The notes beneath the pieces were generated by a model. That model was given only the letters and a program-made list of their open reading frames with translations, did no database searches and had not been told where the DNA came from. This document shows, piece by piece, positions 1 to 64,000 of a stretch of 64,000 nucleotides of DNA (position 1 is its first letter; the number at the start of each line of letters is the position of its first letter). The DNA is taken from IMG/VR virus record IMGVR_UViG_3300034073_002120; one strand, given 5' to 3'. Made by a program: the position numbers and the translations under genes. This stretch comes from a virus. Its lineage: Duplodnaviria; Caudoviricetes.

Positions 1-3000
1 TTGGTTTGATATTATCTTTAAATCTTCTATCAGATGATGAGTATGCAACGATGTCGTTTGTAGCATCAATTCTACCAGATGTACCACTTGCAGCCATTCC
101 AATTCCTAATGAACCAAACTGAACATTGTCAGAAGTTCCACCACCAGTTGTAGATGATAATGTTATTTGCGATGAACCCGATACTAATGGTGTACCTGTA
201 GCAAGAAGTGTACCATTTACAACTGAATCAGAACCTAATGTAATTAAAGTTCCTGTATCAGAAATGTTAGAATCATTTAAGTGATGATTATCAACTGCTT
301 TAGGAATTTTATTAGTTGTTAAGTAAGTAGGTGAACCTTTCGTAGTGTATTCAGGTCCAAATATTGTTACTGCATAATCAATTCCTGCAGATGATGAATA
401 TTCATATCCCCAATCATTTGTTTCACCATCATAATAAAATGATGCAGTGGATGCTGTAGAACCCGAATCATAAACTGATAATCCTGCGTATCTTGATGTT
501 GGTGTGTTTGTATTCAATATTATAAATGAATCACCAATAATTTTTGCACTACCTGAAACTGATTGAATATATGCAAATGAACCTGTTCCATTTACAATAA
601 TATCATTAAATGTTTTTGTACCATTTATAGTTTGGTCACCATCTAATGTTACATACCTCACATCATAAGAAGCAGTTAATTGAGATGACCCACTAATTAC
701 ACCTTCGGTATTTAATTTAGTTTTAATTGTTGTATCAATTGATGAACTGAATGTTTCATAATTATCAATTCTACTTTCGTGGTTAGAAGCAGTTGAATAT
801 AATTCGGTTAATTGTATATTTACTGAACCTGTATATGATGCTAATGTAATGTTTTTAGTTTCTTCTGATGCAGAAAACGAATTCAAATTTGTTAAATTTA
901 TTTCAGCTGAAGCTGTAAAAGCTTCAATTGCATCTAATCTAACATCTTGAGAACCAGTATCACTTTCTAATGCATCCAATCTATAATCAACTGATGCTGA
1001 AAATACGTTAAATCCATTTACACTACCAATTATAACTTGTGATGAACCGGATACTACACCTTCAACATTTAATTTAGTTTTAATTGTTGTATCAATTGAT
1101 GAACTGAATGTTTCATAATTATCAATTCTATCTTCATGATTTGATGCAGATGAATATAATTCGGTTAATTGAGAATCAACAGAACCTGTATAAGATGCAA
1201 GAGTTGAATCTTTTGTTTCTTGTGATGCACTAAATGTGTTTAATGGAGTTAATATACTAACAATTTGAGATGAACCACTAACTACACCTTCGGTATTCAA
1301 CTTAGTTTTAATACCATCTGTGAAGTGTGTAGAACCAGTATCTAATGACATTGTTACATCGCCACTTACTCCACCACCACTAATACCATCACCTGCAGTA
1401 ACCGATGTAATATCAGCTACGGCAATTGCAGTTAAAATTTCGTCAGTTCTCCAGTCAATATATTTTTTAGTTGCACCAGCAGTAAGTAAGTGATTATTAT
1501 TGTAGTTAATACTACCACTTACTAATACTATATCAGCTGATGATGTTACACTATAAAATGCTGCATCTCTAATTGAACCTTGAGTTCCATAATTCCATTC
1601 ACCAACTAAATTATGGAATGATGCTGAATTTGCATATATTAAATCGTATGATGCAGTTAATTGTGATGAACCACTAACAACTGAATCTCCATTTATTTCT
1701 AAATAACGATTATCATATGATGATGTTAATTGTGATGAACCACTAATTACACCATCTACGTTTAATTTATCTTTAACATTAGTATCAAAATTCGTAATAG
1801 TGTCGGCATTTACTTGTGATGAACCACTAATTACACCTTCAATATCTAATTTATCCTTAACGTTTGTATCAAAGTTAGTAATGGTATCAGCATTTACTTG
1901 TGATGAACCACTAAATACTCCTTCAATATCTAATCTACTCTTAATACCACTTACATAGTTTGTAGTTTGTGTTAAATCAATTTGAGATGAACCAGAAACA
2001 ACATCATCTCCATCTATTTCTAAGAAAGTAAATTTAAGGGCATCTACTACTTGTGCAGAACCAGAAACTACACCATCTCCGCCTGCAAGTAATAATTTAC
2101 TTTCACTTCCTAATTTTCCACCCTTCCAATAATCATTTGTGGCATCCCATAATAAAGAACCACTTATAGTTGAAACACCAGTAGCATCTTTTGTTATAAT
2201 ACCAGCAGTTGTTGCCGAACCACCATAATTTAATTCTAATATATTTTCACCAATATTAACTTGTGTAGAGTTAATTTGAGTTGTTGTTCCTAATACTGAA
2301 AGGTCACCATTAATTGTTACATTTGTTCCGTTTACACCGATTGCAGTTCTTAATGATGATGTGTAATCTTGTATACCATCAATTCTAGTTTCATGATTAG
2401 AAGCAGTAGAATATAATTCCGTTAATTGTAAATCTACCGAACCTGTATATGTTCCTAATGTAGAATCTTTTGTTTCCTGTGATGCACTAAATGTATTCAA
2501 TAATGATATTGAATTATTTACACTACCACTATTAGTTTCTAATTGGTCTAATCTATCATCTACTGATTGAGAGAATTGTAAAGTATTACTAATACCATAA
2601 ATTGAACCAGAAAATAATGGTGCAGATATTTGATATGATGATGTAATTGGACTATAAATTTCTAAACTTGCAGTAGAATTACCTATTTTTATACTTTCGC
2701 CATTATACAAACCAATTTCAATAACATCTGCATATAATTTAGCTGCAGATTTACCATTCTTAAGGTCTTCAACTGAAATATTTGCTAAACTTATATCAGT
2801 TGAACCAGATGGTTGAATTTGTAAATGTGAACGATATGGACCTACTAATACTTCTGACCCATATGATAAATCTGGAGCAAACATGTAAGTAGAAATAGCA
2901 TTATGATATGTACCCGGAGCATCTTCAAAATGTTCTAATGCTATAGCAGCATATTCATAAGTTCTACCATCTAATGTAAACCCATTAGTTTTTACAATAT

Positions 3001-3649
3001 GTTGTTCTGCCGGTGCTGTTGGCCATTGAACGTTAAATTCAACTAATGACCCACTTGTTACTAATGAACCGGTGATTGTTTGGTTTCCAATAAAGATATT
3101 AGAACCAGTTGTTGCATATGAACCAGTTACATTTATTAAATTTGTTAATTTAGAATCAATCGAACCTGTATAAGTTCCTAATGTTGTAAATTTATTATTA
3201 ATTGATTCGGTAAAATTTAATATGTTTATATCAGTAATACTACCATTTAAGTTGTTAGCATATACATTATTCCATTTTTTCGTAGTTGAACCTAAATCAA
3301 AGGTTGATGCAGACGGTATTAACGAACCACTAAATTGTGCATTTACATTAATATTATCTTGAGGAACATCACCTAAAACAATTTGACCATCTAAACGAAC
3401 ATCACCTCTAAAATATGCATTTGATGCAGTAATATCGTTGTTAAGAGTTAAATACGAACCTGATATAGTTCCTACTATTTGTAAATTACCAGTATTTGTT
3501 TCGGTTAGTTTTACTAATGTAATATTATCGTTGGTTGCACTACTTTTACCAACTTGTAATGTTGCCAACGCACTATTATAGAATAATTCAGATTGTTCCA
3601 ACGAAGTTGGGGTAGTAGACCCTCTTCTTAATTTTAATATTGCAGCCAT
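1..3649 (-). CDS. Long Ser/Gly/Thr-rich tail-fibre-like protein, 3'-partial (>1216 aa), ending in the start of a peptidase S74 chaperone domain; missing from the ORF track
   Basis: I translated it by hand from ATG 3649 (MAAILKLRRGSTT...) with no stop noticed to the window edge. It ends ...IDATNDIVAYSSSDRRFKDNIKP, the SDxRxKxNI start of S74 domains. It has many SGSSQ repeats and AGGA upstream. Confidence 0.85.
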   Translation of the reverse strand, partial: MAAILKLRRGSTTPTSLEQSELFYNSALATLQVGKSSATNDNITLVKLTETNTGNLQIVGTISGSYLTLNNDITASNAYFRGDVRLDGQIVLGDVPQDNINVNAQFSGSLIPSASTFDLGSTTKKWNNVYANNLNGSITDINILNFTESINNKFTTLGTYTGSIDSKLTNLINVTGSYATTGSNIFIGNQTITGSLVTSGSLVEFNVQWPTAPAEQHIVKTNGFTLDGRTYEYAAIALEHFEDAPGTYHNAISTYMFAPDLSYGSEVLVGPYRSHLQIQPSGSTDISLANISVEDLKNGKSAAKLYADVIEIGLYNGESIKIGNSTASLEIYSPITSSYQISAPLFSGSIYGISNTLQFSQSVDDRLDQLETNSGSVNNSISLLNTFSASQETKDSTLGTYTGSVDLQLTELYSTASNHETRIDGIQDYTSSLRTAIGVNGTNVTINGDLSVLGTTTQINSTQVNIGENILELNYGGSATTAGIITKDATGVSTISGSLLWDATNDYWKGGKLGSESKLLLAGGDGVVSGSAQVVDALKFTFLEIDGDDVVSGSSQIDLTQTTNYVSGIKSRLDIEGVFSGSSQVNADTITNFDTNVKDKLDIEGVISGSSQVNADTITNFDTNVKDKLNVDGVISGSSQLTSSYDNRYLEINGDSVVSGSSQLTASYDLIYANSASFHNLVGEWNYGTQGSIRDAAFYSVTSSADIVLVSGSINYNNNHLLTAGATKKYIDWRTDEILTAIAVADITSVTAGDGISGGGVSGDVTMSLDTGSTHFTDGIKTKLNTEGVVSGSSQIVSILTPLNTFSASQETKDSTLASYTGSVDSQLTELYSSASNHEDRIDNYETFSSSIDTTIKTKLNVEGVVSGSSQVIIGSVNGFNVFSASVDYRLDALESDTGSQDVRLDAIEAFTASAEINLTNLNSFSASEETKNITLASYTGSVNIQLTELYSTASNHESRIDNYETFSSSIDTTIKTKLNTEGVISGSSQLTASYDVRYVTLDGDQTINGTKTFNDIIVNGTGSFAYIQSVSGSAKIIGDSFIILNTNTPTSRYAGLSVYDSGSTASTASFYYDGETNDWGYEYSSSAGIDYAVTIFGPEYTTKGSPTYLTTNKIPKAVDNHHLNDSNISDTGTLITLGSDSVVNGTLLATGTPLVSGSSQITLSSTTGGGTSDNVQFGSLGIGMAASGTSGRIDATNDIVAYSSSDRRFKDNIKP
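711..1130. repeat. Exact 63-bp direct repeat (711-773 and 1068-1130) inside the fibre gene
   Basis: tttaatttagttttaattgttgtatcaattgatgaactgaatgtttcataattatcaattcta occurs twice and encodes RIDNYETFSSSIDTTIKTKL. Confidence 0.9.
1730..1935. repeat. Imperfect tandem repeat with ~84-bp period (28-aa unit EGVISGSSQVNADTITNFDTNVKDKLD/N)
   Basis: tttacttgtgatgaaccacta recurs near 1810 and 1894, and the peptide units are near-identical. Confidence 0.8.
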
Positions 3650-3754
3650 TTATTGTGATTTCCTATTTTATTTCATATAAATATAAATAATTGGTAAATT
3701 TACCCTATGCATAATGCCATTTACACTTATATAAGTATTGTAAAACCAAAAGTT

Positions 3755-3785
3755 AAAAAAAAATCCCCCACTATTGTGAGGGATT
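3755..3785 (-). terminator. Rho-independent terminator after the 914-aa fibre gene
   Basis: The minus strand reads AATCCCTCAC-AATA-GTGGGGGATT followed by a T run. Confidence 0.8.
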
Positions 3786-3807
3786 CTTATTTTTTTATAT
3801 TCTACAA

Positions 3808-6552
3808 TTAGAAAGTTCCACCATCAATTTCGTTTGAAGCAACGAATGATGAACCATTCCACTGTATTAAATCACCTGCGTTTGATGGAGTTACTGAAAT
3901 TAATTTCTTACTACCATTTGATACTACAAATGAATTAGCAGTTAAACCATTTATTACTAAATCACTTGTGATAGTAACATTAGAACCTGCATCCGTAATA
4001 TGTGAATCAACTAATAAACCACTTGCACCGATTACTTGAACTGAACCTGAAGTTGGAGTAGCATTTAATCTTGCAAATTGTTTTTCAGAACCTAATACTC
4101 CACCTTTCCAATAATCATTAGTTGTATCCCATAATAATGAACCAGATGTAGTTGAACTTGCAGTTACATCTCTTACTAATAAACCACCATTTGTTGCACC
4201 TGTTCCATTTAATTCGATAATATTATCACCGATTTGGACAGTTGTTGAATCAATAGTAGTTGTAGTCCCTTGAACATATAAGTTACCAGTTACACTAACA
4301 TTTCCACCAACTGATAAATTGTTTCCAATTGATGCAGTAGCGATTGTTACTTCATCCGGTAAACCGATTGTTACAGTGCCACCATTACCTAATGTTACTG
4401 AACCTCCACTTACGGAAATTTCATTTGATGTACCTTGAACTGTCAACGAAGTATTACCCTCTACTGCAGTTCCTGCAGTTGAACCATAATCAACTTCGAT
4501 TGAATTATCAACACCATTTAATGAAATACCAGTTCCGGCAACACCTGCTGCTAAATTAGCTGCGGTTACACCACCACTTTTGATTGATACGTTACCAGAT
4601 GAAACTGCAAAGTTAGTAGCTGAGAATGAAGCAACACCTTTTGTGGTTGTTGATGCATCTACGCCACTAATAGTGATTGTATTGTTAGTTATTGCAGTAG
4701 AAACACCAGTTGAACCTGTCACTAATAATGTATCACTTAATAATGATAATGTATCGTTGCCCGTTGAACCGCTAATTCTTAAATCAGTTGCAATACCTGT
4801 TAATTGAGAACCATCACCTTTAAATGAACCACTAAATGAACCACTTAATTCACCAGATGTTACTCTTAATGCATTAATTGTAGTTGAATTTAATTGAGAT
4901 GAACCACTAATTACACCTAATGAATTGTTGTATGCTAAAACATTTGTATCAAAATTAGTAATTGAATCTGCGTTTACTTGAGATGAACCTGAAATTACAC
5001 CTTCGGTATTCAATTTAGTTTTAATCGTTGTGTTGATTGAAGAACTAAATGAATTTAAGTTAGTTAATGTAGTATCAACTGAACCAGTATAAGTTGCAAG
5101 AGTTGAGAATTTAGTTACTACTGAACCTGTAAATGTTGCTAATGTAGAATCTTTTGTTTCTTGAGAACCACTAAAAGTTTCTAACGATGTTACTCTAGCA
5201 CCAATTGAACCACCACCACCTAACGATGCTTCAACTACATCAATTCTACCTTCATGGTCAGATGCAGATGCAAATAATTCAGTATCTTTAGCTGTTAAAG
5301 AAGAACTAAATGTAGAATATCCAGTTGTTGATGAAATTGTAATTTGTGAAGAACCACTAACTACACTATCACCACCTGCTAATAATACTTTTGATTCAGA
5401 ATCTTTAACACCTGCTTTCCAATAGTCATTTGTTGAATCCCAAACGATTGAACCAGTGTTTGTATTTGGAGAATCCACATCTTTAACCCACAATCCACCA
5501 TTTGCTGCACCACTACCATTTAATTCGATAATATTATCACCGATTTGGACAGTTGTTGAATTTACCACAGTTTGTGTTCCAGCTACGGTCAAATTACCAG
5601 GAATAGTTACATCACCACTAAATATTACATCAGTTCCACTTGCAGTAATTGCAGTTCTTAACGATGCAGTATAATCTTGTATTCCATCAATTCTAGTTTC
5701 ATGATTAGAAGCGGATGCGAACAATTCAGTTAAATCACCATCAACTGAAGCAGTATAAGTTGCAATTGTTGAGAATTTAGTATCAATCGAACTTGTGTAA
5801 GTTCCTAATGTTGTGAATTTAGTATTAACTGACCCACTATATGTAGCAAGAGTAGAATTTTTTGCTTCTTCTGATGCAGTGAATGTATGTAATGCGGATA
5901 AATCTGATGTTACTGATGCAGTATAAGTTGCTAATGTAGAATCTTTTGTTTCTTGAGAACCACTAAAAGTTTCTAAATTAGTTACTCTTGTTGCTAAAGC
6001 ACCACCACCACCAATAGATGATTCAATCGAATCAATTCTACTTTCGTGGTCAGAAGCAGTTGTATAAAGTTCCGTTACATTTGTACTAGCAGTTACTAAT
6101 CTACTATTTAATGATGAACTAAAATCAGTATATCCAGTTGTTGAAGAAATAGTAATTTGAGATGAACCAGAAACTGTTGCAGTTGGTAATAATGGAGTTA
6201 TTTGAGATGAACCCGAAACAATACCCGTACCACCTGTGTTTGCAGTTGTTTTAATTTCAACATTCCCACCTTTATTTAAGATGTATAATTTTTGGTCATC
6301 GGTGTCATAAAATGGAATACCATTTATCGATGTATCATATGAAGCTCCAGTTAAATCTGGAAGTGATGTACCTTGTAATATTTTGTTTGCTGGTGTTACT
6401 GTCGAACCATCAATACCTACGAATAAGATAGAGTTACCATTAGTTGCCGTAATTCCTGACGAACCCGTTACAACTAACAATTCACCGGCTCTTTTAGTAG
6501 CACTTGCAACGGATTCCAGCGAACCACGTCTATGTTTGATTATTTGTGCCAT
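3808..6552 (-). CDS. Ser/Gly/Thr-rich tail-fibre/spike-like structural protein (914 aa), paralogous to 1..3649
   Basis: N-terminus MAQIIKHRRGS resembles MAAILKLRRGS. It shares the repeat cassettes FSxSQETKDSTLxTYTGSV, ASxHExRID and SGSSQ, has the duplicated TVQIGDNIIELNG motif, and ends in EIDGGTF. Confidence 0.75.
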   Translation of the reverse strand: MAQIIKHRRGSLESVASATKRAGELLVVTGSSGITATNGNSILFVGIDGSTVTPANKILQGTSLPDLTGASYDTSINGIPFYDTDDQKLYILNKGGNVEIKTTANTGGTGIVSGSSQITPLLPTATVSGSSQITISSTTGYTDFSSSLNSRLVTASTNVTELYTTASDHESRIDSIESSIGGGGALATRVTNLETFSGSQETKDSTLATYTASVTSDLSALHTFTASEEAKNSTLATYSGSVNTKFTTLGTYTSSIDTKFSTIATYTASVDGDLTELFASASNHETRIDGIQDYTASLRTAITASGTDVIFSGDVTIPGNLTVAGTQTVVNSTTVQIGDNIIELNGSGAANGGLWVKDVDSPNTNTGSIVWDSTNDYWKAGVKDSESKVLLAGGDSVVSGSSQITISSTTGYSTFSSSLTAKDTELFASASDHEGRIDVVEASLGGGGSIGARVTSLETFSGSQETKDSTLATFTGSVVTKFSTLATYTGSVDTTLTNLNSFSSSINTTIKTKLNTEGVISGSSQVNADSITNFDTNVLAYNNSLGVISGSSQLNSTTINALRVTSGELSGSFSGSFKGDGSQLTGIATDLRISGSTGNDTLSLLSDTLLVTGSTGVSTAITNNTITISGVDASTTTKGVASFSATNFAVSSGNVSIKSGGVTAANLAAGVAGTGISLNGVDNSIEVDYGSTAGTAVEGNTSLTVQGTSNEISVSGGSVTLGNGGTVTIGLPDEVTIATASIGNNLSVGGNVSVTGNLYVQGTTTTIDSTTVQIGDNIIELNGTGATNGGLLVRDVTASSTTSGSLLWDTTNDYWKGGVLGSEKQFARLNATPTSGSVQVIGASGLLVDSHITDAGSNVTITSDLVINGLTANSFVVSNGSKKLISVTPSNAGDLIQWNGSSFVASNEIDGGTF

Positions 6553-6680
6553 TTAAATTTCCTTTTTAGTTTTTTGTTAATTATATAACCTTTTTTTTTG
6601 AGTTTGTAAGGACATATGCCTAATGATAAAACACTATTTAGTGTCGATTTATGTATAAATATAAAAATATTTAGGATTGA

Positions 6681-7352
6681 TTAAATCGTACCGGCATCAA
6701 TCATATAAGAACCAGATGATATGATGTATTCTACTGCATTTGTAAAGTGTACAGAACCAGTATTTAATGATATAGTTGTTATTCCACTTGAAACTGATTT
6801 AGATAATCCATTTCCTGCGTTTACTGATGAATCACCGATAGCAAAAGTATAAGTGTTCCAAGTTATTGAATCAGTAAAGGTGGTTACAAAATCTGCATAA
6901 GTAATATCTGCTTGATAAAGTGTGTTTGTATCTTTTATATACACAATTTGGCCATCCGTAAAATAACTTACCGATGATGAGGTTAAAGTTGCGTAATTTT
7001 CATATATTCTAAATAAACCACCAACTTCATATGGTGATTTAATATCAATTGATGCAGTATTTGAGTTTATTATAGTTATGGGTGCACCACTGCCTGATAT
7101 TCTTACTTCGGTTACAACTGCATCTACCGAACCACTTAGTACGTTAATACCAGTTCCTTCTGCAACTACACCTGTTAATCTACTACCATCTCCAACAAAT
7201 TGTGAAGCTTGGACAATGTTAGATGCGGTAATATCACCATCTACAAATAATGAACCAGTCAATACTTGTGAACCAGATACTACAAAAACCCCATCAATTA
7301 CCGATGCGGTTACAACGCCTTCTATTTGTTTACTTTGAATAAGTGTAGCCAT
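6681..7352 (-). CDS. Putative virion structural protein (fibre-associated)
   Basis: ORF track. It shares a VxAGxGxS...xSLxTGSxHF motif with the left fibre gene and ends in IDAGTI. Confidence 0.55.
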   Translation of the reverse strand: MATLIQSKQIEGVVTASVIDGVFVVSGSQVLTGSLFVDGDITASNIVQASQFVGDGSRLTGVVAEGTGINVLSGSVDAVVTEVRISGSGAPITIINSNTASIDIKSPYEVGGLFRIYENYATLTSSSVSYFTDGQIVYIKDTNTLYQADITYADFVTTFTDSITWNTYTFAIGDSSVNAGNGLSKSVSSGITTISLNTGSVHFTNAVEYIISSGSYMIDAGTI

Positions 7353-7355
7353 ATC

Positions 7356-7721
7356 TTAAATACTCACTATCTTTCCTTTTACTAAAAAATCATTTTTTGT
7401 TAATTCATTTTGATTATAACCCAATGTATCACCAAATGTTATTACGATATTTTCGCCATTTATACCAATATCATATATATTACTACTTTGTTTAATACCT
7501 TGTAAATAAATATCAGTATAATCTTTCGGAACACTTACTTTCATTTCTTCTACCAAAAATTTCTTATCCCACAAAACTAAAGTAATCAATCCATCAATTA
7601 TTACAAGTTGGTCTGGTGTATGTGGGTATAGATTTACATCTTCAATTACATTATTGATTAAAGTTTTTAATCTACCCCTATTATCGTAGGGCATTTTTGG
7701 TATATTTGGTTTTTGTCTCAT
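7356..7721 (-). CDS. Hypothetical protein, probably structural
   Basis: ORF track. It is tightly packed in the operon and has a DIYLQG...IVITF beta motif shared with neighbours. Confidence 0.55.
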   Translation of the reverse strand: MRQKPNIPKMPYDNRGRLKTLINNVIEDVNLYPHTPDQLVIIDGLITLVLWDKKFLVEEMKVSVPKDYTDIYLQGIKQSSNIYDIGINGENIVITFGDTLGYNQNELTKNDFLVKGKIVSI

Positions 7722-8167
7722 TATATCAAAAATATTCTATCTCCATTTTCTTGTATCATATTCGTATCATCTTCATTTGAAATATATCTTAATGCAGATG
7801 GGATTGATAGTTCATTAATTCTTTCAGCTGTTTCAGTTAAGTGAAAATCTCCACTCATTTTAATACTATCAGTTCTTTCCAAATCATATTGGAAATTACT
7901 TCTTTTAAATTTTACTATTATATCCCCACCCATTTGTTCCACTATGTAATCTTTTGGACCAATAAATTGTCCATTTATAAACACGTCAAATCTTGCATGT
8001 TCTTTTATATTTTTTCGTAAATGAATTGGTAAATCATTAATTACAGAATTTCGTAATATCCAAATCCAATAAAGTGAATGCAATAAATCATACGGAGCCA
8101 AATGATACTCATCTGGTTCATGCATTTGTTTTAATAAACGATTTATATCACCTAATGGAGTAATCAT
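7721..8167 (-). CDS. Hypothetical protein, probably structural
   Basis: ORF track. It has 1- and 4-nt overlaps with its neighbours and a FDVFING...IIVKF motif. Confidence 0.55.
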   Translation of the reverse strand: MITPLGDINRLLKQMHEPDEYHLAPYDLLHSLYWIWILRNSVINDLPIHLRKNIKEHARFDVFINGQFIGPKDYIVEQMGGDIIVKFKRSNFQYDLERTDSIKMSGDFHLTETAERINELSIPSALRYISNEDDTNMIQENGDRIFLI

Positions 8168-9279
8168 AATTCTATAAATTTACCAGTTACATAAAATTCA
8201 TCCGTATTTTCTAAAACATAACCTAATTGTGTATTAGAAGCAGGACTATTAGTATTGAATGTAAATGTTACACTATTGGTATTCACATTATATGTGTAAG
8301 TGTATATTGCAGGTTTAATAAGTACACCATTAATATAAACTCTAAACCAGTTTGTATCATCAAATGAACTTCTCAATTCTGGCGGGCATTCGGGGATTCT
8401 TACGTTTTCTAACGTAATTGTATCACTACTTACAAAAGTACCCTCATATGAACCCCTAATAGTGATAAAATCTAATATATCTGAATACTCATTATACACC
8501 ACTTCGTTTTTAGCAGAATAATTTGTATAAGTATTACCAGTTAAATCAGTTTCTAACCCCCAAACCACTTTTTTTGGAGTTAATGTTTTCTTAGTAGTAG
8601 ATTGATTATCAAATTTTTCAGGTAATAAATACGCATTTACCGTCATACTAAATGTACTTCTTACTACTCTTTGTGAATTGTCACCAACTTCTTGTTGATT
8701 ATCAAATGAATCAATTTTTACTGCAAATTTGAATCCATTTTTATCACCCCAATATTCATCGGTTGCATATTGAAATGCTTCCAATATTTTATTCATATGT
8801 TCCGTAAAATCAGTCCAAACATTTACCTCATATGTAATAGTTACATAATCGGGCATTGTAATATTGTACTGCTCAACCGGTCTTTTTACACCAGTCATTT
8901 GGGAAAATCTATCGTACTTATGTTTCTTAGAATATTTGATTACGGATGGATAAATCAAATGTCTATTCATTGCACTAGCCATAGAATCATTTCTAGCAAT
9001 TGAATTACGTTTGAATACAATCATCGGTAATTGAATTTGACCATTTTTATCTCTTAGAAATCCATCTTTCTTAATATTCTTCCATCTCTCCGGATTTCCG
9101 TATAATACCGGCACTTTAACCTTTTCACCTAATACTTCAACGGTTGGGACAACCACATCCATCATGTGTTCAGCAATTGCTAAATCCACATCATATAACT
9201 TAACCCCTTTATGATTTTGAGGTTCAGTTTTAAGTTGTTCTGCCCTACTGAAAGGTTTTTTTAATGGGTCTATTGACAT
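8164..9279 (-). CDS. Putative tail-completion/sheath-stabiliser protein (T4 gp15-like position) with an extra C-terminal beta domain
   Basis: It lies after two neck-like genes and has the motifs LYGNPERW, LPMIVFKR and PDYVTITYE, typical of this gene in large myovirus-like phages. Confidence 0.5.
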   Translation of the reverse strand: MSIDPLKKPFSRAEQLKTEPQNHKGVKLYDVDLAIAEHMMDVVVPTVEVLGEKVKVPVLYGNPERWKNIKKDGFLRDKNGQIQLPMIVFKRNSIARNDSMASAMNRHLIYPSVIKYSKKHKYDRFSQMTGVKRPVEQYNITMPDYVTITYEVNVWTDFTEHMNKILEAFQYATDEYWGDKNGFKFAVKIDSFDNQQEVGDNSQRVVRSTFSMTVNAYLLPEKFDNQSTTKKTLTPKKVVWGLETDLTGNTYTNYSAKNEVVYNEYSDILDFITIRGSYEGTFVSSDTITLENVRIPECPPELRSSFDDTNWFRVYINGVLIKPAIYTYTYNVNTNSVTFTFNTNSPASNTQLGYVLENTDEFYVTGKFIEL

Positions 9280-9833
9280 TAGTATGTTCTCTCCTCAATT
9301 TGTATTTGTGAACGTCTTACTAAGAAACCAGTAGCTATTAATTGCATTCTAGCATCTTCAAATGTGTTAGTTTCGGGGTCATAAATCTTTGGTGAACCAC
9401 CTACTAATACACTTTCTTCTATATTATTCAACTCATAATAATATCCATCAAATAAAATTACATCACCAATTTCTGGGTAACCATATGTTGTATTTTGAAT
9501 TGCATCTGCAGATATTTCCGTTCCATTAACTGTGGTTATTTTTGGTATTTCATGAGTTCTTAAACGATGCCTCATAAAACGAAACTCAATAGTGTTTGTA
9601 CTATCAGGTCCGTATTCATCGTAATTTTGTGTTACTTGTTCTCTTTGTATAATACACATTAAGTTTGCAGGTTGATGATATACTTTACCAATTGATTCAC
9701 CATACAAATTTGTTTTTGATTCACCAACTGAAACTTTGAATAATGTAATAGATTGTTGCACTACATAATCAACCACTTCTTCAGCAATTGTTTTAATAAA
9801 ATCTAAATCTCTGCTATGAAAAAATTTTGGCAT
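9279..9833 (-). CDS. Putative neck/head-closure protein (gp14-like)
   Basis: Position, NLYGES motif and PEIGDVI.FDGYYYE motif. Confidence 0.5.
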   Translation of the reverse strand: MPKFFHSRDLDFIKTIAEEVVDYVVQQSITLFKVSVGESKTNLYGESIGKVYHQPANLMCIIQREQVTQNYDEYGPDSTNTIEFRFMRHRLRTHEIPKITTVNGTEISADAIQNTTYGYPEIGDVILFDGYYYELNNIEESVLVGGSPKIYDPETNTFEDARMQLIATGFLVRRSQIQIEERTY

Positions 9834-9838
9834 ATAAA

Positions 9839-10990
9839 TTATCCTATGTATATCGCAAGTGGAACTTTATTTAATATTTTTTGTTGATGGTCTATGATAT
9901 TTGATTCATTTTCCATTCTTTGTTTTTTACTAACCTCTTCTAAGTTTTCTCTTAATTGAGTCATCAATCCTTCTTTTTCTGTTTGTGCTTCTGCTCTTAA
10001 TGCTGCACCATCTAAAGAAACATCAGAACCAGGAATTGGAATAGTTGAATATTTTTCTCTAATTGCACCTAATAATTCTTTTGCAAGTGCAAGTGTATAT
10101 TTTCTAATCCATTGCTTACCAACATCGTTTATTGTAGAATATGTTTTAAAATTATATCCAACATTTGAGTAATCACTAACTACATTCGGTCTTACTACTG
10201 TTGCACCTTCTCTAAAATCTTTCTTTACAATATATTCAAACCAAAGTTTACTATCAGTTGTTGGTATTGGGAATATTTGTAATTTATTATTAGTAATATT
10301 AAATGTATGTGCAGATTTTCTAATTTGGTCATTAAATTCAATTGCTTGAATTCTTAACATATCTTCATACATTGGCATTAATACGAATTGTGCGGCTGGT
10401 GAGAACGAACCAAATCCGAATTCATCAATTAAGTTTAATGTACCTTGTCCACTTACTGAATAAGGGTCAAAGAATCTATTAATTGCAGGGGTTGGTTCGT
10501 GGAATACTCTTGTTATATCAATTCTTTCACCACTTTCACTTGTATCACCCCAAAGAGCCTGTAAATCATAATCTTGTCTACCACTTGTCATATCGATAGA
10601 ACCGCTTTTCACATCAATATTACCACCTACTCCTGCAAGTGTTCCGTATGAATCTGCAATGGTGATTACATTATGCAATTCACTACCTAAAACTGATGCA
10701 GATGAAAAATCTTTACTTAATTGTTGTCCTTCTAATGCACCTAAGTTTTGTCTTATGTTAAATTGATTGACTTGTGCAGAATATTCACTTACCGCTTCTT
10801 CAAAAACAGCAAAGAAACTACTTGATAATAGTTCAATATCAACAATTGGGTATCCTAAACGTTGTGCACACCATACTGCAACCTTTGGTGCATCAGATGT
10901 GAATTCCGAATCATTATCATATATACCGAATGGGGTTGAACTACCTGATGTAAATGTTGCTACACCTGTCCATACTCTTGATTGAGACAT
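9839..10990 (-). CDS. Putative neck/head-tail adaptor protein (gp13-like)
   Basis: RLGYPIVDIEL near the N-terminus and WIRKYTLALAKELLGAIREKY...DGAAL..EA..EKE.L near the C-terminus. Confidence 0.65.
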   Translation of the reverse strand: MSQSRVWTGVATFTSGSSTPFGIYDNDSEFTSDAPKVAVWCAQRLGYPIVDIELLSSSFFAVFEEAVSEYSAQVNQFNIRQNLGALEGQQLSKDFSSASVLGSELHNVITIADSYGTLAGVGGNIDVKSGSIDMTSGRQDYDLQALWGDTSESGERIDITRVFHEPTPAINRFFDPYSVSGQGTLNLIDEFGFGSFSPAAQFVLMPMYEDMLRIQAIEFNDQIRKSAHTFNITNNKLQIFPIPTTDSKLWFEYIVKKDFREGATVVRPNVVSDYSNVGYNFKTYSTINDVGKQWIRKYTLALAKELLGAIREKYSTIPIPGSDVSLDGAALRAEAQTEKEGLMTQLRENLEEVSKKQRMENESNIIDHQQKILNKVPLAIYIG

Positions 10991-11036
10991 AATTTACTCT
11001 CCTTAATACAATTATTCACATATAAATATAAAATAA

Positions 11037-11066
11037 CAAAAAAGGGAGTGAATTGCTCCACTCCCT
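11037..11066 (-). terminator. Rho-independent terminator with GNRA loop
   Basis: The minus strand reads AGGGAGTGGA-GCAA-TTCACTCCCT-TTTTTG. Confidence 0.85.
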
Positions 11067-11089
11067 TCTAATAATCCGTTTATATTTTA

Positions 11090-11461
11090 CTATCCCAAAT
11101 TTACCAATTTATATTTTGTAGTATATAGTAGTTTAGCGATATTATCTAATTCATTTTGAATCCAACTATCTTTTAATTGTTCAGATTGACGTTCAGTTTC
11201 TAAGAATTTAATTAATTTATCAAAATATGCGATTATATTTTCCTTTGATGAGTCAGTATCAAGTCCGTTTACTGGTTTAAATGTTATAATTCCGTATTTA
11301 CCCTGATAAGCTTCTAATAATTCATCCATTAAATCTAGTATACTATCATAGTATTTATTTAACGCTTTATGCATTGAATATGAACCAGGACCGGTTACTC
11401 CTAAATGGAATACGTGGGTTTGTGTTCTACTATGAAAGAATATTGATGCTAATTTTTCCAT
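11090..11461 (-). CDS. Small helical phage protein (ferritin/Dps-like, DUF5856-type)
   Basis: HSRTQTHVFH, HKALNKYYD, D.L.EAYQGKYG and QNELDNI..L...T.YKL form a four-helix pattern. Confidence 0.6.
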   Translation of the reverse strand: MEKLASIFFHSRTQTHVFHLGVTGPGSYSMHKALNKYYDSILDLMDELLEAYQGKYGIITFKPVNGLDTDSSKENIIAYFDKLIKFLETERQSEQLKDSWIQNELDNIAKLLYTTKYKLVNLG

Positions 11462-11500
11462 TTATTTTTTCCTTTTTTATATAAATAAGTATAAATCAAA

Positions 11501-12244
11501 CTAAAAAAGAATGTTTTTTATTTTTTGTGATGAAAAAATACTATTTAAAACATCATTTCCAATTTCAGATTCCCATTTTATTGATATTCTTTGCATTTGT
11601 GGGTGATAAAATTCTGATAGGTGAGTTTTTACAAAATCATGATTACACATAATGGTTGGATGACCATCTTGTTGACCATTTAAAAGGATATATGATGTTG
11701 GATTATATGTTTGTGAAAATTTATGTAATTTTTCAATAGTATAAACTGATTTTGAATAATCATCTAATAAGGTTAAAATATTCTCATCTACATTTAACAC
11801 ATTTCCCTCATCAGTATTCAATAATCCAAACGCTTCTACTATTTTATATTTACAACCAATATTATTTAAAATAGATTCAATTGTTTTAACACTAAACCAA
11901 GTGTTATAAATCGAATGTATATCATTCCACACTTCCCTTACAAATGTTTTACCAAAAATATGTTCTGAATTATAAATGTTTCCATTTAAGTTAAATTTAT
12001 TAATACGAGAATCGTAAATATCTAAACGATTTGCACTACTTAACATGATTATTACATCATCATCCTTTGTAAGATTATATTTTAAATGTGTTTCATATAA
12101 TTTTAAGGCTATATAATAGTTTCCTGCACCTGCGTGACCTAAATTATGAAATTCTTTATAATTTGTACCTATAATATCGGCCCATGTAGGCCATTTGTAT
12201 TTTGTAAAACTACATCCAAATGTGAATAACCTTTTATTTTCCAT
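11501..12244 (-). CDS. SGNH/GDSL-like hydrolase or acyl-transfer protein
   Basis: Block I FTFGCSFT, block II NLGHAGAGN and block V DGHP. Confidence 0.6.
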   Translation of the reverse strand: MENKRLFTFGCSFTKYKWPTWADIIGTNYKEFHNLGHAGAGNYYIALKLYETHLKYNLTKDDDVIIMLSSANRLDIYDSRINKFNLNGNIYNSEHIFGKTFVREVWNDIHSIYNTWFSVKTIESILNNIGCKYKIVEAFGLLNTDEGNVLNVDENILTLLDDYSKSVYTIEKLHKFSQTYNPTSYILLNGQQDGHPTIMCNHDFVKTHLSEFYHPQMQRISIKWESEIGNDVLNSIFSSQKIKNILF

Positions 12245-12256
12245 ATTATTAAATAT

Positions 12257-12280
12257 AAAAAAAGGGAGATTTCTCTCCCT
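12257..12280 (-). terminator. Rho-independent terminator closing the small-gene island
   Basis: The minus strand reads AGGGAGA-GAAA-TCTCCCT followed by a T run. Confidence 0.85.
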
Positions 12281-12319
12281 CTAAATCTAAAATATATGAA
12301 AAACAAAAAACAACTAATC

Positions 12320-12586
12320 TTAATATTCAATCATCGAAACCGGAACGTTGTATGAAGCAAATCCACCAATTACTCTTAGATTGGCTTTTGTTCGGTTGAT
12401 TTTAGTAACCTCTAACTCTCTACCCATCAACTTAGGGTGATTTACTTTTACTTTCATACCAATCTGCAATCCCATTTTCTTTTCTAAGGATTGAATTGTA
12501 CGTTTTGATTTAATCAACTCAATAACCATTTGGTTGATGTTTCTTAATTCTTCTACTGATAATTTTGATAATTCTGAATAATTCAT
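12320..12586 (-). CDS. Small hypothetical protein (SH3-like beta C-terminus), probably early
   Basis: ORF track. It has an A-rich SD-less leader taaaacataaaagacATG downstream of a host-type promoter. Confidence 0.7.
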   Translation of the reverse strand: MNYSELSKLSVEELRNINQMVIELIKSKRTIQSLEKKMGLQIGMKVKVNHPKLMGRELEVTKINRTKANLRVIGGFASYNVPVSMIEY

Positions 12587-12624
12587 GTCTTTTATGTTTT
12601 AAAGGTTAATCTCTTATTACAAAG

Positions 12625-12656
12625 CTAATATAGGTAATTTATTTGATATTTCCAAA
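12625..12656 (-). promoter_or_regulatory. Bacteroidota-type primary-sigma promoter (-33/-7), likely early
   Basis: The minus strand reads TTTG-(20 nt)-TATATTAG. The Bacteroidota consensus is TTTG-N19-21-TAnnTTTG. Confidence 0.7.
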
Positions 12657-12672
12657 TTATTTACCATTTTTT

Positions 12673-12963
12673 TTACAAATATTCTGGTCCTGTCCATTTA
12701 TATTTTGCAGTTCCATCAAATATATTTCCTCTACTATGTTTGGCAGGGGCTCTCCAACTTGCTGGTTTCATTAAATCTCCTTTTTTGATTGGAATACCTT
12801 GAAACTCACCATCAAACATCGAAACAAACCCCCAAACGTGACTCCCATTTTGTATTTTCATAAACTTAGAGCCTTTTTTAGCAACTAAGGGTGACCAACT
12901 ATATACTTTACCCTCAAACTCCTTATTAACACCATCTAACCAAATTTCAAATTGCGTTTTCAT
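12673..12963 (-). CDS. Conserved small phage protein of unknown function
   Basis: ORF track. The GDLMKPASWRAPAKHSRGNIF motif recurs in many phage hypotheticals. Confidence 0.7.
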   Translation of the reverse strand: MKTQFEIWLDGVNKEFEGKVYSWSPLVAKKGSKFMKIQNGSHVWGFVSMFDGEFQGIPIKKGDLMKPASWRAPAKHSRGNIFDGTAKYKWTGPEYL

Positions 12964-12975
12964 ATCTTTTATATT

Positions 12976-13203
12976 TTATTTTAACCATAAATTGTAAACA
13001 TAATCATAACTTACCTCCATACTCTCAGCAAGTTTCTCAAACAATCGTTCTCTGATGATACTATCACCAACACCAATATATCGGTAAACATCACCACCGA
13101 TAATCAATTGATTTAATAGACCAGGAAAGGTTGGAGTTTCGTTAAGTTCTAATCCCAATTCATCAGTTGGGTAGTTTTCTAAATAAAATTCTTTAAGTTT
13201 CAT
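12976..13203 (-). CDS. Small hypothetical protein
   Basis: ORF track. It has the same taaaacataaaatATG leader. Confidence 0.65.
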   Translation of the reverse strand: MKLKEFYLENYPTDELGLELNETPTFPGLLNQLIIGGDVYRYIGVGDSIIRERLFEKLAESMEVSYDYVYNLWLK

Positions 13204-13231
13204 ATTTTATGTTTTAAAGGGTAGTTGTAAT

Positions 13232-13402
13232 TTATAAATTATTTACTTTTCTGATTCTTGCTATTAGTTTTTTCTCTCTTAGTGTAGCATTATAATATTG
13301 TTCAACTAATTCTAATTGTTCATTTGTCAATGGGTATTTAAATACTATAAATTTAACCCATGTTAAGAATATCTGAATGTTGTAGATGATGAATCGTTTC
13401 AT
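13232..13402 (-). CDS. 56-aa hypothetical protein below the ORF-track cut-off (MKRFIIYNIQIFLTWVKF...RKVNNL)
   Basis: Hand translation. It has the same taaaacataaaatATG leader as its neighbours and is the first gene after the promoter at 13442-13473. Confidence 0.6.
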   Translation of the reverse strand: MKRFIIYNIQIFLTWVKFIVFKYPLTNEQLELVEQYYNATLREKKLIARIRKVNNL

Positions 13403-13441
13403 ATTTTATGTTTTAATTGTTTATCTCTCAATCTTACATAG

Positions 13442-13473
13442 CTAAACTACACATTTTTTACCAATTTTCCAAA
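13442..13473 (-). promoter_or_regulatory. Second Bacteroidota-type promoter, likely early
   Basis: The minus strand reads TTTG-(20 nt)-TAGTTTAG, followed by ct(a/t)tgtaa as in the copy at 12625. Confidence 0.7.
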
Positions 13474-13532
13474 TATTTTATCACTTTTTTTTCAATTATT
13501 TTTGGCCATTGATAATCAACTAGTTATGGGCA

Positions 13533-13560
13533 TAAAAAAGAGGTAAAATTACCCCTTTTT
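13533..13560 (-). terminator. Terminator overlapping the GIY-YIG stop codon
   Basis: The minus strand reads AAAAAGGGGTA-ATTT-TACCTCTTTTTT. Confidence 0.6.
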
Positions 13561-14112
13561 CACAAAATTTCCCTTATCATCTCTCTTCATTACCCTATTA
13601 CTCAAAAAGGCCCTTCTTTCATCATACATCCGTTGACCGGCTTCCTTTCCGTTCCTATCTATGTACCATTCTAAGGAGAATCTACCCTTAGCCTTCTCTT
13701 TTTGTTTCAGTTTTGCCTCCTCTGAATGGGATTTGCCGAACATACCATTCTTATCACCCTTTGTAAGTTCTTTCATCTTAGATACGAATTCAGTATATTC
13801 ATCAGTATCTCTCCTACCATACCATATATCCCCACCTTCACCTTTATATATTGCGTTTAATCCTCCCTTTACTGAATTGTATGCAAGTATTAGTTCTTCT
13901 TCTACTTTTACGGATTCTTTTGGGTCTACCTCGCATATAATTTCCTTTTTAAAATTATCCCATCCGTATTTACGAACTGCTTTGTATAATGGAAAATCTA
14001 ATTTCTTATGATATGCTGCTCTATAATGACCATACATTCTATCATCGAAATCAAAAGTACGTCCAATATATACCTTTCCGTTGGGTGATGTTAATTTATA
14101 AATTATATCCAT
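13549..14112 (-). mobile_element. Free-standing GIY-YIG homing endonuclease with NUMOD3 motif
   Basis: N-terminal IIYKLTSPNGKVYIG and NUMOD3-like GMFGKSHSEEAKLKQKEKAKGR. It is flanked by terminators directly after the capsid gene. Confidence 0.85.
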
Positions 14113-14158
14113 AAAACTTTCTTTTTATATAAATATAGTTCTTTGGAGTAAACCGCAT

Positions 14159-14185
14159 AAAAAAAGGGAAACCGAAGTTTCCCTT
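14159..14185 (-). terminator. Terminator after the major capsid gene, cUUCGg tetraloop
   Basis: The minus strand reads AAGGGAAAC-TTCG-GTTTCCCTT-TTTTT. Confidence 0.9.
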
Positions 14186-14221
14186 TTCTATTATGGAATC
14201 GTTAGTTCGATTACATTAAGA

Positions 14222-15841
14222 TTAAACTGAAGCTAAATCTTTGATGTAAATCTTGCCGTAGAATTCTGGACGCACCATCTTCTTAGCGTAACGAGTCATA
14301 ACACCACGTCTTGGCGTGAAGTTAGTTGGGTCGTACACTAATGGAGTCATAATTAATGGAACGTATGGAGCATATACCGCACCAGTCTCTAAGAATGATG
14401 AACCTTTGAAACCTAACAATACTTCGTTAGATGTCATGTAAGGGTTCTTGTAAACTGTGTAACGAGATGCTAAAGAACCTACTTGAGAAACACCAGCTGC
14501 GAAAGATGTAGCATCTTTATCAGCATTAACTGTAAATCCTGGAATTGATTCTAAGATTGTAGCAACATCTGGAGATACAACGATGAAGTTTGCACCACCA
14601 CGTAATGTTAATTGGTGAATTTTGTTAGATACTTTGTTAATCTTAGTTCCTAAAGTTTGGAACCAAGTATTTTTTTGGTATGCCAATGAAGACGAACCTG
14701 CTGACCAAGTACCTGATGTAGAGTTGTACTCTTCACCGATAGTTGCTGACCAATAATCAGTTGTTAAAGCGTTTGCTTTTAACATATCTAAGATTTCTAA
14801 ATCGATTTCTAATGAAATGTATTCAGACAACATAGAAGTTAATTCAGCTTCAGCATCGATTGAGTGGTAAGCGTTTAAGTCTTGTGCCAACTCTGGTGTC
14901 CACACTGCTTTTAACTTACGAGTCTTAGCCACGATAGCCTCTGAACGTAATTCCAAATCAACTTCTGGAATAGCGATATCAGTTGCTGGTTCTGTTGGAG
15001 TAGCATCTTCGAAATCACCTCTTGTTGTAGAAGTTGGAGCCAAAGAATACTTAACTGTCAACGCAGTTTTAGTAGCTACAGTTGCAACTTTCGCGAAGAA
15101 AATTACGTTAGCACCAGAAACTTGTGAGAATTGTGGATAGAATGTATCTACATCAGCAAAACCAGATGCAGAGATGTGGAATGAACGAACTGCTTCATAA
15201 TCAGCTGCAGATGCAACGTTAGATTTTGCAATTGTAATCTTAGCAACTGCACCAGCTGCGATAGATGAAGATAATGCAGAATCATATCCAACTTCTGACC
15301 AAGATGCTGTTGCATATGTTTGGTTAGATGTAGAAACCGATACTGATTGGTCGTTGATTGTGTAAGAATATCTTCCTTCACCATAAAGACCGTTTACTGC
15401 TGCTTTAGTTCTACCGAAATCACCATCGAATGCAGAAGTTCCATTACCACCAAATAATGATTTACCATTAAATTTAGTATCACCTTGAACTGCTGTTCCG
15501 TATTTGAAATCTAGATAGAAGATAAGACCTGATGGTAAGTTCATTGGTTGAACTGAAACGAATTCTTTCGCTGCGATTTCACCAAAAATACGTCTTACCA
15601 ATGGTAATGCTACACCAGACCACTCTTCTGAACCTGCAGAAGTACCAGTTGCTGTTGCTTCATCCAATAATTGTTTAGCTTGGTTCTCTAATAGAACTGC
15701 TACTTGAGATTGCTCTCTTTCTTTTAAACCTTCTAAAAGACCAGTTTTTTCCCACTTATTCTTCAATTGACGTGTTTCAGCCAACATTACTGATTGTGGG
15801 TTCTTGCCTTCCATAAGTTTAGATAAATTAAAATTTGCCAT
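14222..15841 (-). CDS. Major capsid protein, T4 gp23-like
   Basis: KWEKTGLLEGL, VSVQPMNLPSGLIFYLDF, AKTRKLKAVWTPELAQDLNAYHSIDAEAEL and YAPYVPL...FTPRRGVMTRYA. SD AAGGAG. Confidence 0.97.
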   Translation of the reverse strand: MANFNLSKLMEGKNPQSVMLAETRQLKNKWEKTGLLEGLKEREQSQVAVLLENQAKQLLDEATATGTSAGSEEWSGVALPLVRRIFGEIAAKEFVSVQPMNLPSGLIFYLDFKYGTAVQGDTKFNGKSLFGGNGTSAFDGDFGRTKAAVNGLYGEGRYSYTINDQSVSVSTSNQTYATASWSEVGYDSALSSSIAAGAVAKITIAKSNVASAADYEAVRSFHISASGFADVDTFYPQFSQVSGANVIFFAKVATVATKTALTVKYSLAPTSTTRGDFEDATPTEPATDIAIPEVDLELRSEAIVAKTRKLKAVWTPELAQDLNAYHSIDAEAELTSMLSEYISLEIDLEILDMLKANALTTDYWSATIGEEYNSTSGTWSAGSSSLAYQKNTWFQTLGTKINKVSNKIHQLTLRGGANFIVVSPDVATILESIPGFTVNADKDATSFAAGVSQVGSLASRYTVYKNPYMTSNEVLLGFKGSSFLETGAVYAPYVPLIMTPLVYDPTNFTPRRGVMTRYAKKMVRPEFYGKIYIKDLASV

Positions 15842-15875
15842 TTTATTTTTCTCTCCTTAGAATTTTTTGTTTTGT

Positions 15876-16967
15876 TTATTTAATATTTGCTAACTTTTTA
15901 AATCTTTCAGCCATATCGTTTGATTCGTTGATAATTGCAGCCTTTGGTGCAGTTGAAGCAACTTTCTTAGATGCGAATGATTCAGTTATTTTGTTTGTTT
16001 TTACCTTCTTAGCAGTTCCACCGATTTTCATCGATTCAGCTAATGTTGCGAAAACTAATTTTACTTCTCTAACATTTTGTGTTCTGTCTAATGTTTCAAC
16101 AACTTTGTGTTTTTGTTCGTTTGTTAAATCATAAGAACGGAATAATTTGTTAGTGTAAAGTAACTTTGCGTTTAACAAGTTTACTTCGTTGATTGTAGAT
16201 TTCAAAGATTTGATTACTTTGTAAGCTTCTTCTAATTCTTGTTCCATTTCTGAAACTTTATCAGATTCTTCTTCTTCACCTTCTTCTACTGTCTCTTCAT
16301 CATCTCCGTATCCCATTTCACGTAAGATTTCTTCCAAGTCGATTTCGTCTTCTTCTGAAACTTCAGCTTCTGGTGCAACTTCTGCATCAACTGCAGGAGT
16401 TTCATCTTCTTCTGAAACTTCAGCATCAGCTGCTGGAGCTTCAACTTCATCTTCTTCTGAAACTTCGTCAGATTCAGCACCCAATTCATCTTCTAATTCT
16501 CTGATGATTGATTCTAAATCTAATTCGTCTTCATCTTCTTCTGCAATTGCACCCGTTGGGTCATCAATTACACCATCTTGGTTTTCATCTTCTTCACCTT
16601 CTGCAAGAGGCATATTTTCGTCCTCTTTACCTGGTTCAGCTGTTTCTTTTTCTGTGTCACCTAATTCAGTGTGAGCATCAGTTGCAATTCCTTGTGGTTC
16701 ATCACCATCAGTTCCACTACCATCTTGTCCTTCGCCTGCACCGATTTCTGATGAATCGTTTGCATCAACATCATCAGCACCATACTCTTCATTTACATCA
16801 GCTTCTTCCTCTTCACCTTCCATTTCTGCTTGAAGTTTCTTAGATAGAATTGATTGTAATCTCGGAGTAAAAGCTTCTTCTAATGCGATTTTAGCGTTAG
16901 CAATAGCAGTTTCACGTACGGCTTTAGCATCAGCAATTGCGTCTTTTAACAATTTTGAGTTTGCCAT
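15876..16967 (-). CDS. Prohead core/scaffold protein
   Basis: Highly acidic centre, coiled-coil termini and LNEVNLLNAKLLY motif, immediately upstream of MCP. Confidence 0.8.
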   Translation of the reverse strand: MANSKLLKDAIADAKAVRETAIANAKIALEEAFTPRLQSILSKKLQAEMEGEEEEADVNEEYGADDVDANDSSEIGAGEGQDGSGTDGDEPQGIATDAHTELGDTEKETAEPGKEDENMPLAEGEEDENQDGVIDDPTGAIAEEDEDELDLESIIRELEDELGAESDEVSEEDEVEAPAADAEVSEEDETPAVDAEVAPEAEVSEEDEIDLEEILREMGYGDDEETVEEGEEEESDKVSEMEQELEEAYKVIKSLKSTINEVNLLNAKLLYTNKLFRSYDLTNEQKHKVVETLDRTQNVREVKLVFATLAESMKIGGTAKKVKTNKITESFASKKVASTAPKAAIINESNDMAERFKKLANIK

Positions 16968-17037
16968 TTGTTTACTTTCCTTTACTTTTTTCTGAAAATA
17001 TTAAGGGAGATTTTCAATAGAATGTGTTAGGTTAGTT

Positions 17038-17110
17038 GTTCGGTCACCACTTATATAAAAGGGTATTCATTAACCAACATTTAATTTTAAATCCACAATA
17101 GAGGTGGATT
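17038..17110 (-). promoter_or_regulatory. Structured 5' leader of the scaffold/capsid operon (two hairpins)
   Basis: Hairpin AAUCCAC/GUGGAUU (17090-17110) and bulged hairpin GUUGGUU...GACC-G-AAC (17038-17078) in a 206-nt intergenic gap. Confidence 0.45.
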
Positions 17111-17173
17111 ATTTGAAAATAAATATATAAATGTTTATAGAAACATTAAATTTATATTACTTTTTTAAAAATT

Positions 17174-17476
17174 TTATTCAAAATTTTTATCTTTTTGGGG
17201 TTTTTGTTCGTCTTTACCCTTTTTCTTTCTTTTTTTAGTGAAAAAACGTATTGTTCTATCACCTTCTGCTATTTTTTGTAGAGCAACTCTTTTTTGTTCC
17301 TCTCTAACAGCTTTTTGTTTTTGTAACCTTCTTTTGGTTGTAGGTTTAACGTATTCTTTTCTTTCTCTTAATTCTAAAAGATGTCCAGATTCATTTACCT
17401 TCTTTTTGAATTTCTTTAAGGCCTTTGCAATGTCTCCATTACGAACCTCTACTGTAACTCTTGATAATCCGCTCAT
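17174..17476 (-). CDS. rpsU: Phage-encoded ribosomal protein bS21 with basic C-terminal extension
   Basis: V.VRNGDIAKALKKFKKKV...G.L.ELRERKEYVKPTTKRR is the bS21 signature. It sits inside the head module. Confidence 0.92.
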   Translation of the reverse strand: MSGLSRVTVEVRNGDIAKALKKFKKKVNESGHLLELRERKEYVKPTTKRRLQKQKAVREEQKRVALQKIAEGDRTIRFFTKKRKKKGKDEQKPQKDKNFE

Positions 17477-17534
17477 TAATTTAATTTAAATTGTTTTGTT
17501 GTAACTATTTGAGAATAAGTATGTCTTTTAAAAA

Positions 17535-18806
17535 TTATTTGCTTAAAAGGAACAATGCTTCTTCTGCTTCTTGTTGATTTTTAATTTTTGGGTCTTTATA
17601 CATATCAACTTTGTATCCTCTTAAAGCATTTGATAAAAATATCATATACTTAGGATGACCTAATTTCTCTTCTAACGCAGATAATGAATCATAAAACTTT
17701 TGTTCGTTTCCATTATTCATTTTTTCTGCAGTTTTATATTCATCTTTGTGATTATTGATATAAGATGCTTTAGAATCAGAATAACCATGCGCTGCTTCGT
17801 TTACTGATTCGAATAATCTAACTGAAAGAATAACATCATTACCGATTTTTAAGTTTCTTACTTTATTTCTTTCTAAATCGTATGATGGATTTATAGTTTT
17901 TGCTATAGCAATCACACCATTCTTAATAAAGTGTGGTTGAATACCTGAATAATTATCATCTCTAAACATAAATACATTTTCTGGATTATCCTTAGAAATT
18001 TTAATTAGTTTCATTAAACCTGTTTTACCGACATAACATCCACCTTCACATTTAGTTCCACCATAGGTTTTACCTTTTATAAATGATGTTTCATTTACTG
18101 ATTTTTCTTCTTTAATATATTTTACAGATGAATTTGAACCATCGGTAAAAAATACATTATCACCATCAATCATTTTTACTTTTCGTCTAAATGGTCCTTT
18201 TTTCCCCAATGCACCTTCCCAGTGTGGGTTGTCAACTTTAACCATTTGACCAACTTTGATTTCTTCGTTTACCGAATTACATCCACAATCAGTAGATTCT
18301 TTAATTGATTCATTTGTAGGTACACAATTGGGAACTTCTTTACCATCTTTCATTTTCATCCCAACTTGCTTGTATCCATCCCAACAAGGAGATGCTTCTT
18401 TAATACCCAAACGTTCTTTCATTTGGTCTTCGGAAATTTCACCAATTTTATAGTAACGAGATAGGATATGTCCCATATCTTCGTATAATCCATGTAATCT
18501 TTGGTCTAAGTTTTTTGCTTCAATTGCTACTTTATCAAATTGACTACCTAATTTCGCCAATTCACTCATATTTCTTTTCACAGTTTGTGCATCAAACCAA
18601 TCATCGGATTCGTTTACCGCTAATTCTCTAGCTGCTTCAGTAATTCCACCTAAAACTTCTGCGATTTCAGCAATATCAGATTTTCTATCCATCATTTCTT
18701 GATACTTGTTGTATGTAGAAACGATTTCTAAGAAATGTTTTTTTACTTCATTCGAAAATTTCTTTGGTTCTTCACCTTCTTTAACTATATTTGATAAACG
18801 TATCAT
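17535..18806 (-). CDS. Modular putative internal-head protein with repeated (E/K/N)SVNE junctions
   Basis: N-terminal MIRLSNIVKE, a CWDGYKQVGMK...VPNCVP module and three SVNE junctions. Confidence 0.6.
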   Translation of the reverse strand: MIRLSNIVKEGEEPKKFSNEVKKHFLEIVSTYNKYQEMMDRKSDIAEIAEVLGGITEAARELAVNESDDWFDAQTVKRNMSELAKLGSQFDKVAIEAKNLDQRLHGLYEDMGHILSRYYKIGEISEDQMKERLGIKEASPCWDGYKQVGMKMKDGKEVPNCVPTNESIKESTDCGCNSVNEEIKVGQMVKVDNPHWEGALGKKGPFRRKVKMIDGDNVFFTDGSNSSVKYIKEEKSVNETSFIKGKTYGGTKCEGGCYVGKTGLMKLIKISKDNPENVFMFRDDNYSGIQPHFIKNGVIAIAKTINPSYDLERNKVRNLKIGNDVILSVRLFESVNEAAHGYSDSKASYINNHKDEYKTAEKMNNGNEQKFYDSLSALEEKLGHPKYMIFLSNALRGYKVDMYKDPKIKNQQEAEEALFLLSK

Positions 18807-18824
18807 TCTCTCTCCTACTATTAT

Positions 18825-19784
18825 TTATTTTTGAAATGCTTTGATGATTCCTTGTGCAAATTTGTTTCCCGGTTTACCAACAATTGCAGTTGATATATCC
18901 ATTCTATTACTTAATGTCTTTGGACCTTTGATTTTAAGGTATGCTAATAATTTTCTATCATCTATGTTATTATCATCGATAAATTTCTTAACAGCTTGAG
19001 TTCTCAACCCAGTTAAGTTAGCAATTTCTTCTACTTCTGATTCATTCACCATTTTAGTTAATGAAATTCTACCTTCTTTGTTTAAAGCCTTCATATAAGG
19101 TTTATTATCAAATATAGATTGAATTGTGTCTGCCTCTTTATGGAATCCATTCATTCTTAATGTAAATGCAATACCATCTGCAGCTTGAACACCATCCCAA
19201 CCTGATGATTGTGATACGTTTCTTCCAAATTCATGTGCGTTATCATCACCATTCCAATATTCCGAACTATCTACACCATTGGTTCTTATATCTGCCATCT
19301 TTTCTTTATACTTAGGGTCATCCATTTTAGGATAATCCACTCTCTTAGCCCATTCAGGCTTTCCTTCAATCTTTGAAATCAATTCTCTCGCCTCATCATG
19401 AAAGTTTGCATCAGTTAAAGCCTCAACTGCTGCTTTTATCATTGTTTTCTTATATCCATCATTACCCAACTTTTGTGGAGTAATTCCAAATTCTTCTGCT
19501 TTCTTTTTAGCCTCTTTATTTACTTGAGGATTACCTGGTCTTTTCTTTGGTTGTGTTGCAGTTGGTTCTGATTTTGGTTCACCGGATGGTTTATTAAAGA
19601 TATTCACCTTTGGGGTTTCACTACCTTTAGAATTGGAATCTCCTTTATCTTTTATAGGATTATGAGTTCCTGCTTTGATTGCATTATCTCTACTATCTTT
19701 TGATTTGAATACAGATGTTTTACCACTTGCTTTGTTTGTAGCAGTAAATGTTTCTGCTTCTAAAAGTAAATTTTTTAATTTCAT
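18825..19784 (-). CDS. Modular putative internal-head protein
   Basis: N-terminal MKLKNLLLE. The first module is paralogous to a module in 21030..21689. Confidence 0.6.
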   Translation of the reverse strand: MKLKNLLLEAETFTATNKASGKTSVFKSKDSRDNAIKAGTHNPIKDKGDSNSKGSETPKVNIFNKPSGEPKSEPTATQPKKRPGNPQVNKEAKKKAEEFGITPQKLGNDGYKKTMIKAAVEALTDANFHDEARELISKIEGKPEWAKRVDYPKMDDPKYKEKMADIRTNGVDSSEYWNGDDNAHEFGRNVSQSSGWDGVQAADGIAFTLRMNGFHKEADTIQSIFDNKPYMKALNKEGRISLTKMVNESEVEEIANLTGLRTQAVKKFIDDNNIDDRKLLAYLKIKGPKTLSNRMDISTAIVGKPGNKFAQGIIKAFQK

Positions 19785-19802
19785 TTCGTTATTTCCTTAT
19801 TA

Positions 19803-20243
19803 TTAAAATCCAATTGATACTGTTTTACTATCAAACTCTATCCAACGTATTTTCATTGCAATTAAGTCTTTCAAATCAGATGTGTCCATTCTCCAATTAG
19901 GTTCTGACATTTGAATATCAACAATATTACCATGTATACCATCCCAAATTGTGATAATCTTACCACCAAAAAACTTTACAAAAGCATTTACTTGCTTTTG
20001 TTTAGTAGAATCTAATTCGTTAAATTTAATTTCAGAAGCTTCTTTAATTAAAGATTTACCTTCTGTCATTATAGTTTTATGAGTATAAAGGTCTAATTTA
20101 CCATCTTCCTTTATCTTCACATCGTAGTTAGTCTTACGAATATCGTTATGACCACCCTTATATGGTGTATCACCCACTTCTTTCTTAATACTACCTAACT
20201 CTATCTTATTATTCTTTAAATAATCTTGTATGTTAAATGCCAT
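19803..20243 (-). CDS. Hypothetical head-module protein
   Basis: ORF track. SD AAGGA and internal MTE/IKE sites. Confidence 0.6.
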   Translation of the reverse strand: MAFNIQDYLKNNKIELGSIKKEVGDTPYKGGHNDIRKTNYDVKIKEDGKLDLYTHKTIMTEGKSLIKEASEIKFNELDSTKQKQVNAFVKFFGGKIITIWDGIHGNIVDIQMSEPNWRMDTSDLKDLIAMKIRWIEFDSKTVSIGF

Positions 20244-20254
20244 AATTATTTCCT

Positions 20255-20848
20255 TTATGATAATTCAGTAATGATTTCTCTCATAAGGTCTTGTGCCTTA
20301 CAAAAATCACCACAAACTATTGCTTGTTCTTGTAATTGTTTATTTACGGATTCGTTCATCGGTGTCATAAATGCACCATGAGTAGATGGGTTTGATACGA
20401 AATCCCAACCAATTAGTTCGAAATCTTCACCTACTTTCACCTTACCCTCTCCCATAGGAGTTACTGAGCCCATACCACGAGAAGAAATACCTAATAGGAT
20501 TCCTGCTCTTAACAATTCTTTTAATATATTACCAGATGGAGTTGGTAAAATTTCTACTGTCCCGCATAAATCATTACCTTCCCACCAAATTTCTCTTATA
20601 TTGTGTGAAACGTTCTTTAAGTTGATTACTGATGAATCTGGGTGGTCTAATTCTCCTAATGCTCTTCTCTCTTTAATAAGAGTTTCATATTTTTTAGCTT
20701 CTCTTTGTAAGATTTCTAAAGGATATACTCTACCATTTTGATTTTCAGCAACAGCTCTTTGCAAAACACCTTTAACCAGTGTTCTACCTGATGCATCTTC
20801 GTTGATTCTACCTTCAAATAGGTTTGTTTCAATTAATAAATTTTTCAT
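20255..20848 (-). CDS. Prohead protease (T4 gp21/S77-like); start moved from TTG 20860 to ATG 20848
   Basis: ALGELDHP, VSHNI, GISSRGMGS and WDFVSNPSTHGA. ATG 20848 overlaps the upstream stop (TAATG). Confidence 0.93.
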   Translation of the reverse strand: MKNLLIETNLFEGRINEDASGRTLVKGVLQRAVAENQNGRVYPLEILQREAKKYETLIKERRALGELDHPDSSVINLKNVSHNIREIWWEGNDLCGTVEILPTPSGNILKELLRAGILLGISSRGMGSVTPMGEGKVKVGEDFELIGWDFVSNPSTHGAFMTPMNESVNKQLQEQAIVCGDFCKAQDLMREIITELS

Positions 20849-21024
20849 TATGCTCCCCAAACGTTTCTTTTCTTAAATAAATCGAAAAATATTGCAGAAA
20901 CTTCTTTGCGAATAATATCTCTAATAAGTTTTTCATCCTCACTAGTGATTTCTTCGTTTACAAATCCCCATTTTACTTTAAGGATTTCTTCGTCAATTAT
21001 TTCTAACAATCTTTTCTTAGTCAT
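20848..21024 (-). CDS. 58-aa protein translationally coupled to the prohead protease (missed by the ORF track)
   Basis: Hand translation gives MTKKRLLEIIDEEILKVKWGFVNEEITSEDEKLIRDIIRKEVSAIFFDLFKKRNVWGA. It fills the gap exactly, with a TAATG overlap. Confidence 0.75.
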   Translation of the reverse strand: MTKKRLLEIIDEEILKVKWGFVNEEITSEDEKLIRDIIRKEVSAIFFDLFKKRNVWGA

Positions 21025-21029
21025 TGTTG

Positions 21030-21689
21030 TTATTTTAATTTTAAACTGCGTTGTGCATTAGTTAAACCATCAATAATTGATTGTAATCCTTTTTTAACAC
21101 CATCAGTATCTCTATCTTTAACTCTTTTATCTAAAATTTTTGTATTTGCTTTTAGAAAGTTAATGATTGCGTTTTCGGTTGCACCCCAATTAATATCTTC
21201 TGCCTCATTTACTGATTCTTTTGTGAATATATTAACACCAGTTCCTTTTGATGTGGATGATTTCTTTTTAGGGGTATTCTCTGATGGAGTAAAAGTTCCT
21301 CGTTTAATAGCGGCATCTCTATGTGCTTTGTCTTTAAACATAACAACTTTACCGGTTTCCTTGCTTCTAGCACTATAAGTCATTAATTCATTTATAGATT
21401 CATCTGCTTTTTTACCAGCTCTTAAATCTGCTAAATCATCACCCTCAATATCACCATCACTATCTACATCCAATTCCTTTTGTCCACCTACCAATTCTTC
21501 GTTCTTTTCACCTTTACCATTCCAAGCAGAATCTATTTTATCAAAGAAAGCTTTCTTTTCTTCTTCGGACATATCTGGTATTGATTTACCTGCTTTATCT
21601 AATGCTTTTTGAAAGAATTGTTGGTATTCTGTTTCTTCTACCATCACTTCTTTTACAATTTCTTTTAATCTTGCTCTTGATATTTTCAT
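21030..21689 (-). CDS. Modular putative internal-head protein (ESINE/ESVNE junctions, EF-hand-like DVDSDGDIEGDD)
   Basis: MKISRARLKEIVKE N-terminus, ELDVDSDGDIEGDDL motif and two junctions. Confidence 0.6.
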   Translation of the reverse strand: MKISRARLKEIVKEVMVEETEYQQFFQKALDKAGKSIPDMSEEEKKAFFDKIDSAWNGKGEKNEELVGGQKELDVDSDGDIEGDDLADLRAGKKADESINELMTYSARSKETGKVVMFKDKAHRDAAIKRGTFTPSENTPKKKSSTSKGTGVNIFTKESVNEAEDINWGATENAIINFLKANTKILDKRVKDRDTDGVKKGLQSIIDGLTNAQRSLKLK

Positions 21690-22390
21690 TATTTTTCTAT
21701 CTCCTGTATTGTTTTTGCAATATTGATTAATCTCTCTTTTATTTTATAAATATGACCGTGAGTTCTTTTCCAAAAACTATCAGATGATAATTCGTTCATC
21801 GTTTTAATTTGATTATACCAACGAAAAAACTTTTCAACTTCACTTAATTGATATTTTAATTCTCTCAACCCAACTGCTAACTTTTTATTAGCATGCATTG
21901 TTTCATCATTTTTTAATTCTAACCAACGATTTACAGGTCTTTTTGATTTACCTTCGTTTACCGATTCTTTGATTTTTCTTTTTTGTTGAATTATTTGTTG
22001 GATTTGTGAAAATATAGATTGTATATCTTTATCTAATTGTTTCTCATCGGCACTCATCGGTGATTCAATATCTACATTAGAATAAAGTTTTTTCTTTTTA
22101 GCAATTAATACATCTACTTTTTTAATTAAATCGTTTCGTACTTTATCTAAATCTTTTACAATTTCAGATGCTGTTGCTTCATTTACCTCATCAATATCTT
22201 TAACCTTCGTATATCCAGTCACTTCTATATTTGAATCTGCCTTTTCTTTATCTTGTTTTCTCTTGTCTGAAAATGCAAAAGGAGTCTGATACCCATCGAC
22301 ATTACCTGTCGCATTAGATTCATCTAACTCCTCTTCGATTTCTTTAATAAGTTCGTCTATGTACGATTTAAGATTTTCTTTCTTTAACAT
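21689..22390 (-). CDS. Putative head-module protein with a cassette between DEVNE and ESVNE
   Basis: ELDESNATGNVDGYQTPFAF motif, and a C-terminal helical domain ending YKIKERLINIAKTIQEI. Confidence 0.6.
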   Translation of the reverse strand: MLKKENLKSYIDELIKEIEEELDESNATGNVDGYQTPFAFSDKRKQDKEKADSNIEVTGYTKVKDIDEVNEATASEIVKDLDKVRNDLIKKVDVLIAKKKKLYSNVDIESPMSADEKQLDKDIQSIFSQIQQIIQQKRKIKESVNEGKSKRPVNRWLELKNDETMHANKKLAVGLRELKYQLSEVEKFFRWYNQIKTMNELSSDSFWKRTHGHIYKIKERLINIAKTIQEIEK

Positions 22391-23240
22391 TTTTTATTTC
22401 CTTTATCAATTCATATGACATCATCAAAGCAGAAACTTGTTCATCAGTAACTTTCTTACCAACCTTTTGCTGTTTCATTACGTTGATAGTTTCTTTTAAT
22501 TTAATCTTTGTGATTTTATCATTAACTTCTGAATAAAGTTTATGTAATTCCGTTACAACAACCTTCAATTTAGAATCATAATATTCACCAAATTTAGAAG
22601 TATTGTTTACGTTGTTAATATACTCTCTTAAAATATCCTTTTGGTCATCATTTAAGTTTGTATATTTCTTGTTAAATGTTTCAACAAGAATCTTATATGT
22701 TAATAATCTTAAATCTTTCTCTTGTTTTCTATAATCTTCTAACAACTTATCTTCTTTTTGTTTCAAAGATGGTGTTGTACTTGATATATGTTCGATTAAC
22801 GTTAATTTAGCATCAAATACGTCTTTAACATTAGTTACATCTTGTACTTTTGCTTCAAATATCTTATGAACAGATGCTAATACTTTGTAGTTAGATACAG
22901 GTGATGATAAGAATGAATCTAATTCAAAATTCTCTTTTATTGCTTTAACAAGATTATACTTTTCTCTTGCTAATTTTGTTTCATCCAATTTTGTACGAGT
23001 TTCTATAATAGCATCAATATACTTTTCTGCTTTAGATTCAGAATTATATTTTTCGTTTACCAATAAATTGAATAAACGTAATTCTTTAGCCATTTCAGTT
23101 TTTCCACCAAAAAATTCTTGCACGATTTTTTTAGCTTTTTCTTCAGGTGCGTTGTTTAATATTTCCAACGTTATTTGACGTGTTAATAACTCAAATAGGA
23201 ATCCTGTATTTTTGAATTTCGAATGTTTTATTTTTCTCAT
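22368..23240 (-). CDS. Conserved helical protein downstream of the portal
   Basis: MRKIKHSKFKNTGFLFELL N-terminus and SD AAGGA. Confidence 0.7.
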   Translation of the reverse strand: MRKIKHSKFKNTGFLFELLTRQITLEILNNAPEEKAKKIVQEFFGGKTEMAKELRLFNLLVNEKYNSESKAEKYIDAIIETRTKLDETKLAREKYNLVKAIKENFELDSFLSSPVSNYKVLASVHKIFEAKVQDVTNVKDVFDAKLTLIEHISSTTPSLKQKEDKLLEDYRKQEKDLRLLTYKILVETFNKKYTNLNDDQKDILREYINNVNNTSKFGEYYDSKLKVVVTELHKLYSEVNDKITKIKLKETINVMKQQKVGKKVTDEQVSALMMSYELIKEIKNVKERKS

Positions 23241-23300
23241 TTGTTAATCCTTATTTTGATAGACTCAAAATTTCTGTATATAAATATTAAAAATTATAAG

Positions 23301-25037
23301 TTAAATGAATTTTTCCGTATCATCGATAATATTAGTCTCATCTAACATATCTTTTGTTTCGTGTAGATATTTACGTTTTGATGAAATCCCATTGATAAAA
23401 CTTTTAGCTTTATGTTCTGATGTTCGACTACGTTTTCCTGTTCTTTCATTATCACCTAATGGGTCTCTTCCATAAGGATGTTTATCTTTACCATATGTAT
23501 TACCTTCTCGTGGTCTTCCCACTTTAGCACTAAGTTCAGTTTTTAAATTTTCTAAACTTTCTTCAACATCGGTTTGTTGTGGTGGGTTTGCAGGGTCATT
23601 ACCATCATTTTCAATTGAATTATAACGGAATGTATCTTTTAAATCTTCTACAATCTTACCACGTTGTTCTGTTTGTTCCGTTTCAGACATTTTGAAAATA
23701 TTATCGTAAATCCAATCTTTTGACAACATTTTTAAAGATTGCATATCAGTAGCCAAACGAATCTTTTCAGACCATAAGTTTACTTTTTCTTGCTCATAAA
23801 TTGTTGAAGGATTTACTAATTGAATTTCAAAATTAGCCATTTCTGAATCCTGTATTCCATTACCATATAAATGTATTACACCGATTCTTGATAATTCTGA
23901 TATAATTGTTCTTTGTATTCTTTCGATTGTTCTAGCGAAACGAACGTCTTCTGCTGCAAGGGTTGCTTTACCATTTACATTTTCTTCATATCCCAAATAT
24001 GCTTTTGGAATTTTTAATGCAGCAAATAATTTACCCTTTAAGTATTCAATATCTTCGGTTGCCGTGTACTCTAAACCACTTAGGTTTTCGATGTTAGTTC
24101 CACTATCACCACCTCTTACCGGTAGATAAAAATCTTCCGTTAAGTTTTGCATATTATATTTTAAGTTATAATCACCAGTATCCTTATTTACAAAAGGAAC
24201 TTTTTTCATCTTACTGATGATTTTTTGCATGTAGTTGTCAACTTCGGTAGGATTGATATTACCTATATCGATTTTAAACACTCTTTTTTCTGGTGCTCTC
24301 ATAATACGATGGATTAACATCGCATCTTCCATTAAACTCAATTGTTTCCATAATCTTCTACCATTCTCAACCATAGATTTACCATAAGGTAACCAGTTAG
24401 TATCTGATAATAGACGGAAGTGAGCCATTTCAAAATTATCATAATCTACTTTACCAATAGCATCATCCATTACTCTGAATTTAACCATATGTGGATTGGT
24501 TGGGTCATGTCCCTCAATTCGTTCGGTATTATATTGTGAATATGGAGTAACATTTACAATACCCTTACCCTCTGCTATTTCTAATCCCAAAAAGAAATCA
24601 CCATACTTACACATATTGCGAACCCATGGCCAAAGAGTAAATTCGATATTTAAAATATCATAGTATAAGTTTTCTAATAATTCTTGAACACGTGGATTAT
24701 CAGAACGAATAATCAACATTTCACCGAATTCATTTTTTAATGTAGATTCATCAGCGTAAATATCTAATGCAGATGCAATAATTGGGTCTTGGTCCATTGC
24801 ATCATAATCTCTAAATACTTCTCTACGAACTTGTTGATACGCCATTGATTGTGCACCACCAGCTTGTTCGTAAAAAGATTTTTGTAGTTTTGTGTATCTA
24901 TCTCTTAATGATGATAGGTTAGTTTCTTGTCTTTCATCAAAATCAAAAACTTTTCTTTTACCATCGGGCGTAACAGTAACGATAGCCTTTTGGGAAAAGA
25001 GTTTTCTTAACCTACCAAAAAATGAAGTATCTGCCAT
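23301..25037 (-). CDS. Portal (vertex) protein, T4 gp20-like
   Basis: MEDAMLIHRIMRAPEKRVFKIDIGN, EDFYLPVRGGDSGTNIENL.G and LFAALKIPKAYL. Confidence 0.95.
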   Translation of the reverse strand: MADTSFFGRLRKLFSQKAIVTVTPDGKRKVFDFDERQETNLSSLRDRYTKLQKSFYEQAGGAQSMAYQQVRREVFRDYDAMDQDPIIASALDIYADESTLKNEFGEMLIIRSDNPRVQELLENLYYDILNIEFTLWPWVRNMCKYGDFFLGLEIAEGKGIVNVTPYSQYNTERIEGHDPTNPHMVKFRVMDDAIGKVDYDNFEMAHFRLLSDTNWLPYGKSMVENGRRLWKQLSLMEDAMLIHRIMRAPEKRVFKIDIGNINPTEVDNYMQKIISKMKKVPFVNKDTGDYNLKYNMQNLTEDFYLPVRGGDSGTNIENLSGLEYTATEDIEYLKGKLFAALKIPKAYLGYEENVNGKATLAAEDVRFARTIERIQRTIISELSRIGVIHLYGNGIQDSEMANFEIQLVNPSTIYEQEKVNLWSEKIRLATDMQSLKMLSKDWIYDNIFKMSETEQTEQRGKIVEDLKDTFRYNSIENDGNDPANPPQQTDVEESLENLKTELSAKVGRPREGNTYGKDKHPYGRDPLGDNERTGKRSRTSEHKAKSFINGISSKRKYLHETKDMLDETNIIDDTEKFI

Positions 25038-25048
25038 ATTTTATTATT

Positions 25049-25471
25049 TTACCATTTTCTGCAAGACCAATATCTAGCTTTTGTTCTTGGACCTGGTTGG
25101 TCACAATTATGTCTTGCTCTAAAAGATTTTCTTCTTTCAGGATTATTTTTCTTAATGTTCATTCCCGGTTGACCGAAATTTACTTTAACTACTTTTCCTG
25201 TCTTTGGGTTTTTAACATAAACTTTAAACTTCTTAACATCACCTTGCATTGGTTTACCCAATTTCACTTCTCTACCTTGATATTCCGCTTCGTAAACACA
25301 ATTACAATTTGCTTCTTGTAATTCGGTTGTGTAAGATTTTAGAAAATTTAAAAAATCTTCTTCATCTTCATCTTCCACATCTAATTCATCGTAATCCAAA
25401 AAATTGTGTTCTGGTTGGTCAAATGGATAATCTTCCACTTCCTCTTTGATTATGTTTTTTAACTTTATCAT
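25049..25471 (-). CDS. Small basic phage protein with RRKSFRARHNC...ARYWSCRKW domain and acidic N-terminal propeptide
   Basis: The motif is common in large myovirus head modules. N-terminal MIKLKNIIKE. Confidence 0.65.
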   Translation of the reverse strand: MIKLKNIIKEEVEDYPFDQPEHNFLDYDELDVEDEDEEDFLNFLKSYTTELQEANCNCVYEAEYQGREVKLGKPMQGDVKKFKVYVKNPKTGKVVKVNFGQPGMNIKKNNPERRKSFRARHNCDQPGPRTKARYWSCRKW

Positions 25472-25518
25472 GATATATTTCTCCTATACACTATAAATAT
25501 ATACATTTTTTTATTTGA

Positions 25519-27105
25519 TTATTTTATTAACCACGATAAATCTTCTGTTCCACTACCAACTCTCATTTGCCATGGATTTTCATCAAATGAACTATTACCA
25601 CCAAACCCACCAATATCGGTTACACTTTGATTTATACCACCCAAAGCCTGTTTAGTTAAATCTATACCTTCTTGTCTTAATCTTAATGCAGTATCTCTAA
25701 CCCATAAACCAATTGAAAGAGACATTACCAAGTCATCATTATATCCTTTCATTGCTTCAGCACGATTACCATTCCATATAAATGTAAATAACTCATCTAT
25801 CAACCTTGTAGAACGGATTGTAAAGGATTTCTCTCTTAGGTAATCATCTAACTTAGAAATAATTAATGGACGGGTTTTAGAGGTAGTAGAGAACCCAGCA
25901 ACCATACCTCTTTCTTCTGCTCGGAACTTATTTGTCATTTGATGAGCAACATCTACATATTTTAAATCCTTACTCATATAAAATAAGTTTCCATATCCTC
26001 TATCAATTACTTGTTGGATAACCGCCCAACCAATATTTGCGTTCTCCACAACTAATAATGCGTTGTTGTAATCAGTTGATAATGAAACTAAGAAGTTTCC
26101 AAAATCTTTTGTATCTAATTTACCTTTATACTCAGCAACTTGCGTTGAATTCACTACATCAAATACTTGTGCAGTAGAATAATCGGCTCCATCGCCACGA
26201 GCAACGTCGGCAACTACCATATATGATTGATTGTAATCTGGATATTCCCATTTCCAAAGATTTCCATCGAACCCGGTCTTCTCTAAAGGTTCTTGACAAT
26301 ACGTTTCTCTATAAAATTGTAATAATGCAGGGTCAATGACAGTATCACCGGAACTTACAAAGTCACAATCACACTCTTGTGCAGCACCTTTAGGTCCTAA
26401 TAACCTTTCTTGTTCATCTCTCCATGCTTGTCCACGCTCAGGGTGAACTGACCAGTGTAAACGAATTGTATTGAAACCATTTCTACCTTCTTCTGCACCT
26501 ACCCACGTTCTATGAAAGAAATTACCCACACCATTAGGTGTAGAAAGGATAATTGCATTACCACCCGTTGATAAAGTAGATTGTGCAGAAATCCAAATCT
26601 CTTCAATACTATCGATGAACGCAGCCTCGTCAAATACTAAGAGTGATAAGGCTTCAGAACGACCCGCATCTCCTGCTGCAGAAGTTGCTTTTGCCTGTGA
26701 ACCATTTGAATATCGTAATGAAAGTTTATTATCTTCAACTGTTGTTTGTTTTAACCAACTTGGTAAGTATTGGTTCATTACCCTAATCTTTGTGATAAGG
26801 TTTTTAGCAACTTCTTGTTTAGTTGCAATTACCAATACGTTAAAATCTTGATTAAACAACATCTTCCATAATGAGAACCCCGCAACTAAGGTTGATATAC
26901 CTGTCTGACGGGATTTAAGAACGATGTTGTAACGATTATCCTTAAAATCAGTAAGAGTATCCTCTTGGAAAGGATATAAGTGAAATGGAATCTTACCTCG
27001 TACCGGATGTTGAATCATACAATACTTACGCATGAAATAAATCGGGTCACCAGCACATTTCTGATACTCAATCTTTATAATATCTTTTAATGATGCACCT
27101 GCCAT
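25519..27105 (-). CDS. terL: Terminase large subunit, T4 gp17-like
   Basis: Walker A LKSRQTGIS, Walker B LLVFDEAAF, coupling motif STPNG, nuclease VADVARGDGADYS and DDLVMS. No intein. Confidence 0.96.
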   Translation of the reverse strand: MAGASLKDIIKIEYQKCAGDPIYFMRKYCMIQHPVRGKIPFHLYPFQEDTLTDFKDNRYNIVLKSRQTGISTLVAGFSLWKMLFNQDFNVLVIATKQEVAKNLITKIRVMNQYLPSWLKQTTVEDNKLSLRYSNGSQAKATSAAGDAGRSEALSLLVFDEAAFIDSIEEIWISAQSTLSTGGNAIILSTPNGVGNFFHRTWVGAEEGRNGFNTIRLHWSVHPERGQAWRDEQERLLGPKGAAQECDCDFVSSGDTVIDPALLQFYRETYCQEPLEKTGFDGNLWKWEYPDYNQSYMVVADVARGDGADYSTAQVFDVVNSTQVAEYKGKLDTKDFGNFLVSLSTDYNNALLVVENANIGWAVIQQVIDRGYGNLFYMSKDLKYVDVAHQMTNKFRAEERGMVAGFSTTSKTRPLIISKLDDYLREKSFTIRSTRLIDELFTFIWNGNRAEAMKGYNDDLVMSLSIGLWVRDTALRLRQEGIDLTKQALGGINQSVTDIGGFGGNSSFDENPWQMRVGSGTEDLSWLIK

Positions 27106-27106
27106 A

Positions 27107-27766
27107 TTACAAATAATGTTCCAATTTGTTTTCTTTTAAAATTTCAAATGCTTTATTACGAAATTCTTCTACTTTAATAAGTTCTTCTTTACCGAACTCA
27201 ATCATTTCCATCAAATCCGCTTTAACTTCATCTACTGATTGTGGTAATTCCCATTTTTCAGTAGTTCCATCTTCATTCACATATTCGTAAAATGGTTTTA
27301 CATCACTATATGCTTGTTGAAGTTCTTCTAATTTAATTTTACCATCAATCAACATACGAGTATATATTTTATAATCCTCATATTGTTCCCAAAATCCTAA
27401 TGCACGAATTTTAGTTTCGATTTCTGCTAAACAATTAGCACAATAACCTGTTTTTTTGATTAGAGTTTTGTGAGTAGGTGTAAATTTGATTGTTTTACAA
27501 TTTGGACTTTTGCATTGAGATTGCTCATCTCGCCATTTACGAAGTTCTTCAAATGCTTCTGAATTTTTAGAAGTCTTTAAAGTAAATCCTTCTTTCTTTT
27601 CATATCTATGATGTTCGTCTTCCCAAACATCACCAACTTTACGTTCAATCTTATCGGCGTTCCATCCTAATGTGGTATTAGTTTCATAATCAGAACCATG
27701 TAACACCATATCAACCAACTTTCTACGAGTTGGATGCATATATTTCTTTTTAAACTCTTTCGCCAT
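27107..27766 (-). CDS. Uncharacterised protein immediately upstream of terL (CxxC pairs; possible terminase-associated factor)
   Basis: Stop lies 1 nt before the terL ATG. Contains CKSPNC and CANC motifs. Confidence 0.6.
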   Translation of the reverse strand: MAKEFKKKYMHPTRRKLVDMVLHGSDYETNTTLGWNADKIERKVGDVWEDEHHRYEKKEGFTLKTSKNSEAFEELRKWRDEQSQCKSPNCKTIKFTPTHKTLIKKTGYCANCLAEIETKIRALGFWEQYEDYKIYTRMLIDGKIKLEELQQAYSDVKPFYEYVNEDGTTEKWELPQSVDEVKADLMEMIEFGKEELIKVEEFRNKAFEILKENKLEHYL

Positions 27767-27820
27767 TATTATTATATATTAGGTTTTTATTTTAATATAG
27801 ATAAATATGGCGAAAGAGTT
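27753..27820 (-). promoter_or_regulatory. Perfect 14-bp inverted repeat whose downstream arm is the start codon and first codons of 27107..27766
   Basis: aactctttcgccat (27753-27766) pairs with atggcgaaagagtt (27807-27820). The 40-nt loop holds a late-motif variant at 27800-27807. Confidence 0.8.
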
Positions 27821-27824
27821 ATTT

Positions 27825-30800
27825 TTAGTAAAAAATACCCAAAAGTTGATTTAATGATGCGAACGCACCAGTTAGTTTGAACGTTTGTCCGTTGTATATG
27901 AATACAATACCTTCAATTGGAACTATTTTAGATGGTCCACCGATTGCATTCAATCTTTTTAATTCTAATTTTAATTTTTCTATTTTTTTAGGGTCACCAC
28001 TTGCTTCTACATCTTTGATAGTTTGGTCTAATCTCTTTTTCATATCTCTAACAGCCTTGTCAGGATTTACTGTCAATACTGATGATGTGAATTGTAGAAC
28101 TTCTGCACCTACTCCTAAGAAAATATCTTCGAATTTCATTAGATTATCTTTTGCAATTCCTTTTTGGTCTTCCTTATCCATCTTAGTTGCCCAAGCAAGT
28201 GTTTTCTCATCCACAATTGTATTCTTATCAATACGGAATCCTTTATCACCGAATGCCCATCTCTTTACCAATCCAATTTTAGTGGTATTATCTAATGTTG
28301 ATGGTGATTTTTTATCTACATAGTTTTCCCACCACGCTTGATGATATTCAGCAACACCGGCAGTATCACCTAATCCAAATTCTTTTTGTAATTTAGATAT
28401 TTTAGCAAGATACTTTGGTTTCTTAGATGAAAGGTCTTGTGATTTCGGTAATTTTAATACAGGTGGTCCTTGTAAAGTGTAATTATCTTGTACATTCTGT
28501 TCGATTTGTTTAATCATACCACCCAATACTCTACCTGCTTCTGCAGATTCACCTACTGCGTTACCACTTTCATCATACTCCATAGTTCCGTGAAATACTA
28601 ATAAAGGTTGACCATATGGTATAACGTTTACCGATGTTGGGTATATCACCTCAATATTCATAAAACATGCACCATTCTTAAAAATCTTTTCTTTTTGTTT
28701 ATCTGATAGTGATGATATAGCCTTTGTTAAATCTTTCATTGCAAAGTTATATGCTTTTTCTAATTCACCTCTTCCAGCAAACTTAGTAGCAACACCACTA
28801 ATATCTAATGCATTTGCACCTCTATTTGCTAAGTGTGATTTATTACGAGCTGCAACTAACTTACCATTTACCCAACTGATTGCTAATGCCTGTCCATCGG
28901 TCTTCTCTCTAGCTAATTCTAAATTACCTTCTAATGCACGATTTACAATATCTTTTAATTGACCAAATGTTAAATTGATTTCAGTATCAAATGGATGATT
29001 CATATGTCCATATGCACCACCTTCATTTATTATTACTTCTTTTACTGGTTCATATCCTCTATCTTCATCATCTTTTGTATCAGTTTGATGACCAGGTTGT
29101 TTTTTTCTTTTATCATCAAAATCAATTGTATCTAATTCTGCAGGATGTCCATAATCCGGTGCATATGTAGAGGTTTTGTGATGATGCATAAAATTATGCT
29201 CAACATCAGTTTCTGCTTTATGATTTTTTGAATTTATTGATTCAAATGCTTTAGGTGTTTTTACTTTATACCAACCACCACCAGGAGTTCTAAATATTCT
29301 AGCAGGTATTTCTAATACCCCGTTTGCAGGTAATTTAGAACGATATTTACTATCTATATGAACTACTTTAGTTATGAATACTTTTGTTTTATTATTTGAA
29401 CCCAATAATTCAACTTCTATTTTAACCGGTTGACCACCAATTTTTATAGTTCCTGCAAATATTTCACCCTTAGTAAGTTCATTTATATCATCATCTTCTA
29501 AATCTGGTTGTCCTGAATCTTTTGTTGGGAAATTGGTTTTACCTCTATATTTGTTTGGATTAGTTCCGATTGCAGTATGGTAATCCCAACCAGTTCCATA
29601 GTTAAAACTTTGTGGAACTCTACCTTCTTCAATTGATGCTAGGTTTGTATAATATTTTGGGTCTTCAAAAAGATGGTCTAACGCTATTTCCTTTGCAACA
29701 TCACTATCAGTTGTATGTTCTCTTTCAACTTTATATCCTTTTTTGAACTCATCGGTTATATCTTCAATTGATACATTATGTTTTGTAGCAATATCACTTA
29801 AAGATAATCCTTTTGCCAATCCGCCAGGTATTTTATCCACTTGAACTGCAATTTCAACGGAAAGAGTTGGGTTAGATGTTTTGAAATCATCCTTTCTCAT
29901 TACTGTTTTTGCAATAATTTGATTTGCTTGTTTAACAAATGGAATGTTTATATCATATCTCTTGTCTTTAACAACAATTTGATTATACTTTTCTAAAAAC
30001 TCTTTAAATTCTTTTTTATGACGTGCTAATCTCTTAAAAAATCCTGTCAATTCTGGTTCTGATATTTCTTTACCATTACGAGTATCATTTACTCTATCAA
30101 AGAAGTGTTTAGTAAATTCAATATCTTCTGGTGATAGTTGTTTCTCTGCATATTTCTCAATTTGATTTAATTGAGAATGACTCATTTCGGATACATTTTG
30201 TTTTTCGTTGTACGAATCTATTGCTTTCTCCATTACATCTGCAGGAATTTCCATATTTTCTAAACCATCTGCTATTTTATCTGAAAATAACATAAGTAAT
30301 CGTTCTTCTTCATTTACATCTGCAAATAATGCTGCTTTTCCTGCTCCCATTGCTAATGTTTCTGCAATAATATGAGGAACAAACTCTACTGCCAAATGTT
30401 GTGCAAATGGTAAAACTCCATGTGATAATCCACCGGTTGCGATTCCAAAAATTGCTGTGGTGACTATTTTTTTACCAACATCAACTAATGCTTTTTTCTC
30501 ATCTTCCGATACACCTTTACCACTTACAAAATTAGCAACACCTTTACCTGCTGTTTTAAATAAATGTGCTTCATGTTTAAGTCCATGAACAATAGCATTT
30601 CTAGCACCCTTTGTTTTATCTCTTAATGCCTCACCCCAACTTCTACGTTCATCCGATTTTGGTTTATCCTGATGTTTTGTAAAGAATTCTTTTTCTTTTT
30701 CTGCCCAACCACTAATCTTTCTTTTTAAATTCTTTACACTATACTTTGAAACATCAGCACCACCATCTTCTGGTTCCGAACCTTTATTAAATACACCATC

Positions 30801-32684
30801 ATAATCCATTACTTTCACCGGTAATTTCTTACCATACGCAGTAAATGACATTAAACGAGTATTTCCTGCAACTAAATGTAAATCACCATTTTTATCTCTT
30901 AAAGCAATTGGTGGTGGAACGTTATTTCCTTTTTGAATACCTTTTTCTAATCTATTCCAATCCTTACCATATTCATCTGCAAGTTCTTTACCTCTTGCTT
31001 TCATAGCATTAGAACCACCTTCTTCACTTGCAGAAAGAATTTCACCAACATCGGTATTACTCATATTCTGCATATCTTCGGATGATAAGTAAATAGGTTT
31101 TGCTGCTTTCATTTTCTGAATCATATCTGTTTCATCTTTGAAAGCATTTGGTGCAACGTTTTTAGTTACATCATTTTCAAAATATTCACCAGTCTCACCT
31201 TGATATTCTTCATCACTATAATCTCTAATATTTTTTACCTTTGCACGGTCATCATCTAAGATTTCCCAACCATCTTTCCCACTTGTCCAATCTTCTTTTG
31301 GTTTAGCAGGTTGTTGTTTAACACTTTTGTCGTGTTTAAACATATCTGCACCTTGTATTGCTTGACCAGTTGGTTTTGTTTTTTGTGTAGAAGGTTTATC
31401 TGATTTTAATTCAATATATTTACCACTATCATCTTTTTCAAATGTAGGTGCGTTTTGGTCTTTCTCCTTACCTTTCTCTTTATACTTTCCATACCCAACG
31501 TGCACGTATTTATCATCGTCATTTCCTTCCAATAAATCTAATAATTGAGAATACTCACTAATTAGTTCTTCTACTATATCTTTCTTTTTAGCTTTTTGTT
31601 TTTTCACTTTTATTTTCTCTACTGGTTTTGTTACATCAATATCAGATGGTGCATATGGATATGTTGTTGCTTCAAAATCCGCTCTTGCGTTGTTTTTTGA
31701 TTTAATTTTAAATGTGAATTGGTCTTCATCATCTTTAGCAAATATTGCATCTGCTTTTGGAAAATCAGTTTGAGTATATCCGCCTCTTACAAACCACTCA
31801 TCACTACTATTTACACCATCATCTGCACCTAATTTACGTTTTTTACCTTTTGGTAAATAACCACCATCTGGTTGCGAATCTTCACCACCACTTGCTATAG
31901 CAGTTTCGTTAAAAATATTTTGTTTTGGTATTATTCTGAATGTGGTTGCTTTTTTACCATTTATAGTTGGCATTCCATGTTCATCTTTACCGATTGATTT
32001 CACTACTACTTTTTTATTTTTGAATTTACCCATTAAGACAGTATCACCAATATTGACATCCATCGTAATATCTTCATTTATTGATTCGCCTAACTTTGCT
32101 AATTTAAGTGTAATGAATTTGTAGATTGTTTCATCAAATTTTGGATATGCTTTTAAGAAATTTTTTCTCTTTTCATCATCACTACCTTTACTTAACCAAT
32201 TACGAACATCAGTTCCACTAACTGCGTTTGGTTGAGCAGGTGAAGCATAAACGTATCCTTTATCTTTATACCCAAATTCAATTTTACCTTTATATTTTTC
32301 AAAGTATTTACCACCCAAACGTTGTTTGTCTTTTTCACCAACAACAGTTATAAATCCAGTTGTAGTTTCATCGAAATTTTTAAGTATTTCAGTAGGAGCA
32401 TAAGGATTCTTAACCTCAACTATTTTGTTTGATGGAATACCAAACATTTTAGTCATTATGGTTTTCTTTTCCTTAAAATTAAATGGTGATTTTTGATTAT
32501 CGGTTTTATTAGATGTACCGATATACACTCTATCCTTACCAAACTTTTTTACAAGTCCTTGATAAGTTGCAAGGTGACCTTTGTGAAATGGTTGAAATCT
32601 ACCTGAATATACTACAACAAAATCTTTTAACTCCTCTTCGGTTAAAAGTATTTGTTCCATCAGATATTTACTTAATTCATTCAT
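27825..32684 (-). CDS. 1619-aa multidomain protein: HIGH-family cytidylyl/nucleotidyltransferase, ParB/Srx-like, DUF5661-like and C-terminal KxDG-containing domains
   Basis: YSGRFQPFHKGH; PPPIALRDKNGDLHLVAGNTRLM; TKHFFDRVND.RN; VEREHT.D..VAKEIALDHLFEDPKYY; EGGAYGHMNHPFD...REKTDGQAL. Confidence 0.7.
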   Translation of the reverse strand: MNELSKYLMEQILLTEEELKDFVVVYSGRFQPFHKGHLATYQGLVKKFGKDRVYIGTSNKTDNQKSPFNFKEKKTIMTKMFGIPSNKIVEVKNPYAPTEILKNFDETTTGFITVVGEKDKQRLGGKYFEKYKGKIEFGYKDKGYVYASPAQPNAVSGTDVRNWLSKGSDDEKRKNFLKAYPKFDETIYKFITLKLAKLGESINEDITMDVNIGDTVLMGKFKNKKVVVKSIGKDEHGMPTINGKKATTFRIIPKQNIFNETAIASGGEDSQPDGGYLPKGKKRKLGADDGVNSSDEWFVRGGYTQTDFPKADAIFAKDDEDQFTFKIKSKNNARADFEATTYPYAPSDIDVTKPVEKIKVKKQKAKKKDIVEELISEYSQLLDLLEGNDDDKYVHVGYGKYKEKGKEKDQNAPTFEKDDSGKYIELKSDKPSTQKTKPTGQAIQGADMFKHDKSVKQQPAKPKEDWTSGKDGWEILDDDRAKVKNIRDYSDEEYQGETGEYFENDVTKNVAPNAFKDETDMIQKMKAAKPIYLSSEDMQNMSNTDVGEILSASEEGGSNAMKARGKELADEYGKDWNRLEKGIQKGNNVPPPIALRDKNGDLHLVAGNTRLMSFTAYGKKLPVKVMDYDGVFNKGSEPEDGGADVSKYSVKNLKRKISGWAEKEKEFFTKHQDKPKSDERRSWGEALRDKTKGARNAIVHGLKHEAHLFKTAGKGVANFVSGKGVSEDEKKALVDVGKKIVTTAIFGIATGGLSHGVLPFAQHLAVEFVPHIIAETLAMGAGKAALFADVNEEERLLMLFSDKIADGLENMEIPADVMEKAIDSYNEKQNVSEMSHSQLNQIEKYAEKQLSPEDIEFTKHFFDRVNDTRNGKEISEPELTGFFKRLARHKKEFKEFLEKYNQIVVKDKRYDINIPFVKQANQIIAKTVMRKDDFKTSNPTLSVEIAVQVDKIPGGLAKGLSLSDIATKHNVSIEDITDEFKKGYKVEREHTTDSDVAKEIALDHLFEDPKYYTNLASIEEGRVPQSFNYGTGWDYHTAIGTNPNKYRGKTNFPTKDSGQPDLEDDDINELTKGEIFAGTIKIGGQPVKIEVELLGSNNKTKVFITKVVHIDSKYRSKLPANGVLEIPARIFRTPGGGWYKVKTPKAFESINSKNHKAETDVEHNFMHHHKTSTYAPDYGHPAELDTIDFDDKRKKQPGHQTDTKDDEDRGYEPVKEVIINEGGAYGHMNHPFDTEINLTFGQLKDIVNRALEGNLELAREKTDGQALAISWVNGKLVAARNKSHLANRGANALDISGVATKFAGRGELEKAYNFAMKDLTKAISSLSDKQKEKIFKNGACFMNIEVIYPTSVNVIPYGQPLLVFHGTMEYDESGNAVGESAEAGRVLGGMIKQIEQNVQDNYTLQGPPVLKLPKSQDLSSKKPKYLAKISKLQKEFGLGDTAGVAEYHQAWWENYVDKKSPSTLDNTTKIGLVKRWAFGDKGFRIDKNTIVDEKTLAWATKMDKEDQKGIAKDNLMKFEDIFLGVGAEVLQFTSSVLTVNPDKAVRDMKKRLDQTIKDVEASGDPKKIEKLKLELKRLNAIGGPSKIVPIEGIVFIYNGQTFKLTGAFASLNQLLGIFY

Positions 32685-32706
32685 AATTTACTGCTCTATC
32701 TTAGTA

Positions 32707-32714
32707 TATAAATA
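32707..32714 (-). promoter_or_regulatory. Representative copy of the putative late-promoter motif, sense TATTTATA
   Basis: Exact plus-strand tataaata occurs in intergenic gaps at 3676, 3682, 6654, 11021, 11480, 14128, 23279, 25492, 32707, 50081, 51838, 52937 and 61303, each upstream of a minus-strand ATG. Confidence 0.65.
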
Positions 32715-32729
32715 TGAATGTTTTCATAA

Positions 32730-32858
32730 TTAGTGATTTTTGTAAACGAATGGGTCTCTCTTACGCAATTCTTCTAATTTCTTTTTATAAATTTCCATTT
32801 GTTTCTTTTTGTTTCGTTTTTTCTTAAAATACTCAACAATTTTTTTAAATAAGTTCAT
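32730..32858 (-). CDS. 42-aa basic peptide (MNLFKKIVEYF...LRKRDPFVYKNH); likely true start at 32858
   Basis: The in-frame ATG gives a 14-nt overlap with the upstream gene instead of ~120 nt. KRDPF(I/V)Y ending. Confidence 0.55.
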   Translation of the reverse strand: MNLFKKIVEYFKKKRNKKKQMEIYKKKLEELRKRDPFVYKNH

Positions 32859-33537
32859 TTTTTCTATTTGGGTCTTTAAAGTAAATTCTATACACATATC
32901 TATTCCAATTTTCAATTTTAGTAACCGAATGGGATATTCCTGGTGTATTATAATATGAATCAAAAATTACTAATTGATTTTTTTTCGGTTTATAGGTATA
33001 AATAATATTTTTACCGGTTTCATCATCATAAAAAAGAACATCACCGCCAATATCACCCTCTTGCATATCAGTACAATATAAAACTGCAGTACATAATCTA
33101 CTATTACCAGGTGATGTATCGGAATGAATTCTCATTAAATAACCAGGACCATATTCGATTACCGATTGATATTCTATTTCTATGTTGTTATTATTATAAA
33201 TCTCTTTAATGAGATTATGTATATTTTTTGTTATTGTTTCTCGTGTTTGATTACTTAACATTATATCAGAATCACGTCTTAATAATTCATAATCTGTATC
33301 TATATCATAATTTTTATGAAACATTTCTTTTTCAATATCAGTAAAATCTTTATAAAATTTTTGATAAATACCGAAAGTTGTATTTGTTATATTGTTTGTT
33401 ACTGCAAATCTAACTGATTGATTTCCTTCACTTTTTTGGTCTATTATTTCATTAGTAATAGTATCAAATATATTTGTATCTATGACATCATCATAGATAA
33501 AAAATCTTTTAGCAGTATCTTCATATATTTTTATCAT
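32845..33537 (-). CDS. 2OG-Fe(II) oxygenase, prolyl-4-hydroxylase-like
   Basis: YGPGYLMRIHSD (HxD), TAVLY, GGDVLF, KPKKNQLVIFDS, SHSVTKI and distal R. Confidence 0.8.
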   Translation of the reverse strand: MIKIYEDTAKRFFIYDDVIDTNIFDTITNEIIDQKSEGNQSVRFAVTNNITNTTFGIYQKFYKDFTDIEKEMFHKNYDIDTDYELLRRDSDIMLSNQTRETITKNIHNLIKEIYNNNNIEIEYQSVIEYGPGYLMRIHSDTSPGNSRLCTAVLYCTDMQEGDIGGDVLFYDDETGKNIIYTYKPKKNQLVIFDSYYNTPGISHSVTKIENWNRYVYRIYFKDPNRKNELI

Positions 33538-34985
33538 AATAAATGTATTTCTTCATTATTGTTAATAATTTTATTAAGATTTTTCATATAAATATCAGCT
33601 ACATATTCATCAGTATATTTTAATAAATGATTTCTATTATACTCTAATATATGAAACATTTGTTTCATCATTTCATCCCATTCTTCGGTTGATTTAGTTA
33701 TTAGTGTTTTTATCAATTCATATACTTTAATAATTCTATCACTATTATTTTCAATATCATCATAACTTTCATCCCAAAAATCACTAAATGTTTTAAATCC
33801 ATAATTTTTAAGAGTTTTAAGAATACCAGGTCTACCTACTAATACAAATGGATGTAAATGAGCTATTGGTTTTAATGTTTTTTCTGAAATATATGTTCCC
33901 ATTTCATAAAATAACGTTTCTGCTACAATACTAAAATATGTTTTTTCATATATATCTTTTGTTTCAAACGCAAATCCCCATACTGAATCTAAATCATCAT
34001 AATCTACAACTCTCTTTTTTATTTTTGTTAAATTATGAAACCCCGTACTCATTTTATTTTTATAATGTTGTGGTTCTATATATGGGTTTCCATCATATCC
34101 ACCACCATTAACCAAATCCAATCCCGCATCTGGTGTATATAACATTTCTCCCATATCAAACGATGAAAGAGTATTATTTAATAACCCATCATTTTGTAAT
34201 AAAGATAAAATAACCAATCGATGTGGTCGTAATCTACGATTTAACATCAATGCTTTCTTTTCCCTATTTTTTAATTCAAGTAAATCATTTGTTTTTGTAA
34301 TTGAATTTATATTAGTATGACCGTTAAAATTCATTTCACTTACATCGTTCAATAAATCACGAGTTTCTTTACTTTTAGCAAATATTGGCCATGGATAACA
34401 AGTTGTTTTTAATAAATTTTCTGGATTATTAGTTTTTACATAATAATTTTTATACAATTCAGTAGTATTTGCAGATGCTGTGATTATCAATATCTTAGAT
34501 GGGTTTATATCTAATCTATCACAAGTTTTATGAATATTATCAAATAGTTCTGGTTTAATATCACCCTCACTACTATAATCAAATATTAAAAAAAAGTTTT
34601 TGGCCTTTAAATTTTCTTTTGCACGAGCTGATATGAAATCAAACGTATGTTTATTTTGATGATATGTAAAATCATCGCCAGTTGATACTAATAAATTTCC
34701 GAATGGTGCGATTGTGTAATAATAGACATCTGATGGGTTTCCTATTGTGTTAGTATTATCATCATATTGTAAATCATTTATATGATGGTCTTTTATACAC
34801 ATATCACCAATATTTAAATAACAATCATATACTGCTATTTGTAAATATTTTTTTGAAAACGCAGTAATAAAATCATTATCAATAAAAAAATTATTATCCC
34901 ACAAATCACTTGTAAAATTATAATTCAATCCATTTGGAATAAATCCACTTGGACCTAAAAAATCAAAAACTCTATGTATTTGCAT
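33534..34985 (-). CDS. Putative glycosyltransferase, paralog 1 of the ET...EK..KPI family; likely start MQIHRV at 34985
   Basis: LMLNRRLRPHR, YFSIVAETLFYEMGTYISEKTLKPIAHLHPF and GFKTFSDFWDESYD. Confidence 0.55.
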   Translation of the reverse strand: MQIHRVFDFLGPSGFIPNGLNYNFTSDLWDNNFFIDNDFITAFSKKYLQIAVYDCYLNIGDMCIKDHHINDLQYDDNTNTIGNPSDVYYYTIAPFGNLLVSTGDDFTYHQNKHTFDFISARAKENLKAKNFFLIFDYSSEGDIKPELFDNIHKTCDRLDINPSKILIITASANTTELYKNYYVKTNNPENLLKTTCYPWPIFAKSKETRDLLNDVSEMNFNGHTNINSITKTNDLLELKNREKKALMLNRRLRPHRLVILSLLQNDGLLNNTLSSFDMGEMLYTPDAGLDLVNGGGYDGNPYIEPQHYKNKMSTGFHNLTKIKKRVVDYDDLDSVWGFAFETKDIYEKTYFSIVAETLFYEMGTYISEKTLKPIAHLHPFVLVGRPGILKTLKNYGFKTFSDFWDESYDDIENNSDRIIKVYELIKTLITKSTEEWDEMMKQMFHILEYNRNHLLKYTDEYVADIYMKNLNKIINNNEEIHLL

Positions 34986-35523
34986 AATATAATTCAGGAT
35001 ATTCAACCAATAGATGAATACCAACATTTTCTATTGCATATTTATAACTTAACTCAACATCTTGCCAAGTTTTTAAATCATGGAATTCAATATTTGGACA
35101 CATTGATTTAAATTGCTCAGTATAATTCCCTTTATGTTGATGACCTGGGTCTAATGGTTTATCAGAACCTTTACCAACTCTAATTAGGATATGTGGATTC
35201 CAAGTACCATCTGACATTAATCCGATTTTATCTAAATGATTCACAAGTTGATTAGTTGCACATATTAAAAAATCCCAACGTGGATAAAAACTTACTACTT
35301 TATGGCCATTCATAGCCAATCCTAAACTCATTCCCATTTGAGTTTCTTCCATAACAGGAACTTCAATCATTTTTTCTTTTGGTAATCCTTCAATAGTCTT
35401 TGACATTGGATTTCCATAATATACAATTTGTTGTCCTATAAAAATAGTAGATTCATCTTCCATTATAGTCTTCATAGCACTTGTCAATGCATCTACATAT
35501 GGTGTAAATTGTGGTGAACTCAT
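34972..35523 (-). CDS. TPP-dependent enzyme beta-like subunit (transketolase pyrimidine-binding domain only)
   Basis: IFIGQQI, EVPVMEETQMGMSLGLAMNG, FLICATNQLVNHL.K and GHQH. No C-terminal domain. Confidence 0.8.
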   Translation of the reverse strand: MSSPQFTPYVDALTSAMKTIMEDESTIFIGQQIVYYGNPMSKTIEGLPKEKMIEVPVMEETQMGMSLGLAMNGHKVVSFYPRWDFLICATNQLVNHLDKIGLMSDGTWNPHILIRVGKGSDKPLDPGHQHKGNYTEQFKSMCPNIEFHDLKTWQDVELSYKYAIENVGIHLLVEYPELYYANT

Positions 35524-35526
35524 AAC

Positions 35527-36519
35527 TTATGGTTTTGAATTTGGATTATATTCGTTTTTATGTTCTTTATACCATTCGATGGTTTCTTTCAATGCCTGTT
35601 TTAAATCTCTTTTTGGTTTCCAACCTGCATCGTTTATTTTTTTAGATGAAAGTAATCTAACCGGAATCATCGGTGCCTTATTATTTACAAATTCGATTGG
35701 ATTAGTGTTTCCTTCAATTTCCTTAATCCACCCTAACACTTCATTAACACTATAACCCTTTCCATAAGCAACATTAAAAATATTGTATGTATCGTTGTTC
35801 TCAGCAACCCAAATAAATCCATCGGCCATATCTTCTACGTGCAATAAATCTCTGATTTCAGAACCATCGCCCCATACCGGAATTGGATTTAAATTATCTG
35901 CTACTTTACGAATGTTTGCGGGTGTAACATGACACTTTTCAAAATCAAATTTATCATTTGGTCCGAATGCGTTTGAAGGTCTAACAATTAAACATTGCAT
36001 TGGATTGTGAATTTGATGTGAAAAATAATCACAAAGTAATTCACCATATCTTTTCATATTACCAACTGCTCCATATATTGGGAATGTAGGTGTTGCATGA
36101 ACATTTATATCTTCCGTACAAAACTCATCCTTCATATCTGGATAAACTGTATTAGATGAAATGAATAAGAATTTCGTAACCCCATTTCTCCAACTTTGTT
36201 CCATCAAATTTACATTCATTTCTACATTTGGAGTAACGTGTAATAGAGGATTTTCTTTTGTATCTAATGCATTTGATGTATTTGCTGCACAATGAAATAC
36301 TACATCTACACCTTCGGAAACTTCTGCACAAAACTTTGCATCTTGTAAATTTCCTTTATAAAACGCAACATCAGATGTTCCTACGAAATCGTTTCTTAAA
36401 TTTCTACTATGAGATGTTGCTCGTAGGTTTCTATAACCTTTCTCCCATAATAATCTTAATAGATGTGAACCAATAAATCCACTTGCACCAGTAACTAAAA
36501 TCTTATCCGTTTTTTTCAT
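35527..36519 (-). CDS. NAD-dependent epimerase/reductase (GDP-L-fucose synthase-like extended SDR)
   Basis: VTGASGFIG, FLFISSNTVYP, RPSNAFGPND and VWGDGSEIRDLLHVED. Confidence 0.85.
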   Translation of the reverse strand: MKKTDKILVTGASGFIGSHLLRLLWEKGYRNLRATSHSRNLRNDFVGTSDVAFYKGNLQDAKFCAEVSEGVDVVFHCAANTSNALDTKENPLLHVTPNVEMNVNLMEQSWRNGVTKFLFISSNTVYPDMKDEFCTEDINVHATPTFPIYGAVGNMKRYGELLCDYFSHQIHNPMQCLIVRPSNAFGPNDKFDFEKCHVTPANIRKVADNLNPIPVWGDGSEIRDLLHVEDMADGFIWVAENNDTYNIFNVAYGKGYSVNEVLGWIKEIEGNTNPIEFVNNKAPMIPVRLLSSKKINDAGWKPKRDLKQALKETIEWYKEHKNEYNPNSKP

Positions 36520-36522
36520 AAC

Positions 36523-37488
36523 TTATTTTTTGTATTCGTTTAAATAATAATCTATCGTATGTTTCAATCCTGTCTTTAAGGATATTTTTTGTTTGATTCC
36601 AAATGATTCTGCACGTTCCGTACTCATCAATCGCTTCTCATCTCCATTTGGTTTAGTTGGGTCCCATTCAATTTGAACTTTAACTCCGTACATTTCTTCA
36701 TAGATTTCTACAAGAGTTTCTGCAAGTTCTTTGATTGTTACTCCAGTTCCACTACCTAAATTTATTGGTTGCGTAATACCTTGTTCGTATGCTTGAATAA
36801 TTCCATCTGCAACATCACCTGCATAGATAAAATCTCTAATAGGTGAACCATCTCCCCAACACACTAATGGATGTTCTTTCTCACCAAATAATCGTTTAAT
36901 TAAAGATGCGATGACGGTAGATTCTGGACCGAAATTATCATGTCTACCATAAATGTTTGCAGGTCTTACAATTGATGCTTTATTCCAATCATATGATACT
37001 GAATATACTTCTGCTTGAAGTTCTCCAAGTCTTTTTGCCCAACCTGCGTATTTATCTTTTTCTGATGGGAAGGTTTTCCAAACATCATCTTCGTAAAATA
37101 CTTCCGCCGGTTGATATACTCCAACTGTCGATGTGTAAACATACCATTCTACATTTTCTAAACGTGCAGCTTCCATCATATTGGTATTAAACTGCAACAT
37201 CGGTACAAAATAATCTGCAGGTTGTTCTGCTGCTCTTTTTGGAGAACCCTTTACACCTGCAATGTGGAAAATAACATCTTGTCCTTCCACTACTCTTTTA
37301 CAATTTTTGAATTCTCTTAAATCAGCTTTAATAAACTGATAATCACTCTCTTTGTATTTTTCTAATTGATTTAATGGTTCTACAATATCTACGGCGGTTA
37401 CGATTGCACCTCTTTGTAAACATTTTTCTACCATATAATTACCAACCAATCCGTTGGCACCCGTTATCAAAACCTTTTTACCATTCAT
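36523..37488 (-). CDS. NAD-dependent epimerase/reductase (GDP-fucose synthase/GDP-mannose epimerase-like)
   Basis: ITGANGLVG, YAGWAK, RPANIYG, WGDGSPIRDFIYAGD, NLGSG and WDPTKPNG. Confidence 0.85.
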   Translation of the reverse strand: MNGKKVLITGANGLVGNYMVEKCLQRGAIVTAVDIVEPLNQLEKYKESDYQFIKADLREFKNCKRVVEGQDVIFHIAGVKGSPKRAAEQPADYFVPMLQFNTNMMEAARLENVEWYVYTSTVGVYQPAEVFYEDDVWKTFPSEKDKYAGWAKRLGELQAEVYSVSYDWNKASIVRPANIYGRHDNFGPESTVIASLIKRLFGEKEHPLVCWGDGSPIRDFIYAGDVADGIIQAYEQGITQPINLGSGTGVTIKELAETLVEIYEEMYGVKVQIEWDPTKPNGDEKRLMSTERAESFGIKQKISLKTGLKHTIDYYLNEYKK

Positions 37489-38620
37489 TTTCTATTGTTT
37501 TTAATATTTTATCTAAACTATCAATTTCCATCGAATCAAATAGTTGTTTATTATATATACATATATGTTTTACATTTTTATATAATTCATTTAACTCTTC
37601 GATTGGTTTTGAATTAAATTCTTTTACAATTTTCAATATACTGAAAAATCGTTCTTTAGGGTCTACAATCAAATCATAACTTTCATCCCAAAATTCATTA
37701 AATGTTTTAAATCCATATGAACGTAATTTTTCTAAATATCCATATGGTCCAAATACAATAAATGGTTGGTAGTTAATTATAGGTTTTAATATTTTCTCTG
37801 AAATAAATAATTCATTTAAATCATAAGATGTTTCGGTTACTAAATGTATACAAGAATTTAAAAATAATTCTTTTTTAAATGTATTGGTTACACTAAAATT
37901 AGATTTATCTTTTATGTTGAATGTATCTAATTCAATTGGTAAGTGTTTATTAAAAAATTCAATTGGTATTTTTTTATCATCTAACTGGTATATTAATGAA
38001 TATCCTTCGGTTTTCAATAAAAATGTAAAATATGAATCTGAATAATCGTTTGTAAGATATTCATAAAATAATGATATTCTATGAGGTTTATCGTTATTAC
38101 GATTAAAACATAAAAATTTTTTATTCCTAAATACGTCTAATTCAGATATTTCAATTTCTTCACTAACATATCCTAACGAATTTTTATCACTAATAAAATT
38201 ATCGTTTTTATGCCAAATAGCTTCTTCTAAGAAAAAATCAAAAGTAAATATATTAGGTAAACGAGTATTACTATCTAATAAATAATATTTGTTTTTTGGT
38301 AATTTTGTTTGAATATAATCATATCCAAGTTCAAATGTGGGTTCATTGCATGGGTCTGGCATGCTTGTAAACAACATTTTTACATCATTTGTTTTTATGT
38401 AATCAAATATACTATCTGGTATATGTAATAAACTTTCAAATTTATGATTTGATTCTATTAATAATATATTTTTTTTGGTTTCATCCAACTTACCATCTAA
38501 AGTATAAGAGTATTTTTTTTCTATAATATAATTAAAAATTGGGCCTTGTTGTGAGTAACGCTCATCTCCATTATAATCTAATGAATTTTTTAAAAATACA
38601 AAATTTAAATTGTCGTTCAT
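37478..38620 (-). CDS. Putative glycosyltransferase, paralog 2
   Basis: FLCFNRNNDKPHR, IHLVTET...FISEKILKPIINYQPF and GFKTFNEFWDESYD. Confidence 0.55.
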   Translation of the reverse strand: MNDNLNFVFLKNSLDYNGDERYSQQGPIFNYIIEKKYSYTLDGKLDETKKNILLIESNHKFESLLHIPDSIFDYIKTNDVKMLFTSMPDPCNEPTFELGYDYIQTKLPKNKYYLLDSNTRLPNIFTFDFFLEEAIWHKNDNFISDKNSLGYVSEEIEISELDVFRNKKFLCFNRNNDKPHRISLFYEYLTNDYSDSYFTFLLKTEGYSLIYQLDDKKIPIEFFNKHLPIELDTFNIKDKSNFSVTNTFKKELFLNSCIHLVTETSYDLNELFISEKILKPIINYQPFIVFGPYGYLEKLRSYGFKTFNEFWDESYDLIVDPKERFFSILKIVKEFNSKPIEELNELYKNVKHICIYNKQLFDSMEIDSLDKILKTIENEW

Positions 38621-39576
38621 TATCTTCTGTCTATTTTTTTTGTACTATTTCTAACAAATTTATTTTCATGTTTAAAACTATCAAATAATGATTCATTTTG
38701 AACATATCCCTTTTCACACATCTTATCAAACATAAAATCACCAAATTCTATTTGTGGAGAATATAAGTGTAGGAGTGAAATATTTAGTTTTATATATTGT
38801 TTTATTCCATCTATTATAGATTGTTTATCTCTAAAATCTGATTCAGTAATTTCCCAATCAGCATTAATAAATTTACCATTCACTAAATCAATATATGTTC
38901 CAACTTTATCTACAAAAATAGATTCAAAAAATATTATATTATCTTTAAATGTTGATTCATAAAATGGATATAATCCTTTTGCATCTTCTATTGGTAAATT
39001 ACCCTTATATGTAAAATATCTTCCTTTGAATTTATAACCATAAACCTTTTCCAAATAATATTGTGTTGTTCCTTGAAATCCACTATCTACCATTATGATA
39101 TTTTTCGCAGAACCAATTACATCATCTATATATTTTTTATACTCAATTCTAAGTTCATTTGATTTGATAATAATCGTTTCAATCCATTCACTTAAATTCG
39201 GTAATTCCTTTGTTGTATCAATCCACTGTTTTGTAGTGTTTACTTTTACACCAAATCTATCAAATAATAAATCATTAATATCACCCTCATACCTATGTAG
39301 TTTAAATGAAGCATATATTTCAGTTTCCGTTGTAAATGAAATCATCGATGCTAATTTACGAGAAGTTTTGAAATATACACTCTTTGGTAAATCGTATTTA
39401 TCTCTATAAATTTCCCAAATATCTTTTAGAAAATATCCTTCTCGTGAATTAAATAAAACTAAATCGACATCATTTAGATTATCAATTAACCATTTAAAGT
39501 AATTGAATACCAAAGGGCCAATATATGTTGAACCTAATTCTTCTAATGTTTGAGGATTTCTATTAATCAATAACAT
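38620..39576 (-). CDS. Protein resembling the C-terminal region of HAD-superfamily capsule-cluster proteins
   Basis: GPLVFNY..WL, LFNSREGYFL, SRKLA and MVDSGFQGTTQ. Confidence 0.55.
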   Translation of the reverse strand: MLLINRNPQTLEELGSTYIGPLVFNYFKWLIDNLNDVDLVLFNSREGYFLKDIWEIYRDKYDLPKSVYFKTSRKLASMISFTTETEIYASFKLHRYEGDINDLLFDRFGVKVNTTKQWIDTTKELPNLSEWIETIIIKSNELRIEYKKYIDDVIGSAKNIIMVDSGFQGTTQYYLEKVYGYKFKGRYFTYKGNLPIEDAKGLYPFYESTFKDNIIFFESIFVDKVGTYIDLVNGKFINADWEITESDFRDKQSIIDGIKQYIKLNISLLHLYSPQIEFGDFMFDKMCEKGYVQNESLFDSFKHENKFVRNSTKKIDRR

Positions 39577-40003
39577 AAACTTTAAAACAAGGTATTCCTA
39601 ATTCAACCCACATATCGATTATTCGTTGGTCATCATCGTATGCACAAAATACATCTGATTTAATGTGCGTTTTATACATCTTCTTTTTGTAGATTGGTGC
39701 TTTTAAAAAATTATCTTCCCAACTTCGCATAATTAATTGGTCATATTCTATATCATATTTTTTTAACCATTCAATCGTAACTCCTCTAACTGACTCCGGT
39801 CGACCTGTAAGTAGTATAACCTCAAAACCATCTTTCTTATATCTTTTTGCTAAATCAATCATAGGATAAAATGGGTCATCCATCAAAATATTATTAGGAA
39901 TATGTGCTGCTTCCCAATCTATTTTTCCATTTGGCATTGTTGCTAGAGCAAATCGTATGTTACTATTACATAATGTATTATCTATATCAATTATTACTTT
40001 CAT
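39563..40003 (-). CDS. HAD phosphatase (PNK 3'-phosphatase-like domain)
   Basis: IIDIDNTL (DxDxT), LLTGRPE and AYDDD. Confidence 0.8.
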   Translation of the reverse strand: MKVIIDIDNTLCNSNIRFALATMPNGKIDWEAAHIPNNILMDDPFYPMIDLAKRYKKDGFEVILLTGRPESVRGVTIEWLKKYDIEYDQLIMRSWEDNFLKAPIYKKKMYKTHIKSDVFCAYDDDQRIIDMWVELGIPCFKVYVID

Positions 40004-41205
40004 AAATCTCGTATTCCCTGTTTTTCATACCCAACTGGTATTTTAATTCCAGTATTACACCCATTACAATTATCACAAAATGTAATATATCCTAAATTTG
40101 TATATCCCAAATCAAACTTTAATAATTCCTCTTTTGAAATTTTGTTTATATCCACATAATCATTTTCACTTAATGGAAATAACTTTGTTCTAACGGCCGA
40201 AGTGTTTAGATGACAATAATAAAACTTACCATCGTTCAATCCTCTAAATGGTGCGGTGCATGAATCAAAGTGTTTTATCAATTTATCAGTTGGTAAGTTT
40301 TTCTTAACTCTCAAATCACCAAAATCATACCATTCAATTTGGTTTCTAACATAATGATTAATATTGTTTTCTTTATATGAATCCAATACTTTTACAACCT
40401 TTTTCTTTATATGGTCTAACTTATCACTATAATCACTAACACTCAAAATAACATCATTATCTTTTAACAATTGAATGATACTATCTTTTGGTAAAATTGT
40501 GCCGTTTGTAGTGATTATTAGTTTATCAATTTTAGTTATGTAGTTTTCTAATAGGTGTTTAATTACATTTTCTATATTTGGATACAAAAATGGTTCTCCA
40601 CCAACTAAATGAAATACACTTACATAATCTACAATTTTAAAATAAGAATCTATATCAGAAATTATAGTGTCCAACTCTCTATGAATTGGAAATTCGTAAT
40701 GTGGCATGAACATATTGCAATGAGAACAATTCAAACTACACTTTTCAGTAACCAACATATCGGATTGAAATATATGAACTATATTTTTATGTTTATATGG
40801 CCAAATTGAAGCTATATTCTTATACCAAGTCCATTTTACACCATTTTCTTCTAAAAATTGTTTATATTTTTGTTTATAAACATCGGTTGTTATAATAACT
40901 TGCGTATTTGATGTAATTTCGAAATCATCTATGTGAATTAGTTGAATATTCTCTCTTTTTATCTCAATATTTTTTGATTGGTGATAAAATGAACTGATTT
41001 CGTTGATGTTATTTAACGTAGTTTGATTTTTTACATCATGGTCAACTATATATTTGATTTTTAATACGTTTTCGCCTAATAGTAAATCAATAGTTCTGAT
41101 GAATTGAATGCATTCTTTACTTGCACCAAATAAAACATATTCAGTATCTAAGTTCCAATCTGAAATGAACTTATCAAAACTATGTAACTCATCATTATAT
41201 AACAT
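40000..41205 (-). CDS. Radical SAM protein with N-terminal Rossmann-like domain
   Basis: CSLNCSHC, LVGGEPFL, ITTNGT and C-terminal Cys cluster C...C..C..C. N-terminal YVLFGAS. Confidence 0.85.
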   Translation of the reverse strand: MLYNDELHSFDKFISDWNLDTEYVLFGASKECIQFIRTIDLLLGENVLKIKYIVDHDVKNQTTLNNINEISSFYHQSKNIEIKRENIQLIHIDDFEITSNTQVIITTDVYKQKYKQFLEENGVKWTWYKNIASIWPYKHKNIVHIFQSDMLVTEKCSLNCSHCNMFMPHYEFPIHRELDTIISDIDSYFKIVDYVSVFHLVGGEPFLYPNIENVIKHLLENYITKIDKLIITTNGTILPKDSIIQLLKDNDVILSVSDYSDKLDHIKKKVVKVLDSYKENNINHYVRNQIEWYDFGDLRVKKNLPTDKLIKHFDSCTAPFRGLNDGKFYYCHLNTSAVRTKLFPLSENDYVDINKISKEELLKFDLGYTNLGYITFCDNCNGCNTGIKIPVGYEKQGIRDL

Positions 41206-41209
41206 ATTG

Positions 41210-41848
41210 TTAAAATACTACCCATTTTCCAGTTCCGTAGTGTGGATATTTTGATTTATATTGATAATAAATCACATCTTCAGGTATTTCTCTTTGAATT
41301 CCACCCCACGTATCCAAAGTTGGAGTATTTGTTGAAACACCATTATCTTCTACAACAAAATATAGTGGTAAATTATTATTTCTAGCGTATTTATGAACCT
41401 CATAAAAGATTCCGGTCTCAAAAGTCATATCACCGATGAAACACCACACTTTTTTATCTTCACCTTTTAACTTAATTGATTCAGCAACACCCAATGCAAT
41501 AGGTAAAATACCTGTTACAATTGCCGATGAATAAAAATTACACTTTTTGTTTACAATAGTGATACTTTTTCCATCCAAAATTTCGCCCATCAACCAACTT
41601 CTATCAATTCCATGCAACAAAGCATGGTAATGTGACCTCCAGGTCGAAAATACCCAGTCATCTACACCTACTTTTTTGAAAATTTCAATAAGTTGTTCTT
41701 CATTTCCGTTTGATAAGTGTATTGGGCCTCGGATTTTTCCACTTTCCCAATGCTTTATAACATCATCTTCGAACTGAATTAGGTCTTCAGGTGTTAAATT
41801 TCCATCTACCCATCTATCTTCGTGATAATTTAAGTTTTTAATTTCCAT
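41210..41848 (-). CDS. TPP-dependent enzyme alpha-like subunit (short E1-alpha-like)
   Basis: GPIHLS.GNEEQL, STWRSHYHAL, and TPP motif variant FIGDM...(x26)...VVEDNG. Confidence 0.85.
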   Translation of the reverse strand: MEIKNLNYHEDRWVDGNLTPEDLIQFEDDVIKHWESGKIRGPIHLSNGNEEQLIEIFKKVGVDDWVFSTWRSHYHALLHGIDRSWLMGEILDGKSITIVNKKCNFYSSAIVTGILPIALGVAESIKLKGEDKKVWCFIGDMTFETGIFYEVHKYARNNNLPLYFVVEDNGVSTNTPTLDTWGGIQREIPEDVIYYQYKSKYPHYGTGKWVVF

Positions 41849-42422
41849 TTCTATCCCTTTTTGATAATATTGGTTGTGCTACAGGCCACTCCACATTAAA
41901 TCTTTTATCGTTAAATACTATTGTCTTTTGCTTGTTCTCATCATTATACTCACCATCATACGCCATCTTATAAAAAAAGATAGAATCATCTTCCATCACA
42001 TAGTGGCCATTGGCAAACATAGGTGGAATTAAGACTTGTGTTGCGGTTTCCGGCGAAATTATAAAAGATTCCCATTTACCATAGGTTGGGGATTTAGGAC
42101 GAACATCCATAACTACCAAATATATCTTTCCTTGTAAACAACTTACCAATTTCCAAGTCTTCTCATCGTAATGCATTCCTCTCAATACCCCAATCTTTGA
42201 TTTTGAGTATCTATCATGTTTAAATTGTAACCCATTATTGCGTTCAGCGGCGGGCAACAATCTATCATAATAATCTGCATGATAAGTTGTAGAGATTGAA
42301 CCACGATATTCGTAATATGTGGATGGTTGTACGATTTTAACCTCTGGTAAAACCGAACCATTATAATAGTGGAAATCGTTCCAACTTCTCTCTTTGTAAA
42401 ATATACTACGTCCTTGTGCCAT
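41838..42422 (-). CDS. rfbC: dTDP-4-dehydrorhamnose 3,5-epimerase-like cupin
   Basis: GVLRGMHY, KLVSCLQGKIYLVVMDVR..SPTYGKW and LIPPMFANGH. Confidence 0.85.
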   Translation of the reverse strand: MAQGRSIFYKERSWNDFHYYNGSVLPEVKIVQPSTYYEYRGSISTTYHADYYDRLLPAAERNNGLQFKHDRYSKSKIGVLRGMHYDEKTWKLVSCLQGKIYLVVMDVRPKSPTYGKWESFIISPETATQVLIPPMFANGHYVMEDDSIFFYKMAYDGEYNDENKQKTIVFNDKRFNVEWPVAQPILSKRDRNGN

Positions 42423-43371
42423 AACCTAATGGAAATCCATTCCTATATTTTGATGATAAATCTTGTATTAAAATTGTATAAGTTTTTATAAGTTCTTCAA
42501 TACCATCTTCCAAACTCCAATCTGGTTTCCAACCAGTATCTTCTATTTTTTTATTCGAAACTACATAATCTCTTTTATCGGGGTCTTCATAAAAATCTGA
42601 ATATGTAATTGCAAAGTTTGGTACAAATTCTTTAATTTTTTCTACCAATTGTTGTTTAGTTAAATTAGCGTTTGATAGACCTACATTAAATACTTCACCA
42701 CTAAAATTATCATAATTATTTATCATATATTCAAATGTTTTAGCAACATCTCTAATATGAATGTAATTACGAGTAAAATTTTTCTCAAAAATAGTAATGT
42801 ATTTATCAGTTAGTGCTTTGTAAACAAATTCGTTTACTAATAAATCCATTCTCATTCTAGGAGATGAACCAAAGACGGTAGCAAGTCTTATTGAAATACC
42901 ACCAATTGCAAGAACCTCTCTTTCTGCTTTAACTTTGGTCACTCCATAGTGGGAAATTGGGTTGAGTGGACTTTCTTCGGTACACTCACCATTCTCTCCT
43001 ATCCCATATCCACTATTTGTGTTTGGATATATAACTTTTGTTCTTGTATTTTTTGCTAACTCACAAACTTTTCTAACGTGTTCGTAATTTACTGCAGTTG
43101 CAAGGTCTTTATCTCTATCACATGCAGGAAATCCTACAATTGCTGCTAAGGGGATTACAACATCAAATGTAGTAACTAAATCTTCTAACAATTTATGATT
43201 TCTAACATCACCATAAATAAAATTAAATCGTTTGTTATGTGAGTAATGAATTAAAGATGTTTGATTATACATCAAATTATCTAATATAGTAACACTATAA
43301 CCATTATTCAACAATCGCTCAGTCAAAACCGAACCTAAGTATCCTGCACCTCCTGTAATTAAAACTCTCAT
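42406..43371 (-). CDS. NAD-dependent epimerase/dehydratase (extended SDR)
   Basis: ITGGAGYLGS, LAAIVG, YGVTK and RLATVFG.SPRMR.DLLVN. Confidence 0.9.
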   Translation of the reverse strand: MRVLITGGAGYLGSVLTERLLNNGYSVTILDNLMYNQTSLIHYSHNKRFNFIYGDVRNHKLLEDLVTTFDVVIPLAAIVGFPACDRDKDLATAVNYEHVRKVCELAKNTRTKVIYPNTNSGYGIGENGECTEESPLNPISHYGVTKVKAEREVLAIGGISIRLATVFGSSPRMRMDLLVNEFVYKALTDKYITIFEKNFTRNYIHIRDVAKTFEYMINNYDNFSGEVFNVGLSNANLTKQQLVEKIKEFVPNFAITYSDFYEDPDKRDYVVSNKKIEDTGWKPDWSLEDGIEELIKTYTILIQDLSSKYRNGFPLGYGTRT

Positions 43372-43372
43372 A

Positions 43373-44788
43373 TTAATTTAAATTTTCTAATAATATTTTT
43401 TGTGTTCTATTTGTTGTATAAAATGAATGTAATAATTTTTTATTGTGAATCAAAACAGATTCCATATTTTTTATCATTTCAATCATTTCTGATTGTGTTT
43501 TATTACAAAGTTTTTTTACCTCTATGATTATCATATCACAGCGTTTTTTGTAATTTTTTTCAGAATCATAACTTTCATCCCAAAAATCACTAAACGTTTT
43601 AAAACCTAATGATTTTAAATATCTTAATGTGTTTGGATTACCTACAACAAAAAATGGATGAAGATTCATTATTGGTTTCATAGTTTTTTCAGTAATAAAA
43701 AGATATTGAGATTCTGCATTAGTTTCACCTACAATTGTAAAAAAAGTTTCCTCATATTCTTTATTTCTACTTAAAAAATTATGAAACCAAGCTATTTTTT
43801 CACCGTCTTCTTCATCTATATTTAATGGGTAATAATTTGTATAAGTAGTTCTAAGTTTATTGAAATCACCCTCATTCAAATCTATCTCATCTGCAGAACC
43901 AGCAAGTTCGTTCATTCTATCTTCAAATTCATCATTTTTAATAAGAGAAACATATCCATTATTTAATAAATTTTCTTCCCATAATTTCATTACAAAATAT
44001 GGACGATGTAACCTCGATGTATTTCTATTATACATTAAGAAATATTTTGGTTTTTCTTCAAATTTTAATTCAGTTTGTAATGAGTAAACATACTCCTCTG
44101 AAAGTATTTGATTATTTTTTGCTGCACGAATTTCTGATATAAATTTGCCTGAATCATTAATGTATTGGTCGTTTATAAAACGTTTTATTCTATTTGTATT
44201 ATATGGATTAATTTTATTATTATCCATTTCCATCAATAGTACATTATTACCACTAACAAATACTTTACCATCGTCATTTATTTCGTATTTATCCAAAAAT
44301 GAATTAATATTTTGAAATAAATTGTAACTATGTTCGTATGAACCTTCCCAAATATCAATAAAAAGAATTTTAAAATTTTTATTTTCTTTGAATAACTTAA
44401 TTAGTTTAGGCGATAACATATTATCTAAACTATTATATTCTGTTCCATAATATTCAAACAATACTTGATTAGCAAATGATTCAAAACATATTACATATAA
44501 GTCGTTTTCATTTATAGTTTCATCAGTTAGCTCGGTCGTTAATATTGTATCAATTGTTTTTCCACGTTCTAATAGTTTAGTTTGATATGATATTGGAAAC
44601 GATTTATATTCGGTAGGATTATCCATATTTGTTATAAACACCACATCCTTTTCATCACATATCGTATCTATATGAGATAAGCAATTATATGGAAATGAAT
44701 ATTTGTTATACCCTAATGGTAAAATACCATTTGGTGTTTTAAACTCATATACAAAATGAATATTTTTTTTTAATTCTCGGTCATCCAT
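43373..44788 (-). CDS. Putative glycosyltransferase, paralog 3
   Basis: FLMYNRNTSRLHR, FFTIVGET...FITEKTMKPIMNLHPF and GFKTFSDFWDESYD. Confidence 0.55.
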   Translation of the reverse strand: MDDRELKKNIHFVYEFKTPNGILPLGYNKYSFPYNCLSHIDTICDEKDVVFITNMDNPTEYKSFPISYQTKLLERGKTIDTILTTELTDETINENDLYVICFESFANQVLFEYYGTEYNSLDNMLSPKLIKLFKENKNFKILFIDIWEGSYEHSYNLFQNINSFLDKYEINDDGKVFVSGNNVLLMEMDNNKINPYNTNRIKRFINDQYINDSGKFISEIRAAKNNQILSEEYVYSLQTELKFEEKPKYFLMYNRNTSRLHRPYFVMKLWEENLLNNGYVSLIKNDEFEDRMNELAGSADEIDLNEGDFNKLRTTYTNYYPLNIDEEDGEKIAWFHNFLSRNKEYEETFFTIVGETNAESQYLFITEKTMKPIMNLHPFFVVGNPNTLRYLKSLGFKTFSDFWDESYDSEKNYKKRCDMIIIEVKKLCNKTQSEMIEMIKNMESVLIHNKKLLHSFYTTNRTQKILLENLN

Positions 44789-45507
44789 CGTTTATCATAA
44801 TTTATTAAGTTATTACCATTTTTAGTAATATCTAAAACTTTATATGGAGTTAATTTTTCAAAATTGTAAACAGCAACTGGTCTGTCTGATTTTTCCCATT
44901 TTCCATCAAAAGCTCTTTTAATATCTTTAGAATCCATATATGTTTGAAACACTCCACAAAATGATATATCTCCTTTGAAATAATGTCTATGTTCTTCTGG
45001 ACAACTATCTAATGGATTTGCAACACCTACCCACAACCAAGATGATGAATAATCTGCTAAATCATATATGAATTCTTGACTTATTTCAAAATCATTTGCA
45101 CTAAGTTTAAATAATTTTTTAGTTAAATTAAATGAAATAGAAATATCCATATAATCGTTAGAAATATCAGTTTCTGCATTTAATGGTAATAAAATTTGTT
45201 CGTATGTGGCGTTTTCCGAAGGTTCACCGATGATTTCAGTATCGTTACGTTTTTCTGTCCAACACATTCCTTTCAATATTCGATAATTATTACCTGTTTT
45301 TGCTATTGATATTCCTAAATGTTTTCCATTTTTTATCATAATACCAACCTCTTGCGTTTTAGTATTAGGTATTAAAAAATCCCAATCAACTTTTACTCTC
45401 ACTAAAAAAGTAAAATCACCAAGATGTAAATCGTTTGAATTGACTCTACTTAGACCATATTTACTTGTAGGTGGTATAAACCACGCATCATTTCCGTTGA
45501 ATATCAT
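44770..45507 (-). CDS. Stand-alone LamG/concanavalin-A-like domain protein
   Basis: FTFLVRVK, WLWVGVAN...FKGDIS..GVF and YNFEK. It resembles the inserts of the two GT7-like genes. Confidence 0.55.
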   Translation of the reverse strand: MIFNGNDAWFIPPTSKYGLSRVNSNDLHLGDFTFLVRVKVDWDFLIPNTKTQEVGIMIKNGKHLGISIAKTGNNYRILKGMCWTEKRNDTEIIGEPSENATYEQILLPLNAETDISNDYMDISISFNLTKKLFKLSANDFEISQEFIYDLADYSSSWLWVGVANPLDSCPEEHRHYFKGDISFCGVFQTYMDSKDIKRAFDGKWEKSDRPVAVYNFEKLTPYKVLDITKNGNNLINYDKRWMTEN

Positions 45508-46937
45508 AATTTAATTGTTTTGGTAAATTCATAAAAATCTGCTAATTCTGGAAATGTTTTTTTAAAATCAGTTCCTCTACGTCTATCGTGTTCTTCAAAG
45601 TATTTACCAAAATTATATCTTTGCTCAAATAATTTTTTATCATCTACAGGTGACACCATCCAATCATAAGTTCTTTTTATTTTTTGAATTTCAATATCAG
45701 AATAACCAATATATTTATGGTCAAAAAGTGGAACTCCTAAAAAATCTGCTTGCTGTGCTTGTTGATAAATTAGGTGTGCGAAATCATATGGTAATACTTG
45801 AACTGTTTGATGTGTTGGATATCGCAAATACGATGTATCTAAAAATACTGCAGAATTCCAATACCTATCATTCGAACCATATTTATGTTTTAAATCATAA
45901 ACACCATCGATTAATTTATGATAATTTGGCACTGATAATGCATTATATGTAACCATAAAAGTAAGATTTACTCTTGGACACTTTTCTAATACTTTATTTA
46001 CATTATCCCAAAAACGATTAAATTCGAGTCCGTTACGAATATATTCTGCTTGTTCCCCCCAACTATCACATGATGTAAATATGATAAATTCTCTAACTTT
46101 ATTGTCATCACAAATTTTGTTTATTTTATCAATAAATTTATCAACCAATTTATCTGGTACACCTAAATTTGAATTTATGGCAAGATTAAGTTGTCTATTA
46201 GGGTCTTTATGTTCTATAATATAATCTAACACATCCCATGTATCTTTACTCATTAATGGTTCACCGCCGGTAATTCTAAACGTGTGTAAATCTTTATATA
46301 ATTCCGGCCACCATTTCCAAAATGCATCTACATATGGATTATAATCCGAATGTTTTATTGGCATTTTATTTTCTACTGCATTATGTTCTAATGAATTAAA
46401 TTTATCAGTTGTTGGATATGAACCAAATTGTTCTATTTCTTCCATCCAACGAGATGAAAACGCAGGTGCACAATAAGAACACTTAAAATTACAAGCATTT
46501 GAGAATGCTACTTCTACATATTTTGGATTATAGTCATCTCTCCAATTTGTTTGTTTAATCTCATCCATAAAAGGATATGACCAACTCTCTGCAGATTTAA
46601 ATGTTCTATCAGAAAAACGGTCTGAATTATCTTCTACTCCCCAACAATAATCACATTCAGATGGTCGTTCACCTTCTAACATTTCTTTTCTTCTTCTCTT
46701 TTTATATTGAGTATTATGAAGAGCAGATGGATTACGTTCAATTTCTTTAGTAGGTATTGGATGAGTACGAGGGTGGTGACATGAATGTGTATGACCCAAT
46801 TGTAAGTGTAATGTAGTCTGTGTCCATTTAGCTAAACACATACCATTCCCTTGTGCGTTTAATTCATTTCTAACACCAACGTAAAATGGATTTTCACCGG
46901 TGAGAGTTTTCTTAAGGTCTTCCTTTTCTTCTGCCAT
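45504..46937 (-). CDS. Radical SAM protein with N-terminal twitch/SPASM-like Cys region
   Basis: CLAKW...HSCHHP, C..CW, FSNACNFKCSYC and ITGGEPLM. Confidence 0.9.
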   Translation of the reverse strand: MAEEKEDLKKTLTGENPFYVGVRNELNAQGNGMCLAKWTQTTLHLQLGHTHSCHHPRTHPIPTKEIERNPSALHNTQYKKRRRKEMLEGERPSECDYCWGVEDNSDRFSDRTFKSAESWSYPFMDEIKQTNWRDDYNPKYVEVAFSNACNFKCSYCAPAFSSRWMEEIEQFGSYPTTDKFNSLEHNAVENKMPIKHSDYNPYVDAFWKWWPELYKDLHTFRITGGEPLMSKDTWDVLDYIIEHKDPNRQLNLAINSNLGVPDKLVDKFIDKINKICDDNKVREFIIFTSCDSWGEQAEYIRNGLEFNRFWDNVNKVLEKCPRVNLTFMVTYNALSVPNYHKLIDGVYDLKHKYGSNDRYWNSAVFLDTSYLRYPTHQTVQVLPYDFAHLIYQQAQQADFLGVPLFDHKYIGYSDIEIQKIKRTYDWMVSPVDDKKLFEQRYNFGKYFEEHDRRRGTDFKKTFPELADFYEFTKTIKL

Positions 46938-46962
46938 AACTTAGTTTATATATGTATATATA

Positions 46963-48429
46963 TTATAGTTTTACATTTATCATTTTTGCTTGAGGAGTTA
47001 ATTGATTAATAGAAATCAATTCATATTCTAATTGAGTAATTCCATCAGATTTATAATCCCAATTACCTTGTTGCATTTGTAAAACATATCGTCTTTCATT
47101 TCGAGCAGTTGTTTCTCCCTTTGCCCATTTATCAACTCCACCAACTTTTATCAATCCTTCATCTTTATGAGGTAAACAACGTAATCTACCTGGTCTTCTA
47201 TGTGGAATTATAGTGTATGGTATTTCTATTTTTTCCATAACCGATTGACAACGTTTAATATCACCATTAATTCCGTTTCCACTAAAATCAATTGCAACAT
47301 TTGGTGAATCTATTTGTGTTGGATGGTTAAAATCATAATGTAAAGTTAAACCATTTGATGGAAAACTTTTATGTAAATTTTTAATTTCTTCTGATGACAA
47401 AGCACGATTCCAAAATTTTATATTTGCTATATCACCTTTAAACCATTTATTTGGTTGTCCTTTTCCTACGGATGTTGTTGTTCCGATATAGTAATCATCC
47501 AATCCATAACTTTTTAAACGATTTTCATAATGTAGTGGTGATTCAGTACCAGTTCCATGTCTTGCATCACTTTCTTTACCATTTAAATAAAAGTGAATAT
47601 TTTGATTTGCAGAATCTACTGATAAGGTTACCCAACTCCACTGGTTTTCATAACGTTTTATCCACTGGTATAGATGTTTTTGCTCAGAATCCCAAAGTTG
47701 TGCGGTATATGCTCTACTATTGTTATATGATAATCCGTAATCGTATCCTGGTCTTCGTATAATAGGGTATTCACAAAATCGTCTTTCAGTATCACCCACT
47801 AACCAAATAGGAACTTTTTCTTCTTGTTGATTTGCACGAACTAAAACTGAAATTGTGTGTGAACGTGATGTTAGATTTCTAAGTGTATTATGTTTTTCAA
47901 TTTTAATATGTGATATTCTTCCATCAAAATGTAAAAATGATTGAGGTGTTTGTGTATATTCCATATAAGAATCGTTTGCATAACCTTCTAACACACATCT
48001 CCAAAATAAATCATCATCTTCCATACCCCAATCCCAATAATCATTAGAGTATCCATTTGTTCGTTCTACTTGTTCTTTGGAGAATATTACTGCACCACCA
48101 AAATACTCTTCGTATTTCAACTTATAATCCATTTGAGAGATATTCGTAGCGATGTGTATAGGATGTTCTTTTGGAAATGAATAATCACATCCTTCTTCTG
48201 GTATCATATCAATATCATGCCAAACTATATAATCACACCCATCTTCAAATGCGTGTTTAGCTGCAACGTTTTTCATTGCACCTCTATTAAATAATTTATC
48301 ATCAGTTTGATGACCAAAATATATACAAAAATCAATACCTTGTTCTGTTAAATATTTACTAACAGCCGGTATAAATTCTTTTAAATGTTCTTCTCTATTT
48401 CTATATGGTACGCAAACTCCTAATTTCAT
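46963..48429 (-). CDS. GT7-like (beta-1,4-galactosyltransferase-like) glycosyltransferase with inserted LamG-like domain
   Basis: VPYRNR, FNRG, HDIDM, YFGG and GYSNDYWDWGMEDDD; insert W.WVTL...FYLNG...IG...FKGDIANIKFWNRALS; tail RR.G...CL.H. Confidence 0.8.
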   Translation of the reverse strand: MKLGVCVPYRNREEHLKEFIPAVSKYLTEQGIDFCIYFGHQTDDKLFNRGAMKNVAAKHAFEDGCDYIVWHDIDMIPEEGCDYSFPKEHPIHIATNISQMDYKLKYEEYFGGAVIFSKEQVERTNGYSNDYWDWGMEDDDLFWRCVLEGYANDSYMEYTQTPQSFLHFDGRISHIKIEKHNTLRNLTSRSHTISVLVRANQQEEKVPIWLVGDTERRFCEYPIIRRPGYDYGLSYNNSRAYTAQLWDSEQKHLYQWIKRYENQWSWVTLSVDSANQNIHFYLNGKESDARHGTGTESPLHYENRLKSYGLDDYYIGTTTSVGKGQPNKWFKGDIANIKFWNRALSSEEIKNLHKSFPSNGLTLHYDFNHPTQIDSPNVAIDFSGNGINGDIKRCQSVMEKIEIPYTIIPHRRPGRLRCLPHKDEGLIKVGGVDKWAKGETTARNERRYVLQMQQGNWDYKSDGITQLEYELISINQLTPQAKMINVKL

Positions 48430-49859
48430 TATATACCAACATTTATTATTTGAATTTTATCACTCACTCTTTCTATACCATATTCAATAAATTCAAGAGT
48501 GTTTAACCCATCATTATATATTAATTCGTGATGTTCGTTTACTTCATTTGTAAATCTAAGTTGATTCCAACGCGTTGATTGGTCTTTCCATTTATTTCCA
48601 ATAAATCCATTTTCTTCATGTTTGAGTGATTTAAAAAGAGATTCTCTTCGTTTTGGTACATCAAATTCGATAGTATCTTCAACATCCATTTCAATTATTT
48701 CACAATTAACAATTTCACCCATATTATCATTATATGATAAATCAATTAATTTATAATCACGACAATATGATGATTCATAATATAATTTTAAATTATCTGC
48801 AGATTTATATTCAGCAAAATTTACATTTAAAAGATTATTTTTATTATTAACTATTTCTAATATCTCCGTTTCATTCAACGTTTTATTGAAACATGCAAAA
48901 TACTCAAAATACCCCTTAAACCAATTTGGAATTATTTCTCTATCTGGATTACCTACTCCTAAGTAAATAAATTCTTCTTTTGTATATTTTGTATAAAATT
49001 TTCTAATAATTTCGGTTTCACCTATAAGAACACCATCTTGATACATTTTTATTGTTTTCGATGTGTTGTTATATGTAAGTGTTATATTAGTTCTATATGT
49101 TGGTTTAATTTCGGAATTTAAATATATTGCTTTTTTAGTAGAATCAAATACACAAAAATTATAACGATTAAACGATGTGTATGAAATAGCAAAATCATAA
49201 CCAGGAACACTAAAAATGGAATATTCATCCGATGGTTTAGTGTGGTCAAATTTTAAATCGGTTGGTTCAAAACAAACAGTTATAGAAAAATCATCAGTAA
49301 AATCTATTGTATTTTTTGCTTTAACTAAAGCATTATTTCCATTAAATTTTAATACTTGTTTATTTTTTGTAATGTTTTTAATATATTTTTTTGCAAGTGG
49401 AATATTGTGAAGTTTACATCTTAAAAATAAATCATCATCTTCATATCCCCAACCCCAATATTTGTTAGAATATCCATTAATTCTTTCAAAATCATCGACT
49501 GGGAACATTGTCACTCCACCGAAATATTGGTCAAATATTACTCTATGGTCTGATTTATTTTCAAATTCAAAATTTGTAGCAAGATGTATTGGAGAATCAG
49601 TTGGAGTGTAATCTGCATAGATAGGAAGCATATCTACATCGTGGAAAATTACATAATTACATCGTTGTTTTTTAGCATAACTAAATCCGATATTAAGTAA
49701 CATTCCACGATTAAATAATTTTGCATCATCTTGCTGAACAATTATTATTCTATAATCAATATGTGAATTTCTTCTAAAATATCGAGTTATATTTTTTTTA
49801 AATTCTTTTAAGTGTTCAGGTCGATTACGATATGGAACTATTATTCCAAGTCTATCCAT
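48429..49859 (-). CDS. Second GT7-like glycosyltransferase with inserted LamG-like domain
   Basis: IVPYRNR, FNRGMLLNIGF, FHDVDM and GYSNKYWGWGYEDDD; insert F.GNN...MYQDGVLIG...YLGVG...FKGYF...FNKTLN. Confidence 0.8.
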   Translation of the reverse strand: MDRLGIIVPYRNRPEHLKEFKKNITRYFRRNSHIDYRIIIVQQDDAKLFNRGMLLNIGFSYAKKQRCNYVIFHDVDMLPIYADYTPTDSPIHLATNFEFENKSDHRVIFDQYFGGVTMFPVDDFERINGYSNKYWGWGYEDDDLFLRCKLHNIPLAKKYIKNITKNKQVLKFNGNNALVKAKNTIDFTDDFSITVCFEPTDLKFDHTKPSDEYSIFSVPGYDFAISYTSFNRYNFCVFDSTKKAIYLNSEIKPTYRTNITLTYNNTSKTIKMYQDGVLIGETEIIRKFYTKYTKEEFIYLGVGNPDREIIPNWFKGYFEYFACFNKTLNETEILEIVNNKNNLLNVNFAEYKSADNLKLYYESSYCRDYKLIDLSYNDNMGEIVNCEIIEMDVEDTIEFDVPKRRESLFKSLKHEENGFIGNKWKDQSTRWNQLRFTNEVNEHHELIYNDGLNTLEFIEYGIERVSDKIQIINVGI

Positions 49860-49870
49860 TCTAAAATATA

Positions 49871-50062
49871 TTATTTACCTTCATCAATATATTTCTTCTT
49901 CCACTCATATAGATAGTGTTCTATTCTTGGACCCCACTCATCTTTATCGATTTCTTCAAACCATAAAGTAAGTGCATCTAATGAATTACCTATCTTTTCT
50001 AAAGCTTTAACTTTACGTTCTTCAAGCAATTGAGATGCTTCGTTTTGTGTTTTATCTGCCAT
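49871..50062 (-). CDS. Small hypothetical protein
   Basis: ORF track. It has its own upstream TATTTATA motif. Confidence 0.6.
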   Translation of the reverse strand: MADKTQNEASQLLEERKVKALEKIGNSLDALTLWFEEIDKDEWGPRIEHYLYEWKKKYIDEGK

Positions 50063-50096
50063 AACTTATTTGTTTGTATATATAAATATATTTTTT

Positions 50097-50945
50097 TTAT
50101 ATTTTGGTTATTATTTTACTCAATCGATTCCAATATGTATAATCGAAAAAATTACTTTTTGTATTCGTCATTTTTTCAATAAAAAACTTAGAATTTTCAA
50201 CATCTATTTTAAAATCGTTTGATTCTATTTCATTATACATTAGTTCATATTCGGATGAAAATGCATATTCTTTTTTAACATCTGCAACTTGTTTTATTCT
50301 ATCTACACAAGTAGAATCCCATTTAAAATGATGTACTTGTATTAATCCATCACCTCTACCAACTGGATAACGTTTTGGATGTGATGTACCCCAACTATTT
50401 TTCCCATCCTCTACAATTGCATAATGTTGACCAGGGGTTACATCAACATATCCTTTCATTATACAAACTTTATTAGGACAAGCCCCACTTAGTGGATGTC
50501 TAAAAAATCCAGCAAGTGGAAACTTTTCCCAAATATTAGAGTCTTTCTCAACGATTGGAAATTCTCCATTTTCTCCTATCCTATCTATGAATCCACCAGT
50601 TATAAAATCCCAACCATTTTCTTCGCATTCTGAAATAAGTTCTTTGATTGGTTTTGGATAAATGTGAAATTCATCATCGTCTGAAACTACCCACCATTCG
50701 TTTGGTTTGGTTCGTTTAATTTCGTTATATAATTCGGTTACTTTTTCCCAATTGAATTTTGGTTCAGTAACTACTTTAATTGGCGTAATTCCTAATTTTT
50801 TAACTTCATCTAATATACCATCGGTTTCTGTCTGTCTATAAACAACGACGTGTATTTCATCAACTAATGGTTTGTAATGATTAATCATATGACCCAACAT
50901 AGTTGTGTTATGACCTACTACTGTAACTAAATTTATTTTTGACAT
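50097..50945 (-). CDS. GT-A fold glycosyltransferase (GT2-like)
   Basis: WWVVSDDDEF (DxDE), GFIDR, NKV, GQH and HHFKW. Confidence 0.7.
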   Translation of the reverse strand: MSKINLVTVVGHNTTMLGHMINHYKPLVDEIHVVVYRQTETDGILDEVKKLGITPIKVVTEPKFNWEKVTELYNEIKRTKPNEWWVVSDDDEFHIYPKPIKELISECEENGWDFITGGFIDRIGENGEFPIVEKDSNIWEKFPLAGFFRHPLSGACPNKVCIMKGYVDVTPGQHYAIVEDGKNSWGTSHPKRYPVGRGDGLIQVHHFKWDSTCVDRIKQVADVKKEYAFSSEYELMYNEIESNDFKIDVENSKFFIEKMTNTKSNFFDYTYWNRLSKIITKI

Positions 50946-51703
50946 CTTCTAACTAAAGTTAATCCGGTTGATGCTGGTTTATTTTTTTGAATTCCAAAAT
51001 TGAAAAGGTCAAATACTTCCCAATCTGAATTATCTTTAAGTTCTTTTGTGAATTTAATTGGGCCGTACCAATCATCAAAATCACCTCTATCTTTTACTTC
51101 ATCCGTAACGATGTAACTATCTGCATAATTTGGGTCGGTATCGTGAATTGAAATAATGGCGTTTGGAGAAAGTATTTGTGAATATAACTCAAAATCTTCT
51201 TTTACATTTTCATATGAATGTCCTGCATCTATATGTAAATAATCAATCTTAATATCGTTCAATACAAAGAAATTATGAAAGGCAGCTGCAGTTGTACTAC
51301 CAATAATACGTGGACAGAAAAAACGTCTAAAAAAAGATTCTTCTCTGAACCAATCTACATTACCTCCGATTCCATTCATTGCATCAACAACATAAGTAAC
51401 ACCAATATCACCCCAACTATAATCAGGGTTTCCATCAAATATTCCTTGTTGATGTAAATCGTATCTAGCTTGTGTCATTAATCTCGGAATAAATCCACCA
51501 CCACTACCTAAACATACACAAGTTTTTGCTCTCATATATTGTATAAGAGAATATACAATTAAACCGTCTCCCAAATGTAAATCAGTAGCACCATGTGACC
51601 AACGATATGGAACTGGCCTAACTTCTACTTCATGTGATTCGTTAAACTCCTGATTATTTGTCAGATTGTTTTTTAAGTATTCTAAATCTTGTAATGAAAC
51701 CAT
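50933..51703 (-). CDS. Class I SAM-dependent methyltransferase (Methyltransf_24-like)
   Basis: VCLGSGGGF, IDYLHIDAGHSYENVKEDF and ISIHDT. Confidence 0.85.
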   Translation of the reverse strand: MVSLQDLEYLKNNLTNNQEFNESHEVEVRPVPYRWSHGATDLHLGDGLIVYSLIQYMRAKTCVCLGSGGGFIPRLMTQARYDLHQQGIFDGNPDYSWGDIGVTYVVDAMNGIGGNVDWFREESFFRRFFCPRIIGSTTAAAFHNFFVLNDIKIDYLHIDAGHSYENVKEDFELYSQILSPNAIISIHDTDPNYADSYIVTDEVKDRGDFDDWYGPIKFTKELKDNSDWEVFDLFNFGIQKNKPASTGLTLVRRCQK

Positions 51704-51895
51704 AAACGAATTGTATTTTCCGAAATTACGGAGGTATGCTTAGATAAGCTTTATATAAAGTATAATATTAATAAAATAGTATAAGTTATAGTGTAGTAGT
51801 TAGTAGCTTTGTAGCTAATCCCCCTACCCCCTTTGTATATAAATATATAAAAATATACAAAACGTAAAAAAAAGTGAAAAAATAAATATTTGGAA

Positions 51896-52933
51896 TTATG
51901 ATAAAATTGCTGTACGGACTTTATCAATCCACTCCTCTTTATTATCAAATTTTTGCATATATTTTTTAAGATTTGACCAATTTTGGAATCGTTCTTCTTG
52001 TGAATCTTTTAATATTTGTTTTACACATTCATCGAACTCATTTTTAGTTGAAACTCTATATTTGTATTCAATTTCCGGTGCCCAATCTTTATTAATTATA
52101 GGTAATTTACCATAATCTACTGCCTGAAATATTGAATAACCAAATGGTTCTTTGAAATAAGCACCATGAAATATACCCCAATTTTTTAACATAAAAAAAT
52201 GATGAATAGTAGGGTCCCACTGAAATAAATCGATTCCATTTAACGAATATGTTGTAGTATCTCTTAAATTTTTTACATCAAATTGGTTAGTTAATACATA
52301 ACCTTTATGGTCATTCATCCAATGCAAACATTTACGTGATTCAGCACGAGATGCAAATCCAATTTTACCATTATCTATGTGAGTTGTAAGTGGTATATTA
52401 TTTTTGAATTCGTAAAAATTTGGAACGTTGTATGTGTAATTTGGAAATTCATCGATTAATTGAGTTTTATTATTTCCAATCCATATTCTTCGTTTAAATG
52501 TAGCTAGATATTCATCATAAAATTCTACATCTACTTTTGTTCCAAATTGTAATCGATTTATTTCTGGATTATTATCAATAACTTCTACCATTTCTCTAGC
52601 ATAAGCATGAACAAAAACTGTTCCAAATTTATCTTCCCAATGCCAAAGATGTGGACGATTGTGGTAATGTGGATGTAGAACATGAATTACTTCACTCTCT
52701 TCTAACCAACGATTTGTTTTTTCAGTATCATCGTAATGAAAATGAAATTGTAATCCTTTTGGTAAAGATTTTTCTTCAAAATTAATAGGTCTTTTAGAAT
52801 CGATTAATAATCTCCATTCCTTTTTTACAGGTAGAGTAGGCCAAACTAATTCTAAAAAATAATTAGTCCATATATCAGACCCACCTTGTATAGTGTTTCC
52901 TGCACCAGTTGTAACTAATAGTTTATACCCCAT
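51896..52933 (-). CDS. GT-B fold glycosyltransferase (GT4-like)
   Basis: IGFASRAESRK and EPFGYSIFQAVDYGKLPII (variant of ExFGxxxxEAxxxGxPvI). Confidence 0.7.
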   Translation of the reverse strand: MGYKLLVTTGAGNTIQGGSDIWTNYFLELVWPTLPVKKEWRLLIDSKRPINFEEKSLPKGLQFHFHYDDTEKTNRWLEESEVIHVLHPHYHNRPHLWHWEDKFGTVFVHAYAREMVEVIDNNPEINRLQFGTKVDVEFYDEYLATFKRRIWIGNNKTQLIDEFPNYTYNVPNFYEFKNNIPLTTHIDNGKIGFASRAESRKCLHWMNDHKGYVLTNQFDVKNLRDTTTYSLNGIDLFQWDPTIHHFFMLKNWGIFHGAYFKEPFGYSIFQAVDYGKLPIINKDWAPEIEYKYRVSTKNEFDECVKQILKDSQEERFQNWSNLKKYMQKFDNKEEWIDKVRTAILS

Positions 52934-52957
52934 ATATATAAATATATTATTTATACA

Positions 52958-53983
52958 TTATTCAAAAATAGCAGAAGCACAATTTCTACATATTGTATTA
53001 TATGATTCTTCCACTTTTTTTATATGCTCATCAGTTCCCCAAAAATCTTTTAATGTTTGTGTTTTAAAATCACCAAATTGTACTTCCATATCATAATCAT
53101 TGCAGCATAGAAATGCTTTACCTGCTGCATTTACATGAATCCATCCAACCGGTCTTCCACCAACCTCCCTACCATTACCACAGCCAATTACTTTTTTAGT
53201 CTCATCTCCTCCTTGTAAATTTCGTTTTATTGCTTTTTTATTAGTCATTATATTATCTAATAAACCGGCTCTATCAATTAAGGATGGCACATCGAATATT
53301 TGCAAACCAGGAAATAATTCTCTTGCTTTATTTGTTTGGGTTCGTAATTCACCGGTATTTGGGTCTAAATCCATATCGATGGGAAATTCTGGTCCTTTAT
53401 CTAACCAACCACCTCTATCACTAAAAGAATATTCGTTAGAACCATTTACCTGAATTGAAAATGATTTATTCTGAACCATGTCAGATAATTTTTCCATTGC
53501 GTATTTTACATTTGAAATTAGTTTATCAAATTGTTTAATATTAATGCCACTTCTCAAACTCCAAATATCAGGTTCAAATGCTGGAATATTCAAACATATA
53601 CCATTTACTACGCCCTTATATTTTACAATTAAATCTATTTTTTCGGAAGTCAAAGGAACTCCATTAGATAATACCATAAAACACAATCTATATTTCTGAC
53701 ATATTTTTAATAATTCTTCAAAATGTGGATATAATAAAATTTCATTATAATGTGCCGTATAAAATCCTCCAAAATTTTTGTGAACTAAGCCATCTGGTTT
53801 TTCTCTTTCATCTATTAGATTTTTAATTATTTTTTCTAATAATTCAGGACTCATCACTTCTTTACCATTTGTTGGATTACCTTTGTATTTTACCGGACAA
53901 AACCAACATTTTGCATTACATACTCCATATGGGTCTAATTGCATTTGATGGATTTTATAAGTTTGAAATTGCTCTTTTACCAT
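52958..53983 (-). CDS. Radical SAM protein with C-terminal SPASM-like domain; likely start ATG 53983
   Basis: CNAKCWFC, HYNEILL, SNG and FLCCNDY...G...C..C. TAATG coupling to the upstream gene. Confidence 0.85.
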   Translation of the reverse strand: MVKEQFQTYKIHQMQLDPYGVCNAKCWFCPVKYKGNPTNGKEVMSPELLEKIIKNLIDEREKPDGLVHKNFGGFYTAHYNEILLYPHFEELLKICQKYRLCFMVLSNGVPLTSEKIDLIVKYKGVVNGICLNIPAFEPDIWSLRSGINIKQFDKLISNVKYAMEKLSDMVQNKSFSIQVNGSNEYSFSDRGGWLDKGPEFPIDMDLDPNTGELRTQTNKARELFPGLQIFDVPSLIDRAGLLDNIMTNKKAIKRNLQGGDETKKVIGCGNGREVGGRPVGWIHVNAAGKAFLCCNDYDMEVQFGDFKTQTLKDFWGTDEHIKKVEESYNTICRNCASAIFE

Positions 53984-54960
53984 TATACTAATATTGATTT
54001 TTTTCCTACTTTTTGAATAAGTTGCCAATATTCATATGATGTAGTTCCTTCATTTATATTAATAGTTGCACCATATGGTAATTTATCCGTAAAATCTGAT
54101 TTATAAAATAATCCAGATGTTGAATTGACAACTCCTGCATTATGAAATATATTACATTCATCCCAAAGTTTATCTGCAGATGTACCCCAACTAAATTCTA
54201 AGTTTTCATGACAGATAGTTTCATATCCAAGTTTCCAACCATTCCACAAAACTGCCCACATATCTGCACACCATATTTGCAATGGATGATATGGAATTCG
54301 CTTTGGTGAATCAAGTGAATGGGTATGTCTATCTAATTGAATTTTTTCGTTATTTAATTCCGTTATATTGAAAAATAAATTTTCAGAATCGTCTTCTACT
54401 TTTTGCCAATAGTTTTCATCAATTCCCTTCATTATATATTGTGCCCCGATTGCGTTTAATTCGTTAGATTTGACTATCTCTTTATCTATGTCTACAATTT
54501 CACACATCTTATCTAATACATCTTCACCTTTACTGATAATGTAATCGTGTCCAATATACCAACGTGTATCACTACCATACCATTTTTCATCATCAATCAT
54601 TTCATCTGTAATCCATTCAGAAATTGGGTTTGTAAAAACTATATCACAATCATGATAGAAGATAGTTTCTTCTTTTAATTCTGGTCTATTTTTCCAATGC
54701 TGTTTTAATGCATTTGGTCTACTAGATGAAATATAATTTTTAGTTGTTCTAATATCATTATAAAAAAAGAATCTAACGTAATTATACTTTCCAGCTAGTT
54801 TAATCCATTCATCTGATATTAAGTCATTTTGTTTTATCCCAATAATATCTATATTATTTGGGTTTACTCCCATTTCTATAAAATTATGTATCATAACTTC
54901 AACCTGCCATGCGTAATAAAAAATAGCAGGTTGTGCACAAACAAAACGTAAATTTTTCAT
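53983..54960 (-). CDS. Putative peptide O-glycosyltransferase resembling plant HPAT (GT95) / SERGT (GT96)
   Basis: YYAWQVEVMIH, NYISSSRPNAL, FYHDCDIVFTNP, WCADMWA and IFH match, in order, the HPAT motifs YxxWQxxxM, Y...NRP, ExDHxFxxP, WxxEMY and IHY as I recall them. Confidence 0.6.
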   Translation of the reverse strand: MKNLRFVCAQPAIFYYAWQVEVMIHNFIEMGVNPNNIDIIGIKQNDLISDEWIKLAGKYNYVRFFFYNDIRTTKNYISSSRPNALKQHWKNRPELKEETIFYHDCDIVFTNPISEWITDEMIDDEKWYGSDTRWYIGHDYIISKGEDVLDKMCEIVDIDKEIVKSNELNAIGAQYIMKGIDENYWQKVEDDSENLFFNITELNNEKIQLDRHTHSLDSPKRIPYHPLQIWCADMWAVLWNGWKLGYETICHENLEFSWGTSADKLWDECNIFHNAGVVNSTSGLFYKSDFTDKLPYGATININEGTTSYEYWQLIQKVGKKSILV

Positions 54961-54972
54961 ATTTAATTATTT

Positions 54973-56151
54973 TTAAAGAATATCACATGCACCTCCTGAT
55001 GTGAAACGTCCACTTGAATTAATTGTTCCATATACTGCTCCATCTGAATATGTTGCTCCACCACCATCGAATGGTGAACCATCATAATTGTAGTAGAATC
55101 TACCACTTATCAATTCAGAATATAAATTTGAATATACTGTTGTACTATATGAACCATATTGTGCATCTGAACAAGCACTTCCACCTGAACCTGTACTACC
55201 TTGTGCAATATTAATTGAGTAATTCCATCCACTAGGTGCTTCAGTTGTTGTAGTAGTTGTAGTTGTAGTTGTTGCAGGTGCAACATAACAACTTAATGTA
55301 GTTGATTTTTCGGTATAATTACCAACACTATCCGTCAATCTAACCCACCAAGTTCCATCACTTAATGATGACCAATATTTAGATGATGCACCTCCTAATA
55401 TTTCAGGTTCTGCGTATGATAATGCAGCCTGAGAATCTGCAATTCTAACTTGACTATAAGAACCATTACCACCAGAGAAATTATATATCGTTACAGTGCC
55501 ATTGTAACCAGATGCATCTGGACAACTACTAGCTATTCCAAAATTAACTGCTGATAGTGTTGTAGTTGTTGTTGTAGTTGTTGTTGTAGTTGTTGTAGTA
55601 CATCCTGTAACTAATACACTTCTCATAGAAGTTCTACCACCATCATCTGCTAAAATAATATAATAAGTTTGACCGTTTGTTAAACCAGTAAAATCATAAT
55701 TTGATGTATTAAATGGAATAGTAATAGGACTACTTATAGAAGTATTTGCTTCAGTAGTTCCAATTTTAACATACGACCAACTATTATTACCACCACCAAA
55801 ATTATTTATTCGTATTGTACCTGTATCTCCGGTACATTCTAATAAAAATGCATTGAATGTAATTGCACCAAATGTTGTAGTAGTAGTTGTAGTAGTAGTT
55901 GTAGTTGTCGTAGTGGTAGTAGTAGTTGTAGGTGCAGCAGTAGTCGTTGTTGTAGTTGTTGGTGCGGTAGTAGTCGTTGTTGTAGTTGCACCACCTACAC
56001 TTCTTCCTCTAAACTCATCCATACCATGTGGTTTTGATGAAATACCATATGCAATTGCAGCAGTATCCATATCAATCTGAGCAGTAGCTGTTATTCCTCT
56101 ATCTGTATTAAAATCTCTAAATGATATTTCGCCGGTTGATGGAAGTGCCAT
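54973..56151 (-). CDS. Mucin-like poly-Thr virion-associated protein with two SprB-like repeats
   Basis: N-terminal MALPSTGEISF.DFN.D.G motif typical of fibre-accessory proteins. It has three poly-Thr regions and is coupled by TAATG to the tail gene. Confidence 0.7.
   Translation of the reverse strand: MALPSTGEISFRDFNTDRGITATAQIDMDTAAIAYGISSKPHGMDEFRGRSVGGATTTTTTTAPTTTTTTTAAPTTTTTTTTTTTTTTTTTTTFGAITFNAFLLECTGDTGTIRINNFGGGNNSWSYVKIGTTEANTSISSPITIPFNTSNYDFTGLTNGQTYYIILADDGGRTSMRSVLVTGCTTTTTTTTTTTTTTLSAVNFGIASSCPDASGYNGTVTIYNFSGGNGSYSQVRIADSQAALSYAEPEILGGASSKYWSSLSDGTWWVRLTDSVGNYTEKSTTLSCYVAPATTTTTTTTTTEAPSGWNYSINIAQGSTGSGGSACSDAQYGSYSTTVYSNLYSELISGRFYYNYDGSPFDGGGATYSDGAVYGTINSSGRFTSGGACDIL
55243..55986. 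repeat. Three ACN-codon (poly-Thr) tracts: 55243-55272, 55558-55599 and 55873-55986
   Basis: The plus strand has tgt/agt/cgt/ggt triplet runs with mixed synonymous codons. Confidence 0.95.
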
Positions 56152-59100
56152 TACTTATCTTTTTTTAATTCGTCAATTTCGTTTTTAAGTTGTTTAACCG
56201 ATTCAATTAAAAGAGGAACTAATTTTTCATATCTAACTCCTAAATATCCACCATTCATCGTATTAACAATTTCAGGAAATACAGCTTGAACTTCTTGTGC
56301 AACCACACCTACATCATGTCCTGTAAATATTGTTTGATTATTATTCCAATCAAACTCATATCCATTTAATTGTGTTAGTTTATCAATAGGATTTTCTATA
56401 AGTGTTAAATTATCTTTTAATCGTTTATCCGAAGATACATATGCAGTAATATTACCATCACATCCAATAGCACCAGAAACAAACAATTGATATGTTGAAG
56501 TATTATCTCTTGGTATTAATACCTTTCTATTAGCTGCAGAAACTACCTGAATACCTCCGGCATTAATTTCCGTAAATTCTTCCGATATAGCTAAAGACAT
56601 ACCAGATACATTAGGAGTTCTAATAGAGAGATATTGAGTCATACTATATGGATAACCAGTGGTGCTTCCGGCAGCTGAAAATGTTGCTATAGAAATACCA
56701 ACCGATATATAATATGTACCAGATTCTACTACAAAGTTGAAGGTACCTGAATTATTTGAAGTTAAATTGACAGTGCTACCATTATTATTACCACCACTAT
56801 CATTAAACGTTTTTGTTACGTTACCGGATGGAGTGTGTAAAGTTATAGAAACAGTAACAGTTCCACTCATTCCATACAAACTTACATTAGTTGTAGAAGC
56901 ATATGCAGATGCATACCAATATCCACTTTGTGGTGTTAGTGTATATGCTAATGTAGCAGTTTGTCCTATAACCGAACTCCATGAACTATTACTTACTTGA
57001 GTATATCCATAACCAGTGTATCCACTTAAACTAGCAGCAATATAGTTAGTTTGTGTTGGACCATTTGATGTAGATGCTACGAATGAAGTTGCTATTGATG
57101 TTGTTGCAAGTGTAGGAGTTGATATAGATGGTTGTGTAAATGATGCATCGTTAGATATAGTTACACGAGTTTCATTTGTGGATGCATCATTTAATTTTAT
57201 GCTAGGTTCAAGTGAATTCAACACTAAATAATTTGCTGACATAGCTCCAGCACCAATTGTAAATCCACCAATATTACCACCGGTTGCATTAATAGTTCCA
57301 ACGAAATTACCGCCTGATGCGAATAAATTACCTGCAGTATCTACTGAAAAATTTTGTCCTATTTGAAAACTACCACCTGTTACTGTTACATTTGAAGCAA
57401 CCACTGCCCCTGCAGGACTTACTTTGAATGGTGCTGCTGCATAAGATGCATTTCCTAAGTAAATTCCATCTGGATCTGCTTTGAAAATATTATCACCACT
57501 ACCGATTGAAATTGTACCACCACTTAAAGCACCTGTAAATGTTCCACTTGCCCCACTTAATGCTCCGGTAAATGTACCACCACCATTTATACTCAATGCA
57601 GACCCATTCCAAGTTACGTTTCCATTTCCTAAACTAAACGTTCCATCTGAATACCAATAATCATTTGAATCGATGTAAATACCATCAGATGTTCCATTTA
57701 CATCATTTCCCAAACTCATTCCACCTGCAGTAATCTTACCAGCAAATGTTCCACCTGCAGCAGATAAGTTTCCACTAAATGTACCACCACCTGTAATTGA
57801 AAGATTTGTTCCATCCCACAATAATGAGTTTGATGCACTTTTTAGAGAAAGTTTTCCACTCGTTCCATCACTACCAATCCACGCACCAGTTTGGTCATAA
57901 CCTTTGGTTGCTTGACCAATGGAAATATATGGTGAGGTTGTACCACCGGCAATAGTAATATTAGCATTACCTGATGTGTTAGTTCCAACGTTTATAGTTT
58001 CCTTAACATAAGATTCTCTAAATATGGCAATTTCAGCTGCTACAAAATAAGAATCAGTTCCTAATGATTCCCAAAACGCAGTTTGAGTATCTGGTTGTTT
58101 ATTTAAGTTCGTAGTTGCGTTTGGTAATGTTGCATAATAAGTTCCACTATATAAAACAGCATCTCTACGAGTCGGATAATCATCAGTATCGTAATAAGTT
58201 GTAGTAGAACTCCACGGCCCCCTAAATACAACACCCGGTCCATCCGCACCATCTGTTCCATCAGTTCCGTCAGTTCCATCAGTTCCGTCAGTTCCATTCG
58301 TACCATCAATTGTTACACTAACTCTATGAACTTTTGTAATTGTACCAGATGTTCCTTCCGAATTTACATATGTTATTGTTAAAGAAACTGTTGTTCCGGC
58401 ATCAGTTGTTGGTGTTGTTGGAGTAATTGTTCCACTTGAATTAGAACCACCTGTAATTGCAGAAACATAATAAGTATTTATTGCACCACCAGTTGAATAT
58501 GAATAGTTAGAACCTCCCTCATTCACCGATGTTGTAAATGTAGATGGTGTTCCATATGTACCTGTATTTGATTTTGTAATCGATTGTGCATCATTTGATA
58601 AAAGAGCAATCACAATCGGAGCAGGTCTTTTTGCTTTTGTGTAAGTTACAATTTTTGTTACATCGGTTGTATCACCTGCACCATCTTTATATCTAACTAA
58701 TAAACTTAATGAACCACTATCTTTTGTTAAAGATGTAATACCATACGTTGCATCATCTGGAGTTGTATCATTTGCAACAACATTTGTTTCAGTTGCAGAA
58801 ATAATATCAAAACGATTATTTGTAGATAAACCTTCTTCTCTTGTTATATCTTCACCTCCAACTTTCACACTTACCGAACCACTTGTCAATACAAATGAAC
58901 CACTCTCAACAAATCCAGTCGATTTAGCAGGAAGAGTTGCGTTTTCATTTGTAAGAGTTACTGATAATCCATCTAATATTTTTACAGGTGTAATTTTAAT
59001 GAAATCAGAATAATTTATTCCATAATTATCCGATGCAGTAAATGAATATACTACCTCACCTGTTCCATATGAAAAAGTAGAACCACTTAAAAAATAAGTA

Positions 59101-61283
59101 GATACACCAGTTCCACCATCCGTACTTAATAATGTTAAAGGTGGTGCACCTGCCGTTGAATTCACTGTTATTGCAGTAATTGCAGATGCTAAATTTTTTC
59201 TTTTTGCATCAAATAATATTTTTTGTCCAGCTGGGTTTAGTGATAAATCCGTTGCTTTATAAATGAATTGATTTGCGTTAGATGTTACAAAAAGACCGGG
59301 TGCGTTATCACCATCTTCAAATCTATATATCGTTTCGTATTCTTCGATTGCTTCACATGATGCAGTGTATGTTATTGAACCTACTATTATTGAACTACTT
59401 AATTCTCCTTTAAAATTATCTATTACTAATGTTGCACCACCATCACCAAATGAAGAAAATCCACCAGGATATGTTCCACCATAAGAACCCGGTGAAATGT
59501 AATTACCACTTGTATCAAATGCAGATGAATAATAAGTTACACTACCTGTTAAATTTTGTTTTGTTACTTTGAATCCAATTTGTTGAGTTTGTGGATTAGC
59601 AAATGAGCCAGTAGAAAATCTAAAAGCAGTTCTATCAGATTCGAATGTTAGTAACTTTGTTGATGTTGGAAAATTATTACCGCCTGTAAATTGTTTTGAA
59701 GCAAATACATCTACTGGTATGTAGTTGTTATTTATATCATAAAATTCAAAACGGAAATCAAAAGTTTCTGATGCCACATTTTTAGAAACATCTTGTACTA
59801 TTGTAAATTCATCAGGTGAAAATGATGTTTCTTGTGCATTTTTCAAACTCACATTTGATATGTACCAACCACTACCATTAAACTCAAATACCAATTTGGC
59901 ATTTTCAGAACTACTGATAGGGGATGCAATTATATTTTGTGTAATATCTTGTTTTGTTTGATATATTGCAGAACCTGATAATGTTGTAAATTCTTGTGTA
60001 TAATTTGATGAACTTAAATACGCACGAAGTGTTTTTGAACTATCTACCGAACCACTATAAAGTGTTTTGAAACTAAGTGTATATTCCACATCTTTTGATA
60101 TGGAAATAGATTCGGTTGTATATAATGTTTGAACCCCAACTTGTCCATTTGTAGGTTTTACCGATGCGTATAATTTATCTAAGTTTATTGTTGGTTGTAA
60201 ATTAGCAGAACCAGTCCAATATGTATTTAAATTTGTTTGAGTAAAATTACCAAATGAAATATCGGTTTGACCTGTTGCTGTTAAATCTCTTAATAATTCA
60301 GTAGATTCTAATTTAGATTCTTGTACTAAAACATAATCACCAACATCGTTACGAGATTTACGGAATACTTTTACTCTTGCAACATCACCAACAAATGTTT
60401 TAAGATTTGAAATGTTTATTTTTGCAAACGAACCATTTAGAGCAGATTCTTCGAATGTTTGACCATCTAAATATTCAAATGATGATGTGTAACTAGTTTG
60501 TGCAAAATTTGTTACAACATTATTGATTGTATATGGAGTATCAACTAAAATCTCATCAGTATTTAAAACCTCTAAAACTTTAGCAGAATATCCGATTTCA
60601 GGTAATTCAATTGTATTTTCATCAATCGATGATGTCCATCCTGCACCACTAACTCTTTTTAATTTATACAAAGTTCCTGCAGTCCATCTACTTAAATTTG
60701 TTCCAGCAATAGGAATTTCTGAAATACCCTCTACTGAACCACTTTGTGTTATGAATGGAGTTGTTACGTTATAGATTGGTTTTACAATCTCATCTATTGT
60801 AATTGTTGGTCTTCTATAAAATCTTACACGAGTTTCGTTTGTTATATTTTTGTTGATTTGGAATGTCTTTTCCCACTTTACATTATATGTACCTTTCCAT
60901 TCTACTGGAATATCACGAATAACCCCGCTAGCATCCTCATAAGTCTTCAATTCTCCTAAAATGGTAATCTTACCTATCCCAATAGGTGTGTCCTCATAAA
61001 CGTGGACAGAAATCAATTTAGATATACCCTCATAATATTCAGGCACACCATTACCCGGTTCATAGTAAATAGGATTACCATCTACATCTAAAATCTCAAT
61101 TTTTATTTCAGTTGTTTCTTTTAAATGCTCAGAACCCTCAATTAAGAATCCGTTTTTACCACCTGTAAAAGTTTCATTAAATTCCGTAATACGAAAATAA
61201 TCAGAATTAGGATTTTGGTCTATGATAAACGTTCCGTAATTCGATAAATTTTGTAGTGGTGAATATGATTTGATTATTGCCAT
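56151..61283 (-). CDS. 1710-aa tail/baseplate-fibre protein with collagen-like linker and C-terminal peptidase S74 chaperone
   Basis: GTNGTDGTDGTDGTDGADGPG, FRGPWSSTTTYY...DAVLYSGTYY, Gly-rich beta repeats and SDKRLKDNL...GYEFDW...GVVAQEV..VFPEIV...VRYEKLVPLLIESVKQL. Confidence 0.85.
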   Translation of the reverse strand: MAIIKSYSPLQNLSNYGTFIIDQNPNSDYFRITEFNETFTGGKNGFLIEGSEHLKETTEIKIEILDVDGNPIYYEPGNGVPEYYEGISKLISVHVYEDTPIGIGKITILGELKTYEDASGVIRDIPVEWKGTYNVKWEKTFQINKNITNETRVRFYRRPTITIDEIVKPIYNVTTPFITQSGSVEGISEIPIAGTNLSRWTAGTLYKLKRVSGAGWTSSIDENTIELPEIGYSAKVLEVLNTDEILVDTPYTINNVVTNFAQTSYTSSFEYLDGQTFEESALNGSFAKINISNLKTFVGDVARVKVFRKSRNDVGDYVLVQESKLESTELLRDLTATGQTDISFGNFTQTNLNTYWTGSANLQPTINLDKLYASVKPTNGQVGVQTLYTTESISISKDVEYTLSFKTLYSGSVDSSKTLRAYLSSSNYTQEFTTLSGSAIYQTKQDITQNIIASPISSSENAKLVFEFNGSGWYISNVSLKNAQETSFSPDEFTIVQDVSKNVASETFDFRFEFYDINNNYIPVDVFASKQFTGGNNFPTSTKLLTFESDRTAFRFSTGSFANPQTQQIGFKVTKQNLTGSVTYYSSAFDTSGNYISPGSYGGTYPGGFSSFGDGGATLVIDNFKGELSSSIIVGSITYTASCEAIEEYETIYRFEDGDNAPGLFVTSNANQFIYKATDLSLNPAGQKILFDAKRKNLASAITAITVNSTAGAPPLTLLSTDGGTGVSTYFLSGSTFSYGTGEVVYSFTASDNYGINYSDFIKITPVKILDGLSVTLTNENATLPAKSTGFVESGSFVLTSGSVSVKVGGEDITREEGLSTNNRFDIISATETNVVANDTTPDDATYGITSLTKDSGSLSLLVRYKDGAGDTTDVTKIVTYTKAKRPAPIVIALLSNDAQSITKSNTGTYGTPSTFTTSVNEGGSNYSYSTGGAINTYYVSAITGGSNSSGTITPTTPTTDAGTTVSLTITYVNSEGTSGTITKVHRVSVTIDGTNGTDGTDGTDGTDGTDGADGPGVVFRGPWSSTTTYYDTDDYPTRRDAVLYSGTYYATLPNATTNLNKQPDTQTAFWESLGTDSYFVAAEIAIFRESYVKETINVGTNTSGNANITIAGGTTSPYISIGQATKGYDQTGAWIGSDGTSGKLSLKSASNSLLWDGTNLSITGGGTFSGNLSAAGGTFAGKITAGGMSLGNDVNGTSDGIYIDSNDYWYSDGTFSLGNGNVTWNGSALSINGGGTFTGALSGASGTFTGALSGGTISIGSGDNIFKADPDGIYLGNASYAAAPFKVSPAGAVVASNVTVTGGSFQIGQNFSVDTAGNLFASGGNFVGTINATGGNIGGFTIGAGAMSANYLVLNSLEPSIKLNDASTNETRVTISNDASFTQPSISTPTLATTSIATSFVASTSNGPTQTNYIAASLSGYTGYGYTQVSNSSWSSVIGQTATLAYTLTPQSGYWYASAYASTTNVSLYGMSGTVTVSITLHTPSGNVTKTFNDSGGNNNGSTVNLTSNNSGTFNFVVESGTYYISVGISIATFSAAGSTTGYPYSMTQYLSIRTPNVSGMSLAISEEFTEINAGGIQVVSAANRKVLIPRDNTSTYQLFVSGAIGCDGNITAYVSSDKRLKDNLTLIENPIDKLTQLNGYEFDWNNNQTIFTGHDVGVVAQEVQAVFPEIVNTMNGGYLGVRYEKLVPLLIESVKQLKNEIDELKKDK
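58232..58310. repeat. 9-bp-period repeat encoding a collagen-like (G-T-D)n segment
   Basis: ccatcagttccgtcagttccatcagttccgtcagttcc. Confidence 0.85.
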
Positions 61284-61334
61284 TATATTTCTCCTATGCA
61301 GGTATAAATATAACTGTTTTTAATACTTATTGTA

Positions 61335-61358
61335 AAATCCATAGAAATCCATAGAAAT
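61335..61358 (+). repeat. Tandem 10-bp direct repeat AAATCCATAG x2 plus a partial copy, abutting the RHH start codon
   Basis: aaatccatag aaatccatag aaatg. Confidence 0.85.
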
Positions 61359-61521
61359 GAATAAATACACTACAATACAAATAAAAAAAGAAACCCACGA
61401 ACTTCTACAACAATATTGTAAAGAACGTGGGTATAAATTAAGCGGATTGGTAGAATCTTTAATTATGCAAAGAATAACTCTTCCTAAAAATGTTTTGAAG
61501 GTTAAAACTTCACATGACTAA
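61357..61521 (+). CDS. 54-aa ribbon-helix-helix (CopG/Arc-like) DNA-binding protein; the only convincing plus-strand gene
   Basis: Hand translation gives MNKYTTIQIKKETHELLQQYCKERGYKLSGLVESLIMQRITLPKNVLKVKTSHD: an alternating beta strand TIQI, a helix, a G turn and a second helix. Confidence 0.75.
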   Translation: MNKYTTIQIKKETHELLQQYCKERGYKLSGLVESLIMQRITLPKNVLKVKTSHD

Positions 61522-64000
61522 ATCCTTCTACTTTTTTAATTTCGATTAAACCATCTACTACATCTCTCATAGAATCGATGTGTGATATAATCATGACAAA
61601 ATCAAATTGTGTCTTTAAGTAAGTGAATAACATAAATAACGATTGTAAATTCTCACTATCTAACGTTCCAAACCCTTCATCGATTACTAAGAAATTTGGA
61701 CGAGGTAAGTTACATACGTTGATTAAAGCAACTCTAATTGCAAGTCCTGATATAAATCTCTCCATACCACTACACATCTCCAAAGACCACTTATTATCAC
61801 CATAAACAAGGTAAGCATTGATGTTTTTACCATCCATCTCTAATTGCATTCCGAACTCAACAATTTGTGCAAGGATGTTATTTACCTCACCTTCAATCAT
61901 AGGTAATGCTTTTTCAATCAATTCATAAGAAACACCATCTTTACTCAAAGAGTTCAAATAATACTCATATAATTTAGATTGTTCTTCTAATTCTTTAATC
62001 TCACTAATCTTTGCCTCAAGGGTTTCTTTTTGTGATTTAAGAGACGAAACCTTACCATTTAAATCTAAAAGTTTTTTATTTGTCTTTGTAAAGTTTTTCT
62101 TAACCTCTTCTAATAAATCACGCTTACCTTTGATTTCTTCTCTAATTTCACCATTCTTTTTGATTTGTTCTTCATTTTGATGATACTCCTCAATAAGTTT
62201 AATTTGGTCTGCAATTTGTGTTTGAATACGAACTTCTTCGGTTTCTGATGCTGAAAGTTTGTTTATTAGAGTTGAAATTTCTCTATCAACTTTACCCTCT
62301 TTTTCTTTAGTTTGAACCAAATTATTCCAATCAGTTTCGTATGGAGTCAATTCGTTAATTTTGATTTCAGTAATATCATGTGTATGTGTTACTTGACTAA
62401 TCTCTTCAAAAAGGTTTGCTAAACTCTCTTCAACATCTTTTTTAGATTCTAAAATACTTTTAGAGTTTTCCATACAAATATCACAATTTTCGTTATATTT
62501 GTGAGAATCTAAATGTTCTTTTTTATCTTTTAATGAATCTAATTTTATATCTAATTTTTCTAATTCATGAGTTGCAGTGTTAAAATCTCTTCTAGCAAAC
62601 TTCAATACTTCAATCTTATCTTCTAAATCTTCTTCATCAAATCCATCAATAATTTCCTCTAATTGTAGTTGTAATTCTTCCAATTTAGAAATTCTTTCTT
62701 GTATTGCAATTTTTGTATTTAAGATTTCAGTTTCCTTATCGGTAAGAATTTTTTTACGTTTTTCTAATTCATCAATACCAACTAAATCAGAATTTAATTT
62801 TACAATCTTTCCATTTAATCGTATCAAATCTTTATTTAGTCCATCTTCATCATCCTTAATACCACCCAATTCAATCTCAACTAATTTGTATTCAGATTTG
62901 TTTTCTTTCAAATCGGTTTCAATTTGAGCAAGTTTAGAAGTAAAATCATCCGATTTAAATTTCTTAATTAGAGTTGCATTTTCTCTATTCTCATCTGATG
63001 CTAATTGGTATAATTTATCAAAAATATCCACACCGATGAATTGTGATAAAATCTCTTTACGTTCTGATTGTGATTTATCGATGAAGAGTGCGTTATTACC
63101 TTGTAAGGATAATGATGTTAAAACAAAATCTTCAAACTTACCTAAATACTTTTCAATATTTTTGTTAGTATCTCTACGTTGTTCTCCATTTAAAGATGTA
63201 ATTACACCGGCATCTTCTTTCCAAAAGTTTACGTTTACCGAAAGGTTAGTTCCCTTTCTAGTCCACTTCGCACTTCTTTCAATAAAATAATCAACTCCAT
63301 CAATCTCAAAATTAAACTTACAATAAAAGTTGTCTTTTTGATTATTTAGAATGTTTTTTGATGAAGATGTACGAGATGTTTTATCAAAGATACAGAATGA
63401 TAGAGCATCAAACAACGATGATTTACCACTTGCGTTTGGTGCAAAAATACCAATCACACCTCTTGCATCTTCGAACCTAACTTTATTACCCTCACCATAA
63501 GAAAACATATTACTGAACTCCAATGTCTTAGGAGTCCAAAGAATATTCTCAGCTAAAGTAGAATCATCAATTCTTGAGTTTACCTCTTTATTTATATCTG
63601 AAATCTTATCTAAATCAGAATCTTCTAAAAGAAATTGTCTTTCTAAGTAATCTCTAATAAGTTGGTTTTGGAACGTTTCATCCTTTACATTACCAACGAT
63701 ATTTTTGTTTAGAGCAGAGTTACGTTTTAATTGACCAATCGTATCAGTTCTTGTAACTGTAACCTCAGCAACATTAAATAATTGTTTTAATTCAGTAATA
63801 CGAAGTTTCATATCAGATGCTTCGGTATTAGTAAATCGCAATCTTAAACGAGGATTTTTAGGTAATTTTGTTCCAACCTCATCATAGACCCATTGTGGTA
63901 TAACTCCACCAACTACATCGATTGTAAGGAAACCATAATCGTTATGTATGTGATGTTCGGTAAAAGTACGAGTAGGAACATCCCATATCAAATAACCATG
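61502..64000 (-). CDS. 5'-partial SbcC/Rad50/gp46-like ATPase, fused to the C-terminal part of an SbcD/Mre11/gp47-like nuclease
   Basis: The frame stays open to the edge (HGYLIWDV...NDYGF). Walker A APNASGKSS, Q-loop LSLQG, Zn-hook CDIC, signature CSGMERF, Walker B VIDEGFGTLD and H-loop IISH. Confidence 0.88.
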   Translation of the reverse strand, partial: HGYLIWDVPTRTFTEHHIHNDYGFLTIDVVGGVIPQWVYDEVGTKLPKNPRLRLRFTNTEASDMKLRITELKQLFNVAEVTVTRTDTIGQLKRNSALNKNIVGNVKDETFQNQLIRDYLERQFLLEDSDLDKISDINKEVNSRIDDSTLAENILWTPKTLEFSNMFSYGEGNKVRFEDARGVIGIFAPNASGKSSLFDALSFCIFDKTSRTSSSKNILNNQKDNFYCKFNFEIDGVDYFIERSAKWTRKGTNLSVNVNFWKEDAGVITSLNGEQRRDTNKNIEKYLGKFEDFVLTSLSLQGNNALFIDKSQSERKEILSQFIGVDIFDKLYQLASDENRENATLIKKFKSDDFTSKLAQIETDLKENKSEYKLVEIELGGIKDDEDGLNKDLIRLNGKIVKLNSDLVGIDELEKRKKILTDKETEILNTKIAIQERISKLEELQLQLEEIIDGFDEEDLEDKIEVLKFARRDFNTATHELEKLDIKLDSLKDKKEHLDSHKYNENCDICMENSKSILESKKDVEESLANLFEEISQVTHTHDITEIKINELTPYETDWNNLVQTKEKEGKVDREISTLINKLSASETEEVRIQTQIADQIKLIEEYHQNEEQIKKNGEIREEIKGKRDLLEEVKKNFTKTNKKLLDLNGKVSSLKSQKETLEAKISEIKELEEQSKLYEYYLNSLSKDGVSYELIEKALPMIEGEVNNILAQIVEFGMQLEMDGKNINAYLVYGDNKWSLEMCSGMERFISGLAIRVALINVCNLPRPNFLVIDEGFGTLDSENLQSLFMLFTYLKTQFDFVMIISHIDSMRDVVDGLIEIKKVEGFSHVKF

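Follow-up and report, generated by a model that had tools for sequence, protein, structure and literature searches.

Why should a T4-like phage whose host is probably a member of the Bacteroidota place Shine-Dalgarno (SD) sites on one class of its genes, and is the ribosomal protein bS21 that it encodes connected with their use? The question is raised by the window analysed here, a stretch of 64,000 nt from a freshwater T4-like jumbo phage in which SD sites are found on genes for abundant particle proteins and not on those for enzymes, portal, terminase or bS21. bS21 is the ribosomal protein most frequently encoded by phages, and published ideas on what it does for them end at replacement of host bS21, which would somehow favour phage mRNAs.

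In order to compare gene classes, SD spacing was counted from the 3' end of the motif to the ATG, with 5–11 nt accepted, and all starts examined lie on the - strand. AGGA or GGAG is present at this distance in 15 of 21 virion genes and in none of the 26 glycan, enzyme and other genes (Fisher p = 7e-8). At random coding-strand positions the motif has a frequency of 5.7%, against 71% in the virion set (binomial p = 1e-14), and the glycan block is at this background rather than depleted (p = 0.22). The SD-led starts carry AGGA, AGGAG or GAGGAG, complementary to the CCUCC core of the 16S 3' end, with duplex energies of -4.0 to -8.4 kcal/mol. The original prediction had proposed a comparison of anti-SD pairing energy by temporal class; for virion genes the mean was -4.9 kcal/mol and for glycan and other genes -0.1 kcal/mol (Mann-Whitney p = 5e-7). 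It had also named 16 starts as SD-led, and all of them have the motif 5–11 nt before the ATG, which is the higher coordinate of each gene below.

3661–3664 (- strand): AGGA, 11 nt before the ATG of a gene of >1215 aa (2–3649) that runs off the window
6560–6563 (- strand): AGGA, 7 nt before the ATG of a 914-aa tail-region gene (3808–6552)
9291–9296 (- strand): GAGGAG, 11 nt before the ATG of a gp15-like gene (8164–9279), an orthologue of which has a faint T4-gp15 Pfam match
9842–9845 (- strand): AGGA, 8 nt before the ATG of gene 9279–9833; SD in 21 of 23 orthologues from bS21-positive loci
10999–11003 (- strand): AGGAG, 8 nt before the ATG of a gp13-like neck gene (9839–10990; an orthologue matches PF26809 Phage_T4_gp13); kept in relatives
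11470–11473 (- strand): AGGA, 8 nt before the ATG of a DUF5856 gene (11090–11461) of uncertain structural role; kept in relative L319, missing in L321, L323 and L324
15853–15857 (- strand): AGGAG, 11 nt before the ATG of the major capsid protein (MCP) gene (14222–15841)
16978–16981 (- strand): AGGA, 10 nt before the ATG of the 363-aa scaffold-position gene (15876–16967); AAGGAAGG or AAGGAAAG in close relatives
18812–18816 (- strand): AGGAG, 5 nt before the ATG of a 423-aa head-module gene (17535–18806); compared in relatives, as are the next six
19794–19797 (- strand): AGGA, 9 nt before the ATG of gene 18825–19784
20251–20254 (- strand): AGGA, 7 nt before the ATG of gene 19803–20243
21701–21705 (- strand): AGGAG, 11 nt before the ATG of gene 21030–21689
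22399–22402 (- strand): AGGA, 8 nt before the ATG of gene 21689–22390
23248–23251 (- strand): AGGA, 7 nt before the ATG of gene 22368–23240
25481–25485 (- strand): AGGAG, 9 nt before the ATG of gene 25049–25471, with ATATTTATA ahead of the SD
61291–61295 (- strand): AGGAG, 7 nt before the ATG of a 1710-aa gene (56151–61283), with ATATTTATA ahead of the SD

The last of these encodes a tail fibre with a C-terminal Peptidase_S74 domain and is SD-led in spite of its position outside the main virion block. The genes and blocks below have no SD on the starts of their longest open reading frames.

11501–14112 (- strand): variable island with five small genes, all SD-less, one of which (13549–14112) encodes a GIY-YIG homing endonuclease
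17174–17476 (- strand): bS21 gene, 100 aa (PF01165, phrog_21469); leader SD-less, A/T-rich and conserved in close relatives
20255–20860 (- strand): prohead protease (phrog_207), the longest frame running from a TTG (20860) without SD
23301–25037 (- strand): portal gene (phrog_213), SD-less in all close relatives
25519–27105 (- strand): terL (phrog_2); SD in 0 of 14 orthologues from bS21-positive loci
27107–56151 (- strand): block of 26 glycan genes with A-rich leaders and Pfam matches to sugar-nucleotide, radical-SAM and glycosyltransferase enzymes

The absence of SDs from bS21, portal, terL, four early-island genes and the glycan-cluster starts inspected had been noted too, and the motif scan agreed: no motif was found before bS21 (17476), portal (25037) or terL (27105), before the island starts at 12244, 12586, 12963, 13203 and 14112, or before any of the 26 starts between 27107 and 56151. 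Three small tail-region genes (6681–7352, 7356–7721 and 7721–8167) are likewise SD-less. A search for in-frame alternative SD-led starts within 40 codons of the SD-less genes returned only that of the prohead protease, where an ATG (20848) four codons downstream of the TTG is SD-led with -6.7 kcal/mol; the protease of close relatives is SD-led too.

The gene-by-gene SD and no-SD states of the window recur in five close relatives (L319, L320, L321, L323 and L324) while the flanking bases have diverged, and this persistence of the pattern indicates selection on the motifs. All four close relatives that cover the MCP gene (L319, L321, L323 and L324) have its SD, and in the close relatives portal, terL and bS21 are without one, as they are in the window. 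SD motifs are also absent from the collinear glycan island of G001, and other genes take the place of the variable island in L321, L323 and L324. The SD-led, many-copy set comprises the capsid, the scaffold-position gene, the protease, head-module genes, the gp13- and gp15-like neck genes, and tail and fibre proteins, whereas the low-copy or catalytic products, namely portal, terL, about 26 glycan enzymes, the homing endonuclease and bS21, have SD-less, A-rich leaders. On the evidence of sequence conservation, selection maintains SDs in the leaders of many-copy virion parts, where the SD would act as a translational gain control that follows protein abundance.

The partition had been expected to follow temporal class, and here the prediction failed. 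A T4-type late promoter is a single -10-like element with the consensus TATAAATA upstream of late genes, and this consensus is under-represented in the window (4 versus 10.7). A promoter-like variant of it, TATTTATA, was observed 16 times where 8.5 were expected.

25492–25499 (- strand): promoter-like element TATTTATA / ATATTTATA, one example
5' ends at 61310, 52944, 50088, 33594, 32714, 23286, 14135, 11487, 11028, 6661 and 3689: other elements of the same kind

ATTTATA lies within 70 nt upstream of 14 of 54 genes, against 3.9% expected (p = 1.5e-8), and the enriched (A)TATTTATA variant stands 10–62 nt upstream of those 14 starts. The motif is also found ahead of late genes in the Flavobacterium phage immuto. 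Seven of the 14 genes are SD-led and seven are SD-less; since the same element fronts both kinds, SD use tracks protein abundance and not temporal class.

The assignment of the host to the Bacteroidota is a probable one. Leaders without an SD are rich in A at positions -3 to -5 and -12, a feature that they share with immuto and that has been reported for F. johnsoniae. All of the nearest bS21 homologues come from metagenomes or look phage-like, and the sole bacterial-genome match considered as a pointer to the host turned out to be a mis-binned phage contig. Two relatives, Mel-JY01, for which a cyanobacterium (Microcystis) is recorded as host, and G003, have flat leaders that are not A-rich and SDs across all gene classes.

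The predicted bS21 gene at 17174–17476 is genuine and lies inside the head module. The protein scores 55.7 bits against PF01165 (cut-off 27; E 3.9e-15), with residues 8–59 covering model positions 1–53 of 55, and matches bS21 chains of solved ribosomes in the PDB (E 1e-6). In the F. johnsoniae ribosome Tyr54 of bS21 stacks on A1534 of 16S rRNA with a contribution from Ile55, both holding the anti-SD, and Tyr54 is described as conserved in Bacteroidia only (PMC7797042). A Bacteroidia-type bS21 is defined by Tyr54, the van der Waals contact of Ile55 and a C-terminal part that is less basic than its counterparts from other phyla. The phage protein departs from this anti-SD-occluding signature at each point. 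Alignments with PDB bS21 chains and with 38 phage homologues place Arg58-Glu59 at the positions of Tyr54-Ile55; Arg58, 13 residues past the conserved Lys-Pro in a gap-free alignment, corresponds to Tyr54 of the Tyr-bearing reference and has no aromatic residue nearby. The C-terminal tail is long and basic (43 residues, net charge +8). The phage protein would in effect be a natural Y54R/I55E variant of F. johnsoniae bS21. RNA contigs from four metatranscriptome studies span MCP, the scaffold-position gene and bS21, and join bS21 to its downstream gene.

The family comparison covered 113 unique loci that include the protease-to-MCP interval, 51 of them bS21-positive and 62 bS21-negative. The median fraction of SD-led genes is 0.44 in the former and 0.09 in the latter (Mann-Whitney p = 9e-17), and the MCP gene has an SD in 40 of 51 and 13 of 62 loci, respectively. 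In the window and about 90 related loci bS21 lies within the terL-portal-protease-MCP region. The complete bS21-less genomes, three from two lineages, are at background: SDs are on 4% of immuto genes, G012 has 6.2% versus 4.9%, and in the immuto-like G013 the head-module locus (L151) has 0 of 21. The bS21-bearing genomes exceed background, with 42% in G003, 23% in Mel-JY01, and 11% overall and 30% on virion genes in G004. SD use in this T4-like family is confined to phages that carry bS21. One deep split, between a 44-locus bS21-less clade and a 69-locus clade, carries most of the association, which is phylogenetically clustered; bS21 changes state only about five times on the tree, and a test of independent pairs is powerless. 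Several bS21-positive lineages are SD-poor (LR756508 with 4 of 56 genes; those of L012/L019/L020/L023, L015 and L054 with few or no SDs), and bS21 is therefore not sufficient for SD use. Loss of Tyr54 cannot be the entire mechanism either, because phages whose bS21 keeps this residue (L056, L062, L069, L076 and L081) are SD-rich. Across the family residue 54 does not predict SD richness, and neither charge nor length of the bS21 tail correlates with SD use. The SD-less state predicted for bS21 itself holds only in the subclade of the window and fails in the SD-richest clade, where the bS21 gene has a strong rpsU-like GAGGT or GGAGGT SD of its own.

Chen et al. 2022 (ISME Commun 2:31, PMC9723584) described bS21-encoding myophages of freshwater Bacteroidetes that are likewise large, T4-like and low in GC, with bS21 among terL, portal, protease and MCP. 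Their bS21 transcripts co-occur with structural-gene transcripts, and those authors proposed that phage bS21 takes the place of host bS21 and favours late phage mRNAs. Their bS21 genes lie on the other strand from the structural genes and encode an aromatic residue at position 54, read as continued anti-SD blocking, whereas here bS21 is on the MCP strand (in the window and every locus of the first set) and has Arg at this position; SD leaders were outside their analysis. Watson et al. 2020 (eLife 9:e60482, PMC7550191) asked whether S21 carriage goes with particular phage ribosome-binding sites and, from a comparison of genome-wide consensus sites of phages and hosts, saw no clear relationship; the signal described here appears once genes are separated into classes, a division that their survey did not make.

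The nearest experimental system is that of the specialised ribosomes of F. johnsoniae (Jha 2021, PMC7797042; McNutt 2023, PMC9976891), in which, as proposed here, one small protein sets anti-SD availability. Initiation moves towards SD-led mRNAs when Tyr54 or the C-terminal region is lost (PMC7797042; PMC9976891): with a strong-SD template, protein output is about 3-fold higher for Y54A ribosomes and about 5-fold higher for deltaC ribosomes, and with an SD-less template deltaC ribosomes make 2-fold less (PMC9976891). In that system the host autoregulates one gene, rpsU, by means of an exceptionally strong SD (below -13 kcal/mol), unlike the roughly 16 virion genes with moderate SDs and the virus-supplied variant bS21, known from its sequence, described here. 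In the work of McNutt et al. mutant bS21 benefited strong SDs only, with no gain for a weak-SD mRNA (PMC9976891), and the length of the phage SDs, 4–6 nt, therefore counts against a role of bS21 in reading them.

The explanation that we tentatively favour, while placing it somewhat short of an even chance, combines abundance-tracking SDs with a phage bS21 that makes SD-favouring ribosomes in a Bacteroidota host. Ribosomes of Bacteroidota hide the anti-SD within a bS21/bS18/bS6 pocket and for this reason ignore SD sites. Phage bS21, which would be made together with the capsid genes and lacks the Tyr54-Ile55 contact while having a basic tail, might then replace host bS21 on the 30S subunit, free the 16S 3' tail and yield ribosomes that favour SD-led virion mRNAs; its own mRNA needs no SD and could therefore be translated by unmodified host ribosomes. 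It is possible, though we would not call it probable, that phage bS21 is in this sense a ribosome-conversion factor that reopens the anti-SD and provides a private, SD-based high-gain channel used solely by abundant virion mRNAs. Carriage of bS21 would then be a precondition for the evolution of SD-led genes, and the SD-rich phages would for this reason be a subset of the bS21-positive ones. The bS21-driven switch of the original prediction is thus supported in part, by the family-wide link, Arg-Glu at Tyr54-Ile55 and the published Y54A effect, and weakened by the few events on the tree, the SD-poor bS21 phages, the SD-rich Tyr54 phages, a T4-like cyanophage and a host that is itself inferred.

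That cyanophage, P-HM1 (NC_015280), shares the T4-like head and neck gene set and has a partition like that of the window: its sheath, tube, protease, scaffold and MCP genes are SD-led, and portal, terL and most enzyme genes are not. It differs in having no bS21, a cyanobacterial host and leaders without an A-rich tract at -10 to -14. We know of no description of a Bacteroidia-like, bS21-dependent burial of the anti-SD in cyanobacteria. Its similar partition favours the view that SDs are an ordinary expression-level tuner, placed on high-copy virion proteins and on nothing else and read by host ribosomes unaided, as in T4-like cyanophages, with bS21 as a passenger that may complete ribosomes after host shut-off or choose mRNAs through its diverged N-terminal helix. 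The link across the family would then reflect different host groups in different clades, in keeping with the few independent events and the SD-poor lineages with bS21. Mel-JY01 and G003 are as expected of phages with an SD-reading host, and a basic residue 54 is also the E. coli state (Lys), Tyr54 being the Bacteroidia exception. We nevertheless consider this view somewhat unlikely. Every complete bS21-less genome of the family is at background, including G012 inside the window's own 69-locus clade. The SD-less leaders of the window share their Bacteroidota-like, A-rich signature with vB_FspM_immuto (MW353177), which among cultured relatives from Bacteroidota hosts is the nearest (terL 54%, MCP 53%, head module collinear); immuto differs in lacking bS21 throughout its 160 kb and has an SD on 0 of 11 virion homologues. 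Two unrelated, bS21-less Bacteroidota phages, 11b (3 of 65) and B40-8 (5 of 46), show no SD enrichment, and the SD-richness of the clade that keeps Tyr54, a Bacteroidia signature, is hard to understand if SDs were useless there and bS21 irrelevant.

The SD-led mRNAs could instead be served by a host pool of bS21-free 30S subunits, normally used in rpsU autoregulation and perhaps expanding late as host bS21 synthesis collapses, with phage bS21 acting elsewhere or modulating the pool. F. johnsoniae ribosomes lacking bS21 do have a free anti-SD and prefer SD-led mRNA (PMC9976891), and the rpsU-like SD of bS21 in the SD-richest clade suggests a tie to that circuit. This appears quite unlikely, since bS21-less relatives on the same kind of host would gain equally, yet have no SDs, and extra bS21 made late would shrink the pool unless the phage protein leaves the anti-SD unoccluded. 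The motif by itself would also suit a phage RNA-binding protein or endoribonuclease in place of the ribosome; T4 RegB cleaves at GGAG. The distance of 5–11 nt from the ATG is canonical for an SD, however, the variants AAGGA, AGGAG, GAGGA and GGAG at a fixed position are those predicted by pairing with CCUCC, and no RegB-like gene was found in the window by phrog and Pfam annotation, making such a site very improbable.

We found no publication that links an SD partition to phage bS21. The proposal that combines the two has three testable points, a cis signal in the form of SDs on particular virion genes, a trans factor in bS21 without Tyr54-Ile55, and SD use only together with bS21 across the family. 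Depletion strains and reporters have been published for F. johnsoniae, whose ribosome structure is also solved, and the cultured relatives Mel-JY01, with bS21, and immuto, without it, offer a natural contrast. If true, the proposal would supply a first mechanism of action for any ribosomal protein encoded by a virus, along with an instance of virus-made specialised ribosomes; should the part assigned to bS21 fail, the conserved partition would still show SD tuning of stoichiometry in phages of SD-poor hosts.

All sizeable open reading frames of the window lie on the minus strand (GC content about 30%). Genes were identified with PHROGs and Pfam, and the resulting layout is as follows.

Principal features of the window
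2 to 10990, minus strand: neck and tail genes (gp13-like and gp15-like labels confirmed on orthologues)
11501 to 14112, minus strand: small genes of a variable island, a GIY-YIG homing endonuclease among them
14222-15841, minus strand: major capsid protein (MCP) of the T4-like head module (PHROGs/Pfam)
17174-17476, minus strand: bS21, 100 aa (PF01165, 55.7 bits)
20255-20860, minus strand: prohead protease of the head module (PHROGs/Pfam)
23301-25037, minus strand: portal of the head module (PHROGs/Pfam)
25519-27105, minus strand: terL of the head module (PHROGs/Pfam)
27107 to 56151, minus strand: enzyme block of 26 genes (epimerases, RmlC, radical-SAM enzymes, glycosyltransferases)
56151-61283, minus strand: tail fibre with a Peptidase_S74 chaperone domain (PHROGs/Pfam)

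Judged by terL, Microcystis phage Mel-JY01 (PP395634; 55%) and Flavobacterium phage vB_FspM_immuto (MW353177, hereafter immuto; 54%) are the nearest named relatives. Near-identical DNA occurs in metagenomes of 13 studies of freshwater, aquatic and subsurface sites. The gene at 27825-32684, separated from terL downstream of it by one 219-aa gene (27107-27766), encodes a 1619-aa product that has a DUF5661 domain and, at its N-terminus, a cytidylyltransferase-like domain; it is kept near terL in the 109-kb relative G001, and has homologues in the complete genome G004, Mel-JY01 and LR756508. The segment from MCP to the DUF5856/gp13 genes (11501-14112 in the window, 13369-16257 in the related head-module locus L321 and 13244-16808 in L323) is a gene-replacement hot spot, in which the window and L319 carry the GIY-YIG homing endonuclease and small ORFs, while L321, L323 and L324 carry a GT2 glycosyltransferase and a metallophosphatase in their place.

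The original prediction held that Shine-Dalgarno (SD) motifs precede most structural genes and are missing from bS21, portal, terL and other genes. On re-scoring of the window starts, every start listed as SD-led carried AGGA or AGGAG upstream of the ATG at a distance of 5-11 nt, and all of the genes called SD-less were so. With gene classes set by function and position, independently of the leader, the motif was found at 15 of 21 virion genes and at none of the 26 enzyme-block genes (Fisher p = 7e-8), against a background of 5.7% of random coding-strand positions (binomial p = 1e-14), and anti-SD duplex energies of these two classes in the window lie about 5 kcal/mol apart. The fibre gene, 30 kb from the main virion block, likewise has AGGAG. 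No SD-less gene has a nearby in-frame SD-led start except the protease, whose longest ORF opens at TTG with an SD-led ATG four codons downstream.

Much closer relatives than those of the viral-contig scans came from the bS21 search, and in their head modules, which derive from other samples and had their genes called independently, the SD state matches that of the window gene by gene. SDs precede the pre-portal gene, those lying between portal and protease, the protease with the three genes that follow, the scaffold-position gene, MCP, gp13, a 184-aa gene and gp15. They are missing from terL, portal, bS21, the enzymes and the two small genes that come after gp15. The purine core of the SD is fixed in position across these relatives while its exact form and its flanks vary, and the collinear glycan island of G001 contains no SD motifs. 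The SD partition is real, conserved and selected.

Intergenic regions share a layout of a T-run hairpin, then (A)TATTTATA, then 10-60 nt leading to the ATG. Of 54 genes, 14 have ATTTATA in the 70 nt upstream of the start (expected 3.9%; p = 1.5e-8). Seven of these are SD-led and seven SD-less, and among the latter are the homing endonuclease and the 1619-aa gene from the end of the enzyme block nearest terL. In immuto the same element stands ahead of terL, portal and other late genes. The Bacteroidota sigma-A pattern TTG-N17-21-TAnnTTTG showed no enrichment in the window (5 observed, 5.8 expected). By analogy with the late promoters of T4, both gene sets would fall under one promoter class. 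Since the element is common to SD-led and SD-less genes, the split is not temporal, and the proposed framing by temporal class does not stand; the gene sets are instead set apart by the amount of product needed, the SD marking product abundance and not timing, with which the remark that SD-less portal and terL fit low-copy stoichiometry is consistent.

In three SD-less genes (52934-52944, 12245-12260 and 8168-8180, minus strand) an ATTTATA-type element abuts the start codon, with 10-12 nt, or less, between its 5' end and the ATG, and judged from this spacing these genes may have mRNAs with little or no leader. A perfect 7-bp hairpin (AATCCAC, a 7-nt loop, GTGGATT) lies at 17090-17110, minus strand, in the 206-nt gap that follows bS21, and its 5' arm and loop read CCACCTC, similar to the 16S anti-SD. 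The hairpin closely follows, on the downstream side, the promoter-like element TATATTTAT at 17119-17130 and so would be part of a long leader 5' of the scaffold-position and MCP genes, where it could act as a terminator, an attenuator or a decoy pairing with SD sequences.

In order to compare bS21 and SD use across the family, 235 related loci were gathered with MCP as anchor, bS21 was sought by HMM and tblastn, and SDs were scored at longest-ORF starts, which under-counts them where the real start is further downstream, as in G001. Counts refer to the 113 unique loci spanning the protease-to-MCP interval. The 51 bS21-positive loci have a median of 44% SD-led genes and an SD on MCP in 40 cases, compared with 9%, approximately background, and 13 cases for the 62 bS21-negative loci (Mann-Whitney p = 9e-17). 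Complete genomes without bS21 agree, with 4% in immuto and 6.2% in the 297-kb G012 (background 4.9%), as does the immuto-like, bS21-less G013, scored at its head-module locus L151 only (0 of 21); the unrelated Bacteroidota phages 11b and B40-8, also without bS21, are at background. Among genomes with bS21, SDs reach 42% in G003, 23% in Mel-JY01 and 11% overall, or 30% on virion homologues, in G004. In neither G001 nor Mel-JY01 did the SD contrasts between gene classes reach significance.

Most of the association on the MCP tree comes from one deep split between the immuto clade (44 loci, wholly bS21-less and SD-free) and its sister clade (69 loci, mostly bS21-positive). Because bS21 changes state only five times, independent contrasts have no power, and an independent-pairs test on MCP trees, with 3-5 pairs, is underpowered. 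Within the 69-locus clade, lineages without bS21 in the head module, G012 among them, have an SD share of about 0.17 as against 0.44. Absence of bS21 from the head module does not mean absence from the genome, the G004 gene lying about 100 kb away, and fragmentary contigs without a bS21 match (17-30% complete) are not evidence of absence. The presence of bS21 is not sufficient for SD use, since LR756508 carries it in the same position with SDs at only 4 of 56 genes, and the L012/L019/L020/L023, L015 and L054 lineages are likewise bS21-positive and SD-poor. The family pattern is that SD-rich implies bS21, and the converse is false. In the complete 253-kb G004 (the L007 contig), bS21 lies at 211157-211315, about 100 kb from the head module, and adjoins a second copy of a head-module-like gene (a homologue, at 210115, of the window gene at 17535-18806), which suggests that the bS21 cassette has moved.

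In the Flavobacterium johnsoniae ribosome, Tyr54 of bS21 stacks on A1534 where the 16S tail bends toward bS18/bS6, Ile55 adds van der Waals contacts, and the C-terminus of Bacteroidetes bS21 is described as unusually non-basic (PMC7797042). Counted without gaps from the conserved Lys-Pro, these two positions are occupied by Arg58-Glu59 in the phage protein, which thus amounts to a natural Y54R/I55E variant; its 43-residue tail has a net charge of +8. From a strong-SD template, the protein yield of Y54A ribosomes is raised about 3-fold in vitro and 1.7-fold in vivo, and removal of residues 43-64 gives about 5-fold more from a strong SD and 2-fold less from an SD-less template (McNutt et al., PMC9976891). 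The proposal that phage bS21 frees the anti-SD gains from this match with the published Y54A shift, but in its simple version it meets three counterpoints. Phages that keep Tyr54 are also SD-rich, and neither residue 54 nor the length or charge of the bS21 tail predicts SD richness. A weak-SD mRNA gained nothing from the mutant ribosomes (PMC9976891), and the phage SDs span only 4-6 nt. E. coli, too, has a basic residue (Lys) at position 54, Tyr54 being described as conserved in Bacteroidia only (PMC7797042). No close cellular homologue of this bS21 was found, nor a close cultured one by tblastn against GenBank phages even at E = 5. The closest homologues are all metagenomic, on phage-sized contigs, and PDB bS21 chains of different phyla score alike, so bS21 similarity was rejected as a host signal.

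The SD-less leader predicted for bS21 is nearly invariant in the subclade of the window, but in the SD-richest clade (L027, L040, L050, L047, L059, L080 and others) a strong GAGGT or CGGAGGTTAC site stands near the bS21 start, resembling the extended SD through which host rpsU is autoregulated in Flavobacteriales. The window leader (17477-17500, minus strand), CAATTTAAATTAAATTA before the ATG, is identical in L321, L323 and L324 at about 9977-10000. Other leaders of these relatives have diverged while this one is unchanged, a pattern suggestive of a conserved element for regulation or ribosome loading. MCP, bS21 and the scaffold-position gene are covered by RNA contigs (strains 90-97% identical) from four metatranscriptome studies of freshwater, and single contigs bridge bS21 and its downstream gene. 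As contig depth cannot rank genes, uncovered parts are uninformative and no transcript starts are readable, these contigs show only that RNA of bS21 and RNA of the capsid occur together, a co-occurrence that Chen et al. 2022 (PMC9723584) also describe in their phages.

Those authors described related phages and the idea of host bS21 replacement; their phages have bS21 on the opposite strand and an aromatic residue at position 54, and leaders were left unexamined. McNutt et al. (PMC9976891) speculate on exchange of phage bS21 on the ribosome, and Watson et al. (PMC7550191) set the consensus ribosome-binding sites of S21 phages against those of their hosts and saw no clear relationship. Full-text searching found no paper linking phage bS21 to SD-led structural genes.

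The bS21 mechanism requires a host whose ribosomes cannot read SDs. A Bacteroidota host is favored, indirectly, by the cultured relative immuto, which infects Flavobacterium, by the bS21-less family members without any SDs, and by the SD-less leaders of the window, which are rich in A at positions -3 to -5 and -12 (71% vs 39%), resemble those of immuto and G004, and match two (-3, -12) of the four positions reported for F. johnsoniae (-3, -6, -12, -13); leaders of Mel-JY01, G003 and the T4-like cyanophage P-HM1 (NC_015280) are flat. Against such a host, Mel-JY01 is recorded on Microcystis. Both Mel-JY01 and G003, although bS21-positive, differ from the window, G004 and immuto in having flat leaders that are not A-rich and SDs in all gene classes (23% and 42%, respectively), and they may infect a different kind of host. 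The one match in a bacterial genome, an 83% match of a sugar epimerase in a 'Pelagibacterales' MAG, was rejected as host evidence, the contig being a mis-binned fragment of a related phage: the 23-kb contig VHCC01000006.1 of this 'Candidatus Pelagibacterales' MAG (L136/L137) is collinear gene for gene with the window glycan island (from 51896 down to 27825), with protein identities of 45-83%.

If the SDs tune expression in the ordinary way and bS21 is a passenger, such a partition would also result. P-HM1, which has no bS21, carries SDs before its sheath, tube, protease, scaffold and MCP genes but leaves portal, terL, the neck genes and most enzymes SD-less, so that SDs confined to abundant virion genes can arise wherever host ribosomes read SDs. 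We regard this explanation as rather unlikely and rank it behind a bS21 mechanism, which itself rests on few independent evolutionary events and a presumed host. Supported by the family-wide pattern and the published mutant, the view that phage bS21 turns ribosomes toward SD-led virion mRNAs is plausible and specific, and we hold it tentatively.

What the first reader, a model, noticed from the sequence alone, without database searches (positions are those of the whole stretch)
17535..22390. Head-module proteins are cassette polyproteins joined by a conserved ESVNE linker
Seen: (E/K/N)S(V/I)NE or DEVNE recurs at 17796, 18090, 18264, 21204, 21387, 21953, 22178 and 32073, with a similar 15-bp DNA core GAATC(A/G)GTAAA(C/T)GAA. 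It separates unrelated-looking modules. Many N-termini look alike (MIRLSNIVKE, MKLKNLLLE, MIKLKNIIKE, MKISRARLKEIVKE). Established: T4 gp21 cleaves after hydrophobic-X-Glu, and T4 internal proteins use a short N-terminal capsid-targeting peptide ending in Glu. Inference: these are packaged precursors that the protease at 20255-20848 cuts into small cargo proteins. The linker DNA may also act as a micro-homology for inserting new cargo modules, giving an expandable ejected-payload system.
Basis: partly seen in the sequence, partly recalled or inferred. Interest (0 to 1): 0.75.

Follow-up and report, generated by a model that had tools for sequence, protein, structure and literature searches.

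The report
Swappable cargo cassettes in phage head proteins
In a large uncultured freshwater phage, several head-gene proteins are chains of small unrelated basic modules joined by one 15-base linker that reads as a capsid-protease cutting site and is also where modules are gained, lost and swapped between closely related strains.

Summary
All eight reported sites exist. S(V/I)NE occurs 6 times in 1,889 aa of head-module proteins against 0.1 expected. In 80 related IMG/VR loci the motif bounds 48 unrelated cassette families (median 82 aa, 96% with pI above 8.5). These sit in different host proteins and in different numbers, 0 to at least 5 per slot.

The linker is conserved as DNA: GAA TCA GTA AAC GAA G. 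Val is GTA in 66 of 67 sites against 47% elsewhere in the same genes, and conservation stops sharply at about 16 nt.

Contigs from four freshwater metagenome studies share a ~98% identical backbone. They show an in-frame cassette swap and a cassette deletion, each with both breakpoints at linkers.

Cleavage is inferred, not shown. The protease is a T4 gp21-type enzyme (Pfam S77). One orthologous junction keeps hydrophobic-X-Glu in 66 of 67 variants. The capsid protein, scaffold and protease carry such sites at the expected places. Unrelated head-module ORFs share a 9-10 aa leader ending in L-X-E, like the T4 capsid-targeting sequence.

Verdict: an in-frame cassette array for probable capsid cargo. 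It is a new variant combining T4 internal-protein targeting with linker-mediated shuffling. Packaging, cleavage and ejection are untested. This scan also flagged the same stretch in another reading (e1-5339666).

The parts
17535..18806 (-). P423. It has a leader MIRLSNIVKE and a helical N-domain that is a stand-alone 154-aa gene in relatives. A CWDGY..VPNCVP mini-domain follows, then cassettes M3 (18090-18263) and M4 (17796-18089), and a C-terminal module (17538-17795).
   Evidence: M4 occurs inside P233 orthologs of L009, L010 and L013. M3 is replaced by 201 other bases in run X9.
17796..17810 (-). Linker ESVNE; exact consensus 15-mer GAATCAGTAAACGAA.
18090..18104 (-). Linker KSVNE (AAATCAGTAAATGAA). 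It is the lower-coordinate breakpoint of the cassette swap seen in run X9.
18264..18278 (-). Linker NSVNE. It is the higher-coordinate breakpoint of the cassette swap seen in run X9.
18825..19784 (-). P319. Leader MKLKNLLLE is followed directly by the FTATNK..AIKAGTH mini-module, which is also the internal cassette of P219. There is a looser site, MVNE, at aa 248.
20255..20848 (-). gp21-type prohead serine protease. The N-terminus MKNLLIE|T and the C-terminal MNE|SVNK fit its own predicted site.
   Evidence: T4 gp21 has LIE-9 near its N-terminus (PMC9026906).
21030..21689 (-). P219. A conserved N-domain, then linker ESINE (21387-21401), one 61-aa cassette (21204-21386 including its ESVNE linker at 21204-21218), then a C-terminal module.
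   Evidence: The cassette is absent in L006 and in runs X5, X8, X9 and X13, with joints at the two linkers.
21689..22390 (-). P233. A conserved N-domain (..TGNVDGYQTPFAF..), then DEVNE (22178-22192), one 75-aa cassette (21953-22177 including ESVNE at 21953-21967), then a conserved C-domain (KRPVNRWLELKND..).
   Evidence: The same cassette is 96% identical inside a P1619 ortholog of L044.
25049..25471 (-). P140. Leader MIKLKNIIKE plus a small conserved C-terminal domain. The L006 ortholog carries the CWDGY mini-domain.
27825..32684 (-). P1619. A cytidylyltransferase-like N-domain ends at ESINE (32073-32087). In Microcystis phage Mel-JY01 the two end domains are adjacent in a 639-aa protein.
15659..15667 (-). 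Predicted maturation site L-D-E|A of the major capsid protein (after residue 61). It is invariant in relatives.
   Evidence: The analogy is with T4 gp23 cleavage after L/I-X-E (PMC9026906).
15876..16967 (-). Acidic scaffold protein rich in hydrophobic-X-Glu sites (DVNE, TINE, IINE).
   Evidence: enrichment z = +5.9.

Best explanation
The head module of this uncultured, probably Bacteroidota-infecting, T4-core phage encodes carrier proteins whose bodies are in-frame arrays of small, basic, mutually unrelated cargo cassettes. Each cassette ends in a 15-16-nt element, GAATCAGTAAACGAA(G), that reads Glu-Ser-Val-Asn-Glu.

The element appears to do two jobs.

1. As peptide it is a V/I-N-E|A/G site for the gp21-type prohead protease. 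A chain carried into the prohead core, by its N-terminal CTS-like leader or by a conserved core-protein domain, would be cut into separate small proteins. These would stay with the DNA and probably enter the host.
2. As DNA it is a short direct repeat. Cassettes are deleted, inserted and exchanged in frame between repeats, within and between genes and between phage genomes.

Shown by comparison: the cassette architecture, the nucleotide-level conservation of the linker, and recombination breakpoints at the linkers. Inferred: cleavage, packaging, ejection, cargo function (DNA-associated or anti-defence, by analogy with T4 internal proteins), and whether the linker drives recombination mechanistically or only marks the events that survive.
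For: Motif excess:
- 6 observed against 0.1 expected in the head module.
- The 15-mer occurs 6 times against 0.28 expected.

Cassette architecture in 80 related loci:
- The P233 family has conserved N- and C-domains with 0 to at least 5 unrelated inserts between them, each ending in ES(V/I)NE.
- There are 48 cassette clusters, mostly singletons.
- The same cassette sits in different host proteins (P423 and P233; P233 and P1619; P219 and P319) with different neighbours.

Recent events:
- In run X9, window 18104-18262 (53 codons) is replaced by 201 nt (67 codons) between two linkers.
- Runs X5, X9 and X13 skip 21200 to 21387, and X8 skips 21213 to 21397. That is 61-62 codons between two linkers, on ~98% identical flanks, in four studies.
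- The linker is shorter than the usual de Bruijn word size, 31 for Logan by my recollection, so these joints are unlikely to be repeat mis-joins.
- Nucleotide HSP ends against L003, L004 and L009-L013 fall on linkers.
- 316 of 1,802 high-identity homology breakpoints lie within a few residues of the strict motif, against 61 expected.

DNA-level conservation across 90 cluster-level independent sites:
- Val = GTA in 66/67 (p = 3e-20).
- Ser = TCA in 66/83 (p = 4e-15).
- Asn = AAC in 63/91 (p = 2e-10).
- P5 Glu = GAA in 78/78.
- There is no signal outside about 16 nt.
- The same genes outside linkers use GTA 47%, TCA 34% and AAC 34%, and the highly expressed capsid gene prefers TCT.
- A cultured relative with 53% capsid identity (Flavobacterium phage immuto) has the same 15-mer with one mismatch.
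- The exact 17-mer is in frame as ESVNEA in 130 of 131 IMG/VR matches, and 86 of 111 loci have a core head gene nearby.

Support for cleavage:
- The protease is Peptidase_S77, and T4 gp21 cuts after L/I-X-E (PMC9026906).
- The junction before the P233 C-domain is [VILM]-X-E in 66 of 67 unique orthologs while P2 varies (N, S, D, A, T, K).
- The capsid protein has an invariant LLDE|A. The protease has LLIE|T and MNE|S. The scaffold has IINE/IIAE/IISE|S.
- P1' is Ala or Gly in 51 of 90 sites.
- The leader M(I)KLxxLLxE occurs on 26 unrelated clusters of head-module ORFs.
- Cassettes are basic: median pI 9.55, against 5.5 for other proteins.

Horizontal cassette transfer:
- Cassette nt identity is 97.9% against 82.6% for the protease gene (L012/L058).
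- It is 86.7% against 78.3% for the window cassette and L044.
Against: - There is no proteomic or biochemical evidence that any of these proteins is in the virion or is cut.
- Linker-joined polyproteins also occur outside the head module. Examples are P1619 beside the terminase genes and an 823-aa P-loop protein about 115 kb from the head genes in a complete relative. They have no CTS-like leader, so capsid entry is unclear.
- The P233 and P219 carriers also lack the MIKL leader.
- Hydrophobic-X-Glu is not significantly depleted inside cassettes (z = -0.8).
- Several breakpoints in P319 (19217-19341 and 19581-19662) and at P219 aa 64 are not at canonical linkers.
- 15 nt is short for RecA/UvsX-type homologous exchange. 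Survival of only in-frame, site-preserving recombinants could mimic a mechanistic preference.
- Cassette families were clustered by BLAST only, so remote homology among 'unrelated' cassettes cannot be excluded.
- The AlphaFold model of P423 was too poor to show domain boundaries.
Confidence: 0.62

Rival explanations
1. The linker is only a recombination joint. It would be a short coding repeat that permits in-frame domain shuffling, and the multi-module proteins would work uncut as long multidomain proteins. The match to hydrophobic-X-Glu would be incidental.
For: - Synonymous-site conservation shows that selection or homogenisation acts on the DNA.
- Linkers occur in proteins with no obvious capsid-targeting leader and outside the head module.
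- No cleavage data exist.
- Cyanophage proteins string the same mini-domains together without ESVNE.
Against: - At the orthologous P233 junction the DNA and the P2 residue vary, yet P3 stays hydrophobic and P1 stays Glu in 66 of 67 variants, including cassette-free forms that lack the canonical 15-mer. That is a protein-level constraint matching gp21 specificity.
- The same pattern ends the N-terminal leaders.
- It also sits at the canonical capsid, scaffold and protease sites.
- P1' prefers Ala or Gly.
Confidence: 0.15
2. The linker is only a protease site. Cassette turnover would happen by ordinary illegitimate or flanking homologous recombination. Breakpoints would appear at linkers because only in-frame, site-preserving products survive. 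The codon conservation would reflect recent copying of linkers along with cassettes.
For: - 15 nt is short for homologous exchange.
- Some breakpoints lie at looser hydrophobic-X-Glu sites or elsewhere.
- Cassette-free junctions work with many different codons.
Against: - Protein-level selection cannot hold GTA at 66/67, TCA at 66/83 and the rarer AAC at 63/91 across 90 non-homologous cassettes.
- Conservation ends abruptly at the linker edges with no residual similarity in flanks. This argues against simple recent co-duplication.
- The 15-mer persists, with one mismatch, in a phage with only 53% capsid identity.
Confidence: 0.13
3. The 15-16-mer is the target of a dedicated enzyme, such as a homing or site-specific nuclease or a recombinase, that mobilises cassettes in an integron-like way. 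The coding reading would be secondary.
For: - The element is sharply bounded, strand-specific and highly conserved.
- Cassettes move between genes and between genomes.
- Arbiol et al. raised the same possibility for PeSL elements of T4-type phages (PMC2839356).
Against: - No candidate enzyme was looked for systematically or noticed next to the arrays.
- The element has no dyad symmetry.
- Degenerate copies (1-2 mismatches) are common and still mark boundaries.
- T4-type recombination and replication machinery is known to use short homologies (PMC2839356).
Confidence: 0.08
4. Chance recurrence or assembly artefact.
For: None beyond the short length of the motif.
Against: - 0 of 20,000 shuffles reach the observed count.
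- More than 119 independent IMG/VR stretches carry the exact 17-mer, and 130 of 131 matches are in frame.
- The linker is present in a cultured phage genome.
- The joints were seen in four independent studies.
Confidence: 0.01

Closest known systems
T4 internal proteins (IPI, IPII, IPIII), Alt and the capsid targeting sequence, processed by gp21
   Same: - The protease is gp21-type (S77).
- Sites are hydrophobic-X-Glu followed by Ala or Gly.
- A ~10-aa N-terminal leader ending in such a site sits on otherwise unrelated proteins.
- The cargo is small and basic.
- The repertoire is hypervariable.
- The review PMC9026906 suggests the CTS is an evolutionary device for loading varied proteins into capsids.
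   Different: - Here many cargo units are concatenated in one reading frame behind a single leader or core-protein domain, rather than one gene per cargo.
- The inter-unit site is a fixed 15-nt DNA element conserved at synonymous positions.
- The leader has no sequence similarity to the T4 CTS.
- No experimental evidence of packaging exists.
Proteolytically matured inner-body and ejection proteins of phiKZ, 201phi2-1 and SPN3US
   Same: - A diverged gp21 homologue cuts many head proteins after X-X-Glu motifs (S/A-X-E, A-X-E).
- Some substrates are cut at several sites (PMC9026906, PMC10052503).
   Different: - In those phages the multiple cuts mainly remove propeptides.
- No array of unrelated, swappable modules is described there.
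- No nucleotide-conserved linker is described there.
Polyvalent proteins of phages and conjugative elements (Iyer et al. 2017, PMC5512222)
   Same: - Many unrelated domains are combined in one polypeptide.
- The genes lie near portal and terminase genes.
- The proteins are predicted to be packaged, delivered with the DNA and released by peptidase action.
- Architectures are highly variable.
   Different: - The characteristic domains (zincin-like metallopeptidase, MuF, ART, helicases and others) were not detected here.
- The protease is a separate gene.
- Modules are mostly ~80-aa ORFans.
- Domain junctions carry a conserved DNA linker, a feature not described for polyvalent proteins: 'linker' occurs 0 times in that paper.
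PeSL-mediated modular shuffling in T4-type phages (Arbiol et al. 2010, PMC2839356) and integron cassettes
   Same: - Short conserved repeats flank variable units.
- Closely related genomes differ by insertion, deletion or replacement of a unit, with crossovers in the repeats.
- An excised unit carrying one repeat could re-enter at any other repeat.
   Different: - PeSLs are ~100-bp intergenic promoter and stem-loop elements that move whole genes.
- Integrons use attC sites and an integrase.
- Here the repeat is 15-16 nt, lies inside coding sequence, keeps the reading frame and doubles as a peptide signal.
- No circles and no enzyme have been shown.

Membership tests
Substrates of a T4 gp21-type (Peptidase S77) prohead protease | A gp21-family protease gene lies in the head module. 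| tested here: met
   PF03420 E = 5e-28, 98 bits against a 27-bit cut-off; phrog_207 E = 4e-51.
Substrates of a T4 gp21-type (Peptidase S77) prohead protease | The site conforms to L/I(V)-X-E followed by a small residue. | tested here: met
   All linkers read V/I-N-E. P1' is Ala or Gly in 51 of 90 sites. The orthologous junction keeps [VILM]-X-E in 66 of 67 variants. The rule is taken from PMC9026906.
Substrates of a T4 gp21-type (Peptidase S77) prohead protease | The peptide bond is actually cut during head maturation. | not testable with these tools
   No virion or metaproteome data are available. No proteomics on the cultured relative immuto was found.
CTS-targeted internal head proteins (T4 IP type) | A short N-terminal targeting peptide, removed at a protease site, is shared by otherwise unrelated proteins. 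| tested here: inconclusive
   A shared 9-10-aa leader ending in L-X-E occurs on 26 unrelated clusters and is restricted to the head-gene neighbourhood. It has no sequence homology to the T4 CTS and its function is untested. The P233 and P219 carriers lack it.
CTS-targeted internal head proteins (T4 IP type) | The protein is present inside the capsid and injected with the DNA. | not testable with these tools
   Only indirect evidence: gene position between the portal and capsid genes, and basic pI.
Polyvalent proteins (Iyer et al. 2017) | Multiple (2-15) unrelated domains in one polypeptide, encoded by a phage near its packaging genes. | tested here: met
   Up to 6 motif-bounded modules per protein. 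P1619 lies next to the terminase genes.
Polyvalent proteins (Iyer et al. 2017) | Hub domains of the class are present: zincin-like MPTase, MuF, ART, ParB/DarB-type enzymes, or an embedded peptidase. | tested here: not met
   Pfam and PHROG scans of 17 long carriers gave only CTP_transf_like, DUF5661, DUF3008 and sub-threshold hints. No embedded peptidase was found.
Repeat-mediated cassette shuffling (PeSL or integron type) | Variable units are flanked by a conserved repeat, and near-identical genomes differ by unit gain, loss or replacement with junctions in the repeats. | tested here: met
   Repeat conservation at synonymous sites is shown.
Repeat-mediated cassette shuffling (PeSL or integron type) | The repeat is an intergenic regulatory element (PeSL) or an attC site served by an integrase (integron). 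| tested here: not met
   The repeat is intragenic, in frame and 15-16 nt long, with no stem-loop or promoter. No integrase was examined.

The most novel reading that the evidence does not exclude
This would be an intragenic, integron-like capture system. A 15-16-nt coding repeat would serve both as the recombination site that lets a phage lineage draw in-frame protein cassettes from a large shared pool, and as the protease site that later frees each cassette inside the capsid. One targeting signal would then load an evolvable, strain-specific cocktail of injected proteins. The repeat's synonymous-site conservation would be maintained by selection for cassette mobility, possibly with a dedicated enzyme.
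Probability: 0.4. Interest if true: 0.9.

Novelty: new variant of a known kind. Interest (0 to 1): 0.8.

Why it matters
- It would show how a virus builds and rapidly re-assorts a payload of injected proteins, most of them ORFans. Strains that are 98% identical elsewhere differ at these slots, which is the signature of an arms-race locus.
- It predicts exact mature protein boundaries for dozens of unknown proteins, which makes them testable as anti-defence or DNA-condensing factors.
- The lineage is abundant in lakes: more than 600 IMG/VR contigs match the protease, and the linker is found in many studies.
- A short sequence selected at once as peptide signal and as recombination site would be an unusual case of dual coding that constrains synonymous sites.
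- A leader plus ESVNE linker could be a natural design for loading several proteins into a capsid from one gene.

Tried and rejected
- No whole genome is held for the window, so genome-wide linker distribution was taken from a complete 252-kb relative instead.
- AlphaFold2 of P423 with a 27-row alignment gave mean pLDDT 49. Only the N-terminal helical hairpin and the CWDGY beta-hairpin were modelled. The model was not used for fold search.
- Pfam and PHROG scans of carriers and cassettes gave almost nothing. The MC1, ParB, anthrax-toxin-middle-domain and EF-hand hints were all below threshold and are not relied on.
- tblastn of a cassette-free P233 ortholog against cultured phages found no match, so a link to T4 gp67 or gp68 could not be tested.
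- Depletion of hydrophobic-X-Glu inside cassettes, as a signature of protease exposure, was weak. Cassettes gave z = -0.8 against +4.5 in other ORFs. This is reported as inconclusive.
- A broad all-HSP breakpoint test gave only 2.5-fold enrichment because BLAST ends are fuzzy. The high-identity version gave about 5-fold.
- A literature search for 'ESVNE' found nothing relevant, and none was found for immuto virion proteomics.
- The R-S-E ADP-ribosyltransferase look of the Mel-JY01 388-aa protein was not supported by Pfam.
- Translational codon selection was rejected as the cause of linker codon bias.

Full report
**What the window is.** All genes in the region lie on the minus strand of a 30% G+C phage genome. 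The head module runs as follows:

| Coordinates | Gene or ORF |
|---|---|
| 14222-15841 | gp23-type capsid protein |
| 15876-16967 | acidic scaffold |
| 17174-17476 | ribosomal protein bS21 |
| 17535-18806 | P423 |
| 18825-19784 | P319 |
| 19803-20243 | P146 |
| 20255-20848 | gp21-type protease (Pfam S77) |
| 20848-21024 | P58 |
| 21030-21689 | P219 |
| 21689-22390 | P233 |
| 22368-23240 | P290 |
| 23301-25037 | portal |
| 25049-25471 | P140 |
| 25519-27105 | large terminase |
| 27825-32684 | P1619 (1619 aa) |

- The nearest cultured relatives are Flavobacterium phage immuto and Microcystis phage Mel-JY01, at 53-54% capsid identity.
- That paper describes the conserved terminase-portal-protease-capsid block 'and some hypothetical proteins' but does not analyse those proteins.
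- More than 600 IMG/VR contigs encode a close relative of the protease, and some contigs reach 230-250 kb.

- S[VI]NE is 60-fold over-represented in the head-module proteins: 6 against 0.10 expected, and 0 of 20,000 shuffles reach 6.
- The 15-mer with up to 2 mismatches occurs 6 times in the window against 0.28 expected, always on the coding strand.
- The similar N-termini are also real.

**The motif bounds mobile modules.**
- I called ORFs in 80 related loci and compared them with the window's proteins.
- The P233 family is the clearest case.
  - A conserved ~70-aa N-domain and a conserved ~87-aa C-domain are separated by nothing, or by one to at least five mutually unrelated inserts.
  - Each insert ends in ES(V/I)NE.
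  - The ortholog in L003 lacks exactly the 75 residues between DEVNE and ESVNE of the window protein.
- Cutting all accessory proteins at the strict motif gives 77 fully bounded segments, which fall into 48 clusters, mostly singletons. One representative per cluster gives a median of 82 aa.
- Several clusters occur in different host proteins.
  - The window's P423 cassette M4 lies inside P233 orthologs of L009, L010 and L013, with different neighbours on both sides.
  - The window's P233 cassette is 96% identical to a cassette in the P1619 ortholog of L044. There it sits directly before the C-terminal GGAYGHM domain, bounded by KESVNE and KESINE.
  - The FTATNK..AIKAGTH mini-module follows the N-terminal leader in P319 and follows ESINE in P219.
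- High-identity homology breakpoints lie within a few residues of the strict motif 316 times out of 1,802, against 61 expected. Many of the remainder sit at variants such as ESISE, ESTNE or MVKE.

**Recent events in nature.**
- Fourteen public runs hold half or more of the sampled words of window 17000-23300.
- I laid contigs of four runs from four studies on the stretch.
- On flanks with about 2% differences, one X9 contig replaces 18104-18262 (53 codons, the body of cassette M3) with 201 other bases (67 codons). The two joints are at the linkers at 18090-18104 and 18264-18278.
- Runs X5, X8 and X13 have loose ends at the same two places, with different continuations. Several alleles therefore occupy this slot.
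- Runs X5, X9 and X13 join 21200 to 21387, and X8 joins 21213 to 21397. This removes the 61-62 codons between the ESINE and ESVNE linkers of P219.
- The repeat is 15 nt. That is shorter than the 31-letter words that, by my recollection, Logan's contigs are built from (the tools state 31 only for the run index), so repeat mis-joins are unlikely.
- Nucleotide alignments to the closest IMG/VR loci give the same picture.
- Not every breakpoint is at a linker. P319 has variable stretches at 19217-19341 and 19581-19662, and P219 has a recurrent break near aa 64-68. In other strains the loose sequence at that P219 break reads ESVKE.

**The linker is conserved as DNA.** I took one site per preceding-cassette cluster, about 90 sites in largely non-homologous contexts.

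| Position | Codon at linker | Count | p value |
|---|---|---|---|
| P5 Glu | GAA | 78/78 | 1.6e-6 |
| P4 Ser | TCA | 66/83 | 4e-15 |
| P3 Val | GTA | 66/67 | 3e-20 |
| P2 Asn | AAC | 63/91 | 2e-10 |

- The consensus is GAA TCA GTA AAC GAA G, and information content drops to background immediately outside these ~16 nt.
- P5 Glu (77/90) and P1' Ala/Gly (51/90) were not part of the search pattern.
- In the same genes outside the linkers, GTA is 47%, TCA 34% and AAC 34%.
- The highly expressed capsid gene prefers TCT and splits GTA and GTT evenly, so translational selection does not explain the bias.
- Flavobacterium phage immuto has GAATCAGTAAATGAA and GAATCATTAAACGAA in its 841-aa protein; Mel-JY01 does not.
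- The exact 17-mer GAATCAGTAAACGAAGC hits at least 119 IMG/VR stretches. Of 131 matches, 130 lie in frame as ESVNEA within open frames of 100 aa or more (median 399 aa). Of 111 loci, 86 have a core head gene nearby.
- In a complete 252-kb relative, three of six copies lie in an 823-aa polyprotein about 115 kb from the head genes.

**Why I think it is also a protease site.**
- T4 gp21 cuts after L/I-X-E. Its substrates include a 10-residue capsid targeting sequence on otherwise unrelated internal proteins, and gp21 itself has LIE near its N-terminus (PMC9026906).
- Diverged homologues in phiKZ and SPN3US cut after S/A-X-E and A-X-E.
- Here the junction before the P233 C-domain is [VILM]-X-E in 66 of 67 unique orthologs, while P2 ranges over N, S, D, A, T and K.
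- Cassette-free forms never use the canonical ES[VI]NE (0 of 27), against 17 of 40 cassette-bearing forms (Fisher p = 3e-5, sequences not independent).
- So the protein-level requirement looks like the gp21 rule. The full ESVNE/15-mer is a mark of the mobile cassette.
- The capsid protein has an invariant LLDE|A just upstream of the conserved fold. The protease starts M-x-x-LLIE|T and has MNE|SVNK near its C-terminus. The scaffold ends with IINE/IIAE/IISE|S.
- The leader M(I)KLxxL(L/I)(N/K)E heads 66 of 417 accessory ORFs from 26 unrelated clusters. Outside that set it heads only the P140 family, beside the portal gene.
- Cassettes are basic: median pI 9.55 and 96% above 8.5, against a median of 5.5 for other proteins. 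The capsid-packaged, injected T4 internal proteins are the functional analogy (PMC9026906).
- None of this is direct evidence of cutting or packaging.

**How it most likely works.**
1. A carrier enters the scaffolding core through its leader or through a conserved core-protein domain (inferred).
2. The protease cuts at every exposed V/I-N-E|A/G, releasing ~80-aa basic proteins that remain with the DNA (inferred).
3. Because every cassette carries the same 15-16-nt repeat in the same frame, recombination or replication slippage between repeats deletes cassettes. Exchange between co-infecting genomes, or re-entry of an excised unit, adds or swaps them without breaking the frame or the sites.
   - The pattern of junctions is shown.
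   - The mechanism is inferred by analogy with PeSL-mediated shuffling and the short homology needs of T4-type recombination (PMC2839356).
4. Two cassette pairs are more similar than the very conserved protease gene of the same genome pairs: 97.9% against 82.6%, and 86.7% against 78.3%. One of these pairs sits in different host genes. This indicates horizontal cassette transfer.

**Comparison with known systems.** It works like the T4 internal-protein and CTS system, and like polyvalent proteins. It shuffles like PeSL or integron cassettes. It differs from each.
- The cargo is concatenated in frame rather than encoded one gene per cargo.
- The hub domains of polyvalent proteins are absent.
- The repeat is intragenic and doubles as a peptide signal.
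- I found no description of this in the searchable literature.

**Limits.**
- Cleavage, packaging and ejection are untested.
- The carriers outside the head module have no evident targeting signal.
- 'Unrelated' rests on BLAST clustering only.
- The hydrophobic-X-Glu depletion test was inconclusive.
- The structure prediction failed.

Noticed in passing
window 17174-17476 (-): A ribosomal protein bS21 gene (Pfam E = 4e-15) sits among the putative cargo genes of the head module. Chen et al. 2022 (PMC9723584) raise the possibility that phage bS21 is itself encapsidated. The protein contains KVNE|S, which may be chance.
   Followed up: partly
window 27825-32684 (-); L002 212-2131: The 1619-aa protein has a cytidylyltransferase-like N-domain and a GGAYGHMNHPF..KxDG C-domain. 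These two domains are adjacent in the 639-aa Mel-JY01 homologue. About 1,000 aa of modules (DUF5661 and a phrog_23027 region) are inserted between them here, starting at ESINE.
   Followed up: partly
window 18319-18396 (-); L084 2221-3234; L085 2455-3771: The CWxGYK..G..VPNCV mini-domain of P423 matches T4-like cyanophage genes at 78-86% nucleotide identity over ~70 nt. In Synechococcus phage S-BM3 it lies in a 338-aa protein next to the small terminase gene. That protein strings together several Lys- and Cys-rich mini-domains also seen in P140 and in the 823-aa protein of L083, but without ESVNE linkers.
   Followed up: partly
L083 3564-6035 (complete 252-kb relative G001): An 823-aa polyprotein lies far from the head genes, next to a subtilase-like gene and a repeat-rich fibre-like gene. 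It has a P-loop N-domain (weak zeta-toxin hit) followed by cassettes joined by ESVNE. One cassette also occurs in a P233 ortholog (L064).
   Followed up: partly
L002 11398-12564 (Microcystis phage Mel-JY01): A 388-aa protein between bS21 and the scaffold gene has an R..STT..ExE-like pattern reminiscent of ADP-ribosyltransferases such as T4 Alt. Pfam gave no hit, so this is unverified.
   Followed up: partly
window 18825-19784 (-), about 19217-19341 and 19581-19662: P319 has Lys/Asp/Pro-rich low-complexity stretches that differ between near-identical strains. The breakpoints are not at canonical linkers.
   Followed up: no
window, minus-strand ORFs outside the head module (e.g. 56151-61283, 2-3649): The window's proteins contain long poly-Thr runs (TTTTT 37 times) and many SGSSQ/VSGS repeats. 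I did not locate which ORFs carry them; they are probably fibre-like proteins.
   Followed up: no
L006 11064-13307: The FTATNK..AIKAGTH mini-module gives a sub-threshold Pfam hit to the archaeal chromatin protein MC1 (E = 2e-4). This is a hint of DNA binding only.
   Followed up: no

Follow-up and report, generated by a model that had tools for sequence, protein, structure and literature searches.

Gene organization around the site

The window, meaning the whole stretch of DNA that was analysed (64 kb), carries all genes of the part considered here on the minus strand. Three of these genes surround the site of interest, listed in the order in which they are read:

27825-32684, minus strand: 1619-aa gene with an N-terminal cytidylyltransferase-like domain and DUF5661, ending in the stop codon TAA at 27827-27825
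27107-27766, minus strand: 219-aa gene of an unclassified family, the product having four conserved cysteines and a modelled C-terminal helical hairpin
25519-27105, minus strand: terL, encoding a large terminase of the T4 type, its ATG lying 1 nt past the 219-aa stop, with no leader of its own

The junction between the 219-aa gene and terL reads TAA-t-ATG, and a portal gene of the T4 gp20 type is located shortly downstream of terL. By this T4-type terL and gp20 portal the phage was found to be T4-like. When the region was compared with 50,697 phage records by megablast, no nucleotide match was returned and relatives were detected at the protein level only. TerL shares 55% identity with its counterpart in Microcystis phage Mel-JY01 and 54% with the one in Flavobacterium phage immuto. 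A member of the Bacteroidota is the probable host, the similarity considered for this assignment being that of TerL. The start of the 219-aa ORF was judged to be correctly placed because residues M1, K3 and F5 are unchanged in 26 homologues.

More than 1200 homologues of the 219-aa protein were found in freshwater and marine metagenomes, all of them unnamed. Searches of Pfam, PHROGs and PDB sequences for similarity to small terminases gave no match. An AF2 model (mean pLDDT of 76) matched only uncharacterised viral proteins, with no significant match in the PDB (best E-value of 0.3, to a prefoldin-like coiled coil). We read the modelled fold as comprising a small beta unit, a region with four cysteines and, at the C terminus, a long helical hairpin; these cysteines are conserved in the alignment of homologues. 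The protein is a small-terminase candidate by position only, and the "terminase operon" of the original prediction, a label which presumes that it is the small terminase, is supported by neither the sequence nor the structure searches. In phage Mel-JY01, a homologue is located directly after a cytidylyltransferase-like gene but five genes away from terL, and the function of the 219-aa gene may be linked to the 1619-aa gene upstream of it rather than to the terminase. In the record of this cultured cyanophage (L099, record 11243-13822), the giant cytidylyltransferase-like gene and the 219-aa homologue occur as a pair with a 21-nt gap.

Anatomy and predicted stability of the hairpin

Between the 1619-aa and 219-aa genes, a perfect 14-bp inverted repeat was identified in which 27820-27807 pairs with 27766-27753 on the minus (sense) strand. 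As had been described originally, its 3' arm coincides with the start of the gene abutting terL and its 5' arm begins shortly past the 1619-aa stop, with 4 nt (27824-27821) separating the two; the coordinates proved correct. The features of the site, together with the motif found upstream of the 1619-aa gene, are as follows:

32707-32715, minus strand: ATATTTATA in its canonical form, situated 22 nt upstream of the 1619-aa start codon and the likely source of read-through RNA
27807-27820, minus strand: 5' arm, AACTCTTTCGCCAT in the sense direction, with the conserved core CTTTCGCCAT at 27816-27807 and an outer 4 nt that vary among relatives
27800-27808, minus strand: promoter-like motif variant ATATTTATC (consensus ATATTTATA), lying between the arms with 2 nt common to the 5' arm
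27767-27806, minus strand: A/U-rich loop of 40 nt, holding the promoter-like motif and the entire predicted leader
27767-27785, minus strand: leader AACCTAATATATAATAATA, with no Shine-Dalgarno site, nearly invariant across the family (53-100% protein identity)
27753-27766, minus strand: 3' arm ATGGCGAAAGAGTT, made up of the AUG, codons 2-4 and two bases of codon 5 of the 219-aa gene

RNA fold prediction for 27840-27730 gave a free energy of -27.4 kcal/mol (z = -6.96), with none of 200 shuffled sequences folding as well, and the predicted pairing probability of the AUG was 0.93. In the minimum-free-energy fold, the loop forms two further short helices of 4 bp and 7 bp, which are weak and composed of A/U only, and the series of 14 bp, 4 bp and 7 bp amounts to approximately 25 stacked pairs, long and irregular. 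Opening the region from -12 to +15 around the start codon was predicted to cost 21 kcal/mol when the RNA starts at 28000, 27900 or 27822, compared with 3.0 kcal/mol when it starts at 27796-27790.

In the 64-kb window, no second perfect inverted repeat reaches 14 bp when loops of 3-100 nt are allowed. Under a first-order Markov model, 0.14 such repeats are expected per window of this length and at least one was present in 11% of simulated windows, and the inverted repeat by itself is only mildly unusual. It had been argued that a 14-bp match aimed exactly at an AUG is unlikely by chance; it is because one arm begins exactly at the start codon and the repeat is conserved in relatives that the hairpin is regarded as more than chance. 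The second-longest perfect inverted repeat in the window is of 13 bp (57137-57149/57181-57193, TAAATGATGCATC/GATGCATCATTTA) with a 31-nt spacer and lies within a 1710-aa ORF. There is also an inverted repeat of 30 nt that is 83% complementary with a 59-nt spacer (43672-43701/43761-43790), situated in coding DNA of a block of sugar-enzyme genes.

An intrinsic terminator was considered and rejected, with the loop being 40 nt long, the 3' arm being followed by just UUU and the site not being called by the terminator scan. The genuine terminators of this phage consist of short G+C stems followed by a run of U, from which the hairpin differs. An Rfam scan of 27500-28100 produced no family match, only sub-threshold noise.

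Promoter-like motif and leader

The motif ATATTTATA was found in 12 copies on the sense strand and one on the antisense strand between 3808 and 63811. Ten of the 12 sense copies lie in noncoding DNA, which makes up 3.8% of this interval, mostly 15-38 nt upstream of the ATGs of virion-region genes. Taken as a class, it is a genuine promoter-like element by its distribution, being oriented, strand-specific and intergenic. On the sense strand its sequence corresponds to the T4 late box in reverse complement, and it is therefore not the T4 promoter itself. The late-motif variant that had been reported at the edge of the arm was indeed found there, in its shorter form TATTTATC at 27807-27800 on the sense strand. 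The longer form ATATTTATC is off-consensus, being the sole copy in the window with a final C, and distant relatives carry the canonical ATATTTATA or ATACTTATA at the homologous place. If the motif acts as a -10-type element, transcription would start inside the loop and the resulting RNA would therefore lack the 5' arm. A hairpin of this kind is present at one of the 12 motif-gene pairs in the window, and no other copy of the motif in the window was found to be preceded by the upstream sequence that forms the 5' arm.

Many of the neighbouring late genes have AGGAG-like sites, unlike the 219-aa gene. Its leader, which takes the form AACCTAAT(A/G)T(A/G)TAA(T/C)A before the ATG, was the most conserved piece of noncoding sequence in the family (L001-L098), exceeding the promoter motif in this respect. 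AACCTAAT is not a general motif of the window, where 8 copies were counted against 4.4 expected, two of them on the sense strand. Elsewhere, a canonical copy of ATATTTATA at 52937-52945 (minus strand) ends 3 nt before the ATG at 52933 of a 345-aa ORF, which has either a leaderless mRNA or a wrongly called start.

Conservation of the stem among relatives

The upstream regions of 80 viral-contig loci, 18 loci from exact-protein look-up and seven metagenome loci found via the loop sequence were read. The stem is present in a clade of 14 distinct haplotypes with 81-100% protein identity, all from one sub-lineage, and also in the seven metagenome loci, a 10-bp core being retained. This core (CTTTCGCCAT/ATGGCGAAAG) is unchanged in 13 of the 14 haplotypes, L010 being the exception, and its noncoding half, the 5'-arm core CTTTCGCCAT, is unchanged in all 14 across the same range of protein identity. 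Among the four-fold degenerate sites of the gene, 7 of 37 are invariant in these haplotypes. The noncoding 5'-arm core is under purifying selection, because it is invariant while 81% of the four-fold sites vary, and the same is indicated for the motif and leader within the hairpin clade. For the 3' arm, synonymous constraint could not be distinguished from the generally low variation of the first 20 codons. The bases directly 5' of the core vary freely and the outer 4 bp are eroded (AACT, AATT, ATCT, TTCT and TTTA), and in L085 and L093 nothing but the 10-bp core is left of the stem.

Compensatory changes in relatives had been put forward as a check on the pairing. Double compensatory changes were absent from the 80 viral-contig, 18 look-up and seven metagenome loci. 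In L010, shared with L101, the 3' arm carries GCT AAG; a single C-U mismatch is left uncompensated, a U-G wobble is also formed, and the predicted fold is weakened to -15 kcal/mol. Substitutions that keep a G-U pair in the sense RNA were seen in the form of C to T opposite G12 (L005/L006 and L012) and of A to G (L010), and these mildly favour a structure acting at the level of RNA on the sense strand.

The repeat could instead be a mutational by-product, that is, an imperfect repeat homogenised by template switching, with the 5' arm being kept as a DNA-level element, such as the upstream portion of the promoter or a site bound by a protein, rather than for pairing in RNA. Template switching is known to homogenise the arms of repeats (PMC8604942, PMC7202029), and a mismatch-free stem fits a single copying event. 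The 5' arm abuts the promoter motif, compensatory changes are lacking, and the sister lineages L014 (78% protein identity) and L096 (73%) carry a homologous segment (TTTTCGTAT and TTTTGGCAT, respectively) that is poorly complementary to the start of the gene. Nevertheless, the core has stayed unchanged while most four-fold sites have changed, the 10 conserved nucleotides are exactly the complement of the AUG and the 7 nt following it, the tolerated stem substitutions include two that keep G-U pairing in the sense RNA only, and other copies of the motif in the window do without this upstream sequence. Such a by-product is considered unlikely as a full account, while template switching may well have been the origin of the perfect stem even if the stem is functional now.

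A recognition site acting in DNA, for packaging or recombination, was also considered. Several pac phages have their pac site inside the small-terminase gene or next to it, and a pac-like site at the start of such a gene would agree with the position of the repeat at the start of the gene preceding terL. This is highly improbable in the present case, as only its position makes the 219-aa protein a candidate small terminase, close relatives are without the repeat and the C to T substitution in L005/L006 and L012 breaks the symmetry of the DNA while keeping the pairing in RNA.

The 5' arm is absent from L009, whose protein is 89% identical, from the clade of 72% identity (L015-L034) and from L090, L040 and L052. 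L009 differs from the hairpin clade in how the upstream gene ends, in its intergenic sequence and in codon 2. Evidently this locus is a recombinant, and the point of exchange seems to fall right at the beginning of the gene, which provides a natural allele without the arm. The approximately 100 nt upstream and the first codons of L009 (IMGVR_UViG_3300043434_000427) resemble those of the 72% clade.

In the clade of 53-60% identity, a pyrimidine-rich segment, GGTTTCTYYAT, pairs weakly with ATGRGTAAAGAA, at approximately the 10th-50th percentile of genomic 22-mers, which is not significant. Several of the 5' segments in this clade are able to pair with AUGRG or UAAAGAA, with CTCTAT, for instance, occurring only alongside ATGGG, these sequences being non-independent. 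This pairing was dropped as evidence on account of its energy rank (approximately 0.1-0.5 among genomic 22-mers) and the non-independence of the sequences, and is suggestive at most. Among the loci read, the hairpin is lineage-specific and not a trait of the family. The device is regarded as dispensable because the hairpin is missing from L009, the 72% clade, L090, L040 and L052 and pairing is insignificant in the 53-60% clade.

Possible read-through transcription and the question of timing

The terminator scan detected no terminator-like site in the interval from the 1619-aa promoter to the hairpin. Host-type promoters (TTTG, a spacer of 16-23 nt and TAnnTTTG) were not enriched upstream within the window, with nine found against 7.5 expected. 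As the 1619-aa gene has a canonical ATATTTATA motif, no terminator follows it and host-type promoters are not enriched, the obvious read-through RNA would belong to the same temporal class as RNA started at the internal motif. The original prediction held that the hairpin times DNA packaging; this claim is weakened by the upstream promoter being of the same type (32715-32707), the lack of a terminator-like site in between and the absence of enrichment of host-type promoters. Further upstream, genes that are closely packed or overlap occupy approximately 16 kb (33534-49859, minus strand) without an intergenic copy of ATATTTATA, and this stretch is probably a single long transcription unit feeding towards the 1619-aa gene.

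Contigs from RNA libraries of three studies, derived from relatives that are approximately 90% identical, were found to cross the start codon and loop, with two of them spanning the whole 5' arm. The contigs that bridge the hairpin are a weak hint of read-through RNA, these metatranscriptome data being assembled contigs of such relatives, which cannot show starts, strands or single molecules. No meaning is attached to contig ends near 27815-27855.

With an upstream promoter of the same class, read-through RNA should be abundant and would have to be handled, which raises the possibility that the hairpin is an element of RNA processing or stability. As a substrate of a double-strand-specific RNase such as RNase III, or as a protector of the 3' end of the 1619-aa mRNA, it would decide downstream expression through cleavage or protection rather than by the choice of promoter. 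The approximately 25 stacked pairs beginning 4 nt past the stop codon would suit such a role, as would the off-consensus motif in the loop. The site, however, bears no hallmark of a known processing site and has no Rfam match, its inner helices are weak and A/U-only, conservation coincides exactly with the stretch pairing with the AUG and the structure is unlike the short G+C stem and U run of the real terminators of the phage. A processing or stability element is a doubtful explanation here.

The short distance of 4 nt between the stop codon and the 5' arm also brings translational coupling to mind, in which the 5' arm would be opened by ribosomes reaching the end of the 1619-aa ORF, with the 219-aa gene being translated on read-through RNA only together with the upstream ORF. 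Takyar, Hickerson and Noller reportedly placed the helicase site of the ribosome at about +11 from the P site in 2005. A terminating ribosome would open merely 1-3 or so of the outer pairs, whereas the conserved core, at 8 nt past the stop codon, is farther away than a ribosome usually reaches; L085 and L093 have no stem other than this core. Coupling of this kind is very unlikely.

Proposed promoter-dependent masking of the start codon

The favoured explanation, with a probability of roughly 0.5, is promoter-dependent masking of the 219-aa gene, and probably of terL through coupling, by the RNA hairpin. Under this explanation, the hairpin would act in cis to make translation of the 219-aa gene depend on the promoter from which the RNA originates. 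Read-through RNA from the 1619-aa gene would hold both arms, with a 10-14 bp stem enclosing the AUG and codons 2-5. A transcript initiated at ATATTTATC, between the arms, would be without the 5' arm and would present an open, A/U-rich leader. Given a leader with no Shine-Dalgarno site and a probable Bacteroidota host in which initiation would be tuned mainly by mRNA structure, the masking is expected to be strong. TerL probably relies on ribosomes finishing the 219-aa gene, in a termination-reinitiation coupling that is plausible because terL, after a gap of 1 nt, has no leader of its own.

Since the upstream gene has the same type of promoter, a role in insulation and dosage is more likely than one in separating early from late expression. 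Abundant late transcription from upstream would then be unable to drive the 219-aa protein and TerL, whose dosage would be set by one off-consensus promoter. The original reading, in which a hairpin over the start codon gates expression until an internal promoter fires, agrees with the AUG lying in a predicted stable stem, the promoter-like motif between the arms, the leaderless terL and the conserved arm core; its timing and the terminase-operon label were not supported, the hairpin is not shared across the family and compensatory double changes were not seen in the loci read.

A wider and decidedly speculative version may also be offered, in which the device is a promoter-of-origin filter within an all-late unit in a host blind to Shine-Dalgarno sites. 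With a stem sitting immediately upstream of a phage-sigma promoter, terminase-region proteins would come from a single, deliberately weak promoter alone, however much late transcription arrives from upstream. The weak pairing GGTTTCTYYAT/ATGRGTAAAGAA, seen in the marine and freshwater family at large, would be its ancestral, tunable form. This version is improbable.

Relation to known systems

In phage T4, the genes e (lysozyme), soc, 49 and I-TevI have their start sites sequestered in longer transcripts, and late promoters located in the DNA of the 5' strand give rise to open, translatable RNAs (PMC3014915, section 29). The arrangement described here resembles these in that the start codon would be sequestered by a segment upstream of an internal phage-type promoter, here a predicted motif, and in that RNA from the internal promoter would lack the 5' strand and should be translatable while the longer RNA would be masked. 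It differs from them in several respects. The sense-strand promoter motif is ATATTTATA, whereas T4 has TATAAATA; there is no Shine-Dalgarno site to mask but just the AUG and codons 2-5; and the upstream gene has the same type of promoter, with the early-versus-late logic of T4 not being evident. In addition, the affected gene precedes terL and the device is limited to one sub-lineage and known from sequence alone.

A hairpin at the mobE gene of Aeromonas phage Aeh1 was reportedly described by Gibb and Edgell in 2009 (ref. 106 of PMC3014915). mobE is a homing endonuclease gene, whereas a morphogenesis-region gene is affected here. In Flavobacterium johnsoniae, initiation is independent of Shine-Dalgarno sites and tuned by mRNA structure (PMC6847099). 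The leader of the 219-aa gene is similar in being A/U-rich and without a Shine-Dalgarno site, and accessibility of the start would be the main determinant of initiation, although the F. johnsoniae case is a general property of the host and not a switch, and the host of the present phage is an inferred one. By analogy, the hairpin is best filed as a new lineage-specific example of the masked-start, internal-promoter device of T4 and not as a new mechanism. If confirmed, it would extend this device to a very distant, uncultured freshwater branch of the T4-like phages with a different late-type promoter box, whose host probably does not use Shine-Dalgarno sites, and in which the device would set the dosage of packaging-region genes rather than separate early from late. 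The natural variants represent an allelic series, ranging from the full 14-bp stem of the window through the 10-bp core of L085 and L093 and the mismatched stem of L010 and L101 to the complete lack of the arm in L009.
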